Source: Dehalococcoidales bacterium (GTDB lineage: Bacteria > Chloroflexota > Dehalococcoidia > Dehalococcoidales > RBG-16-60-22). From it: a stretch of DNA of 36,227 nucleotides. Shown here piece after piece: positions 1 through 36,227 of the stretch; within the stretch, counting starts at the first letter, position 1, and each line of letters opens with the position of its first letter. The notes under the pieces were generated by a model, which was given only the letters and a program-made list of their open reading frames with translations, searched no databases and was not told the origin of the DNA. The position numbers and the translations under genes were made by a program. Where the stretch lies: contig DAIQQC010000005.1 in assembly GCA_036787005.1 (NCBI GenBank), positions 1-36,227 on the forward strand, given 5' to 3'.

Positions 1-41
1 GCGTTCATATTCATTTCCCAGAGAATAAGAACTTTTGCCAT
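1..41 (-). CDS. 5' end of an unidentified gene (partial, leaves window)
   Basis: Minus-strand ATG at 41..39 with AAAGGAG (rc of 49..55) 7 nt upstream; encodes MAKVLILWEMNMN...; too short to name. Confidence 0.3.
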   Translation of the reverse strand, partial: MAKVLILWEMNMN

Positions 42-186
42 GTTGATGCTCCTTTATCATTAAAGATAAAAACTGCGGCTACCAGGTAAATTCAAGCTTT
101 ACTTTATAGACGCCACCTCCTCTTTGTCCGGATATTTATTGTTAAGTAGAGCCATTATAATTTTCAATATGTTTAATGTCAAATTT

Positions 187-216
187 TTGACTTTTTCCTC
201 CTCCGGGCGTTATAAT
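187..216 (+). promoter_or_regulatory. sigma70-type promoter of the thiC leader
   Basis: TTGACT (187..192), 18-nt spacer, TATAAT (211..216), about 15 nt upstream of the riboswitch P1 stem. Confidence 0.5.
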
Positions 217-230
217 TTCAATAGAATATA

Positions 231-316
231 CCGCTAGGGGTGCTCCGGGCTGAGATCCCCGATAAATCGGGGGACCCTTGGAACCTGAACTCGGTAATCC
301 GAGCGTAGGGAAGCGG
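231..316 (+). promoter_or_regulatory. TPP (THI-box) riboswitch aptamer
   Basis: CCGCUAGGGGUGCUCCGGGCUGAGAUCCCCGAUAAAUCGGGGGACCCUUGGAACCUGAACUCGGUAAUCCGAGCGUAGGGAAGCGG. Canonical GGGGUGC, CUGAGA, ACCUGA and GUAGGGAA cores; P1 closes ccgc/gcgg; lies directly upstream of thiC. Confidence 0.9.
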
Positions 317-325
317 CCTTACTGA

Positions 326-363
326 AACCAGGGGTCAATTCAGCCTCTGGTTTTGTTGTTTTT
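326..363 (+). terminator. riboswitch expression-platform intrinsic terminator
   Basis: 9-bp stem aaccagggg (326..334) / cctctggtt (344..352, one G-U), 9-nt loop, then TTGTTGTTTTT. Confidence 0.6.
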
Positions 364-378
364 AAGGGGGTGGTTGCT

Positions 379-1674
379 ATGACACAACTGGAAATTGCCA
401 GGAAGGGCGAAGTCTCGCCGCAGATGGAGTTGGTGGCTAATGCCGAAGGGCTCGCTGTTGAGCTTATCAGACAGCGCGTGGCGGCGGGGACGATAGTTAT
501 CCCGGCTAACGTTCGTCATGATAACCTTGTTCCCTGCGGCATCGGCGAGGGTCTCTCGACCAAGGTCAATGCCAATATCGGCACATCCTCCGACTTCGGA
601 AACATCGATACGGAACTGGAGAAGCTACGGGTAGCTATCAACGCCGGCGCGGACACGGTCATGGACCTGAGCACCGGCGGCGACATTCCGGCTGTGCGGC
701 GGGGGATCCTGGCCGCCAGCAGCCGACCCATCGGCACGGTGCCCATTTACCAGGCGGGCATCGGGGCCATCGAGAAACATGGCGCCATCGTGAAGATGGG
801 TGTCGAAGATGTCTTTCAGGCCGTTGAAGACAACGCCCGCGACGGCGTCGATTTTATTACCGTGCACTGCGGGGTTACGATGGCGGCCATCGACCGGCTG
901 AGAAAACAGGGTCGGGTGACGGATATCGTCTCGCGGGGCGGCGCCTTCACGGTCGGCTGGATGCTGCACAACGATAAGGAGAACCCGCTCTACGAATACT
1001 TCGACCGCCTGCTGGATATCGCGCTGGAATATGACGTTACCCTGAGCCTCGGCGACGGCATGCGGCCCGGCTCCCTGGCCGACGCCACCGACCGCACCCA
1101 GGTGCAGGAGCTTATTACTTTAGGGGAGCTGGTGCAGCGCGCTCAGGACGCCGGCGTCCAGGTGATGGTAGAGGGGCCGGGGCATATACCGCTCGACCAG
1201 ATTGAGACCAACGTACGTTTACAGAAGGCGCTCTGCAAGGGCGCCCCGTTCTACGTGCTGGGCCCGCTGGTGACGGACATCGCTGCGGGCTACGACCATA
1301 TCACCGGCGCCATCGGCGGGGCCATCGCCGCGATGCACGGCGCCGACTTTCTCTGTTACGTGACGCCGTCCGAGCACCTGGCCATCCCCGATGTCGCGGA
1401 CGTGCGGGAAGGGGTTATCGCCTCGCGCATCGCCGCCCACGCGGCGGACATCGTCAAGGGCATCAGGGGCGCCGGAGACAGAGACCGGCAGATGGCAATG
1501 GCGCGAAAGCGCCTCGACTGGGAGGAGCAGGCCAGGCTGGCGTTAGACCCGGAGAAGGTCCGCCGGGTACACGGCCAGCGGGCTTCGACCGGTTCCGCCT
1601 GCAGCATGTGCGGGCAGTACTGCGCCATGGACCTCGTGGGAAAGTACCTGGGCGTAAAAGCCGCCCGGTGTTAG
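379..1674 (+). CDS. thiC: phosphomethylpyrimidine synthase ThiC
   Basis: ORF 370..1674. ATG 379 lies 8 nt after AAGGGGG, so it is preferred over GTG 370. Radical-SAM ThiC layout with C-terminal CSMCGQYC Fe-S motif and GPGHIPL; TPP riboswitch upstream. Confidence 0.95.
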
Positions 1675-1796
1675 CGGCCTGAAGTCCGTTTATGATAACG
1701 CCGGCGAGGGCGTGAAAGGCGTTTAGGCCGGTTTTACGCCACAATCGCACGGATGAGAGCAATTAGTTAGAGGCGTAAATATCAGGGTCAGCTTGG

Positions 1797-1824
1797 TTGA
1801 CATTTGTCCCCGTAGTAGTAGAAT
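1797..1824 (+). promoter_or_regulatory. sigma70-type promoter, apparently giving a leaderless or near-leaderless mRNA
   Basis: TTGACA (1797..1802), 16-nt spacer, TAGAAT (1819..1824). The ATG of the next gene is at 1834, only 9 nt past the -10, with no SD in between. Confidence 0.5.
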
Positions 1825-1833
1825 GATGGTGTT

Positions 1834-3135
1834 ATGGGACTTTTCGGCTCTTCCGGCATACGCGCCGTTTTCGATAAAGACCTGCTCACGCTGGCGTTCC
1901 GGGCGGGGCTGGCGGTCGGCGCTCAATACAAGAACGTGGTGATCGGCCGGGACACCCGGACGTCCGGCGACGCCATGAAGCACGTGGTTATCGCCGGGCT
2001 GCTGGCGGCGGGCGCGCAATGCCAGGACGCCGGGGTAGTCCCCACCCCGACTCTCGCCTACGTTACGCGCGAGTTCGATGCCGGCGTGATGATCACCGCT
2101 TCTCATAATCCCCCCGAGTATAACGGCCTGAAATTGCTCAATCCGGACGGCTCGTCATTCGGTGCGGAACAGCAGGCGCGGGTAGAAAAAGGCATAAAAG
2201 CGGATCCCTTCGAGACGGACAAGTGGGATAACATCGAAACCAGCGGCCGGTACGACAGCGCGGTGATACGGCACATCGAAGCCATAGCTTCGGGTTTTAA
2301 ACCGGACTTGAAGGTGAAAGCGGTGGTGGACGCCGGCGGCGGGGCCGCCTCGGAGGTCACGCCGTTACTGCTGGAAAAACTCGGTACTGAGGTAATACCC
2401 TTATACTGCCATCCCACCGGCTTTTTCCCCCGCGGCATCGAGCCTGTTGAAGATAATCTTACCGAGCTATGCCGCCTGGTAACAGAGTCCGGGGCGGCGG
2501 TGGGCATCGCGCACGACGGTGACGCCGACCGTATGATGGCGGTCGATGAAAAGGGCCGGTATATCACCGGCGATAAACTGCTGGCAGTGCTGGCGCGGGC
2601 GGTAGGGGCCAGGGACGTGGTGACAACGCTGGACGCCTCCATGGCCGTCGAAACGCTGGGTTTCAAAGTACGCCGGACAAGGATAGGCGACACCTGGGTG
2701 TCCGAGGAGCTGAAAAAGGGTGGGGATTTCGGCGGGGAGACTGCTGGTGCGTGGATATTTCCGGAGATATCGCTCTGCCCCGACGGCATTTATGCCGCCG
2801 CCCAAATAGCGTCTATCGCATCTCAATACCGGCTTTCCGAGCTGGTGGACGCCGTACCGGTTTATCCGCTGCGACGCGGCAGTGTCGGCAGCGACGGGCT
2901 GGACAAAGCCAGGCTGGAGTCGGGACTGAAAGCCTTGAAGCCTAAAGCGATCACCAACACCGACGGATTTAAACTTGATTTTACGGACGGCTGGCTGCTG
3001 GTGCGCCCTTCCGGCACCGAGCCTAAAATAAGGCTGACGGCCGAAGCGCGGACCGAGGCGAGGGCACAAGCGTTGTATAATGAAGGTCTCAGGGCTGTAG
3101 AAAGCTCAATGATGAACGCGGGGAGAAAAAGTTGA
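1834..3135 (+). CDS. glmM: alpha-D-phosphohexomutase, probably archaeal-type phosphoglucosamine mutase (PMM/PGM activity not excluded)
   Basis: 433 aa. Phosphoserine loop TASHNPPEYNG, metal site GIAHDGDADR, sugar loop GGETAG. Followed by GlmU-like genes and glmS. Confidence 0.8.
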   Translation: MGLFGSSGIRAVFDKDLLTLAFRAGLAVGAQYKNVVIGRDTRTSGDAMKHVVIAGLLAAGAQCQDAGVVPTPTLAYVTREFDAGVMITASHNPPEYNGLKLLNPDGSSFGAEQQARVEKGIKADPFETDKWDNIETSGRYDSAVIRHIEAIASGFKPDLKVKAVVDAGGGAASEVTPLLLEKLGTEVIPLYCHPTGFFPRGIEPVEDNLTELCRLVTESGAAVGIAHDGDADRMMAVDEKGRYITGDKLLAVLARAVGARDVVTTLDASMAVETLGFKVRRTRIGDTWVSEELKKGGDFGGETAGAWIFPEISLCPDGIYAAAQIASIASQYRLSELVDAVPVYPLRRGSVGSDGLDKARLESGLKALKPKAITNTDGFKLDFTDGWLLVRPSGTEPKIRLTAEARTEARAQALYNEGLRAVESSMMNAGRKS

Positions 3136-4334
3136 AAGCAGTAATTTTAGCCGCCGGCGAAGGCCACCGGATGCGCCCGCTCACCGGAAACCGCCCCAAG
3201 GTGATGCTGCCCATCGCCAACAAGCCGATACTGGAGCACCTTCTTAACGAAGTAAAGGCGGCCGGCGTTACCGACTTTATTTTCATCGTCGGCTACTGCG
3301 ACGAGCAGGTGAGGAGCTACTTCGGCAAGGGCGAGAAATGGGGAGTGGACATCGCCTACTCGGAGCAACGGAAACAGCTGGGCACGGCGGACGCCATCAG
3401 GATGGTCGAAGACATGGTTGACGGCATCTTCCTGGTCATCAACGGCGATGTCATCGTCGACCGCAAAGACATTGTGAAACTGATAAAAAACACCCACAAC
3501 ACCATGAGCGGCATCGAGGTCAAAGATCCGCGCGGCCTGGGGATGGTGGAAATTTCCGGGAAGAAAGTTGTTAACATTTATGAAAAAACGGAGCAGCCGC
3601 CCACGCTGATCGCCAACGCCGGTCTCTACCTCTTCACCCCGGAGGTGTTCGAAGCCGCCTCCCGTACGGAAAAATCGCCCCGCGGCGAGTACGAAATAAC
3701 CGACACGTTAAAAATACTAATGAAAACCAGGCCCGGACTATACTTTCACCCGCTGCAGTCGTGGCTCGACCTCAGCTATCCCTGGGACCTGCTGGAAGCC
3801 AACGAAAAAATGCTGGCCGACCTCAAGGCGGAGAACCTGGGAGAGGTGGAGAAAAACGTTACCCTGAAAGGGGCGGTCGTTATCGGTAAGAATACGGTCG
3901 TCAGGTCCGGGTCTTACATCGAAGGTCCGGTCATCATCGGGGAGGACTGCCGCATCGGGCCGAACTGCTATATACGGCCCTATACGACCATCGGGAAGGG
4001 CTGCCATATCGGGGCGGCAGTGGAAGTAAAGAACTCGATCATCATGAACGGCACCGATTTTCCCCACCTGAACTACGTCGGGGACAGTGTTATCGGCGCC
4101 GGCTGCAACTTCGGGGCCGGCACCAAAATTGCCAACCTGCGGCTGGACAAGCAGAACGTTAAAGTAGCCGGCCTCGATACCGGGCGGCGCAAGCTCGGGG
4201 CGATCGTCGGCGACCATGTCGAGACGGGCATTAATACATCGATTAACGTCGGCACCATGATCGGCAATAACACATTTATCGGGCCGGGGGTGGTGGTAAA
4301 GGGCACAATCGTACCGGACTCGAAGCTATTTTAG
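3132..4334 (+). CDS. sugar-1-phosphate nucleotidyltransferase with C-terminal left-handed beta-helix acyltransferase domain (archaeal GlmU-type)
   Basis: TTG start overlaps the glmM stop (TTGA), with GGGAGA RBS 5 nt upstream. N-terminal LAAGEGHRMRPLTGNRPK motif; C-terminal hexapeptide repeats (IGKNTVV, IGEDCRIG, IGKGCHIG, IGAGCNFG). Confidence 0.8.
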   Translation: MKAVILAAGEGHRMRPLTGNRPKVMLPIANKPILEHLLNEVKAAGVTDFIFIVGYCDEQVRSYFGKGEKWGVDIAYSEQRKQLGTADAIRMVEDMVDGIFLVINGDVIVDRKDIVKLIKNTHNTMSGIEVKDPRGLGMVEISGKKVVNIYEKTEQPPTLIANAGLYLFTPEVFEAASRTEKSPRGEYEITDTLKILMKTRPGLYFHPLQSWLDLSYPWDLLEANEKMLADLKAENLGEVEKNVTLKGAVVIGKNTVVRSGSYIEGPVIIGEDCRIGPNCYIRPYTTIGKGCHIGAAVEVKNSIIMNGTDFPHLNYVGDSVIGAGCNFGAGTKIANLRLDKQNVKVAGLDTGRRKLGAIVGDHVETGINTSINVGTMIGNNTFIGPGVVVKGTIVPDSKLF

Positions 4335-4343
4335 AGGTGGTCT

Positions 4344-5519
4344 ATGAAACAGGCAGTGATCCTGGCAGCAGGCGAGGGGCAGCGCCTCCGCCCGTTCACC
4401 CTTAACCGGCCCAAGGCGATGCTTTCCATCGCGGACAAACCGATACTGCAGTACATTATCGAAGCCCTGGCGTTTAACGGCATCCGTAATATCGTCATTA
4501 TCGTAGGCTACCGCAAGGAGCAGGTCTATGATTACTTCGGCTCCGGCGAGCGCTGCGGCGTCAACATAACCTACGTCACCCAGGTGCCGCAACTGGGCAC
4601 CGCCCATGCCCTTTTACAGGCCAGGGAATACGTCGATGATGAGTTTCTCGTTCTTTCCGGTGATAACCTCATCGAGGCGCCTACCATCGCCCGGTTCGTG
4701 CAAGTAAAGCCCTCGGCCCTGCTGGTGAAGAGGGTAGAAAATCCCGTCCGGTACGGGGTGGTGAATATCGAGGAGGGCGAGGTGCGGGACATCGCGGAAA
4801 AACCGGTGGAAGCGAAAAGCAACCTGGTCAATACCGGCATCTACGCTTTTACCAAGGACATCTTCAGGTTCACGGAAGACGTGCTGGATATCCCGGACGC
4901 CCTGAACAACATGCTGGCCGGCGACCAGCCTATTGCCGCCTGCGAGACCGACGGAACCTGGCTGGACGTGGTCTATCCCTGGGATATAATCAGCCTCAAT
5001 GATGCGGTGCTGAAGAACATCGGGGTCAGCCTGGGCGGCACCATCGAAGCCGGAGTCTCAATACGCGGGAACGTGGTGGTAGGGGCGGGCTCCATCGTCC
5101 GTTCCGGCTCGTGTATTTACGGCCCCGCCGTTATCGGGTCGGGCTGCGAAATCGGGCCGCAGGTCTGTGTCATGCCTTCTACCAGCATCGGCGATAACGT
5201 TACTATTTCACCGTTCAGCGAGATCAGGAACAGCGTCATCGGCGACGACGTCGCCATCGGCCCGGGCTCTATCGTCAGCGACTCCGTTATCGACAAGGGC
5301 TGCGTGCTGAAGGGCCGGTTTACCGCCCTCGGCGGGCCGAGCGAGGTAAGGGTCAGCGGTGAGAGCCCTGCGATTAACGTGGGCGTGATCATGGGCGAGG
5401 AATGCCAGGTCGAAGGCAATGTCACCGCCCAGCCGGGAGTTATCATCGGCAACTACTGCCAGGTCCAGATGATGAAAACTCTCAGCGGCCGGATACCGGA
5501 CCGCAGCCTGGTCTATTAA
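4344..5519 (+). CDS. second GlmU-like nucleotidyltransferase/LbH paralog
   Basis: 391 aa. LAAGEGQRLRPFTLNRPK motif; C-terminal hexapeptide repeats (VGAGSIV, IGSGCEIG, IGDNVTI, IGDDVAIG). Same architecture as the upstream gene. Confidence 0.75.
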   Translation: MKQAVILAAGEGQRLRPFTLNRPKAMLSIADKPILQYIIEALAFNGIRNIVIIVGYRKEQVYDYFGSGERCGVNITYVTQVPQLGTAHALLQAREYVDDEFLVLSGDNLIEAPTIARFVQVKPSALLVKRVENPVRYGVVNIEEGEVRDIAEKPVEAKSNLVNTGIYAFTKDIFRFTEDVLDIPDALNNMLAGDQPIAACETDGTWLDVVYPWDIISLNDAVLKNIGVSLGGTIEAGVSIRGNVVVGAGSIVRSGSCIYGPAVIGSGCEIGPQVCVMPSTSIGDNVTISPFSEIRNSVIGDDVAIGPGSIVSDSVIDKGCVLKGRFTALGGPSEVRVSGESPAINVGVIMGEECQVEGNVTAQPGVIIGNYCQVQMMKTLSGRIPDRSLVY

Positions 5520-5550
5520 GCGAGAGGGTAACTAAAGGGAATATTTCACC

Positions 5551-7341
5551 ATGTGCGGCATTATCGGTTACATCGGGTCGAAGAAAGCTCAGCCGGTTCT
5601 GCTTAACTGCCTGGCCAAGCTGGAATACCGCGGTTATGATTCCTGCGGCATCGCCGTGATGTCTAAAGGCATTGATGTCTATAAAGACGCCGTCAGGGTT
5701 AAGGCGCTGGCCAAAGCGGCGCCGGAGTTCGAAGGCGTGGTGGGCATCGGCCACACGCGCTGGGCGACGCACGGCGAGCCGTCTCGCCAGAACGCCCATC
5801 CGCACTGCGACTGCACCGGGCGGATTGCCGTGGTGCATAACGGCACCATCACCAACTACCACAAGCTCAGGGAACAGCTGACCGCCGAAGGGCATATCCT
5901 GGCTTCCCAGACCGATACCGAGGTCCTGCCGCACCTGATCGAGAAGTATTACGACGGCGATTTTGCCCGGGCGGTAGAGCGGGCGCTGGACGATGTCGAA
6001 GGCGCCTACACCATGATCGCCATGATGACGGAAGAGCCGCGGCTGGTGGCGGCCAGGAAGGACAGCCCGCTGATCATCGGCATCGGCGACCGTGAGAACT
6101 ATATCGCCTCGGACGTGCCGGCCCTGCTCGATTATACCAGCCGCGTCATCTACCTGGAGGACGGGGACATCGCCGTGATCACGGCCGGCGATATTACCTT
6201 ACGGAACGGCGGTTCCGGCGTGAATCGTGAGGAACACAAGATATTATGGAGCGTGGAAGACGCCCAGAAGGGCGGCTACGAGCACTTCATGCTCAAGGAG
6301 ATCCACGAGCAGCCCAAGGTGATCCGGGATACCCTCGCGGAATATCTCTCGGAGTATATTTCCTCGGCCAAGAAAGCGGCGGACCTGACCAGAGGCGGCG
6401 GGCTGGAGGACATGCTCATCCTGGCCAGCGGGACGTCGTATCATGCCGGGCTGGTTGGCAAATACATCATCGAAGCGCTGATGAAGGTCCCGGTAAGGGT
6501 CGAGCTGGCCTCCGAATATATCTACAGCGGCCAGGCGCTGCCCCGGAACAAGGCGATCGTTATCACGCAGTCCGGCGAGACGCTCGACGCGCTGAAGGCC
6601 ATCAAGCGACTCAGAGAAGCGGGGTCGCGCGTGATCACCCTGACCAACGTGGTCGGGAGCACGGCGAGCCGCGTCGCCGACGAGACGGTCTATACCCGGG
6701 CGGGACCGGAGATCAGCGCGGCGGCCACCAAGACCTTCATCGCCCAGCTCATCGCTTTGTACTGGATGGCGATACCTTACGCCAGGGCCGACGTCAGGCG
6801 GCCGGGCGACCTCGTCCTGGAGCTCAGGCAGCTGCCGGGCAAAGTCCAGCAGATACTGGACAACCAGACGTTGATCGCGGATGCCGCCCGGCAAATCGCT
6901 AAATCGGAGAACGTCTTCTATGTGGGCCGGGGGATCAACTACCCCATCGCCCTGGAGGGCGCACTAAAGCTCAAAGAGATTTCTTATATCCACGCTGAGG
7001 GTTATGCCTCCGGGGAGTTGAAGCACGGGCCGTATGCCTTGCTGGGCGCTCAGTCTCCGGTGGTGGCTGTCGTGACCCAGGACAACACCTACGAAGCCAC
7101 TACGACCAGCCTCAAGGAAATTAAAGCGAGGAAATCGCCGGTGCTGGCGGTGGTGGGTGAGGGCGATGATACCATGGCGGAACTGGCTGACTCGGTTATT
7201 ACGGTGCCGCGCACCGACCCCCTGTTTTCGCCGGTGGTGAACGTCGTTGTCCTGCAGCTTCTGGCGTACTACGTGGCTAAAGAGCGCGGCTGCCCTATAG
7301 ATTTCCCCCGCAACCTGGCCAAGACCCTCACCGTGGAATAA
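5551..7341 (+). CDS. glmS: glutamine--fructose-6-phosphate aminotransferase
   Basis: 596 aa. Ntn amidotransferase start MCGIIGY, two SIS domains, typical C-terminus ...LAKTLTVE. Confidence 0.95.
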   Translation: MCGIIGYIGSKKAQPVLLNCLAKLEYRGYDSCGIAVMSKGIDVYKDAVRVKALAKAAPEFEGVVGIGHTRWATHGEPSRQNAHPHCDCTGRIAVVHNGTITNYHKLREQLTAEGHILASQTDTEVLPHLIEKYYDGDFARAVERALDDVEGAYTMIAMMTEEPRLVAARKDSPLIIGIGDRENYIASDVPALLDYTSRVIYLEDGDIAVITAGDITLRNGGSGVNREEHKILWSVEDAQKGGYEHFMLKEIHEQPKVIRDTLAEYLSEYISSAKKAADLTRGGGLEDMLILASGTSYHAGLVGKYIIEALMKVPVRVELASEYIYSGQALPRNKAIVITQSGETLDALKAIKRLREAGSRVITLTNVVGSTASRVADETVYTRAGPEISAAATKTFIAQLIALYWMAIPYARADVRRPGDLVLELRQLPGKVQQILDNQTLIADAARQIAKSENVFYVGRGINYPIALEGALKLKEISYIHAEGYASGELKHGPYALLGAQSPVVAVVTQDNTYEATTTSLKEIKARKSPVLAVVGEGDDTMAELADSVITVPRTDPLFSPVVNVVVLQLLAYYVAKERGCPIDFPRNLAKTLTVE

Positions 7342-7407
7342 ACAGCCGTTATTCCCGCGGTCTGTTTTGCCCCCTTTTGTTTTTCCAGTGTGGTAAAATT
7401 AATCGGT

Positions 7408-7857
7408 ATGAACGTTAAGATCATCGCCACCAATCATAAGGCCTATCATAACTACTATGTCGGTGATAGTTTTGAGGCGGGCATCGCCCTGACCGGCTCG
7501 GAAATAAAGTCGATCCGGCAGGGGAGGGTAAGCCTGGGCGACGCCTATGTCCAGCCCAAGGGCAGGGAACTCTGGCTGGTCAACGCCCACATCGCCCGGT
7601 ACGACGCGAGCAGCTATATGGGGCACGAGCCGACCCGCCCCCGCAAGCTGCTGATGCACCGTAAGGAAATCGTTAGCCTGGCGGGTCGGGTAGCGGAAAA
7701 GGGCCTGACTCTGGTGGCGACCAAGGTCTATCTGAAAAAAGGCATCGCCAAGGTAGAGATAGCCCTGGCCAAGGGCAAGAAGCTCTACGACAAGCGCGAG
7801 ACCATCAAGCGCCGCGAGGTGGATAGAATACTGGAAAGAACGGTAAAAAGCCGTTAG
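7408..7857 (+). CDS. smpB: SsrA-binding protein SmpB
   Basis: ORF 7390..7857. ATG 7408 gives the typical MNVKIIATNHKAYHNYYV start; GIALTGSEIKSIR motif and basic C-terminal tail; immediately upstream of ssrA. Confidence 0.9.
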   Translation: MNVKIIATNHKAYHNYYVGDSFEAGIALTGSEIKSIRQGRVSLGDAYVQPKGRELWLVNAHIARYDASSYMGHEPTRPRKLLMHRKEIVSLAGRVAEKGLTLVATKVYLKKGIAKVEIALAKGKKLYDKRETIKRREVDRILERTVKSR

Positions 7858-7895
7858 AATATAAAGAGGAGGTCTAAAAGGGTCCTCCAGTAAAT

Positions 7896-8245
7896 GGGGA
7901 CGCGCGGATTCGACAGGGGAAGTGAGTTACGGGACTGCAGGCCGAGGTGCCGCTCCCTCATTAAACCGGCGGCAAAAAACAAACGCAGAACCAGAAATGG
8001 TTGCAGCCTAACTAAATAGGTTGCCATCTGTCCCGACCCCACCCCGGCGGGTCGGGAACGGGTGCCGAAAAGCTGGGGTGCCATTGCCTCCACGCCGGTA
8101 AAGGCGATGAAAGATGTACCGGCTGGCCCGCCTTAACTCGGTCAGTTGAGGTAAGACGGGCAAGATAAAAGAGCTGACTAAGCTTGTAGCAGGTCCCGGG
8201 CAGCTTCTTCTGGACGGGGAGTTCGACTCTCCCCCGTCTCCACCA
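7896..8245 (+). ncRNA. ssrA: tmRNA (ssrA)
   Basis: 5' GGGGACG pairs with 3' CGUCUCC-ACCA, including the G3:U alanine identity wobble. T-arm-like GGGGAGUUCGACUCUCCCC. Candidate tag frame 7985..8011: GCA GAA CCA GAA AUG GUU GCA GCC UAA = AEPEMVAA*. Confidence 0.9.
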
Positions 8246-8258
8246 GGCACTTTAATAG

Positions 8259-8332
8259 TCTCCACCGCTACGTTATCCCGGCTCTCCCCCGCCTCCAAAA
8301 CAGGGGAGAGCTTAACAGCGGTGGAGATTTTT
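8259..8332 (+). terminator. two-tier hairpin plus T5, probable ssrA terminator, built from ssrA-3'-end-like sequence
   Basis: Outer 11-bp stem tctccaccgct (8259..8269) / agcggtggaga (8317..8327). Inner 9-bp stem gctctcccc (8281..8289) / ggggagagc (8303..8311). Followed by TTTTT (8328..8332). Confidence 0.5.
8282..8297 (+). repeat. degenerate direct copy of the ssrA 3' terminus (att-like scar)
   Basis: ctctcccccgCctcca (8282..8297) matches ssrA ctctcccccgTctcca (8227..8242) at 15/16. In addition, gtctccacc (8258..8266) repeats ssrA 8236..8244 at 9/9. Confidence 0.45.
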
Positions 8333-8379
8333 ACATCATCTGACCCGAGAGTGTTGCCCTTGAGTCGGGCAATTTGTCT

Positions 8380-8765
8380 GAGCGGGGAGTACTTTTCAAG
8401 GGCTTCTACTAATTGTTCCATTAGATAACGAATGTAGCGGTCGCCGCAGCCGGGAACGCGGTCACGTATCAGGCGCATCGCCAGGAATTCATCGTGGCTA
8501 GCCTTCGTCACCAGCGTGGCGAAAGTACGGCGCAGATCATGACCGGTGAAGCCTTGTATCCCGGCTCTCGCCTGCAGCCGTCCGATTAAGTCGGATATGC
8601 CGTCTTCCTCCAGTGGCGCCTACGGAGGCTCAGGACTTCAAGGGTTTTCAAGAAGCCCACTGTCCAAGTCTATCCGTAGAAAAGCTGAAGTTAAGTTATA
8701 CCTTCACGCGAGTGAAATGCCATCAGCACAGAGACTCGGACAAAGTAAAATACTAGCAATGTCGT
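8380..8765 (-). pseudogene. tyrosine recombinase/integrase remnant (N-terminal half missing, internal deletion, frame breaks)
   Basis: Minus frame below the in-frame TAG at 8620..8622 reads APLEEDGISDLIGRLQARAGIQGFTGHDLRRTFATLVTKASHDEFLAMRLIRDRVPGCGDRYIRYLMEQLVEALEK (HxLRxTFAT box and catalytic-Tyr region). A second frame at 8641..8691 reads TSAFLRIDLDSGLLENP* (the LRxxDIDL region). No start and no core-binding domain. Boundaries approximate. Confidence 0.7.
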
Positions 8766-8786
8766 ATACTCTATCTCAAACGGCAG

Positions 8787-9083
8787 CTAGATTTGATGCA
8801 CTTCTCCAGTAGCTTTATTTTTCCAATATCCCCGCTGCTGTAATGGCCAGTTAAAGGTGATTGCGCCGGGACGGGGGCAATCATTAGCGCAGCAGCCGCA
8901 ATACCAGCATTCGTCAGGATGTAATATAATTGGCGGTTTACCTTTTTGGGGATTAGGCATGTAAACATCTACCTGGCAGACTTCCACGCAGTGGTTGCAT
9001 CCATTGCATTTATCCTCATTAAAAGTCACTGGCTTGTTCGGGGAGGTAATATTGGGCATTGCGACTACTTTTGCTTTAGCCAT
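8787..9083 (-). CDS. 2x[4Fe-4S] ferredoxin, AprB-like small subunit
   Basis: 98 aa. CNGCNHCVEVC and CWYCGCCANDCP motifs; GGAGGA RBS; 42 nt downstream of the flavoprotein gene. Confidence 0.85.
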   Translation of the reverse strand: MAKAKVVAMPNITSPNKPVTFNEDKCNGCNHCVEVCQVDVYMPNPQKGKPPIILHPDECWYCGCCANDCPRPGAITFNWPLQQRGYWKNKATGEVHQI

Positions 9084-9125
9084 CTTTTTCCTCCAAAATC
9101 ACTCTGTTAACCGGCAATAAATCTC

Positions 9126-11075
9126 TCATTTTTTCCTGTATACGCCGGCATAATCTTTATTACAGGCTTCATATTGGTTCTTCATATTGCCCCAGAAAGC
9201 CTGCGGCAGCGAGCCGGTCTTGACCTTACCCTCTTTTAGCGCCAGCGTGATGTATTTGTTCCACTCCGGCGGGTCCAACTCGGGGTAGTCTATTCTCCGG
9301 AAATTCAGCGGCAGGCTGCTGGCTTTACGCCCCAACATAGCCTGGATAATAATCTGGGCATACGTTAAAAGGCTGGTATCTTCCAGGCTGCGCATCAGCT
9401 TGTGCGGGTCCATGGCGAACAGCAGAGGGACCGATTCTTTTTCTATTTTCGACAGGACACCAAGACCCATTTTGAGAAGATTCTCAGTCTTGAATTCACT
9501 GACATAGAATTGCATGGCCCTCCCGATGCCGGCATGCAGCTCTTTCCATTCCATGCCGCTGGTGCGTTTAATCGGGGCGTAAACGCGTTTTTTCTCACGG
9601 TCGATCTGGGCGCGGGAAACCTTAGGTTCAGCGCACTCTCTGGCACAAGCCGCGGCTTTTCTTCCGGCATACCTGCCCGTGGATGCCGCGAAGCTGTGGT
9701 CTTCCGGCGAGAACATCTGGGTTCCGGCCGCATATAGTCCATCGAGAGTAGTTTTCAGGTTCCAATCGACCAGCACGCCGCCTCCGTAGCCGGGCTCGCC
9801 CCATTGCGGCGGGCTGTTGCCTTCGATGTATTTATAACTTTGCAGCAGGTCGCGGCTCTCGTCATAGCCCGCCTTGTTGAAAGTATCGATGATGATTTTC
9901 GTCGTCGATTCTTCTCCCAGCATCAAGTTCCAGGTGGCCCTTCGCTCGACGTCCGGCATGGCCGGGAAATCGCCGTAGAAAGGCAGCTCGTACTTGCCCG
10001 TTTGTATGCCCTTGCGGATTTCCTCCTCGACACTGATAGTAGGCATCATAGCCCCCGCGTCTTCCCATCCCTGTATCGGCAATGGCAGTCTTTTCCCCTT
10101 AGCATCGACGAGCGGGACGTTCTCATAGCTAGCGTCACCAGCCCCCGTATACCACTTATGTTTCAAGCCTGTGGCGATACGTAAGACCCCGGTATTTTCC
10201 ATGTTCGTCAGCGCTGCCCCGGCCCTCCAGGCCATGACGGTGCCGTCACCGGTAATCGTCCGGGACATCATGTTGGAATAGCCGCTAAGTTCAGTATTTA
10301 TTACCCACATCGACCCGCCCCCGGCAGTGGCCAGGACGGCCGATTTCGATTTGAAAATCATGAACTCGCCGGTGCGGTTATTTACACCGGTAGCCCCGAC
10401 GACCCTGCCTCCCTGGACTCCGTTCTCGGTCAGCAGGCTGGTCACCATCACCCGATCGTAAATTTTCACTCCCAGGCGCTTGCATTCCTTTTTTAGTGCC
10501 GGCTTAAAGGTCGACCCCCAAACCCGGATCACCACGTTGTTGAGTTTTCCCTCCGGATTACTCTTGAAAGTGGTCGGTTTTATCATCCCGGGCACATAGC
10601 TGTGTACCTTCGTATAGCGCGGGGATATCATCAGCTTGGTCTTATCATCCCGGCCTTCCGCGCCTTTGTATTCGTCTTTGGTATCCCTAATTTTACCGCC
10701 CATCTGCTCCATTTCCAGCAGGGTATCCCAGTCCTCGCGGCACTGTATTTGGACGCCGATGCCATTGCCGTACGGGCGGTTGGCCATATGTTGCGCCCAC
10801 TCGTCCGGATCGACGTTAGATAAAGGATTTGCGGGGGCATTACACCAGTGGTCACACCCCGGGCCCCCGGCACCGCTCCTGATAGTATCGCCCTTTTCCG
10901 CCAGGACGACCTTTAGTCCCTGCCGGGCGGCGCTGATGGCTGCCCAGCAGCCGGCAATGCCGCCCCCGATGACCAGTACGTCCGCATCGATTTCTTGTTC
11001 CTCATCGTAGCAGATAGGATACGCCCAAGCCGGTGCGTGGCCTTGTTCTATTAAGTAATCGTGCCATGTGCTCAT
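9126..11075 (-). CDS. FAD-dependent oxidoreductase of the AprA/fumarate-reductase flavoprotein type, substrate unknown
   Basis: 649 aa. Dinucleotide fold DVLVIGGGIAGCWAAISAARQG...LAEK; later GLYAAG FAD motif and C-terminal helical capping domain; AAGGAGAA RBS. Family call by layout only. Confidence 0.75.
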   Translation of the reverse strand: MSTWHDYLIEQGHAPAWAYPICYDEEQEIDADVLVIGGGIAGCWAAISAARQGLKVVLAEKGDTIRSGAGGPGCDHWCNAPANPLSNVDPDEWAQHMANRPYGNGIGVQIQCREDWDTLLEMEQMGGKIRDTKDEYKGAEGRDDKTKLMISPRYTKVHSYVPGMIKPTTFKSNPEGKLNNVVIRVWGSTFKPALKKECKRLGVKIYDRVMVTSLLTENGVQGGRVVGATGVNNRTGEFMIFKSKSAVLATAGGGSMWVINTELSGYSNMMSRTITGDGTVMAWRAGAALTNMENTGVLRIATGLKHKWYTGAGDASYENVPLVDAKGKRLPLPIQGWEDAGAMMPTISVEEEIRKGIQTGKYELPFYGDFPAMPDVERRATWNLMLGEESTTKIIIDTFNKAGYDESRDLLQSYKYIEGNSPPQWGEPGYGGGVLVDWNLKTTLDGLYAAGTQMFSPEDHSFAASTGRYAGRKAAACARECAEPKVSRAQIDREKKRVYAPIKRTSGMEWKELHAGIGRAMQFYVSEFKTENLLKMGLGVLSKIEKESVPLLFAMDPHKLMRSLEDTSLLTYAQIIIQAMLGRKASSLPLNFRRIDYPELDPPEWNKYITLALKEGKVKTGSLPQAFWGNMKNQYEACNKDYAGVYRKK

Positions 11076-11146
11076 CTTTTCGTTCTCCTTCCGATAATTT
11101 CAGTAATAAAATGGATCTAAGGGAAATTACCATTTTCCTAAAATAA

Positions 11147-12043
11147 CTAGATTAGACCCCTTAATCTTGGGTCAAGCGCGTCCCGAAGGCCATCACCGAC
11201 GACATTAAAAGCAAACACAACCAGCATGATCGCCAATCCCGGAGCAAATGACAACATGGGATTAGTGAGCAGGTAACTACGGCCATCATTGATCATCGAT
11301 CCCCAGGCGGCGCCGGGCGGCGCGATACCTATGCCAAGGAAGCTTAAACCCGCTTCTGCCAGAATAAGGTTACCTAATTGCATCGTCACGATAACAATTA
11401 ACGGAGGAAATGCATTGGGGAGGATATGCGCCAACATAATACGCCAGTCACTCGAACCCAAAGATTTCTGAGCCAGGATGTAATCATATTCCCGGATACT
11501 TAAAGTTACTCCATTTGTTACGCGCGCATAACCCGGTATGGTGGCAATGCTTAAAGCGATGATTACGTTTCGGATACCATTACCGAGCAGGGCAGAAATC
11601 ACGAGCGATAGTATCAGCATCGGGAAGCACATCAAAGCATCCATTGACCGCATGATTAAAGCGCTGAGAAAGCCCCTGGTATAACCTGCGATAATACCCA
11701 ACAGGATACCTATTATTGCCCCGACCGCGACCGAGATAAAACCTACCTCAATCGCCGTCCGTGAGCCATAGATCACACGGCTAAATGTGTCACGCCCTAA
11801 CAAGTCACAGCCTAGCCAGTGTTTGGCGCTGGGTTGGGCCAGAGAATCCGCGCCGACAGGTGTATAAGGATCATACGGCGCTAATTGAGGAGCAAATATA
11901 GCGGTGAAAAAGAATATTAAAAGCACTACCAGGCCTACCACAACGGCAGCCTTGGCAAAGAACACGCGTCTGAACCGTTTCCATTCGCTAACGCGCCCAT
12001 TGCTTTCGGGTAAATCTAACACATCAATCGTTTGCAGTGCCAT
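11147..12043 (-). CDS. ABC transporter permease (DppC/OppC-like)
   Basis: 298 aa, about 6 TM; SLGSSDWRIMLAHILPNAFPPL loop typical of peptide/nickel-type permeases. Confidence 0.9.
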   Translation of the reverse strand: MALQTIDVLDLPESNGRVSEWKRFRRVFFAKAAVVVGLVVLLIFFFTAIFAPQLAPYDPYTPVGADSLAQPSAKHWLGCDLLGRDTFSRVIYGSRTAIEVGFISVAVGAIIGILLGIIAGYTRGFLSALIMRSMDALMCFPMLILSLVISALLGNGIRNVIIALSIATIPGYARVTNGVTLSIREYDYILAQKSLGSSDWRIMLAHILPNAFPPLIVIVTMQLGNLILAEAGLSFLGIGIAPPGAAWGSMINDGRSYLLTNPMLSFAPGLAIMLVVFAFNVVGDGLRDALDPRLRGLI

Positions 12044-12051
12044 ATATATCT

Positions 12052-13011
12052 CTAACCATACTTGATTCTTGGGTCAAACCATACATAGGATATATCAACG
12101 AGGAGGTTTATCAAAAGAATAGCGACGGAAATAACAAGAGTAATTCCCTGCACTACTACGTAATCCTGGCCAAAAATACTACTCACCATCAAACGGCCGA
12201 CCCCTGGAATCGCAAAAATCGTTTCGATGAGTACCGAACCGCCGAATATCATCCCGACACCCATGCCTACCAGCGTGATAACCGGAATCAGGCTGTTTTT
12301 TAGTGCATGTTTGAGAATGATTACTCGTTCGCTTAAACCTTTGGACCAGGCAGTCCGAATATAATCCTGGCTGATGGTTTCCAGCATACTCGATCGCATT
12401 TGACGGGCATTGGCCGCTATAGCAAAAAGTGATGAGCAGATTACCGGCATAACTAATTGCCTTGTACTTAGTACAAAATCAGTAAAAGGTGATGTATAAC
12501 CTGAAATTGGCAACCAGTGAAGCTTTAACCCGAAAAGGAATATCAATAAGATGCCCAGCCAGAATACGGGGATGGTTATGCCAATGTAAGTCAGCGGTGT
12601 GACTATTCTATCCGGCCATTTTCCTTTTCTTATACCCGCCCAGAGTCCGATGAGAATGCCTAATATTGACCCGAATACGAGCGAAACAAAACCAATATAG
12701 ATCGTCTTGGGTAATCTTTCAGCTAAAAGCTTGCTTACATCTTCATGATAGTAAATGGATTGACCAAAATTTCCACGTAACACACCGCCAATCCACTTAA
12801 AATACTGAACTGCCAGGTTATCGTCCAGGCCGTATTGATGGCGGAGAGCCTCAATCTGTTCCGGCGGCATAGCCTGCACGGAAGACTGTTGTCCTACATA
12901 AATCAAAATCGGGTCTCCCGGCAGCAGTCGCATTACGAAAAATACGATCCAGGTAACGATAAACAAGACTATTATGGCCTGTATAATTCTGCGTACAATG
13001 TATGTCGTCAC
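12052..13011 (-). CDS. ABC transporter permease (DppB/OppB-like)
   Basis: 319 aa. Typical start MTTYIVRRIIQAIIVLFIV...LLPGDP; AWSKGLSERVIILKHALKNSLIP EAA-type loop. Confidence 0.9.
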   Translation of the reverse strand: MTTYIVRRIIQAIIVLFIVTWIVFFVMRLLPGDPILIYVGQQSSVQAMPPEQIEALRHQYGLDDNLAVQYFKWIGGVLRGNFGQSIYYHEDVSKLLAERLPKTIYIGFVSLVFGSILGILIGLWAGIRKGKWPDRIVTPLTYIGITIPVFWLGILLIFLFGLKLHWLPISGYTSPFTDFVLSTRQLVMPVICSSLFAIAANARQMRSSMLETISQDYIRTAWSKGLSERVIILKHALKNSLIPVITLVGMGVGMIFGGSVLIETIFAIPGVGRLMVSSIFGQDYVVVQGITLVISVAILLINLLVDISYVWFDPRIKYG

Positions 13012-13098
13012 GCCTTTTTACCTTAGCAGGATCTGGAATATTACCATTTTTGAACCGGCTACTCCAGCACGTTGCTGCACATGGTGATGCGTTGTTTT

Positions 13099-13148
13099 CC
13101 GGCCGGATGGCTCAATAGCGCCAAATCACCGGAGGGCCATCCGGCCGG
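13099..13148 (-). promoter_or_regulatory. intercistronic 13-bp perfect hairpin between the SBP and permease genes
   Basis: ccggccggatggc (13099..13111) / gccatccggccgg (13136..13148), 24-nt loop, no U-tract on the transcribed (minus) strand. Likely an mRNA-stabilising or processing element rather than a terminator. Confidence 0.5.
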
Positions 13149-13169
13149 TATTATCTATAACGTCAGAGC

Positions 13170-14822
13170 CTAATGCTCATCCATCCAGTCGTCTGCAGGG
13201 CTCCAAATGATGCCGTGAATCTTGGGATATTCGGTATGGACATAGGTTTGCATAACCGCGGCTTCAGCGGATCTCCACAACGGGATATACAAGCAATCTT
13301 CGCCCGCCTGTCTGACGGCTGCCGATATCTTGGACATAGCCTCAGCGGCGCTATCATACTGCGGTGAGATTGCTTCATTACAAAGATTCAGGAAAGCCTC
13401 GGACTTATACATATTGGTAGTGCGGAAGGTCATTGGATTCGGGCCGTAGTGAACGAACAAGTCAGAAGCGTCCGGGTTGATGCCGGAAGCGGTGATACAA
13501 AGATCATCCCAGCCGGCGCCTCCGCCGAATAACGTGCCGAAGTAACGCCCGAGGTCGGCAATATCCGGCTCAACGGTGATACCAGCAAGACCCAGATAGT
13601 GTACGAACAGGGCCATGACATCGTTTGTATTTCCCATAGATCCCGCCAGGATCTTCAACGTTAAACCCTCAGGGAACCCGGCTTCATCCAGGAGCCGTAT
13701 GGCTTCGTCAGTATTAAAAGGCCGCGGATCATAACCCGGTACATAGCCCGGCCATGTCTGGGAAGCCATCTGAGTGAGAGGCTCATAAAGGCCTTGACCC
13801 AATGTCTGTGCCATGGTCGTTCTGTCAAGGGCATACTCAATCGCTTCGCGGACTTTTATATTGCTTAGCGGGCTATCCGGATTGTTAGAGCTTAGGAGAA
13901 GGACGTTGAACATACCGGGGCCCCAGTTGATCTTAAACCCCTGTGCCTGAAGGTTCTTGATGTCCTGAACGGAATTGGTATCGTTCCAGAGATCCGCCTC
14001 GCCGGCCTGTATCGAGGCGGAGGCAACCGTAGGATCAGTTATCATGCGCATGATTATTCCATCCAGGTACGGTTTACCCGGCTGCCAGTAGTTGGGGTTC
14101 TTCACAAAGGTAATATGGTCATCTCTTACCCATTCACTTACCGTAAAAGGACCGGTACCTACGGCATTTTCACGCGCCCATGCTTTACTCGTTTCATTAT
14201 CGCTGCCTGACGGAATCGTGCCGCCGGCAGTCAGATAGGATGTTGGGGAAATACATTGCGTTAACCCTAAGTTTTGTACCGTCTGCCAGTCAAATGACGT
14301 CATATGCATAACGAGGGTATTTTCGTCTTTGACTTCGAGAGACGCAATAAGATTGGTACCCGTGCCAGACCTATTGTCTATAGCCAGTTGTACGTTCCAG
14401 CGGACCGCTTCGGCGTTAAACGGTGTGCCGTCACTAAATTCAACGCCTTCCCGCAAATGCCAGGTAATAGTATTGGCGGTGTGGTCAGTCTCCCAGGATA
14501 AAGCCAAAACCGGTACCAGGTTGCCGCCGTCAGATCCCCATTCGCAAAGATGTTCTAGGACCGGCAGCATGTAATAGGAATCAGAAGGAGCTTTTTCCGG
14601 CCCATAGCCAAGATTGTTCGGGATAGCACCGCTGACTATTCTTAGAGTACCGCCAGATACTATCGTAGATGTGGGCGTTGGCGTTGGTGATGTAGTTGGT
14701 GTAGGTGATGTAGTTGGTGTAGGTGATGATGTTGGAGTCGTCGTGGCTTTGCCGCAGCCGGCAAGAACCATGACACTGGTGAGAACGAGTGAGAGGATTA
14801 GGTATAAAATACGTTTCTTCAC
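13170..14822 (-). CDS. ABC transporter substrate-binding lipoprotein, family 5 (peptide/nickel/opine type)
   Basis: 550 aa. GTG start with GGGGAGG upstream; lipoprotein signal ...VLAGC; Thr/Pro linker TTTPTSSPTPTTSPTPTTSPTPTPTST; size and layout of SBP_bac_5. Confidence 0.9.
   Translation of the reverse strand: MKKRILYLILSLVLTSVMVLAGCGKATTTPTSSPTPTTSPTPTTSPTPTPTSTIVSGGTLRIVSGAIPNNLGYGPEKAPSDSYYMLPVLEHLCEWGSDGGNLVPVLALSWETDHTANTITWHLREGVEFSDGTPFNAEAVRWNVQLAIDNRSGTGTNLIASLEVKDENTLVMHMTSFDWQTVQNLGLTQCISPTSYLTAGGTIPSGSDNETSKAWARENAVGTGPFTVSEWVRDDHITFVKNPNYWQPGKPYLDGIIMRMITDPTVASASIQAGEADLWNDTNSVQDIKNLQAQGFKINWGPGMFNVLLLSSNNPDSPLSNIKVREAIEYALDRTTMAQTLGQGLYEPLTQMASQTWPGYVPGYDPRPFNTDEAIRLLDEAGFPEGLTLKILAGSMGNTNDVMALFVHYLGLAGITVEPDIADLGRYFGTLFGGGAGWDDLCITASGINPDASDLFVHYGPNPMTFRTTNMYKSEAFLNLCNEAISPQYDSAAEAMSKISAAVRQAGEDCLYIPLWRSAEAAVMQTYVHTEYPKIHGIIWSPADDWMDEH
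14671..14736. repeat. in-frame tandem repeat encoding the (S/T)PTPTT linker of the SBP
   Basis: 18-nt unit ggtgatgtagttggtgta at 14686..14703 and 14704..14721, a partial third copy to 14736, preceded by ggcgtt x2. Confidence 0.8.
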
Positions 14823-14942
14823 TTTAACAAATACCTCCCCTTATAATAACCAATGTGCCCTCGGGAACAGAAATATTCATGTCATTATGCTACCTCCTTA
14901 CTTCTTTTAGGGCGGTTGTTGCTACTCCGTAAAATATGTTAT

Positions 14943-15054
14943 ATTGCGTTGATTGCAGGGATTGACCCTGTTTTGGCTTAGACACATTATATCACGAGCT
15001 GTCAATAGAAGTTAGTTTTTATAGTACAAGATTGCAACTATTGAGATAATTAGT
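14943..15054. promoter_or_regulatory. two triplets of 9-nt-phased ATTG-type direct repeats in the divergent promoter region
   Basis: ATTGCG 14943, ATTGCA 14952, ATTGAC 14961; then ATTGCA 15031, ATTGAG 15040, ATTAGT 15049. Also GTCAAT (15001..15006) inverted relative to ATTGAC at 14961. Confidence 0.3.
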
Positions 15055-15078
15055 ATCCGTTTGCAGGAGACACCTATT

Positions 15079-16404
15079 ATGAAAAAAGAATGGACCAAGA
15101 TGAATCCTGATGAAAAACGCGCCGAGAGATTTGAGCGCTGGTTATCGCCGGAGAATGTTAAATTTGTTGGTAAGAACGCGGAGACAGATTATAAAAAACG
15201 TGTTACCAGGCTTATCAAGGCGATTAACTGTGAGATACCTGACCAGGTACCGTTATTACTGCCTTCCTTTCCGCTCTATTATGCCGGCATGACGCTTAAA
15301 GAAGCGATGCATGATAATAAAAGAGCCTGCGCCGCTTACCGTAAATTTTTCAAAGCCTTCCCGGAAAGTGATACTTTTTCCGGCGGCGGCGCAATGTCTG
15401 CCAGAGGGTCTGAGATCCTTGACAGCCGGACTATGCGCTGGCCGGGTCATGGTCTACCGGATGACGCCAGCCTGCCAAACTTCGTGGAAGGTGAATACAT
15501 GAAGGCAGATGAGTATGATTTACTGATCAACGACCCCGGCGACTGGTGTTTCCGCTATTATTTACCGCGTTCGCTGGGGGCACTAAAGCCTTTTGCACGT
15601 TTTGCGCCGCTTTCACATATGATGGGAATGGCCAACCGGTTTGTGGCGCCGGCTGTCAACCCGGACGTACGCGCGGCTTTCCAGGCAATAATAGATTATG
15701 GTATCGAGGAAGAAAACTGGAATAAACCCTTCATGGAGTTCGCCCGGGAAGGTCTGGAAGCGGGTTATCCGTCTTTCTGGGGAGGGCAATCCCATGCGCC
15801 GTTCGATATCCTGGCGGACACGTTAAGAGGAACCAGGGGAATTATGATGGACATGTTCCGTCAACCGGAAAAAATACTGGAAGCAATAGAGATGCTGACC
15901 CCGATGAATATCAATGTAGGTGTACAAATGGCTAATGCCTCGCGTAGCCCGATTGTTTTTTTTGCCCTTCATAAAGGGGACGATGTTTTTATGTCCGATA
16001 CGCAATTCCAGAAATTTTACTGGCCGTCCTTAAAGAAGGTGGTACTTGGCTTGATCCAAGAAGGCTGTGTGCCATGTCTCTTTGCCGAGGGTAAATATAG
16101 TAATCGCCTCGACCTTGTCACTGACTTGCCGAAAGGGAAAGTTTATTGGCACTTCGACCAGACTGATATGGGAAAGGCAAAGAGATTACTCGGCGGCAAG
16201 GCCTGCATCGCCGGTAATGTCCCATCTTCACTATTGATAACTGGTACGCCTAAAGAGGTGAAAGCCTATTGCCGGCACCTTATCGAGGTTTGCGGTGTTG
16301 GCGGCGGTTACGTCCTTACTTCCGGCGCAGGTATCGATAAAGGCAACCCGGATAACCTGCGTGCCATGATAGAAGCCGTTAAGGAATACGGAGTTTATAA
16401 GTAG
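15079..16404 (+). CDS. uroporphyrinogen-decarboxylase (URO-D) family protein, function unknown (decarboxylase or MtaA-like methyltransferase fold)
   Basis: ORF 15061..16404. ATG 15079 lies 8 nt after AGGAGA. TIM-barrel URO-D-like C-terminal half (...FDILADTLRGTRGIMMDMFRQPEKILEAIEML..., ...NLRAMIEAVKEYG). Family call from memory of the fold signature only. Confidence 0.65.
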   Translation: MKKEWTKMNPDEKRAERFERWLSPENVKFVGKNAETDYKKRVTRLIKAINCEIPDQVPLLLPSFPLYYAGMTLKEAMHDNKRACAAYRKFFKAFPESDTFSGGGAMSARGSEILDSRTMRWPGHGLPDDASLPNFVEGEYMKADEYDLLINDPGDWCFRYYLPRSLGALKPFARFAPLSHMMGMANRFVAPAVNPDVRAAFQAIIDYGIEEENWNKPFMEFAREGLEAGYPSFWGGQSHAPFDILADTLRGTRGIMMDMFRQPEKILEAIEMLTPMNINVGVQMANASRSPIVFFALHKGDDVFMSDTQFQKFYWPSLKKVVLGLIQEGCVPCLFAEGKYSNRLDLVTDLPKGKVYWHFDQTDMGKAKRLLGGKACIAGNVPSSLLITGTPKEVKAYCRHLIEVCGVGGGYVLTSGAGIDKGNPDNLRAMIEAVKEYGVYK

Positions 16405-16536
16405 AAGCCAGCTGCTCAACGTCCCATAGTTGCAGGCGGAGGTGAACTATATTATCATGTCACCTAGCATAACGGATGATTCTCGTGATACTCTCAAACA
16501 AAATCTCCGGGGCATTAATCAGGACAAGGATTTAAC

Positions 16537-17526
16537 ATGGCGGAGTTATTAAGGGTCAACAATCTGGTAACCCAGTTTAAGACCGATAACGGAGTGGTTA
16601 AAGCTGTTAACGGTATCTCCTACTACATTGATGAGCAGGAAATCTTCGGCCTCGTTGGTGAAAGCGGTTGCGGTAAGTCCGTGAGTCAACTCTCCGTCAT
16701 GCAGCTTATTAACGCCCCGGGTGAGATTATCGGCGGCGAGGTGATCTTCGAGGGGCAAAACCTCTTGAAATATCCGGCGCACAGCCGTGAGATGCGCTCT
16801 ATCCGCGGCGCCAAAATAGGCATGATTTTCCAGGAGCCCATGACCTCTCTCAATCCCGTCCTCACTATTTCCCACCAGCTGACCGAAATGCTTATCCTGC
16901 ATTTGAAAATGAACCAGGATGCCGCCCGCAAAAGGGCTATCGAGCTCATGGGTCTGGTGGGTATCCCCGCCCCCGAAAAGCGCATCGATGACTACCCCCA
17001 TAATTTCTCCGGCGGTATGCGCCAGCGTGTCATGATCGCCATGGCGCTTTCCTGTAACCCCCGCATCCTCATCGCCGACGAGCCTACCACCGCCCTCGAT
17101 GTCACCACCCAGGCGCAACTCCTGGAATTGATGAAGGATATGGTACAGCGCTTCCGCGCTTCTCTGGTTATCGTCACCCATAACCTCGGCGTTGTTGCCC
17201 GCTACGCTCAGCGCATTTACATCATGTATGCCGGTAGAATCGTCGAGTCCGGCACGACCAAGGACATATTCAGTAACCCGCGTCACCCTTATACCATCGG
17301 CCTCCTCAAATGTATCCCCAGACTCGACGAAGAGGAGGGAAGAAAGCTCATCCCCATCGATGGGCTGCCCCCCAACCTCATCAATATGCGGCCCACCTGC
17401 GCTTTCCTGCCCCGCTGCTCCTGGCGAATTGATAAATGCTTCAAAGAACCCTGGCCTGAGCTCATCGCTGTTAATGGCAACCACTTTATCCGGTGTTACG
17501 CCGATACCAAGGAGATGAGGCCGTGA
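16537..17526 (+). CDS. ABC transporter ATP-binding protein (OppD/DppD-like)
   Basis: Walker A GESGCGKS, signature FSGGMRQR, Walker B ILIADEPTTALD, C-terminal oligopeptide-type extension with Cys residues. Confidence 0.9.
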   Translation: MAELLRVNNLVTQFKTDNGVVKAVNGISYYIDEQEIFGLVGESGCGKSVSQLSVMQLINAPGEIIGGEVIFEGQNLLKYPAHSREMRSIRGAKIGMIFQEPMTSLNPVLTISHQLTEMLILHLKMNQDAARKRAIELMGLVGIPAPEKRIDDYPHNFSGGMRQRVMIAMALSCNPRILIADEPTTALDVTTQAQLLELMKDMVQRFRASLVIVTHNLGVVARYAQRIYIMYAGRIVESGTTKDIFSNPRHPYTIGLLKCIPRLDEEEGRKLIPIDGLPPNLINMRPTCAFLPRCSWRIDKCFKEPWPELIAVNGNHFIRCYADTKEMRP

Positions 17527-18512
17527 ACCAGTCTCAGGACAACGTTATTTTAAACGTGTCTGATTTGAAGATGTATTTCCCTGTCCTTCGCGGGTTGCTG
17601 CGCCGCAAGGTAGCGGACGTTAAAGCTGTCGATGGTGTCTCTTTTCAACTGAAGCGAGGTGAGACCCTGGGTCTCGTCGGCGAGAGCGGCTGCGGTAAGA
17701 CCACAATCGGCCGATGCGTTTTGGGACTTTACCGTGCTACGGCCGGTAAAATAATGTTCCTGGGCGAAGATATCACCACTCTATCTGAAAAGAAACTGCG
17801 TAATGTGCGCAAAAATATCGCCCTCATCTTCCAGGATCCCTATTCATCTCTCGACCCGCGCCAGTCCGCCGGCAGTATCGTCGGCGAGCCTTTGAGAGTC
17901 CACACTGTGGTACTGACCAAGCAAGAATACAAAAATAGAGTGGAAGAGCTTTTCCGCGTCGTTAGCCTCGACCCCTCGATGGCCAACCGCTTCCCCCATG
18001 AGTTTTCCGGGGGCCAGCGCCAGCGTATCGGCGTCGCCCGCGCGCTCGCTTGCTCTCCTTCCCTCATCGTTTGCGATGAACCTATCTCTGCCCTTGACGT
18101 CTCCATCCAGGCGCAGATCATCAATCTGCTGGAGGAATTACAGGACCACAACAAGAACCTGAGCTACCTCTTCATCGCCCATGACCTTTCCGTCGTCCGG
18201 CACATCTCGGACCGCGTCGCGGTGATGTACCTCGGGCATATCGTGGAAATCTGCCGGTCACGGGAGCTTTATGATAACCCCCTTCATCCCTATACCCGGG
18301 CTTTGCTTTCCGCTGTGCCTATCGCCGACCCGTTTCTCGAAGAAACGCGGGAGCGCATCATCCTTAAAGGCGAGGTGCCCAGCCCGCTTAACCCGCCGCC
18401 CGGCTGCCCGTTCCACCCGCGCTGCTTTATGGCTGTCCCGGAGTGCAGCCAGGCTGTGCCGCCTTTAAGGACCATCAGCGAAGGTCACGAGGTCGCCTGC
18501 ACCAGGGTTTAG
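17523..18512 (+). CDS. ABC transporter ATP-binding protein (OppF/DppF-like)
   Basis: ORF 17493..18512. GTG 17523 overlaps the upstream stop (GTGA) and follows GGAG. Walker A GESGCGKT, signature FSGGQRQR, Walker B LIVCDEPISALD. Confidence 0.9.
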   Translation: MNQSQDNVILNVSDLKMYFPVLRGLLRRKVADVKAVDGVSFQLKRGETLGLVGESGCGKTTIGRCVLGLYRATAGKIMFLGEDITTLSEKKLRNVRKNIALIFQDPYSSLDPRQSAGSIVGEPLRVHTVVLTKQEYKNRVEELFRVVSLDPSMANRFPHEFSGGQRQRIGVARALACSPSLIVCDEPISALDVSIQAQIINLLEELQDHNKNLSYLFIAHDLSVVRHISDRVAVMYLGHIVEICRSRELYDNPLHPYTRALLSAVPIADPFLEETRERIILKGEVPSPLNPPPGCPFHPRCFMAVPECSQAVPPLRTISEGHEVACTRV

Positions 18513-18551
18513 GATTATTAGCTGATACCCCCGGTTCAGGGTGATTTCCTG

Positions 18552-18579
18552 TTGTATTCCTGCTTGTATTTTGTATAAT
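18552..18579 (+). promoter_or_regulatory. candidate promoter of the kinase/regulator pair
   Basis: TTGTAT (18552..18557), 16-nt spacer, TATAAT (18574..18579), about 100 nt upstream of the GTG start. Confidence 0.35.
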
Positions 18580-18678
18580 GTAGGAAAGAGCTAAAACGGA
18601 TTCCAATTTCTTCGTATTGAACAGCAGGAAAAGGGGCGAAAAACACGTGAAAGAGACCTTATCCAGGAGTGTCCACCA

Positions 18679-20364
18679 GTGAACAAGGTGTCTCCCGTGA
18701 AGTCGACCGGGCGAGGGGTAAATAGAGCTCCGTCAAGAGCGCACACTGTAAATGCGCCCGTTAAACCCTTGAAAGGGAATAAAGGTTTCTTAGATGCCAT
18801 TTTCAACAGCCTCGAGGACGAACTGATAGTTATTGACCGGGACTACCGGATAATACAGGCCAATGAGGCTGCCCTGTCAAGACACGGCCGCCACAGGCGG
18901 GGAATAATCGGGAAACCCTGTTATGAGATTAGTCATGGCCAGCCGGGGCCGTGCCATCCGCCCCATCATGAATGCCCGCTCCAGGAAGTATGGGAAACCG
19001 GTAAACCGGCACGGGTAACTCACTGTCATATCAGTCATGTCAACGGTGAAGAGCGCGAAAGATACCTTGATATTATCGCCTCTCCAATTACAGACAAACG
19101 GGGAAATGTGATCGCCGTTACCGAAATAATGCGTGACGTGACGGAGGCGAAAGAAGCGGAATCGAGAAGCGTTGAGGCTTACAAAAACCTCGTAGCTTTA
19201 AATACGATTGCCACGGCGGTGAACCAATCGCTGGACCTGGATACCGTGCTTTACAGCGCCATTGAGAAGACGCTGGAGATAATGAGGAGGAACACCGGGG
19301 GAATACTGTTGCTGGATGAAGAAAAGCAAATGTTATGCTACCGCGTCCATAACGGCCTCTCCAAGGAGTATGCTCAATCCGTGTGTTTTCGTCTGGGTGA
19401 AGGTATAGTAGGGAAGGTAGCCCAGAGCGGCGAGGCTATCATGGTGGACGATGTCTCAACGGACCCCCGTATTGCCCATCCCGGTCTTATCGCCGCCGAA
19501 AGGCTGCGTGCCTTTGCCGCTATTCCGCTTCGGGTAAGAGATAAAATCCTGGGAGTGCTTACCATTGCCAGCCATGATGCCCGCAAATTCTCTGGTGAAG
19601 ATGTCCAGCTCCTGGAAAGCATCGCCTCGCAGATAGCCATCGCCGTTGAAAATGCCACGCTGCACCAGGAGGTACAGCATAAAGATGAGAGCCGCGGTGA
19701 GCTCTTGGGCGAGATATTCTCCATCCAGGAGGAAGAACGGAGGAGAATTGCCCGGGAGCTGCACGATGAAACAAGCCAGTCGCTTGCCAGCCTGGCGGCC
19801 AGTCTTGAAGCGGTTGCCGTCATGTTGCCCTCCGGCGCCGATAAGGCCAGGGCCAGACTAAAAAAGATAGAGCAGGTAGCACTGAGCGCCCTTGACGAGA
19901 TACACAGGATAATTTACGAGCTACGGCCCACTTTACTCGATGACCTGGGTCTGGTTGCCGCTGTACGCTGGTTGGCCAATAATAACCTGGGGTCGGCCGG
20001 CATTGAGGTTATCTTTAAGACTACCGGAAGGGTAAGAAGGTTAACTCCCAAAGTGGAGACGATCCTTTTCAGGGTGATCCAGGAAGCGGTGAGCAATATT
20101 GCCAGGCACGCTCACGCCAGGCACGTAGATCTAACACTCCGTTATAAAAAGGATACCATTATTGTTCATATTAAAGACGATGGAGAAGGCTTTGCCGTGG
20201 AAGAGGCGATGAGTTCCCGGGAAAGGCCGCGGGGATTGGGGTTGCTGGGTATGAAAGAAAGAGTGGAACTCGTGCACGGTGCCTTGAATATCCGGTCGGT
20301 TCCCGGCAGCGGCACTGAAGTTCAAATGGAAATTCCCCTGAACCCGGAAGTCGCCGATGGATAA
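18679..20364 (+). CDS. soluble sensor histidine kinase, PAS(Cys/His-rich)-GAF-HisKA_3-HATPase_c
   Basis: 561 aa. GTG start 9 nt after AGGAG; no TM segment; H-box EERRRIARELHDETSQSL; C-terminal ATPase boxes (DDGEGF, GLGLLGMKERV). Confidence 0.85.
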   Translation: MNKVSPVKSTGRGVNRAPSRAHTVNAPVKPLKGNKGFLDAIFNSLEDELIVIDRDYRIIQANEAALSRHGRHRRGIIGKPCYEISHGQPGPCHPPHHECPLQEVWETGKPARVTHCHISHVNGEERERYLDIIASPITDKRGNVIAVTEIMRDVTEAKEAESRSVEAYKNLVALNTIATAVNQSLDLDTVLYSAIEKTLEIMRRNTGGILLLDEEKQMLCYRVHNGLSKEYAQSVCFRLGEGIVGKVAQSGEAIMVDDVSTDPRIAHPGLIAAERLRAFAAIPLRVRDKILGVLTIASHDARKFSGEDVQLLESIASQIAIAVENATLHQEVQHKDESRGELLGEIFSIQEEERRRIARELHDETSQSLASLAASLEAVAVMLPSGADKARARLKKIEQVALSALDEIHRIIYELRPTLLDDLGLVAAVRWLANNNLGSAGIEVIFKTTGRVRRLTPKVETILFRVIQEAVSNIARHAHARHVDLTLRYKKDTIIVHIKDDGEGFAVEEAMSSRERPRGLGLLGMKERVELVHGALNIRSVPGSGTEVQMEIPLNPEVADG

Positions 20365-21007
20365 GATAAAGATACTGGTGGTGGATGACCACGCCGTGTT
20401 GCGCGACGGCATACATGCTTTGCTGGGTCTGAACGACGACATCGAAATAGTCGGCGAAGCATCCGAAGGAAAGGAAGCGGTCGCGAAGGCACAGGAGCTG
20501 ATGCCTGACGTAGTGATTATGGACATCGCCATGCCCGGGATGGATGGCCTGGAGGCCACCCGCCGCATCAGGAAAAAACACCCCAAAATGAAGGTCCTGG
20601 TCCTGACCCAGCACGATAATAAAGAGTACGTACTATCGGTCATCAAGGCAGGGGCTTCCGGGTACGTACCCAAGCGGGCGCTGGGTTCAGAACTGGTATC
20701 GGCGATACGCGCTGTAAAGGAGGGAGACTCTTTCCTGTACCCGTCCGCAGCCGCCGCGCTGATCGAAGATTACCTCCAGCAGACCAAGGACCAGGAGCCC
20801 TATGACCAGCTATCGGCGAGGGAGAGAGAGATATTTCAGCTTATTGCCGAGGGGCATACCAGCCGGGAGATTGCCGACATGTTGTTTCTTAGCCAGAGGA
20901 CGGTCCAGGGACACCGGGTAAAAATAATGGAGAAGCTGAACTTGCATAACCGGACGGAACTGATCAAATATGCCATGCGCAAGGGAGTGGTAAGCCTGGA
21001 TACATAG
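20357..21007 (+). CDS. NarL/LuxR-family response regulator
   Basis: 216 aa. Receiver domain (VVDDH..., MDIAMPGMDG) plus LuxR HTH (LSAREREIFQLIAEGHTSREIADMLFLSQRTVQGHR). Start overlaps the kinase stop by 8 nt. Confidence 0.9.
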   Translation: MDKIKILVVDDHAVLRDGIHALLGLNDDIEIVGEASEGKEAVAKAQELMPDVVIMDIAMPGMDGLEATRRIRKKHPKMKVLVLTQHDNKEYVLSVIKAGASGYVPKRALGSELVSAIRAVKEGDSFLYPSAAAALIEDYLQQTKDQEPYDQLSAREREIFQLIAEGHTSREIADMLFLSQRTVQGHRVKIMEKLNLHNRTELIKYAMRKGVVSLDT

Positions 21008-21040
21008 CAGAGAGCGGCACCCGGCGCTCGGCTGACCGTG

Positions 21041-21075
21041 AAGCTCTAACTCAGGTTAGAGCTTTCGCTTTTTAT
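21041..21075 (+). terminator. intrinsic terminator after the response regulator
   Basis: 10-bp perfect stem aagctctaac / gttagagctt, loop tcag, then tcgCTTTTTA. Confidence 0.7.
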
Positions 21076-21082
21076 CGGCGCT

Positions 21083-21116
21083 AAAAAACAGGTAATTTTT
21101 TTCAAAAAAACGGGTA
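21083..21116. repeat. direct repeat AAAAAAC(A/G)GGTA x2, 22 nt start to start
   Basis: aaaaaacaggta (21083..21094) and aaaaaacgggta (21105..21116), separated by a T7 run. A-tract/T-tract architecture upstream of the small ORF. Confidence 0.4.
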
Positions 21117-21238
21117 GTTTATTGTTTAAGAGCGGATACATGTGCCGTTGTTATAGCTAGTAAGGAAAGATAAGATGAAAATAGAGTAGTCGAGAACCCT
21201 CACGACTACCCACTAAAGTAACTTGAAAGGGGGGTAAC

Positions 21239-21433
21239 ATGAAAATCTTTCGTAATATTTGCACAGCATTGTTCCTGGGCTGCAGTGCCCCGATACTCGT
21301 CTGGGTGGGAGCCGGTGCTGCGCTGTACCAGAGCCGAAAAACGGCCAATCTGCTAAAGCGGGCATGCTCAATTGATTCCGACTGTCCCCCGGGTTTTGCC
21401 TGCGTATCCGGGCGCTGCATGCCCCAGCTATGA
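21239..21433 (+). CDS. small (64 aa) membrane-anchored Cys-rich protein, unknown function
   Basis: Strong RBS AAAGGGGGG 5 nt before the ATG. One hydrophobic helix (ICTALFLGCSAPILVWVGAGAALY), a basic stretch, then ACSIDSDCPPGFACVSGRCMP (C-x5-C-x5-C-x4-C). 3' end overlaps the convergent tatC stop by 6 nt. Confidence 0.45.
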   Translation: MKIFRNICTALFLGCSAPILVWVGAGAALYQSRKTANLLKRACSIDSDCPPGFACVSGRCMPQL

Positions 21434-22174
21434 AACCGGCGAAGAAACCGGCACAACCCCCTGTTCCGTCTTTCGCTGCACAAGTTTAGCCAGCCAGATG
21501 CTCATCTCGTAGAGGACCATTAATGGAACAGCTACCAGCATCTGATTAACAGGGTCAAAAGTTGGCGTGATGATAGCCGCGAGAATCAAAGCCAGGATAA
21601 TAGCCGGTTTTCGCTTATCAGCCAGCCACTTCGGCGTGATAACCCCGAGCCTGGCCAGGAAAGTGGAAACGACCGGTATCTCAAAAACCAGCCCGATCGC
21701 CAGCAGCAGCCTGGTAACCACCGAGATATAGTTACCAATCTTGATCTGGGGAGTGGCGATATCGCTCCCGAAGGTGGTCAGGAACCTCATGCCGGGGGGC
21801 ACCAGGACAAAATAACCGAAGACGACACCGGCGATGAACATCATCCCCACCCACGGCAGTATCAGATATACATATTTCTTTTCCTTACGGGTGAGTGCGG
21901 GCGAGACAAACATCAGGAACTGCAAAACAATATAAGGCATCGCCAGAATGATGCCGCTGGCCAGGCACACCAGCATATAGGTGCCGATCATCTCCGTCAT
22001 CTCTATGTAAATCAGGTTAATCTCGCCGGCCGGCAGGATTAGAATATGGAAAAGCTGCTTGGCGAAGATAAAAGATATACTGGTCGTCAATATTACCGCG
22101 ATGACGCACTTTATCAGGCGGCTCCGGAGCTCCCGCAAATGTCCAAGAATAGGTTGCTTCCCGGTATCGCTCAT
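21428..22174 (-). CDS. tatC: twin-arginine translocase subunit TatC
   Basis: 248 aa, 6 TM. N-terminal ILGHLRELRSRLIK motif; ATGA overlap with the upstream tatA. Confidence 0.9.
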   Translation of the reverse strand: MSDTGKQPILGHLRELRSRLIKCVIAVILTTSISFIFAKQLFHILILPAGEINLIYIEMTEMIGTYMLVCLASGIILAMPYIVLQFLMFVSPALTRKEKKYVYLILPWVGMMFIAGVVFGYFVLVPPGMRFLTTFGSDIATPQIKIGNYISVVTRLLLAIGLVFEIPVVSTFLARLGVITPKWLADKRKPAIILALILAAIITPTFDPVNQMLVAVPLMVLYEMSIWLAKLVQRKTEQGVVPVSSPVS

Positions 22175-22404
22175 TTAGTCTCCCGCTCACTCAAAGGCCG
22201 GGCTTCCTGGGCCGAGGCGGACGTTTTCTTCTCTTCTAGCTCGCCGGTTATCTGGGTCGATAGACTGGAAGTGGCTTTCTTCAGGTTATGCATCATCCTC
22301 CCCAGCGTCCGGCTGATATCGACTATCCTTCCCGGTCCAAATATTATGACGGCAATGACCAGGATAATCAGGATTTCGCCCATACCCATGCCAAAAAATC
22401 CCAT
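22171..22404 (-). CDS. tatA: twin-arginine translocase subunit TatA/E
   Basis: 77 aa. MGEILIILVIAVIIFGPGRIVDISRTLGR: single TM, FGP hinge, amphipathic helix. Confidence 0.85.
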   Translation of the reverse strand: MGFFGMGMGEILIILVIAVIIFGPGRIVDISRTLGRMMHNLKKATSSLSTQITGELEEKKTSASAQEARPLSERETK

Positions 22405-22509
22405 CAGCTTACCTTTCTGCCCGCCAGGTAACGACCTTGTTTCGGTTGCGGCTATACACGCTCATAGGTGTCTATAGCTTCAGTTGATATCAGGTTATTA
22501 CTTTGGGTA

Positions 22510-22701
22510 TTAGCTTTTTTGATCGGCGATTTTTTTAACTTCCGTTTTTTCTTCCACAACGTCTTCGCCGCGTTGTGCCTGGCGGAACTGTCGGATCCCT
22601 TTACCGATAGCTCCACCTATCTGGGGCAGCTTGCCCACACCAAAGACGATCAGGACAATGAGCAGAATAAGGCCGATCTCCCAGGCTCCCATGTGAAACA
22701 T
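22510..22701 (-). CDS. tatA: second TatA/E paralog
   Basis: ORF 22510..22767. ATG at 22701 lies 5 nt after AGGAGGA and gives [39 protein letters not shown]. Confidence 0.85.
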
Positions 22702-22732
22702 AGCTCTCCTCCTTTTAGTAATACGCGAAGTT

Positions 22733-23230
22733 TTATGCCTGTTCTTGCTTGACCATTTCGGCAACAAGTCGCGCCAGCTGTATCCGGCTGGCTCGGTACC
22801 TTGATCCCATTATTTTAACGAGGTTCTTCATTATCTTGTGTTCGATCGATGGCCTTTCCCGGAAAATATTTTCCAGATTTTTAGCCTTGATACATATAGT
22901 CTCGGCCTTCTCGATGCATATCGCCGAGGTAGTGGGGGCGTTAGGTTCAAGAAAAGCGGAAAAATCCAGGATATTACCGCTGGTCAGGGTAGCGATTCTG
23001 AGTGTCTGGGCCGAGGGCGCGACCTCAACGCGCATTTCAATCACCACCTTACCGTCATGCAATATTTGCATTTCATCAGACGTCATGCCCTGGATGGTAC
23101 AATGCTCGCCAACCAGATAGGTACGGCGATAGCAGTGTTGCGTTATTTTCTCCAGGTCGTCATCCGAGAGCCCGGTAAAAAGCTCTACCCCCCGGATTTC
23201 ACCGACTGATACTTGTCCTTGCGTACCTAT
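22733..23230 (-). CDS. stand-alone cyclic-nucleotide-binding-like (Crp effector) domain protein, no HTH; start codon uncertain
   Basis: The first canonical start (ATG 23086) gives 117 aa. The same frame is open up to 23272 and encodes the conserved domain N-terminus ...[40 protein letters not shown] before that ATG. No ATG/GTG/TTG in that stretch; ATA at 23230 lies 9 nt after GGAGG. Confidence 0.6.
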
Positions 23231-23231
23231 T

Positions 23232-24101
23232 TTAGCTGTCCTCCATAAGCCCGGTTGCTCCGTTAGACTGCATTAGCGGCTTATACCCATTTTTCTGAGC
23301 CTGTATATCCAGGTCCAGGGTAAGGAAACGCTCCAGAGCTAGCAGGACATCATCCCCGGTCTGCCGCAGGTCAACAGCCTTCAGATAATGCCGGCACCGC
23401 TCGCAGACATAAAGCCGGTAAAGCCCTTTATCATCGGGGAAATAGGCCAGGGCGTTCTGGTCCTGCGTGCCGCAATAAGGACACTCCAGGCGCTGGAAGA
23501 GCCATTTAGCGTCGCATCGAGAGCATAAAAGCCACCTGGCCCCCCGCTCCTTATCGAGGAACGCCAGGTCAGGACTGCCCCCGCAAACAGGACAATAGCC
23601 GCGCCGCCACAGCTCGGTATCAATAGAGCCAAGCAGGGCTTCGGCATGGCCCGTCAGAAAAGGCCTGAAGGCAGCCTGGACCACAAACTCCCAGAAGGCT
23701 TTGGCGGCAGCACTATCCCCCGGTACGGGCAATCGGGTCCCTTCGAACGAGGCCTTGGCCAGCTTTTCCAGGGGTAATGCGTCAATTTTCACGCCCGCCG
23801 CTATGTCAGCCCAGGCCTTCGAGTAGCCGGATAATAGGGCGCTGACCTCTTTTAAGGTATCACGGAATAGCGACCAATCGACTGACAGGTCTTCGAATTC
23901 CAGCAGCCGCCGTTCGGCGGTGATGCGTGCTTTGATTTCTTCCGGACTCAGGCCGGGTCGCGGTGTTCCTATTCGCAGCCTGGCCGCCGACTGGGCGGAG
24001 AGCAATTTTCCGTAGAACTCCAGCGCCCCGGGGAGCGGGCCGCCCGTCTTCCCCAGGGTCTCCAGCTTCTTGAGAATTCTATCGTCGATTCCCGTAGTCA
24101 C
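23232..24101 (-). CDS. fdhE: formate dehydrogenase accessory protein FdhE
   Basis: 289 aa. Four CxxC pairs (CPVCGG, CSRCDAKW, CPYCG, CERCRHYLK) in the FdhE arrangement. 4-nt overlap with fdnI. Confidence 0.9.
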   Translation of the reverse strand: MTTGIDDRILKKLETLGKTGGPLPGALEFYGKLLSAQSAARLRIGTPRPGLSPEEIKARITAERRLLEFEDLSVDWSLFRDTLKEVSALLSGYSKAWADIAAGVKIDALPLEKLAKASFEGTRLPVPGDSAAAKAFWEFVVQAAFRPFLTGHAEALLGSIDTELWRRGYCPVCGGSPDLAFLDKERGARWLLCSRCDAKWLFQRLECPYCGTQDQNALAYFPDDKGLYRLYVCERCRHYLKAVDLRQTGDDVLLALERFLTLDLDIQAQKNGYKPLMQSNGATGLMEDS

Positions 24102-24763
24102 TGGTGTTCAATCTCCTCACCCTTGGAAATTCTCTCGTACCATTTGGCATGGTGGGAACAGGCATAATGGGCCGATACCTTCCCCCGCGCCATCGAGCTC
24201 CAGGCGCCGGTCCGCAGAGGTCGCATCAGGGGGTGGATAACTGAAAGGTAGATGTGGACAAAGAACATCGCCCCCGTGACAATGAAGGCGATGTCATGGA
24301 TAAGGACCATCCATTCCAGCAGCGCCGCCGGGGCAACGGTTTTAAACGCCCACATAATGAGACCGGTGATGATGAAAACCCCGCTGAAGACAATTACCAG
24401 CAGCCACCACATCTTCTGTCCCGAGTTCATATGGTCCTGGGGCGGCATGGCCTCCTCATCAGCCAGGAAATAGTAACGCGGTGCCGCCATCAGCCAGCCG
24501 ACATCGTCCATACCCCAGCTGAAAGCATCTTTGATACCCCGCAGGGTCGCTTTCCAGTTGAGCGGTATATAGATCAGAGGCGCAATAATGAATAACGCCG
24601 CGGCGATGCGATGTATCAAGCGGGTCCAGCTATCCTGTGCCAGGAATCCCAGCGCAGGAATGAACAGGATAAGACCGGTGAGAAATAATATGGTGAAAGC
24701 GCCGGCATGTACCCAGTGCAGGATCCGGGTTGGCTTTCGATAGCGCTCAACCTCTTGTTCCAT
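24098..24763 (-). CDS. fdnI: formate dehydrogenase gamma subunit (cytochrome b, FdnI-like)
   Basis: 221 aa, 4 TM. His ligand candidates in RILHWVH, RLIHR, LIHD, FFVHIY. Confidence 0.85.
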   Translation of the reverse strand: MEQEVERYRKPTRILHWVHAGAFTILFLTGLILFIPALGFLAQDSWTRLIHRIAAALFIIAPLIYIPLNWKATLRGIKDAFSWGMDDVGWLMAAPRYYFLADEEAMPPQDHMNSGQKMWWLLVIVFSGVFIITGLIMWAFKTVAPAALLEWMVLIHDIAFIVTGAMFFVHIYLSVIHPLMRPLRTGAWSSMARGKVSAHYACSHHAKWYERISKGEEIEHQ

Positions 24764-24764
24764 C

Positions 24765-25637
24765 TTATTTCTCCTTCTCGGCGGGTTCTTCCTTCTTTGC
24801 CGGTTGTTCTTTCTTTATTTTAGATTCTCTGGCGATAAGGAAGTTGAGACCCAGCCCCAGTATCGTCAGGCCCCCCAGCGCCCACCCCACCGGCTGGATT
24901 ACATCCTTCCAGGCGATGGTGGTCGCCGGGACTTTAGGATCGACGGGAAGCCCGTACGCCTCAGGGGTGTCATCCAGGACATAAATGACGTGCAGTCCGT
25001 CCAGTTCGTGCTCGCCGTATAAATAGGCATTGGTATATCCTTTTGCCACCAGGGTCTGCACCCTTTTTCTTCCCTCGGCTACCAGGGCGTCCCGGTCGCC
25101 GTATTGCAGGGCTTTAGGAGGGCAGGTCTTGACGCAGGCCGGCTCCAGTCCTTCGGCGATGCGGTCGAGGCCCGGGGTGGTGCAGAAAGTGCACTTGTCG
25201 GCTTTGGCGATGCCGGTGAAGAGATTACGTGTCGAGCGCGGTACGTTGAAGGGGCAGGCGTCAATACAGTAGCCGCAGCCGGTGCATGTATCCTTGTTAT
25301 AAGCGACGAAGCCGAACTCATGGTGATACAGAGTGCCGTTGGGGCATGCTTTAACGCAGGCGGCATCGGTGCAATGCATGCAGGCTTGACGGGTGAAGAG
25401 CCAGCGCACCTTGCCGTTGTTTTCCGTCTCTGTAAACCTCATCTTGAGCCAGGTCTGGGGAGAAAGGTCGGGCGGATTTTCATAGCTACCATGGCTTTTT
25501 GCCTGTACCCCTCTTTGATCTGACGGCGGGGGAATATACTCGTCGTTTTCGTTCCATTGCTTGCAGGCAGCCTGGCATCCCCGGCAGGCGGTACACCTTG
25601 TGGCATCGTACAAAATCACTTTATCGGCCATTGTCAC
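24765..25637 (-). CDS. fdnH: formate dehydrogenase iron-sulfur beta subunit (FdnH-like)
   Basis: 290 aa. Four ferredoxin-type Cys clusters (CTACRGCQAAC, CMHCTDAACVKAC, CTGCGYCIDAC, CTFC...), a C-terminal TM anchor and a Lys/Glu-rich tail. Confidence 0.9.
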   Translation of the reverse strand: MTMADKVILYDATRCTACRGCQAACKQWNENDEYIPPPSDQRGVQAKSHGSYENPPDLSPQTWLKMRFTETENNGKVRWLFTRQACMHCTDAACVKACPNGTLYHHEFGFVAYNKDTCTGCGYCIDACPFNVPRSTRNLFTGIAKADKCTFCTTPGLDRIAEGLEPACVKTCPPKALQYGDRDALVAEGRKRVQTLVAKGYTNAYLYGEHELDGLHVIYVLDDTPEAYGLPVDPKVPATTIAWKDVIQPVGWALGGLTILGLGLNFLIARESKIKKEQPAKKEEPAEKEK

Positions 25638-25648
25638 TTACAACCTTT

Positions 25649-28600
25649 CTAAGCTTTCCTAACATCGACCAGAAATGCTTTATATTCCGGTATCATCGTG
25701 TTAGCATCGCCGATGTGCGGCGTGAGCAGATTGGCGCTATCTCCCTTGGAAAGCCCGGAGTAACCCCAGTGCCAGAGCAAGCCTACCTCGTGCACCTTGC
25801 GGCCGTTCATCTGGAAGGGTTTAAAGCGTTTCGTCACCATGGCTGCCATCTTGACCTGGCCCCGGGCGGACTCGACGATAACCTTATCCCCGTTGGCGAT
25901 GCCCTTTTCCGCCGCCAGCTCCTCGCTCATCTCAACGAAAGGCTCGGGCTGCATCTCGATGAGCCAGGGCAGGTTCCGGGTCAGTTGCCCTGCCTGCCAG
26001 TGCTCGCAGACGCGGTAGGTTGTCCCCACGATGGGGAATTTATCGACACTACCATGCTCCTCCGGTCGCCATACTTTACACACCGGATTGCTCAGCTGGT
26101 CGGACATCTGGTTGGCAGACACCGGAGTTTCCCAGGGTTCATAAAATTCCGGCATGGGACCATCGGCCATCCCCTGGGCGAAGAGCCTGGCCACGCCCTC
26201 GGCGGTCATGATGAACGGGTATCTCGATTTCACCGGGTCGATAGCTATCGGCGGATAGTTGCCGTCAACGATGTCTCCGTCCCAGCCTCCTGTTTCGCCC
26301 TTGGTCGGATTCCACTGGATGACCGGGTGCTCTTTATCCCAGGGCTCGCCGTTCAGATCAACCGAAGCCCTGTTGTAGATGATGCGGCGGTTGACCGGCC
26401 AGCTCCAGGCCCACTTGGGGTAAAGCCCGACATTAAACTGGTCCGGGGTGAGGTCGCGTCGAGAGGCGCGATTGCCCGGGACGGGGGCATTCGGTTCTTT
26501 ATCCGGCTCCACATAGCTGCCGCAATAGACCCATTCGCCGCAGGCCGTCGAGCCGTCATCTTTAAGGTTCGGGAAGCCGTCGACCTGCAGACCGGTATTA
26601 GTATCGTACCCGTTTATCTCCTTGGCCACCTTGTGCACATCCGGAGCGTCGCCGTAGTTCCAGGTCATGCGGGTTACGGCTTCAGCGTTAGGGCCGCTCT
26701 CCTGTGTGTAAAGCTCCTTGAGCTTGAGCATGAGCTTGTTTATCATCCACAGGTCATCCTCGGCCTCGCCGGGTCCGTCGGCGGCTTTATAACGCCACTG
26801 CATCCAGCGGCTGCTGTTGGTGACACTCCCTTCTTTTTCAAAAGAGCTGCGGGCGGGGAGGACAAAGACCTCGGTCTTAATAGCTGACGGGTCCTGGACG
26901 TTCGGGGCTTTCCAGAATTCCATCGTCTCGGTCATCCAGAGGTCGCTGGCCACGAGCCAGTCCAGGCTGGCAAGCGCCTGCCGCTCCGCGTTGGAATTGG
27001 GGCCGCCCACGGCCGGGTTTTGTCCCCAGGCCATTAGGCCTTTTATTGTTCCCGCTCCCATGGCTTCGAACAGGGAAAGCCACGAGTAATTTTTACCGGT
27101 CTCTATCTTCGGCAGGTAGTGGAAGCCGAAATCATTGTCTTTACTGGCGGCGTCTCCGTACCAGGCTTTGAGCAGGCTGGTAATATATTTGGGGTAGTTC
27201 TGCAGCCAGTTAGCGCTCGTCGGGTCGCTGTTCCTGGGAGTGACCCGTTCCAGGTATTTTTGAAGCGATACATCCGCATCCGTGAACATCCCGAGATAGC
27301 CCGGAATGGAATCGAACAGCAGGCCGAAATCGGTGGAGCCCTGGACGTTGGACTCCCCCCTCATGGCGTCGATGCCGCCGCCGGACACTCCCATATTGGC
27401 CAGGAGGAGCTGGAGTATGGAATAAGCGCGGATGTTCTCGGCGCCGTTGGTGTGCTGGGTCGTGCCCATGGCATAAAGAATTACGCCGGCTTTGCCCGTC
27501 TTGCCGGTAGAGGCAAACGTCCGGCATACTTCGAGGAAGGTTTCTTGCGGGGTACCACAGATAGAGTTAACCTTCTCCGGCGTATAGCGGGCATATTGTC
27601 TCTTAAGAATCTGGAAGACGCAGTTAGAGTCGGCAAGAGTCTTGTCTTTCCGGGGAACACCGTTTTCATCAACCTGGTAGCCCCAGGTAGCTTTATCGTA
27701 CTTTCTCTTGGCGCCGTCGGTCTCATTTAAAGCGCCGGCATACCCGGAGAAGAGACCGTCGAGTTCCGCGGGCCCCCGGAACCCGGGATTGACGAGGTAA
27801 GCAGCATTGGTGTATTCCGTGATATAAACCATGTTGTAATTAGCCGGGTTAGCCTCAATATCGTCCAGCACGAACTTGATCATGCCGCCGACCAGGGCGA
27901 CATCCGTGCCCGACCTTATGGGAGCATAGACATCAGCTTTAGCTGAAGTGCGCGTAAACCGGGGGTCAACGCTGATGAGCTTGGCGCCTTTATCTTTTGC
28001 GATGGTGATGTGCCCGAAGGCAGCCGGGTGGTTCTCGGCCGGGTTCCCGCCGAGCGCCATGACCACGTCTGAATTGGCGATATCCCCCCAGTGATTGGTC
28101 ATGGCACCGCGCCCGAAGCTCTGCGCCAGACTGGCGACAGTGGGCGAATGTCAGAGGCGGGCTTGATGTTCGAGGTAAACTATACCCAGCGACCTGGCCA
28201 GCTTGACGAGGAGGTAACACTCTTCATTATCCAGGGCGGCGCCGCCGATGTTGGCGATCGCTTCCGTGCGGTTGACGGTATTGCCTTTGGCATCCCTTTC
28301 GATAAAAGCGCCGTCCCGGGTGGCCTTGATGCGGTGAGCGATTTCATCGATGGCCCAGTCCCAGGACTTTTCCTCGAATTCAGTCCCTCCGGGCGGGCGG
28401 TAAAGCACCTTGCGCAATCGCCAGGGATTGTCCGCCGAGAGCTGCCGCAACGTACCACCCTTGGCGCACCCGGCACCCCGGTTGACGGGATGGTCAGGGT
28501 CACCCTCGATGTTCACCACTTTGCCGTTTTCGGAGGTAACGAGAAAACCGCAACCGGAACCGTCATAGGGGCAAATGGTTGTCTTTTCGCCGAGCTTTTT

Positions 28601-28723
28601 CTTAAGTGGTATCGACTGCGGGGAGGCCGCCAGGGCTACATTGCCGTCAAGTAATTTGAGCAGAAAAACGCCGCCCACGCTCGCCCCTGAGGCTTTTAGA
28701 AAATCCCTTCGGCTCAGCTCCAT
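25649..28723 (-). CDS. fdnG: formate dehydrogenase catalytic alpha subunit, selenocysteine-containing, Tat-exported
   Basis: ORF-track pieces 28151..28750 and 25649..28102 are one frame joined through TGA at 28151..28153: ...[35 protein letters not shown] (the FDH Sec-His signature). ATG 28723 lies 6 nt after AAAGGAG and gives MELSRRDFLKASG (twin-arginine signal). Mo/W-bisPGD family layout. Confidence 0.9.
28111..28145 (-). promoter_or_regulatory. candidate bacterial SECIS hairpin 3' of the UGA
   Basis: mRNA reads UGA CAUUC GCCC ACUGU CGCCA GUC UGGCG CAGAGCUUC GGGC. Apical 5-bp stem with a GU-containing loop starts 14 nt after the UGA; closing GCCC/GGGC stem. Confidence 0.35.
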
Positions 28724-28912
28724 TATTTCTCCTTTCGCTCTTTCTACCATACCGCTCGGATAAATGGTAATTGATCAGGGCATGCGCATAACAGACAACC
28801 TTTCTAATAAGAATAACGGGTACTGGCCTGGTCGGTATGCGAAAAAGTGCTCATGTTGTTGATATAAACGCCCCAAATCCTCAGGAAAAAGTACCCAATT
28901 TATCCGGAAACA

Positions 28913-28943
28913 TAAAAAGCCCCTATGGATGATCATAGGGGCT
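28913..28943 (-). terminator. intrinsic terminator after the RR/HK pair
   Basis: Minus strand: AGCCCCTATG-atcatc-CATAGGGGCT followed by TTTTT (plus-strand A-run 28914..28918). Confidence 0.7.
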
Positions 28944-28990
28944 GGCATCTTTACGATGTAATCGTTTGTACTAGGTTTAGCTAAAAATGC

Positions 28991-30910
28991 CTACGATGGC
29001 ACTTCCATGGTCAGGCTGGTCCCTTTCTCGTGCCCGCTATCGATGGTTAAAGTCCCTCCCAGCAATTGAGCGCGCTCCTGCATCCCGGCTAAACCGAGCC
29101 GGCCGCTCCTGGCCAGGTCGCCCATCCTCTCCGGTATCTCGAATCCACGTCCATTGTCGTTGACCGTTACCCTGGTAGTATTATCGGTAAACTCGATAAC
29201 GACACCGGCGCGGCTGGCTCCGGAATGTTTTTGTACATTGGTCAATGCTTCCTGGGTGATACGGAATAGCGTTAACTCGGCATCGGGCGGAAGCTGGTGC
29301 GGCTCGCCGGCCACCTTGACGTCGACAGGTATCCCGTAGTTCTTGGTCAGGTCCGCAGCCAGCCACTTTACTGCCGGCAGTAGTCCCAGGTCATCCAGTA
29401 CGGAAGGCCGGAGTTGCTGGCTGAAGCGGCGTATCTCCCTGAGGATATCTCTCACCTGTTCCTGGATTTCCTTTACGGAGAAACTGGAGTGGCCTGAAGC
29501 CAGATCGTCCAGGTTCCGCACCACCGTGACCAGACTTTGGGCCGTCACGTCATGCAGTTCCCGCGCAATGCGCTTGCGCTCCGCTTCCTGGGCCTGGCTT
29601 ACTTTCTGCACATAATATTTCAGGTTGTCATGGATCTTTTTTTCTTCGGTAATATCGCGTGCGATGTGCTGGAAAGCCCACGGTTGTCCATCTTTGGTTA
29701 TCAGGCTGGTCCCGATCTGAATGATAGCCGTGCTGCCGTCCCTCCGGACCAATTCCTGTTCCAGGGGATCGGCGTTTTTACCACTCAGCACCACGTCATG
29801 CGCTTCTTTATCCATCTTACTCTTGCCATGCTCCGAGAGAAGCAAGGATATATTGGCATCGAGCAGGATAGTGCGTTCGTAACCTGTCAGTTTTTCAAAA
29901 GCACTATTTACCGCCACGATTCTTCCGTTAAGGTCATGGACCCATATGGCGTCACTGGCGCTCTCGAATAATTGCCGGTAGCTTTTCTCCGAGACACGCA
30001 GGGCCTCGGCTATCATTCTCTCCCTCTCATAAAGTCGGGCATTTTCCAGCGCCATGCTTAACTGGTCAGCCGCGGCACGCACTAAATCCACCTCGTCCGC
30101 GGAGAAGTGATGCGCCAGGCGGGAGCCGACTCCCAGCGTGCCTACTAACTCGCCTTTGGTAATCAAGGGGACGACGAGTCTGCTTTGCAGGTCACGCTGC
30201 TTCCACGGCGTGGAAGATACTCTCGATTCAGATAAAGCGTTTTCGGTAATGACCGCTTGTCTTGATTTAACCGCCTTACCGTCATTCCGTTCTCCCGGCA
30301 TGACAATCTCAGGCAATGTCGGACCGGGCAGTCCTTTAGCAGCTGCCAGCTTCAACCATTGTTTCTCTTCGTCCCAGAGATATAACCAGGCGGTTTCGAT
30401 TTGAATGAGCTGCCTGATCATATCAACTGCGGCCAGGATATCTTCGACCTTCAGGGATTGGCTGACGTTGCTGGACATAGCATGCAGCATGCTCAACCTT
30501 TCAACCTGTACATCGAGGGTTTTATGCACCTTCTCAAGCTCGATAAGCCTTTGTCTTGCCTTCTGCAGGACGTCAATAAGCAAGATGATAAGAAGCCCGG
30601 TAAAAACGACCCCGATGGTTTCGAACAGGGCTTCCTTCGGCGTTTCCGAGACCACGAAGACGCGGGGCAGCATCGCGGCAAGCGCCAGCACCAGTAGACT
30701 GATGCCCGCCCCTCTGCCCAGTGTTAACGCCCCGTAGGTTATCGGTACCAGGAAAAGAATTCGCCCGAAAGTCTGGCGCGTCAGGCCGAACTCTAATACA
30801 GAGCCAATCCGCTCAAAAAACCATACATGGGCGAAGGACTCGTGATAGTGTATGATTACCAGGAGCGCTAACAACACGGCTACTACCAGCAGGTGGTAGC
30901 TCCGCGGCAC
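28991..30910 (-). CDS. membrane sensor histidine kinase, TM-GAF-PAS-HisKA_3-HATPase_c
   Basis: 639 aa. GTG start; about 4 N-terminal TM helices; H-box EAERKRIARELHDVTAQSL; ATPase boxes (NDNGRGF, GLAGMQERA). Confidence 0.85.
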   Translation of the reverse strand: MPRSYHLLVVAVLLALLVIIHYHESFAHVWFFERIGSVLEFGLTRQTFGRILFLVPITYGALTLGRGAGISLLVLALAAMLPRVFVVSETPKEALFETIGVVFTGLLIILLIDVLQKARQRLIELEKVHKTLDVQVERLSMLHAMSSNVSQSLKVEDILAAVDMIRQLIQIETAWLYLWDEEKQWLKLAAAKGLPGPTLPEIVMPGERNDGKAVKSRQAVITENALSESRVSSTPWKQRDLQSRLVVPLITKGELVGTLGVGSRLAHHFSADEVDLVRAAADQLSMALENARLYERERMIAEALRVSEKSYRQLFESASDAIWVHDLNGRIVAVNSAFEKLTGYERTILLDANISLLLSEHGKSKMDKEAHDVVLSGKNADPLEQELVRRDGSTAIIQIGTSLITKDGQPWAFQHIARDITEEKKIHDNLKYYVQKVSQAQEAERKRIARELHDVTAQSLVTVVRNLDDLASGHSSFSVKEIQEQVRDILREIRRFSQQLRPSVLDDLGLLPAVKWLAADLTKNYGIPVDVKVAGEPHQLPPDAELTLFRITQEALTNVQKHSGASRAGVVIEFTDNTTRVTVNDNGRGFEIPERMGDLARSGRLGLAGMQERAQLLGGTLTIDSGHEKGTSLTMEVPS

Positions 30911-30976
30911 CGCCGCGACCCAGTGTCTTATCTTGCCCGATATTTCCTTTACCGTGGCTATATCACTACCCTGCTC

Positions 30977-31642
30977 TCAAGACAATTCTTCAAAAGAAAG
31001 CCAGCCCCTTTTTACTGCCTGAAATATGGCCTCGGTGCGTGAACCCACGCTGAGCTTATTGAAGATACTGCTCAGATGCCCCTGGACGGTACGCACATTG
31101 ATAAACAGCGCATCGGCGATATCGCTGTTACTCTTACCGCTGGCGGCCAACTTCAGTACTTCCATTTCCCGTTCACTCAACTCCACGGCCGGTTTCTCCT
31201 TGCCGGCGTCGGTGGACGGAGGCCTGAAACGGCTGATGACCTTACGGGCTATGACGGGGTGCAGCACCGATTCACCGGCGTACACAGCCCTGACAGCGTC
31301 AACCACCTCTCGGCTGTCCACGTCTTTCAGCAAATAGCCGGCGGCTCCCGCCTCCAGAAGCGCGAAAACGTATTCGTCGTCATCATAAGCGGTCAGTATC
31401 AGTACCGCCGTGGCCGGGAGGCGGGGCTTTATCTGCCGTGTGACCTCAACCCCGTTAAGCCTGGGCATGGCTATATCGAGGATCGCCACGTCCGGCTTTA
31501 AGCGCTCGATGACTTTTACCGCCTCCTCCCCGTCACCGGCTTCCCCCACGACCTCCATATCATTCTCTCTCTCCAGCAGGCTGCGGGTGCCCTGTCTTAC
31601 CATGGCGTGGTCATCAGCGATAACAATCCTGATCTTGCCCAT
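30977..31642 (-). CDS. NarL/LuxR-family response regulator
   Basis: 221 aa. Receiver domain (IADDH, LDIAMPRLNG) plus LuxR HTH (LSEREMEVLKLAASGKSNSDIADALFINVRTVQGH). Confidence 0.9.
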   Translation of the reverse strand: MGKIRIVIADDHAMVRQGTRSLLERENDMEVVGEAGDGEEAVKVIERLKPDVAILDIAMPRLNGVEVTRQIKPRLPATAVLILTAYDDDEYVFALLEAGAAGYLLKDVDSREVVDAVRAVYAGESVLHPVIARKVISRFRPPSTDAGKEKPAVELSEREMEVLKLAASGKSNSDIADALFINVRTVQGHLSSIFNKLSVGSRTEAIFQAVKRGWLSFEELS

Positions 31643-31780
31643 TACACCCCTTTTTCAGCCTGATTATACCGCAGCCGATAAAGGTCTTCAACAGAATATG
31701 TCAGAACCGTAATCTGATCGTTTTTGCTGCAGAGAGGCTGGCGGGGTTGATCCAGGTGCGGAGCCGGCAGGCTTAAGGTA

Positions 31781-32197
31781 TTAGTTCGGTTTCTTAACGA
31801 TATTCAGATCAAGCCGGTAGTCTTTGTCCTTTATGTCCTGGCCCACCTGGGGATAAGGTTTCAGGTCGAACGCAATATCGTAGTTGGCGAAATCGGTCTG
31901 CACCGGCGTCGTTAGTCCCGGTTGCGTCAGCACCTTATCGAACGTTTTGTTCGCGTAATCGATCTCAATCAGGCAGCTGGCTTCACCGGCCCAGATGCAT
32001 ACCACACCCGCGGCGCAGCGGCTATCCCCGACGACGTCGATAAAACGGATGATCAGGTCCTCCCCGTTAACCGAGGCACTCTGCCCGATCGCCAGGGTAA
32101 ACGTTACACCGGGGTTGGCGTAGATATCAGCAGGAGCGCCGCAGCCCGCCACTGTTAGCAGGACCAGGGGTAAAACCCAGACTATGTATTTGCGCAT
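31781..32197 (-). CDS. small lipoprotein, unknown function
   Basis: ORF 31781..32212. ATG 32197 lies 5 nt after GGGAGG. Signal MRKYIVWVLPLVLLTVAGC (lipobox). Mature part contains CAAGVVCIWAGEASC. Confidence 0.6.
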   Translation of the reverse strand: MRKYIVWVLPLVLLTVAGCGAPADIYANPGVTFTLAIGQSASVNGEDLIIRFIDVVGDSRCAAGVVCIWAGEASCLIEIDYANKTFDKVLTQPGLTTPVQTDFANYDIAFDLKPYPQVGQDIKDKDYRLDLNIVKKPN

Positions 32198-32306
32198 CGT
32201 GCCCTCCCGCATACAGGAACATGCTGTGATATGAGCCTAGCATGCGGGCTATAAAAAAGTCATCAAGCCCATGCGTAAAAAATTACGTTTTTGTGACATT
32301 AATCTT

Positions 32307-32840
32307 CTACTTGTATAGTGCCGCCCAGACGATAGCGTCTAAAACCGCGGTGTGGAAAGCGAAATAACCGCTGCCCACTACTGCCAGCCAGTAGGCTGTG
32401 CCGGGGACTTTACCTTGTAAGGTAAGGAGTGCCCAGAGAAGGGCAATTGACGCTAAGCCGACCAGTGCCAGAACAGTGCGAATCCAGATCCATATACCTG
32501 TGCTCGGGTTGCTGACGTAAGCATTTGTCAGCGGCATCCAGAAAGCCGAAGGAACTAAAATAAACAGAAATATAATGTAGAATAAGGTAAAGCCGGATAC
32601 GCCCGCAATGCTTATCTGTGATGGCTCAAGCCGGACAAGAATATAATATATAAAAGCAAAATACCCCAGTGCGGATAGAATCATCGAAACAGTGTATATC
32701 GGCCTGATGCTGTTCGGGACACCGCCCCAGAGAACACTCGCCCCGCCGGCTTGTGTATTGAGACCGAAAATATAACTGCCGATAACCGCGGCTCCCCCGA
32801 AAATATTAATGACTAATAAGATGATTTGCGGTGTGCTCAT
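32307..32840 (-). CDS. 5-TM membrane protein, unknown function
   Basis: 177 aa, five hydrophobic helices. Its ATG overlaps the degV stop (ATGA at 32837..32840), implying translational coupling. Confidence 0.6.
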   Translation of the reverse strand: MSTPQIILLVINIFGGAAVIGSYIFGLNTQAGGASVLWGGVPNSIRPIYTVSMILSALGYFAFIYYILVRLEPSQISIAGVSGFTLFYIIFLFILVPSAFWMPLTNAYVSNPSTGIWIWIRTVLALVGLASIALLWALLTLQGKVPGTAYWLAVVGSGYFAFHTAVLDAIVWAALYK

Positions 32841-33703
32841 ATGCTTGCCTCCATGGGGTATTTTGCCTGTGACCGTCTCAGTGCTACTAAAAGTACTCCC
32901 GGGCCGCCGTGCACTCCCAGTCCCGCGCCGAGCTCATTGATGACTATCGCCTCCTCCTTAATAAAATCACTGAGGCGTTTTTTCAATACGTCTGCCTGGT
33001 CGGCTATTTTACTATGCACGATAACAAGTTCACTTATCGGGGCATTATTTTTAACGAATTCATAGATACGGTCCATTCCTCTGCTTATAGTACGCACGAG
33101 CCCGGCACGCACTATTTCTCCGCTTCTAAAAGTCAGAAGGGGCATGACATTTAGAAGCCTTGACGCTGCCGCTATTGTTTTATTAACCCTGCCGCTGCGG
33201 GCAAGGTACTTCATCGTTTCAAACATCCCGAACATACCAACCTGCTTAACGGCTCTATTAGCTTCATTGACAACGTCCGCAAGGTTGGCCCCGGCATGTG
33301 CAAGGCACGCCGCGGCGGTAACCACCAGACCCAGGCCGGCGGAATTGAACCGCGAATCGATTACTTCAATGGGGCAGCGACTTTCCAGCGTTTTTTTGGC
33401 GATGGTCGCTGAGTTATAAGTGCCGCTGATCCGGGATGAAATGTGGATGGACACGATGCCCTCGGTCTTATCACAGTACTCTTTATAAACACTGGCGAAA
33501 TCCTCCGGATTTGGCTGGGATGTCGCCGGATGTACCTTCGAGGAAGCTAACTTCGAGTAAAATTCCTCGTTCCGAATATCTACCCCATCGCGGTAAGTAT
33601 TTTCACCAAACCTCACGTATATCGGCACCACTCTGATTCCCAGTTCTTGCGCCAGCTCTGGAGGGATATCGGAGGTGCTGTCCGTGATGACCTGAACCTT
33701 CAT
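32837..33703 (-). CDS. degV: DegV-family fatty-acid/lipid-binding protein
   Basis: ORF 32837..33730. ATG 33703 follows AGAGGGGA. Start MKVQVITDSTSDIPPELAQELGIRVVPIYV is the classic DegV N-terminus; about 288 aa. Confidence 0.85.
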   Translation of the reverse strand: MKVQVITDSTSDIPPELAQELGIRVVPIYVRFGENTYRDGVDIRNEEFYSKLASSKVHPATSQPNPEDFASVYKEYCDKTEGIVSIHISSRISGTYNSATIAKKTLESRCPIEVIDSRFNSAGLGLVVTAAACLAHAGANLADVVNEANRAVKQVGMFGMFETMKYLARSGRVNKTIAAASRLLNVMPLLTFRSGEIVRAGLVRTISRGMDRIYEFVKNNAPISELVIVHSKIADQADVLKKRLSDFIKEEAIVINELGAGLGVHGGPGVLLVALRRSQAKYPMEASI

Positions 33704-33766
33704 GTCACTATCCCCTCTGACTCCTGGCAAAGCAAAAAGGCTGCCACCTTAATATTATCTCAACAT

Positions 33767-34531
33767 TTATATCGTCAGCACCGGTGCAAACACCTGCCAG
33801 GCCAGCAGCGCCTTGGCGGTGAGACTGAGGATGATATACACTTTCTCCCCGAAAAGGTAGTCCCGCCAGGGGCCGATCTTTTTATACTGCAAGACCAGGT
33901 TGACGGCGAAACAGTTGAAGAAAACGAAAAGCGAGGCAATGATCCCGTAGACAAAACCGGGCGGCGATGCCTCCAACCCCGGTGCCACGACATAAATTAT
34001 GATGGCGATCCACGGAATAATCCCGGCAAAGCTCCCGAACCAGAACGGCAGCCAGCCGGGCCTGCCCGGTTTCTCATATTTCTCCTGCAGCGCCCCGAAG
34101 AGTATCATGCAGGCGTTGATGCCGAAGATGGCCAGCAGGGCGGCGATGTCGCTGATGCCGGTGATTTGAGCGATCAATACGATCATGATAGAGGAGCTGA
34201 AAAAATACTCGATCCAGCGCCCGTAGTTACGGTTCTGCAGCAGGTTGCGCTTGTACCAGGGGAAAACAAGAGGCGAGGCAATAATCAGCAGAGCGGCGGC
34301 CGAGATTGCCAGGAAGGCAAAGACACCCCAACCCGTTTGAATATCAAACAGGTGGCGTAGTGATGACGCGCTGCCGGGAGCGCCTTCCATGAACGTGGCG
34401 GTCACCGGGAGAGAGAAGTTATTAGTGAGGACCGCCATCATCACCGCCTGTACCGCAAGAATGAGACCGACGACGATATTCCAGATACGCAGCCGGGCCA
34501 GTTGCTTTTCGACGGACGGGTCAATAGCCAT
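33767..34531 (-). CDS. heliorhodopsin (7-TM retinal protein, inverted topology family)
   Basis: 254 aa. RWIEYFFSSSIMIVLIAQITGISDIAALLAIFGINACMILFGALQEKY, LPFWFGSFAGIIPWIAIIIYVVAPG, PGFVYGIIASLFVFFNCFAV and YIILSLTAKALLAWQVF are near-colinear with my recollection of heliorhodopsin 48C12 (RWVEYSLSSSVMIVLIAQ..., LSLVAKSALAWQ). The TM3 Glu and TM7 Lys are retained. GGGAGG RBS 6 nt before the ATG. Confidence 0.9.
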   Translation of the reverse strand: MAIDPSVEKQLARLRIWNIVVGLILAVQAVMMAVLTNNFSLPVTATFMEGAPGSASSLRHLFDIQTGWGVFAFLAISAAALLIIASPLVFPWYKRNLLQNRNYGRWIEYFFSSSIMIVLIAQITGISDIAALLAIFGINACMILFGALQEKYEKPGRPGWLPFWFGSFAGIIPWIAIIIYVVAPGLEASPPGFVYGIIASLFVFFNCFAVNLVLQYKKIGPWRDYLFGEKVYIILSLTAKALLAWQVFAPVLTI

Positions 34532-34571
34532 TATTCACCTCCCTAATAGTATATTTATCGAGTGGTAAAAT

Positions 34572-34600
34572 ATTATATGAAAACCGCTGGAAAAATGCAA
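34572..34600 (-). promoter_or_regulatory. sigma70-type promoter of the heliorhodopsin operon
   Basis: Minus strand: TTGCAT (34600..34595), 17-nt spacer, TATAAT (34577..34572), about 40 nt upstream of the ATG. Confidence 0.55.
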
Positions 34601-34644
34601 TACTCTTAAGAAAATTGATGAGGGAAAAAATCATCTTGTATTGT

Positions 34645-34687
34645 GAAAAAAATCGGGCACCGATTTCCCCGTCGAAATCGATGCCCG
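34645..34687 (-). terminator. intrinsic terminator of gdhA
   Basis: 14-position stem 34654..34667 / 34674..34687 (13 pairs, 1 mismatch), followed on the minus strand by T7 (plus-strand A-run 34646..34652). Confidence 0.7.
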
Positions 34688-34719
34688 TAAAGAGCTTTTT
34701 TAGCTTGATACCCTGGATA

Positions 34720-35982
34720 TTAGACCCAGCCGCGCAGCTTCATGGCTTCCACGACGCGCTCCACCGCCCGCACGTAAGCCGCCTGCCGCATGTTGATCTT
34801 GTATTCCTTGCTGGTGTTCAGCACGGAATGATAGGCGGAGGTCATTTTCCTATCGAGGCGTTCGTAGACGTCCTTGATGTCCCAGGTATACATGTAGAAG
34901 TTCTGGACCATCTCGAAGTAGGAAACCGTTACGCCGCCGGCGTTACAAAGGAAATCAGGTATGATGTGGACGCCCTTTTTAAAGAGGATATCATCGGCTT
35001 CCGGGGTGGTCGGCCCGTTGGCCAGCTCGGCGATTATCTTGGCGTGGACGTTGCGGGCGTTCTTCTCCGTGATGATGTTCTCGATGGCCGCCGGGATCAG
35101 GATATCGACGTTCAGCTCGAGCAACTCGGCGTTGGACATGCTTTCCGCGCCGGGCAGGTTGCAGACGGTGCTGGTCTGGCTCTTGCAGGCGGCCGCTTCT
35201 TCCGGGTCGATGCCGTCGAAGTTACAGATCGCCCCCTTGCTGTCGCAGACGGCGATTACTTTCGACCCGAACATTTCCTGGCAGAGCCGGGCGGCGTAAT
35301 AGCCGGCGTTGCCGTAGCCGTGCACGGCCACGGTGGCTTTGCTGAGGTCGATGCCGAGCGCCCTGGCGGCCTCGCGGATGGTGAACATGCCGCCGCGGGC
35401 GGTGGCGTCGCCGCGGCCCGGCGATCCGCCGATAGCCAGCGGTTTACCCGTGATGACACCGAACTGCGGCTTGCCGGCGATGACGGAGTATTCATCCATC
35501 ATCCAGGCCATGATCTGGGGGGTGGTATAGACGTCCGGGGCGGGGACGTCTTTTTCCGGCCCGATGAACGGATAAACGGCGCGGATATACGCCCGGCTTA
35601 ACCGCTCCAGTTCGGCCTGGGACATTTCTTTAGGATTGCAAATCACGCCGCCCTTGGCGCCGCCGAGGGGCAGGTCGAGCAGGGAACACTTCCAGGTCAT
35701 CCAGGACGCCAGCGCCCTGACGGTGTCGATCGTCTCTTCGGGATGGAACCTGATACCGCCCTTGGTGATGCCCAGGGCGTCGTTGTACTGGACCCGGAAC
35801 CCCTGGAAGACTTTAATGGAGCCGTCGTCCATGCGCACCGGCAGCGCTACGTGGAGCTCGCGCTGCGGGGTCTTGAGTATCGCCGTAATCTCGGGTTTCA
35901 GGTTCAGGATCTCGGCGCACTGGTCGATCTGCCTCTTGGCGGTCTCGAACGGATTGATCTTTACCTCGGTTTTGGCTGGCAT
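34720..35982 (-). CDS. gdhA: glutamate dehydrogenase (Glu/Leu/Phe/Val dehydrogenase family)
   Basis: 420 aa. KGGIRFHPEE and LPLGGAKGGV catalytic-Lys motifs; GYGNAGYYAA dinucleotide fold; AAAGGAGAAAA RBS. Confidence 0.95.
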   Translation of the reverse strand: MPAKTEVKINPFETAKRQIDQCAEILNLKPEITAILKTPQRELHVALPVRMDDGSIKVFQGFRVQYNDALGITKGGIRFHPEETIDTVRALASWMTWKCSLLDLPLGGAKGGVICNPKEMSQAELERLSRAYIRAVYPFIGPEKDVPAPDVYTTPQIMAWMMDEYSVIAGKPQFGVITGKPLAIGGSPGRGDATARGGMFTIREAARALGIDLSKATVAVHGYGNAGYYAARLCQEMFGSKVIAVCDSKGAICNFDGIDPEEAAACKSQTSTVCNLPGAESMSNAELLELNVDILIPAAIENIITEKNARNVHAKIIAELANGPTTPEADDILFKKGVHIIPDFLCNAGGVTVSYFEMVQNFYMYTWDIKDVYERLDRKMTSAYHSVLNTSKEYKINMRQAAYVRAVERVVEAMKLRGWV

Positions 35983-36030
35983 TTTTCTCCTTTGTCGAAT
36001 AAATATGTTGGAAGCAGATAATAAAAAATA

Positions 36031-36046
36031 CGGTAACCGGTTACCG
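36031..36046. promoter_or_regulatory. perfect 16-nt palindrome in the gdhA leader (operator or attenuator hairpin)
   Basis: CGGTAACCGGTTACCG. On the minus strand it is followed by TATTTTTTAT and lies between the candidate promoter and the gdhA RBS. Confidence 0.4.
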
Positions 36047-36056
36047 CTGTAGACTA

Positions 36057-36085
36057 ATATATATCAGGTGATTAATCGTTGTCAA
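36057..36085 (-). promoter_or_regulatory. candidate gdhA promoter
   Basis: Minus strand: TTGACA (36085..36080), 17-nt spacer, ATATAT (36062..36057). Confidence 0.45.
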
Positions 36086-36099
36086 GAAAATTTCAAGTG

Positions 36100-36227
36100 T
36101 TAATCCACATCTAGCAAACGGCGCGCTTTCTTCAGCCAGTCGGTAATAGGGATGTGCCGGCCGCAGGCCTTCACACAGCTGCCGCATTCGTTGCAGTCCT
36201 GGATACAGTGCCCCTCGTCACGGTAAA
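36100..36227 (-). CDS. 3' end of an Fe-S cluster-binding protein (partial, leaves window)
   Basis: Minus frame reads ...YRDEGHCIQDCNECGSCVKACGRHIPITDWLKKARRLLDVD*, with stop at 36100..36102. Cys-rich cluster motif; too short for a family call. Confidence 0.45.
   Translation of the reverse strand, partial: YRDEGHCIQDCNECGSCVKACGRHIPITDWLKKARRLLDVD

Follow-up and report, generated by a model that had tools for sequence, protein, structure and literature searches.

The window, i.e. the whole 36,227-nt (36-kb) stretch of Dehalococcoidales DNA analysed here, carries eight genes for a family-5 ABC importer, an AprAB-like flavoprotein-ferredoxin pair and a URO-D-superfamily protein (Table 1). This gene set had been claimed in an earlier note made from the sequence alone, and all eight genes were confirmed, in position as well as in domain content, including the FAD_binding_2, Fer4 and URO-D matches expected from a Pfam search. 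The domain matches and a reading of the gaps and ribosome-binding sites also bear out the architecture described there, with short gaps and good ribosome-binding sites: the minus-strand genes, in the order substrate-binding protein (SBP)-permease-permease-flavoprotein-ferredoxin, are separated by 158, 8, 71 and 42 nt, and GGAGG-like sites were found upstream of the SBP, flavoprotein, ferredoxin and URO-D genes. For the last of these, the ATG at 15079 is a more likely start codon than the TTG at 15061.

Table 1 Genes and other features of the module and its surroundings (positions within the window).
Feature	Position	Strand	Evidence
tmRNA gene	7896-8245	+	ARAGORN; Rfam RF00023, 178.7 bits
C-terminal tyrosine-recombinase fragment	about 8330-8620	-	Pfam Phage_integrase, weak (E 0.0034)
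2x[4Fe-4S] ferredoxin, 98 aa	8787-9083	-	Fer4_7, Fer4, Fer4_10
FAD flavoprotein, 649 aa	9126-11075	-	FAD_binding_2, 92 bits
ABC permease, OppC/NikC/GsiD-like	11147-12043	-	BPD_transp_1 + OppC_N
ABC permease, OppB/NikB-like	12052-13011	-	BPD_transp_1 + BPD_transp_1_N
Family-5 substrate-binding lipoprotein (SBP)	13170-14822	-	SBP_bac_5, 236.9 bits
Divergent intergenic region, 256 nt, SBP/URO-D	14823-15078	.	sequence read
URO-D-superfamily protein, 441 aa	15079-16404	+	Pfam URO-D, 76.3 bits
ABC ATPase, OppD/DppD-like	16537-17526	+	ABC_tran + oligo_HPY
ABC ATPase, OppF/DppF-like	17493-18512	+	ABC_tran + oligo_HPY
PAS-GAF-HisKA_3 histidine kinase	18679-20364	+	domain matches
LuxR/GerE response regulator	20357-21007	+	domain matches

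Presumed promoter region and borders of the module

The region between the divergent SBP and URO-D genes is presumed to be a bidirectional promoter/operator. It contains a sigma-70-like match on the plus strand (14962-14990; a consensus match only), and in related loci the same intergenic position is occupied by an IclR-type regulator gene. The gene positions suggest co-expression of the split transporter with both enzymes, for which the "must" of the earlier note is too strong a word. The HisKA_3 kinase gene follows the last ATPase gene after 167 nt on the same strand, and the kinase and the LuxR-type regulator may, with some uncertainty, be members or regulators of the module: a transporter-ferredoxin-flavoprotein cluster in another locus (L094) is likewise flanked by a HisKA_3 kinase and a GerE regulator, whereas the closest syntenic loci have an IclR-type regulator instead of this pair.

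A 167-aa ORF downstream of the ferredoxin gene was rejected as spurious; it overlaps the tmRNA gene and the recombinase fragment, whose translation reads "...GFTGHDLRRTFATL...RYIRY..." and which has stop codons upstream. The GC content drops across the module from about 0.59-0.62 to 0.44-0.53, and this low-GC DNA adjoins the tmRNA gene and the integrase remnant.

The flavoprotein and its ferredoxin partner

On sequence grounds, the flavoprotein is assigned to a new clade of the AprA/PAPS-reductase-alpha/fumarate-reductase superfamily. A comparison of its family profile with the PDB gave 8a8o_A (5.8e-43) and 1jnr_A (1.1e-38), with Sdh/Frd at 1e-19 or weaker, and the AprA likeness noticed earlier agrees with this, the nearest solved relatives being PAPS reductase alpha and AprA. 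The likeness holds for the FAD-binding and C-terminal helical domains but not for the substrate-capping domain (residues about 295-430), which has no alignment to AprA-type relatives and is large, clade-specific and highly conserved within the clade. Moreover, Asn74 and Trp234 of AprA correspond in the alignment to Cys78 and Met269. The protein is below the cut-off of every curated NCBIfam family model (best match PRK08275, 190.8 versus 587; aprA, 104 versus 641.75), and its structure model was too poor to be used (pLDDT 41). Since these cut-offs were failed, the capping domain is unaligned, two active-site residues are replaced and no sulfur genes lie nearby, the flavoprotein is not regarded as an APS reductase, and its substrate is predicted to be something other than APS. 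On the favoured reading (see below) it is no APS, PAPS, fumarate or aspartate enzyme. Neither it nor the URO-D protein falls within a clade of known function.

The ferredoxin carries the motifs C26xxCxxCxxxC36 and C59WxCxxCxxxC69P and, unlike AprB, has no tail. It reached 21.5 with the aprB model (cut-off 135.65) and matched PAPS reductase beta (E 3.4e-5) and AprB (E 5.8e-3) with generic polyferredoxins scoring ahead. The proposed pairing of a flavoprotein with a small di-cluster ferredoxin turned out to be obligate, as a ferredoxin homologue (55-94% identical) is encoded immediately after the flavoprotein in every locus long enough to include it.

The URO-D-superfamily protein

The Pfam URO-D match is confined to the C-terminal half of the protein, and the N-terminal half lies outside the profile. 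The best sequence match in the PDB is CdmB (9rui, E 2.6e-36), HemE/UroD reaching about 1e-4 or weaker, and neither the HemE PROSITE motifs nor an HxC zinc motif was found in the sequence. CdmB is a corrinoid-dependent methyltransferase from the same group as the O-demethylases MtvB, OdmB and VdmB, and it does not need zinc (PMC13222342). Because of the far stronger match to CdmB and the missing HemE motifs, the protein appears clearly to stand on the corrinoid methyltransferase I (CdmB/O-demethylase) side of the superfamily; of the two roles suggested earlier (decarboxylase or corrinoid-dependent methyltransferase), the latter is favoured. In a Foldseek search with the AF2 model (pLDDT 92.4), UroD and Methanosarcina mazei MtaA-type structures were retrieved (TMt 0.62-0.70), with UroD enzymes ranking first. 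CdmB was not among the fold matches, probably only because of the end date of the structure library (2026-04-08).

In characterised O-demethylase and Cdm systems, the genes for the corrinoid protein, methyltransferase II and the reductive activator are normally clustered. None of the three was found in the window, which counts against the methyltransferase I reading, and a corrinoid protein is present in only 2 of the 13 URO-D-containing loci. A B12-binding corrinoid protein is encoded directly upstream of the URO-D homologue, beside the flavoprotein-ferredoxin pair, in loci L072 and L083.

The importer

The SBP has a lipoprotein signal (...VLAGC, lipobox LAGC) and a Thr/Pro-rich linker, its predicted tether, and its closest solved relatives are an unnamed peptide SBP and the GsiB/YliB, AgaA and NikA proteins (E 1e-28 to 1e-24). 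No NCBIfam equivalog reached its cut-off with the SBP or with the OppC/NikC/GsiD-like permease, and the OppB/NikB-like permease scored 318.5 with Opp2B (cut-off 350). In three related loci (L003, L023 and L036), orthologous ATPase genes directly follow the permease genes, their products being 80% (OppD/DppD-like) and 79-81% (OppF/DppF-like) identical to those of the window; in other loci, no ATPases were found within 10 kb. The described splitting of the transporter over two strands thus holds for the window but is local to the source genome.

Conservation of the gene neighbourhood

Neighbours were counted in the 33 species loci that are flanked by 4 kb or more on both sides. A URO-D homologue was present near the flavoprotein in 13 of them (within two genes in 8 of the 13), an SBP5 importer likewise in 13/33, AOR in 9/33 and SDR in 7/33. 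Flavoproteins at least 70% identical occur in Chloroflexota, Acidobacteriota, Desulfobacterota, Spirochaetota, Bacteroidota and Clostridia, and identity to the window across loci is 70-92% for the flavoprotein and 35-90% for the URO-D partners. The order URO-D <-> (IclR) SBP-permease-permease-flavoprotein-ferredoxin is found in at least 8 Dehalococcoidia species, and two Desulfobacterota loci (L068 and L075) have flavoprotein, ferredoxin, URO-D and AOR genes in this order on one strand. The arrangement appears to be more than coincidence: the gene set was seen again in 10 or more different genomes of Dehalococcoidia, and the neighbourhood is thus conserved and not unique to this genome.

What is conserved at the core is the pairing of flavoprotein and ferredoxin, found in many contexts, with URO-D and the importer as frequent, not universal, partners. 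The earlier idea of a dedicated uptake-plus-redox pathway is partly supported. Some other recurrent neighbours (MmgE/PrpD, Dak, CoA-transferases, a UGSC selenoprotein and cupin-like unknowns) are not easily reconciled with the function proposed below, and batch scans of 205 other neighbours revealed no dominant family.

Phenolic context of related loci

Related loci provided a lead absent from the earlier note, namely anaerobic phenolic catabolism. As a precedent, a ferredoxin-dependent resorcinol reductase has been described biochemically (PMC10470551). A paralogous pair (43% identical) is located in tannase, gallate-decarboxylase and pyrogallol-transhydroxylase clusters. One of its loci (L092) comprises MarR, two Amidohydro_2, TRAP DctPQM, flavoprotein, ferredoxin, tannase, UbiX-like, LpdD and UbiD genes, and another (L094) HisKA_3/GerE, TRAP, ferredoxin-flavoprotein-flavoprotein-ferredoxin, AthL-like transhydroxylase subunit and UbiD genes. 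Within the main clade, a tannase gene heads the L075 cluster, the flavoprotein-ferredoxin genes are followed by AthL-like genes (L008 and L028) or a TRAP transporter (L056), and DAPG/phloretin-hydrolase family (L001) or chalcone-isomerase-like, BcrAD and HGD-D genes (L002) are present; carboxylesterase/BD-FAE genes adjoin URO-D or flavoprotein genes in related loci. The strongest phenolic contexts are those of the 43%-identical paralog and not of the window's own clade, which counts against a phenolic reading. The same is true of the aromatic marker genes, which accompany the main clade in no more than about 8 of 80 loci, and of the ligands of the nearest solved SBPs (glutathione, opines and nickel chelates); phenolic acids are not among the known cargo of family-5 SBPs.

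Proposed function and alternatives

The best reading of the module, put forward tentatively, is that a methylated and probably phenolic compound is imported, demethylated and then reduced in a ferredoxin-linked step, and the module may thereby aid plant phenolic breakdown without oxygen. On this view the module would have been gained by horizontal transfer and would serve to catabolise a single small organic compound taken up by the cell, with a methylated (methoxylated) phenolic acid, or a conjugate of such an acid, as the most likely candidate. Uptake would be the task of the lipoprotein SBP together with the two permeases and the two ATPases, all of them seen among the genes. The URO-D-family protein would act as a substrate-specific methyltransferase I, and its methyl acceptor would be a corrinoid protein whose gene lies in another part of the genome. 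The flavoprotein and ferredoxin would form an AprAB-style heterodimer, in which the two [4Fe-4S] clusters wire the FAD to the low-potential ferredoxin pool of the cell. The flavin would subject the carbon skeleton to a two-electron reaction; the most plausible one is a reduction by hydride, either of a hydroxylated aromatic ring in an enone-type tautomeric form or of a side chain with conjugated bonds. The URO-D and transporter partners are much less conserved than the flavoprotein, whose substrate is therefore probably a shared intermediate, and several peripheral substrates are probably funnelled into this step.

The nearest solved relatives of the SBP, which bind glutathione, agropinic acid and nickel chelates, and its best NCBIfam matches (NikA, CntA and GsiB) point to a non-aromatic import, e.g. 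of a small polycarboxylate, an opine-like or N-methylated amino-acid conjugate, or a sugar acid, which we consider rather unlikely. The flavoprotein would then be a TcuA-, NadB- or SdhA-like dehydrogenase oxidising a C-C or C-N bond beside a carboxylate, with electrons passing to the ferredoxin and an AOR oxidising the resulting aldehyde. Substrates of this superfamily are mostly carboxylates, genes for MmgE/PrpD, Dak, Fe-ADH, SDR and AOR are repeatedly found in the vicinity, L088 has rhamnose and pectate-lyase-like genes close to a URO-D/ferredoxin/flavoprotein set, and the neighbours are heterogeneous overall. However, the positions that bind the dicarboxylate in Sdh/Frd (His in HYxMGG and Arg in HGANRLG) are not conserved (Gly and Ala in the flavoprotein), and both the tannase, UbiD, AthL and LpdD contexts and the kinship of the URO-D protein to O-demethylase-type methyltransferases I would be left unexplained. 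It is distinctly unlikely that the URO-D protein acts as a cofactor-free decarboxylase, or as some other TIM-barrel lyase, and so prepares the substrate of the flavoprotein, in a role like that of the UbiD and Amidohydro_2 decarboxylases with which the paralogous pair is clustered. Decarboxylation is the founding activity of the superfamily, UroD enzymes top the fold search, the HxC motif is missing, and corrinoid protein, methyltransferase II and activator are lacking in the window and in 11 of the 13 URO-D-containing loci; but the similarity to CdmB is far above that to any UroD, the HemE signatures are missing, the N-terminal half lies outside the URO-D profile, and a corrinoid protein is adjacent in L072 and L083. 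Zinc is not needed by CdmB either (PMC13222342), and its gap in the fold matches probably reflects only the library date.

The flavoprotein-ferredoxin pair could also serve in accessory electron transfer, e.g. as the reductive activator that brings the corrinoid protein served by the URO-D methyltransferase back to Co(I). Its place directly beside URO-D genes in many loci, its flavin and low-potential Fe-S clusters, and the lack of a RACE-type activator near these URO-D genes in neighbour scans would fit, yet such a role is very improbable: 20 of the 33 well-flanked loci, among them every locus from Acidobacteriota and Clostridia, have the pair but no URO-D gene, the capping domain of the flavoprotein is typical of a substrate-binding enzyme, and tandem duplicated pairs (L003, L039, L068, L069, L076 and L094) suggest diversification of the substrate range. 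The chance that the pair is a sulfur enzyme, i.e. an APS/PAPS reductase or one using AprA-like flavin-N5 chemistry on an imported organosulfur compound, is judged to be very small as well. The nearest solved structures, the same two-subunit layout, a ferredoxin similar in length to PAPS reductase beta (104 aa), a rhodanese gene near the pair in L074 and an automatic annotation of a paralog as "adenylylsulfate reductase subunit alpha" in one database record speak for it; against it stand the AprA and PRK08275 scores far under the cut-offs, the replaced residues and unaligned capping domain, and the absence of sat, cysC/D/H, qmo, dsr and sulfite reductase genes from the window and from the recurrent neighbours. 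Unlike the flavoprotein family of the window, the known "AprAB-like" clade is set among sulfur-assimilation genes (PMC8477390).

Organization of the module and its importer

The genes of the module are arranged in two divergent operons (see the table). Their gene-by-gene description in the earlier note was borne out by the list of open reading frames and by Pfam and NCBIfam scans, and the domains expected there were found by Pfam scan: FAD_binding_2 in the flavoprotein, a Fer4-type domain in the ferredoxin (Fd) and URO-D in the plus-strand enzyme. The minus-strand genes are separated by gaps of 158, 8, 71 and 42 nt, and Shine-Dalgarno-like sequences precede most genes of the module.

Genes of the module and the regulatory pair that follows it
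Feature	Coordinates	Strand	Basis
Family-5 SBP	13170-14822	-	Pfam/NCBIfam scans
Permease	12052-13011	-	Pfam, BPD_transp_1
Permease	11147-12043	-	Pfam, BPD_transp_1
649-aa FAD_binding_2 protein	9126-11075	-	Pfam PF00890
98-aa ferredoxin	8787-9083	-	Two CxxCxxCxxxC motifs
URO-D-family protein	ATG 15079 (best start) to 16404	+	Pfam PF01208
Opp-type ATPase 1	16537-17526	+	ABC_tran + oligo_HPY
Opp-type ATPase 2	17493-18512	+	ABC_tran + oligo_HPY
PAS-GAF-HisKA_3 kinase, then LuxR-type regulator	18679-21007	+	Pfam; 3' of ATPases

According to Pfam, the Opp/Dpp/Nik-type importer set is complete (SBP5, two BPD_transp_1 permeases and two oligo_HPY ATPases), and the SBP carries a lipoprotein signal (…VLAGC) and a Thr/Pro-rich tether. 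No importer component reached a curated equivalog cut-off of NCBIfam; the SBP scored below every specific-importer model, i.e. nikA (139 vs 393), CntA (110.5 vs 800), GsiB (104.5 vs 594), DppA (74 vs 1005) and OppA (51.8 vs 947). The division of the transporter between two operons was rejected as a conserved design, since orthologues of the window ATPases (80% identical) lie directly 3' of, and contiguous with, the permease genes in three loci of other genomes (L003, L023 and L036). A promoter and terminator scan gave matches not clearly above shuffled expectation, and no cobalamin or other riboswitch was detected in the module with Rfam. The window matches a JGI metagenome contig, and its nearest relatives are Dehalococcoidia MAGs. 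In one related locus (L006), comparison with the window genes (13170-14822 and 12052-13011) shows that the SBP (466 aa) and the first permease (293 aa) are called with starts too far downstream in the public annotation, which strips the SBP of its lipoprotein signal peptide; good ribosome-binding sites precede the longer ORFs.

The flavoprotein and its ferredoxin

The flavoprotein is a member of the FAD_binding_2 superfamily (PF00890, 92.2 bits vs a gathering threshold of 20.4) and has a dinucleotide fold with a GxGxxG-type motif, VIGGGIAGC, at residues 35-43. In single-sequence and profile searches of the PDB, its best match was the PAPS reductase alpha subunit (8a8o, 5.8e-43), followed by Archaeoglobus fulgidus AprA (1jnr, 1.1e-38), while Sdh, Frd and NadB flavoproteins were weaker (1e-19 to 1e-11). 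Alignment to AprA and PAPS reductase was confined to the segments that bind FAD and to the helical domain at the C-terminus; the capping (substrate) domain, residues ~295-430, aligned to neither of them in either search. In a HMMER alignment to 1jnr_A, Cys78 and Met269 replace AprA Asn74 and Trp234 (A. fulgidus numbering), two residues which, following the AprAB structure papers, we take to be catalytic and to hold the FAD-sulfite adduct and AMP. R299 is placed near the position of AprA Arg265, in an uncertain register. Residues D75-H76-W77, K305-H306-K307-W308-Y309 and R378, attributed to the pocket of the capping domain, are invariant.

The AprA models scored far under their cut-offs (TIGR02061, 104.3 vs 641.75; PRK06854, 119 vs 557), and even the best curated model, PRK08275 (NCBIfam NF006131, "fumarate reductase/succinate dehydrogenase flavoprotein"), gave 190.8 vs 587. 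Genes of the sat, cysC/D, qmo, dsr and asr types were absent from the window and from the recurrent or batch-scanned neighbours of the 80 surveyed loci. Identity as an APS reductase was rejected on the sub-cut-off scores, the unaligned capping domain, the replacement of Asn74 and Trp234 and the lack of these sulfur genes. Of the "AprA-like" label used in the earlier note, the homology of the FAD-binding and C-terminal helical regions and the two-subunit layout stood, while the capping domain, the active-site residues and the curated cut-offs spoke against it. The Sdh, Frd and NadB identities were likewise rejected: the flavoprotein misses both cut-offs (sdhA_frdA, 95 vs 567; nadB, 54 vs 453), and its stretches matching the HPT, HYxMGG and HGANRLG motifs, in which the dicarboxylate-binding His/Arg sit, read MENTGVLRIA, PGYGGGV and EDHSFAASTGR, with the His/Arg not conserved.

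The relatives of the flavoprotein comprise more than 3,400 clusters at 90% identity (E-value of 1e-10 or better), the top 120 being 77-92% identical to it. When 1.84 billion 50%-identity representatives were searched exhaustively, three tiers emerged: (i) a single cluster, into which the entire family at ≥70% identity falls, (ii) about two dozen full-length paralogous clusters, 36-49% identical, and (iii) a band of ~560-aa proteins, 31-38% identical. When the ten nearest 50%-cluster representatives were scanned, none reached a curated cut-off (PRK08275 scores of 132-340). The flavoprotein was not placed within a clade of known function, the window protein and all ten representatives lying below every curated cut-off. 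An AF2 model built from a 30-sequence alignment (77-92% identity) had a mean pLDDT of 41 and was unusable.

The ferredoxin has two cluster-binding motifs (C26/29/32/36 and C59/62/65/69-P) and a Fer4_7 score of 39.9 vs a cut-off of 27. AprB was defined as a ferredoxin domain with a C-terminal tail that wraps AprA, ~130-150 aa in all, vs 98 aa in the window protein; TIGR02060 scored 21.5 vs 135.65, over model positions 4-63 of 132 only, and 1jnr_B was matched with an E-value of 5.8e-3. Judged by its sequence, the ferredoxin lacks the AprB tail and belongs to a generic two-cluster type. The pair is predicted to form an AprAB-style two-subunit oxidoreductase that represents a new clade and acts on a different substrate from AprAB.

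The URO-D-family protein

The plus-strand enzyme matches PF01208 (76.3 vs 23.9) over profile positions 141-346 only, in its C-terminal half. A search with its AF2 model (pLDDT of 92.4) in Foldseek retrieved UroD and Methanosarcina mazei MtaA-type structures (probability 1.0, TMt 0.62-0.70); the absence of CdmB from these matches is probably due to a fold library that predates its publication. HemE (uroporphyrinogen decarboxylase) identity was rejected, since the equivalog TIGR01464 scored 24.7 vs 302.95 and both PROSITE-type signatures of HemE, PxWxMRQAGR and GF..xP[FYW]T, are absent from the sequence. An MtaA/CmuA-type (methylcobamide:CoM) assignment also failed (TIGR01463, 54.3 vs 235.4; no zinc-binding HxC motif). 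By sequence, the best solved relative is CdmB (9rui, E-value of 2.6e-36, 128 bits), whereas UroD structures gave 1e-4 or weaker, and the protein is nearer to characterised substrate-specific methyltransferases (MT I) than to decarboxylases. CdmB is the MT I of a corrinoid system for chloromethane; its group also contains the O-demethylases MtvB, OdmB and VdmB, it is independent of zinc, and the fold nearest to its own is that of UroD (PMC13222342).

Genes for methyltransferases of this kind are accompanied by one for a cognate corrinoid protein, usually together with those for a second methyltransferase (MT II) and an activating enzyme; the window encodes none of these partners. Among the 80 loci, a corrinoid protein adjoins the URO-D homologue in two only (L072 and L083), where a B12-binding corrinoid protein gene lies directly upstream of it, beside SDR and FAD-Fd genes. 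Because these partners are missing from the window and from most other loci, a non-methyltransferase role of the URO-D protein stays a rival; against it stands the closer relationship to MT I, and a cognate corrinoid protein could be encoded elsewhere in the genome. None of the characterised MT I systems found in the literature pairs its gene with an ABC importer and a flavoprotein.

The two loci with a corrinoid protein (L072, 5709-19861, and L083) form a compact cluster of LysR, corrinoid protein, URO-D, SDR, FAD-Fd, MmgE/PrpD, ATC_hydrolase and two further SDR genes, together with genes for a second FAD_binding_2 protein (482 aa) and for an NAD(P)H-linked iron-sulfur flavoprotein of 721 aa with Fer2, Fer4 and Pyr_redox_2 domains. 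The latter could be an electron donor system.

Distribution and gene neighbourhoods of the pair

A survey of one genome per species yielded 80 loci with a flavoprotein copy at 70-85% identity, spanning Chloroflexota, Acidobacteriota, Desulfobacterota, Spirochaetota, Bacteroidota and Clostridia. Wherever the contig allows, a ferredoxin homologue (55-94% identical) lies directly 3' of the flavoprotein gene, and the pair is therefore regarded as an invariant core. Neighbours were counted in the 33 loci flanked on each side by 4 kb or more. A URO-D homologue is present in 13 of them (10/16 Chloroflexota and 3/5 Desulfobacterota), in 8 within two genes of the flavoprotein; other partners are SBP5 (13/33), a split UGSC-domain gene (10/33), aldehyde:ferredoxin oxidoreductase (AOR, 9/33) and SDR (7/33). 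Conservation of the neighbourhood, on which the significance of the module had been made to depend, was thus observed at two levels: the order URO-D divergent from (IclR) SBP-permease-permease-FAD-Fd recurs in at least 8 Dehalococcoidia species, and the FAD-Fd pair across six phyla. In two Desulfobacterota loci (L068 and L075), the order is FAD-Fd-UROD-AOR on a single strand, and a locus found from the neighbourhoods of URO-D homologues (L088) again holds an Fd/FAD pair. The URO-D partners are 35-90% identical to that of the window, vs at least 70% for the flavoprotein, which suggests that variable peripheral enzymes may feed one conserved central flavoenzyme.

When 205 neighbours of the pair that lack annotation were scanned in batch against Pfam, no further family proved dominant. 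Three recurrent partners were without a match in PDB sequence searches. The UGSC gene beside FAD-Fd is interrupted by an in-frame TGA inside its Pfam UGSC-family domain ('…AVIMGMGH*SLCVAAV…'; L056 8250-9990, L052, L009, L016, L074 and others) and probably encodes a ~565-aa selenoprotein whose N-terminus carries a signal-like segment; the large C-terminal part of this protein matches neither Pfam nor PDB entries. Family u158 (L002 12405-12872, L070, L081; ~155 aa; its motifs HxH…E and P-x-G-x2-H are cupin-like) and family u322 (L008 18519-19598, L052, L016; ~320 aa) are encoded directly beside FAD-Fd and have no Pfam match either. Tandem or near-tandem FAD-Fd duplicates, consisting of two close copies or of one copy per paralog clade, are found in L003 (40-2417), L039, L068, L069, L076 and L094; this suggests that the substrate range has diversified within single genomes.

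Possible association with phenolic compounds

A paralogous pair (663 aa and 112 aa, 43% identical) adjoins URO-D genes in L003, L023 and L039. In two further loci it stands in unmistakable phenolic-acid clusters: L092 encodes MarR, two Amidohydro_2 proteins, TRAP DctPQM, FAD, Fd, tannase, a UbiX-like protein, LpdD and UbiD, and L094 a HisKA_3/GerE two-component system, TRAP, Fd-FAD-FAD-Fd, two AthL-like transhydroxylase large subunits, a small subunit and UbiD. The known anaerobic tannin route comprises tannase, gallate decarboxylase and pyrogallol-phloroglucinol transhydroxylase (PMC10470551), and sediment Chloroflexi were earlier predicted to use pyrogallol (PMC3971608).

The signs in the main clade, that of the window, are weaker than those of the paralog. 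A tannase gene heads the L075 cluster, AthL-like genes lie 3' of FAD-Fd in L008 and L028 and a TRAP transporter in L056, L001 contains a DAPG/phloretin-hydrolase-family gene, L002 contains chalcone-isomerase-like, BcrAD and HGD-D genes, and carboxylesterase/BD-FAE genes adjoin FAD or URO-D genes. Such phenolic markers occur in only ~8 of the 80 loci, the remaining neighbours being heterogeneous, and the link of the flavoprotein family to phenolics is suggestive. A ferredoxin-dependent resorcinol reductase exists biochemically, and phenol-ring reductases use a low-potential donor to add two electrons to the keto tautomer of a meta-hydroxylated ring (PMC10470551). No gene or sequence is assigned to resorcinol reductase in the literature searched.

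Boundary and origin of the module

The module starts right after smpB and the tmRNA gene (7896-8245, +; tag peptide AEPEMVAA). The latter is followed by a truncated tyrosine-recombinase C-terminus (~8330-8620, -; 'GHDLRRTFATL…RYIRY') with upstream stop codons and a weak Pfam match, and GC content falls from ~0.60 to 0.44-0.53 across the module. This tmRNA/recombinase remnant appears to be what is left of an element that had integrated at the tmRNA gene. No direct repeat of the tmRNA 3' end of at least 13 nt, which as an att repeat would mark the far edge of an island, was found. In other genomes the module occupies unrelated positions, which, together with the cross-phylum identity of at least 70%, points to horizontal transfer. 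A 167-aa ORF 3' of the ferredoxin gene (8008-8511) was rejected as a u158-type partner, being an artefact over the tmRNA gene and the integrase fragment.

Several other features of the window were recorded. An Fdn-type formate dehydrogenase catalytic subunit gene (25649-28750, -) with a TAT signal is split by an in-frame TGA ('…EHQARL*HSPTV…'), which is a selenocysteine codon; its neighbours are FdnH-like, cytochrome b, FdhE-like and TatC genes. This operon adjoins a second GAF-PAS-HisKA_3 kinase and LuxR-type regulator (28991-31642, -), similar in architecture to the pair after the module. A heliorhodopsin gene (33767-34531, -; Pfam E-value of 9e-97) lies beside DegV and glutamate dehydrogenase genes in this apparently anaerobic Dehalococcoidia genome, and a TPP riboswitch (226-328, +; Rfam, 73.7 bits) precedes thiC.

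Proposed function and significance

The module very probably represents a dedicated uptake-plus-transformation system with a flavoenzyme for a substrate other than APS, PAPS, fumarate or aspartate. In the proposed mechanism, the ABC system, whose components were observed, would import a compound, the URO-D-type MT I would move a methyl group to a corrinoid protein encoded elsewhere, and the FAD/Fd heterodimer, wired to the ferredoxin pool, would perform a two-electron flavin step, most plausibly on a hydroxylated aromatic intermediate, whose enone-type tautomer would be reduced. This specific chain from import through methyl transfer to flavin step is put forward tentatively as the best reading, at slightly less than even odds. 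A broader reading, which seems unlikely to us, is that the ~650-aa AprA-like flavoproteins and their dedicated ferredoxins are widespread, unrecognised ferredoxin-dependent dearomatising (ring/enone) reductases for hydroxylated aromatics, of "resorcinol-reductase type" and fed by URO-D O-demethylases, esterases/tannases and decarboxylases.

Were this broader reading true, these would be the genes for a long-known, genetically orphan anaerobic activity and an O2-independent route into polyphenol and lignin-derived carbon in Dehalococcoidia, Acidobacteriota, Desulfobacterota and Clostridia of peat, sediments and guts. It would bear on how polyphenols break down in peat and sediments devoid of oxygen (the "enzyme latch" question) and give non-dehalogenating Dehalococcoidia a concrete substrate class. 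Even if it fails, the result is of practical use for annotation, in that metagenome surveys of sulfur metabolism or respiration should keep the family out of their AprA, Sdh and Frd counts. The pair is abundant and unusually conserved (more than 3,400 clusters at 90% identity; at least 70% identity in six phyla), has so far received no annotations other than "FAD-dependent oxidoreductase" or "succinate dehydrogenase/fumarate reductase flavoprotein", and many of its recurrent partners are also uncharacterised (the selenocysteine-containing UGSC protein, two cupin-like families and URO-D-type proteins).

Comparison with known systems

The family is a new clade and a variant inside known superfamilies, not a new kind of system. 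Neither the family nor the gene combination is described by a paper or curated model among those searched, the literature covering AprA-like proteins, Dehalococcoidia O-demethylases, resorcinol reductase and transhydroxylase clusters. The URO-D protein was compared with the corrinoid-dependent MT I enzymes of the UroD superfamily (CdmB and the O-demethylases MtvB, OdmB, VdmB and MtoB). Like CdmB, it is ~430-440 aa long with an N-terminal extension to the TIM barrel; identity is only ~30%, over the C-terminal half. The likeness to resorcinol, phloroglucinol and hydroxyhydroquinone reductases is a proposed functional analogy only; the paralog clusters hold resorcylate-decarboxylase-family (Amidohydro_2), gallate-decarboxylase-like and transhydroxylase genes. 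Purified resorcinol reductase has subunits of ~50 kDa, vs 72 kDa for the window flavoprotein, and phloroglucinol reductase is an NADPH-dependent SDR.

The importer shares with the Opp/Dpp/Nik/Gsi (PepT-family) systems a family-5 SBP, OppB/OppC N-terminal features and the oligo_HPY C-terminal domain of the ATPases, but unlike theirs its genes lie in two divergent operons, interleaved with two enzymes. As in AprAB (1jnr) and the PAPS reductase alpha/beta of Methanothermococcus thermolithotrophicus (8a8o), a large FAD subunit is encoded beside a small 2x[4Fe-4S] ferredoxin; the alpha subunit of the latter is ~80 residues shorter than the window flavoprotein, and its beta subunit is about as long as the window ferredoxin. 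An "AprAB-like" clade found among sat/cysDC/asr/TusA genes was proposed to act in sulfur assimilation in the DiSCo study (PMC8477390). Those paralogs and the present family are alike in being AprA/AprB homologues of anaerobes with a tail-less ferredoxin and gaps in the capping domain, whereas the window family is found among transporter, URO-D, AOR, SDR, esterase, tannase, UbiD and AthL genes.

Follow-up and report, generated by a model that had tools for sequence, protein, structure and literature searches.

In the DNA analysed here a heliorhodopsin (HeR), a DegV/FakB-like protein and a small membrane protein with five predicted helices (5-TM) are encoded in an operon-like unit, with a gap of 63 nt between the first two genes, a 4-nt overlap between the second and third, and no terminator along the way. 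The pairing of HeR with DegV was already published in 2021 and the 5-TM family is the sole new element. The 5-TM protein is primarily the partner of DegV and is the least described part of the locus, two points that the initial annotation of this DNA overlooked. Our leading explanation is a tentative one, a little short of what we would call probable. It holds that the locus belongs to the published HeR-DegV cluster type, with 5-TM as the membrane partner in place of DUF2177/DUF1295, that the DegV–5-TM pair would handle a carboxylate, and that HeR would modulate this activity.

HeRs are widespread, yet very few of them have a known function, and the link to DegV is the strongest genomic clue. 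With three or four genes the present locus is compact, and its HeR is of the sole DegV-linked type with measured photochemistry. In 5-TM it offers a concrete third component that is conserved, confidently modelled, undescribed and translationally coupled to DegV, and Pfam-based neighbourhood censuses have thus overlooked a partner that matches DegV in frequency in the Chloroflexota clade surveyed. The gain is incremental, since the central idea is already in the literature and the mechanism given here is a proposed one.

The operon-like unit and its surroundings

The window, by which we mean the whole stretch of 36,227 nt (36 kb) that was analysed, derives from a Dehalococcoidia bacterium from sediment. 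The ORFs for HeR, DegV, 5-TM and a small lipoprotein all lie on its minus strand, where the initial annotation had placed them. The HeR ORF (33767..34531, 254 aa) scores 323.6 bits against Pfam PF18761 (cut-off 26.7) and 319 bits against the NCBIfam HeR equivalog NF038020 (cut-off 100), and its product aligns over its full length with the 48C12 heliorhodopsin (6su3) with an E value of 8e-73. Judged by its sequence, this ORF encodes a true heliorhodopsin, as had been proposed, and the two residues named in support of that proposal are in place. The motif RWIEY begins at residue 105, so that Glu108 corresponds to the sole TM3 counterion of 48C12, Glu107 (RWVEY), and SLTAK begins at residue 236, so that Lys240 corresponds to the TM7 Schiff-base lysine, Lys241 (SLVAK). 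In the residue-level alignment with 6su3, Leu25 and Leu81 occupy the positions of TM1 His23 and TM2 His80 of 48C12; these histidines are typical of the heliorhodopsin family and do not define it.

Upstream of HeR lies a glutamate dehydrogenase gene (34720-35982, Pfam ELFV_dehydrog), which is followed on the minus strand by a strong intrinsic terminator (34654..34687) consisting of a 14-pair stem with 8 G-C pairs and then ATTTTTTT. At its 5' end the HeR transcription unit is delimited by this terminator. Just downstream of it is a putative HeR promoter (34572..34600, minus strand), read from the sequence, with TTGCAT at 34600-34595, a 17-nt spacer and TATAAT at 34577-34572. The hexamers and spacer of the promoter that had been assigned to HeR are therefore present, and the -10 element is perfect, but because TTGCAT matches TTGACA at only 3/6 positions, the promoter was not called by a consensus scan. 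The HeR ribosome-binding site, GGGAGGTG, is located at 34543-34536, between this promoter and the ATG.

The co-oriented DegV gene (32837..33703, minus strand, 288 aa) begins 63 nt 3' of HeR, the distance originally reported, when counted from the ATG at 33703. The longest ORF opens at a TTG (33730), but the true start is this ATG (MKVQVITDS), which is also the start of the 288-aa protein in public gene calls for 99%-identical loci. A scan of the minus strand from HeR through DegV to the 5-TM gene returned no terminator-like site, and the predicted folding of the HeR-DegV spacer is on a par with that of its shuffled versions (z = -0.02). These two results agree with the earlier remark that a terminator is absent between the genes and give no sign of a terminator or attenuator inside the spacer. 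The DegV stop and the start of the 5-TM gene (32307..32840, minus strand, 177 aa) share 4 nt as ATGA at 32837-32840, again as annotated.

The small lipoprotein gene (31781..32212, minus strand, 138-143 aa) is probably the last gene of the HeR unit, or else a separate one. Its spacing of 94 nt from the 5-TM stop, given in the initial annotation, holds for the start of the ORF and becomes 109 nt if the MRKY start of the homologues and of public gene calls is right; the 94-nt spacer is structured (z = -2.86). The lipobox at the end of its signal peptide, read by eye, is LTVAGC with Cys24, which is invariant in 22 homologues, and the protein shares with them the motifs GDSRCxxGVxCIWAGE, LTQPG and PYP. 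It belongs to a tiny family, of which 27 members were found and which matches no model in Pfam or NCBIfam; the predicted structure, a confident one, is all-beta (pLDDT 85) and no analogue of it was found in the PDB. In the closest loci (L005, L084-L086, L175-L177) the lipoprotein gene comes after that for 5-TM, and in L006, L021 and L069 it directly follows HeR.

Further downstream, and of interest as context only, Pfam identifies a LuxR-type response regulator (30977-31642) and a GAF-PAS-HisKA_3 histidine kinase (28991-30910), both on the minus strand. This pair has a promoter-like site of its own (TTGAAG-17-TATAAT, 31691-31663) and adjoins the operon only in near-identical loci; across species it is not a recurrent neighbour. 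A search of the window bore out the statement that it holds no retinal-biosynthesis gene (blh, crt), and the selenocysteine-type formate dehydrogenase noted there does contain an in-frame TGA. That a light sensor should be notable in such an anaerobic setting is a point that does not stand, since Bulzu et al. (10.1101/2021.02.01.429150) had earlier reported HeRs from Chloroflexota that live anaerobically.

Properties of the DegV-like and five-helix proteins

The DegV protein scores 251.9 bits against PF02645 and 280.1 bits against TIGR00762 (cut-off 99.7), and only 138.8 bits against the FakB1 equivalog NF038249 (cut-off 350), which does not assign it as an orthologue of FakB1. Its nearest solved structures are 2dt8, 3fys and 4x9x. 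Correspondence with FakB1 was established by motif and by alignment to these three structures, FakB1 itself not being in the alignment, and in this way Thr61, Ser89/90/93, Ser170-Gly171-Arg172, Arg204 and His265 are matched to FakB1 Thr62, Ser95, Ser171, Arg173, Arg205 and His270. According to the work from which we take the roles of these residues (PMC8892158), they hold the fatty-acid carboxylate in FakB, and the two arginines serve kinase catalysis and contact with FakA and the membrane. By these alignments, DegV retains counterparts of the whole carboxylate hydrogen-bond network of FakB and of both conserved arginines, and therefore a carboxylic acid is a likelier ligand than an aldehyde. 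No gene for FakA (Dak2) is present in the 36-kb window.

A Pfam search with the 5-TM protein and 89 diverse relatives gave no consistent match, and an NCBIfam search with the protein gave none. Clustering of the family gives 943 groups at 90% identity and 456 at 50%. Its AlphaFold2 model (pLDDT 96.7, pTM 0.91) consists of five long helices and has no match in the PDB by Foldseek at E < 1 or TM > 0.5. Identity with DUF2177 was rejected, as 0/90 family members match PF09945 at E <= 1 and hhalign, comparing the 5-TM family profile with one DUF2177 protein, returned a probability of 0.1; DUF1295, TspO, PlsY and other known folds are likewise backed by neither sequence nor structure. Some family members (P0202 and others) are longer and are candidate fusions, and their extra parts hold no informative domain. 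No His or Cys able to hold a metal is conserved across the family, and a retinal-forming oxygenase was rejected for that reason. The positive-inside rule (K+R 4.1 vs 2.7) holds in 61/90 sequences, and from this kind of evidence the conserved residues appear to face the side opposite the N-terminus, which is probably the outer leaflet. If so, they are a poor fit to a docking site for the cytosolic DegV.

Recurrence of the linkage

How often the genes travel together was determined in 47 species-representative HeR loci that are labelled Chloroflexota and extend 2 kb or more downstream. DegV is present in 13 of these, 5-TM in 12 and both in 10, a co-occurrence with Fisher p = 3e-6, uncorrected for phylogeny. 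In this clade 5-TM is thus as common beside HeR as DegV, and when all ORFs around HeR were clustered without bias, DegV ranked first and 5-TM second among the neighbour families. Both genes are missing from the vicinity of HeR in about 72% of the closest Chloroflexota loci, and neither was found in any of 20 Actinomycetota HeR loci. Centring the survey on 5-TM gave a stronger association, with DegV no more than 150 bp upstream in 34/48 informative loci and a DegV–5-TM spacer of 0-35 nt across 32 distinct pairs. HeR is directly upstream in 13/20 informative pairs, and 6/20 have no adjoining HeR. DegV and 5-TM therefore make up a tight cassette of two genes, which recurs both beside HeR and where HeR is absent. 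The linkage that the initial annotation proposed to seek in related genomes does recur in them.

The relatives returned by a metagenome scan with a narrow 5-TM alignment (A3) were all at least 68% identical. More distant relatives (30-45% identity) are mostly in unrelated contexts; these contexts come from exact-sequence look-ups, in which most contigs were too short to inform, and one such relative has DUF2177 directly upstream.

The order HeR-DegV-5TM recurs across many independent genomes and metagenomes, and the three genes remain linked despite rearrangements. HeR is followed directly by 5TM in L014, 5TM precedes HeR in L134 and L161, and L120 has DegV-5TM and then a divergent HeR. The 5TM gene is on the opposite strand in L026 and L042, while L041, which also carries DUF1295, has DUF2177-HeR convergent with a DegV-SOUL-SDR-5TM operon. 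L115 reads HeR-DegV-SDR-Steroid_dh-5TM, DUF2177 precedes 5TM in L164, and L048 (Dehalogenimonas CP139473.1) has DegV-HeR-DegV-DUF1295-DUF2177 without 5TM. Divergent HeRs (43-46% identity) keep the linkage to DegV and 5-TM, and a second DegV subfamily (36-39% identity) is likewise linked.

Possible functions and related systems

In our leading explanation, cytosolic DegV would take up or deliver a fatty-acid-like carboxylate at the membrane, with 5-TM as its dedicated docking or exchange partner. HeR, a presumed slow-photocycle sensor, would bind DegV or 5-TM and alter its activity in the light, by analogy with other HeRs encoded with a glutamine synthetase, a photolyase or an ABC transporter. 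The output would be a light-dependent tuning of membrane lipid or fatty-acid handling, plausibly within a photo-oxidative stress response. Several observations weigh against this: the linkage is not universal, many HeR loci being without DegV or 5-TM; FakA is absent from the window; DegV is not a FakB1 equivalog; and the conserved face of 5-TM is probably in the outer leaflet. A more specific version, in which 5-TM bridges HeR in the membrane and DegV in the cytosol and light gates the loading or release of the carboxylate, seems to us unlikely. If true, no other rhodopsin would have an earlier claim to an output directed at lipids, and it would define a new membrane-protein family with the role that DUF2177/DUF1295 has in other lineages.

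It is possible, though we doubt it, that the three genes share only their regulation, as members of a light and oxidative-stress regulon for membrane maintenance, and that HeR does not touch DegV or 5-TM and sends its signal, if it has one, to another target such as the two-component system next door. Consistent with this notion, L001 contains KatG, Fur and an AhpC fragment, ferritin-like, DJ-1/PfpI and SOUL genes adjoin HeR, ArsC-family, KatG and Fur genes adjoin 5TM, and neighbours of HeR related to oxidative stress or encoding histidine kinases were noted by both Chazan et al. and Bulzu et al. (10.1101/2021.02.16.431466, 10.1101/2021.02.01.429150). The GAF-PAS kinase and LuxR regulator just downstream in the window also fit, but this pair does not recur across species. 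Moreover, the tight operonic spacing and the survival of the trio through strand flips and reordering exceed what is usual in a loose regulon, and the three characterised HeR functions are reported to consist of direct binding to an operon-encoded partner. Pure chance adjacency of functionally unrelated genes would account for the many HeR loci of the clade that have neither DegV nor 5TM. It is very improbable, because the trio keeps turning up in independent contigs, dozens of them, in several arrangements and at identities as low as 43-54%, because the unbiased clustering puts DegV and 5TM ahead of all other neighbour families, and because the enrichment of DegV beside HeR is significant against proton-pump neighbourhoods (10.1101/2021.02.16.431466).

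Two further proposals concern the nature of the ligand. The DegV–5-TM pair might serve tetrapyrrole or phytol handling, in a pathway for chlorophyll detritus or for breakdown products of other phototoxic pigments, such as phytol-derived acids, with HeR reporting light, when such compounds are dangerous. Staygreen (Mg-dechelatase family) follows 5TM in 31/80 metagenomic loci and PNPOx-like genes occur in 11 of those metagenomic 5TM loci, SOUL haem-binding genes are near HeR in 3 loci, and genes resembling steroid-5-alpha-reductase and 3-beta-HSD are interleaved with the cassette in some. However, the window holds none of these genes, the Staygreen link is mostly metagenomic and maybe due to one dominant lineage (1/80 species-representative HeR loci), and family names are all that the idea stands on, so that we consider it improbable. 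The chance is slighter still that DegV and/or 5-TM deliver or make retinal for HeR in a host with no known retinal pathway. In its boldest form, DegV would bind retinoic acid, and this acid, once activated, would be turned into retinal through reduction by the SDR/reductase genes of some loci. Extended SDRs (3-beta-HSD and "male sterility" reductase-domain matches) do lie between DegV and 5TM in L115, L158 and L109, the window has no blh or crt gene, and genomes with HeR as their only rhodopsin generally lack blh, which led to the proposal of an as yet unknown route to retinal (Chazan et al., 10.1101/2021.02.16.431466). Yet the operon in the window has no SDR, most close HeR loci are without DegV and 5-TM, and an oxygenase would be odd for an anaerobe. 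Delivery of the chromophore, one of the two roles first suggested for this operon, is further disfavoured by the retained carboxylate network, which makes an aldehyde ligand unlikely, by the cassettes without adjoining HeR (6/20 pairs) and by the fact that 5-TM conserves neither a His nor a Cys with which to build a metal centre.

The other suggested role, a light-regulated lipid-handling operon of HeR and DegV, rests on a linkage that is real, but it is not novel. Chazan et al. (bioRxiv 10.1101/2021.02.16.431466; cited elsewhere as 2022) identified DegV as the strongest HeR neighbour, chiefly in Firmicutes and Chloroflexi, and put forward light-dependent lipid remodelling; the literature that we searched, in which just three papers name the two together, contains no experiment tying HeR to DegV, physically or functionally. 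Their HeR-DegV-DUF2177-DUF1295 neighbourhood resembles ours in having co-oriented HeR and DegV with a small membrane protein next. It differs in that neither DUF2177 nor DUF1295 was found in the present window by Pfam, and its DUF2177 is not homologous to 5-TM; the canonical DegV-DUF1295-DUF2177 form exists in a close relative (L048). Pfam has no model for the 5-TM family, to which any census built on Pfam is therefore blind.

A rhodopsin whose neighbouring gene specifies a small helical membrane partner is familiar from sensory rhodopsin II and its transducer HtrII. This is an analogy only; 5-TM has no HAMP or methyl-accepting signalling domain and is instead tied more closely to DegV than to the rhodopsin; the sensory rhodopsin II-HtrII structure appeared in the 5-TM fold search only as a non-significant match. 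Nearer to the present HeR is HULAa30F3, from a Lake Hula fosmid of Dehalococcoidia, a branch-A HeR with an adjoining DegV-family gene and with the same His-to-Leu replacements at the same-numbered positions 25 and 81. [quoted passage not shown] DegV is the only neighbour that its paper mentions, and the fosmid may carry the 5-TM gene as well.

In three other cases a HeR is reported to bind directly to an operon-encoded protein and so to regulate it: glutamine synthetase for AbHeR (PMC9529153), photolyase for TfHeR (PMC9769723) and the OmrDE ABC transporter for OcHeR (PMC11109279). These systems share with our proposal a single operon with a non-signalling protein and a model of light modulation through direct binding; the partners differ, the candidates here being a fatty-acid-binding protein, a small membrane protein or both. 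With the FakA/FakB system of Firmicutes (PMC8892158, PMC9136124) the present DegV has in common its fold and the six residue counterparts, but that system includes the FakA kinase and no FakA gene is in our window. In addition, FakB swaps its ligand directly with the bilayer and no dedicated membrane protein is known for it (PMC8892158, PMC9136124), whereas the present DegV has a 5-TM gene translationally coupled to its own.

Gene order and products of the heliorhodopsin locus

On the minus strand, positions 28991-34531 hold six ORFs, all in the same orientation. The first encodes the heliorhodopsin (HeR; 33767-34531, 254 aa) and the second a DegV protein of 288 aa, whose likely start, ATG 33703, lies 63 nt past the HeR stop and is also the start in public gene calls of 99%-identical loci. 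The DegV stop overlaps, as ATGA (32837-32840), the first codon of a 177-aa membrane protein with five long helices (the 5-TM protein), which is predicted to be translationally coupled to DegV. A lipoprotein gene (31781-32212, 138-143 aa) follows 94-109 nt after the 5-TM gene, and downstream of it a LuxR-type response regulator and a GAF-PAS histidine kinase, both with Pfam matches, occupy 28991-31642. A terminator scan of the window found no terminator-like sites in the intervals between HeR, DegV and 5-TM, and the HeR-DegV spacer shows no more structure than shuffles of it (z = -0.02). The interval from the 5-TM gene to the lipoprotein gene (32213-32306, minus strand) folds at -30.7 kcal/mol (z = -2.86 against shuffled sequence) into two hairpins with no T-run, and may act in processing or regulation, or weakly terminate the transcript. 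The initial annotation had described the locus accurately, since its ORFs, gaps, ATGA overlap and absent terminators were all recovered.

Upstream of HeR lies the strong terminator of a glutamate dehydrogenase gene (34687-34654, minus strand). Past it, a promoter-like TTGCAT-17-TATAAT is followed by a GGGAGGTG ribosome-binding site, so that the elements proposed earlier for an HeR promoter are present, although the -35 hexamer TTGCAT is only a weak match (3/6). A locus from MAG GCA_964593785.1 (L175) carries the entire block from HeR through DegV, 5-TM, lipoprotein, regulator and kinase to FDH at 99% identity. Upstream of HeR it has other genes, without glutamate dehydrogenase, which places a rearrangement breakpoint immediately upstream of the HeR promoter region. 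The window also contains two paralogous pairs of PAS/GAF-HisKA_3 kinase and LuxR-type regulator, at 18679-21007 (plus strand) and 28991-31642 (minus strand). An in-frame TGA (28153-28151), followed by HSPTVASLAQSFGRGAMTNHW, divides a molybdopterin oxidoreductase (25649-28750, minus strand) into two ORFs; the protein looks like the alpha subunit of a selenocysteine formate dehydrogenase with a TAT signal, and the genes after it encode Fe-S, cytochrome b, FdhE-like and TatC proteins.

The HeR covers the full Pfam Heliorhodopsin profile (323.6 bits), scores 319 bits against the NCBIfam HeR equivalog (cut-off 100) and, with no sizeable gaps, aligns to the known structures of 48C12 (6su3, E 8e-73) and TaHeR (6is6, E 1e-54). 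Glu108 (RWIEY) falls on the 48C12 counterion Glu107 and Lys240 (SLTAK) on its Schiff-base Lys241, and these profile matches and alignments uphold the earlier identification of the protein and of both residues. Leu25 and Leu81 replace the helix 1 and helix 2 histidines kept by most heliorhodopsins. HULAa30F3, an HeR from Dehalococcoidia (H25L and H81L, 562 nm; fosmid among GenBank MW122873-MW122884), populates the M intermediate only slightly and is encoded beside a DegV gene (10.1101/2021.02.16.431466). Since both leucines fall at identical numbers, 25 and 81, the window HeR is of the same type.

The DegV protein matches PF02645 (251.9 bits) and TIGR00762 (280 bits), and among solved structures comes nearest to T. 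thermophilus DegV (2dt8), B. subtilis DegV (3fys) and S. aureus FakB2 (4x9x). In FakB1, Thr62, Ser95, Ser171 and His270 hold the carboxylate, Arg173 serves kinase catalysis and Arg205 contacts the membrane and FakA (PMC8892158). By alignment and motif, the window DegV has Thr61, Ser89/90/93, Ser170, Arg172, Arg204 and His265, so that the fatty-acid carboxylate residues and both conserved arginines all have counterparts and the carboxylate site, as judged from sequence, appears intact. Its score is under the FakB1 equivalog cut-off, and no FakA gene was found in the 36-kb window.

The 5-TM family and its gene partners

Profile searches with the 5-TM protein yielded no Pfam or NCBIfam match, and no Pfam family consistently matched 90 of its diverse relatives. 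Grouped at 90% identity the family makes 943 clusters, and at 50% identity 456; it conserves Gly16, Val19, Ser22, Tyr23, Trp38-Gly39, Met53, Ser98, Trp101, Pro103, Arg121, Leu124, Thr164, Asp168 and Trp172. An AlphaFold2 model built from the family alignment (pLDDT 96.7, pTM 0.91) has one short helix besides the five long ones, and a Foldseek search returned no solved structural analogue (best E > 1, TM < 0.5). The positive-inside rule weakly favors a cytoplasmic N-terminus, in which case most of the conserved residues would lie near the outer leaflet. Homology to DUF2177 was ruled out (hhalign probability 0.1).

We surveyed 80 metagenomic loci with 5-TM proteins 68-99% identical to that of the window. 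A same-strand DegV gene lies within 150 bp upstream in 34 of the 48 loci with enough sequence, and the DegV-5TM spacer is 0-35 nt across 32 distinct pairs. HeR is directly upstream in 13 of the 20 pairs with room further upstream; one locus (L120) has a divergent HeR immediately downstream of the pair, and in two others (L134, L161) the order is 5-TM, then HeR. Given the frequency of upstream DegV, the short spacers and the presence of HeR in only part of the pairs, the tightest unit is a two-gene DegV-5TM cassette, which HeR joins mostly but not always. A second DegV subfamily, 36-39% identical and without the His265 equivalent, is also found immediately upstream of 5-TM, so that 5-TM also partners DegV paralogues whose ligand site is altered; in L129, L132, L136, L138, L143 and L149 this DegV, with KTSP in place of TSQP, ends 35 nt before 5-TM. 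A Staygreen (Mg-dechelatase family) gene lies one or two genes past 5-TM in 31/80 loci (coordinates include L116 2728-3189, L109 1895-2356 and L001 10503-11006), an ArsC-family gene occurs in 35/80 and PNPOx-like genes in 11/80; none of the three was found in the window. This tetrapyrrole and redox flavor is odd for non-phototrophic Dehalococcoidia.

A separate survey covered 80 species-representative genome loci whose HeRs are 70-89% identical to that of the window. Among the 47 labelled Chloroflexota loci with at least 2 kb downstream of HeR, DegV is present in 13 and 5-TM in 12, with the two together in 10 (Fisher p = 3e-6, without correction for relatedness); neither gene was near HeR in 20 Actinomycetota loci. 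When all ORFs within 4 kb of HeR were clustered without labels, DegV was the top family (14 loci) and 5-TM the second (12), both outranking generic regulators and ABC ATPases. Within this HeR clade 5-TM is as common a neighbor as DegV. The conserved linkage expected from the initial annotation is therefore real, yet restricted to about a quarter of the clade. Other arrangements are 5-TM immediately after HeR (L014), HeR-DegV with 5-TM on the opposite strand (L026, L042) and DUF2177-HeR facing a DegV-SOUL-SDR-5TM operon (L041). In L049 (11702-12239) a frameshift breaks the 5-TM gene after HeR-DegV into two overlapping ORFs, which makes it a pseudogene unless the assembly is wrong there. In L009, L018, L022, L038 and L052, five HeR loci that lack DegV, the gene next after HeR encodes a protein of no known family with two TM helices and a conserved HRH motif (L038 10818-11927, for example), followed by a ferritin-like protein in at least three (L022, L038, L052). 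The lipoprotein family is very small, with 27 proteins found, and in three other species its gene directly follows HeR (L006 3056-3463, L021 10794-11207, L069 823-1233), as though DegV-5TM had come in between the two in the window's lineage.

Relation to published heliorhodopsin neighborhoods

Chazan et al. (bioRxiv 10.1101/2021.02.16.431466; elsewhere cited 2022) set the gene neighbors of thousands of HeRs against proton-pump neighbors. Characteristic of HeRs, mainly in Firmicutes and Chloroflexi, were DegV and a membrane family, DUF2177, that DUF1295 often accompanies, and the authors proposed light-dependent membrane-lipid remodelling. Neither the HeR-DegV pairing nor the light-lipid idea is novel; both are already published, this HeR type included, and the window locus is a correctly described case of a known kind. 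A later preprint observes that the link to DegV does not hold universally, and a full-text literature search found no experiments on HeR with DegV. HeRs of anaerobic Chloroflexota were also described earlier by Bulzu et al. (10.1101/2021.02.01.429150), including a sediment cluster common to Thermoleophilia and Dehalococcoidia, with which the relatives retrieved here agree. HeRs 70-81% identical to that of the window occur without DegV or 5-TM in MAGs of Thermoleophilia and other Actinomycetota (L045-L083), a distribution that fits cluster C5 of the same authors and could have arisen by lateral transfer in which only the HeR gene moved.

What is new is the 5-TM family, which is undescribed and has a confident model without a solved analogue; the increment is small. 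Any census relying on Pfam was bound to overlook it. The canonical published cluster is seen in a complete Dehalogenimonas sp. genome (CP139473.1, L048 8768-12872) as DegV-HeR-DegV-DUF1295-DUF2177 with no 5-TM gene, whereas the window has 5-TM after DegV in place of DUF1295 and DUF2177; an enoyl-ACP-reductase-like SDR is nearby in L048. In L115 (238-4255) and L114, a divergent HeR is followed by DegV, a 3-beta-HSD/epimerase-like SDR, a steroid-5-alpha-reductase-like membrane protein that also matches the DUF1295 profile, and then 5-TM; L158 (2764-5955) has the same order minus the reductase-like gene. The HeRs heading these three operons are 44-46% identical, and their SDR also matches the fatty-acyl reductase 'male sterility' domain. 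In L164 a 5-TM relative (39% identical) comes immediately after a DUF2177 gene. These gene orders place the 5-TM family within the published network.

Possible roles of the DegV-5TM cassette

The window contains a conserved operon-like unit in which a membrane partner is tightly coupled to a DegV whose carboxylate site is intact. In the mechanism we consider most likely, though we hold it tentatively, DegV would swap a fatty-acid-like carboxylate at the membrane, aided by the 5-TM protein, and the slow-cycling HeR would bind DegV or 5-TM and modulate this exchange in the light. The main rival, rather unlikely in our estimate, is that these genes are merely co-regulated within a light and oxidative-stress response, in keeping with the KatG, Fur, AhpC, ArsC-family, ferritin-like, DJ-1 and SOUL genes in the vicinity of related loci.

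Two further readings are much less probable. The Staygreen genes that follow 5-TM in 31 of the 80 metagenomic loci would suit handling of pigment or phytol by the cassette, but the window lacks genes of this type, and we regard the idea as improbable. Delivery of the chromophore to HeR by DegV or 5-TM, raised in the initial annotation, is opposed by the intact carboxylate site, by DegV-5TM cassettes without HeR and by a 5-TM family that offers no metal ligands, and seems slightly less probable still.

Characterized HeRs bind and modulate an operon-encoded glutamine synthetase (PMC9529153), photolyase (PMC9769723) and ABC transporter (PMC11109279), and it is on these pairs that the proposed action of HeR on DegV or 5-TM is modelled.
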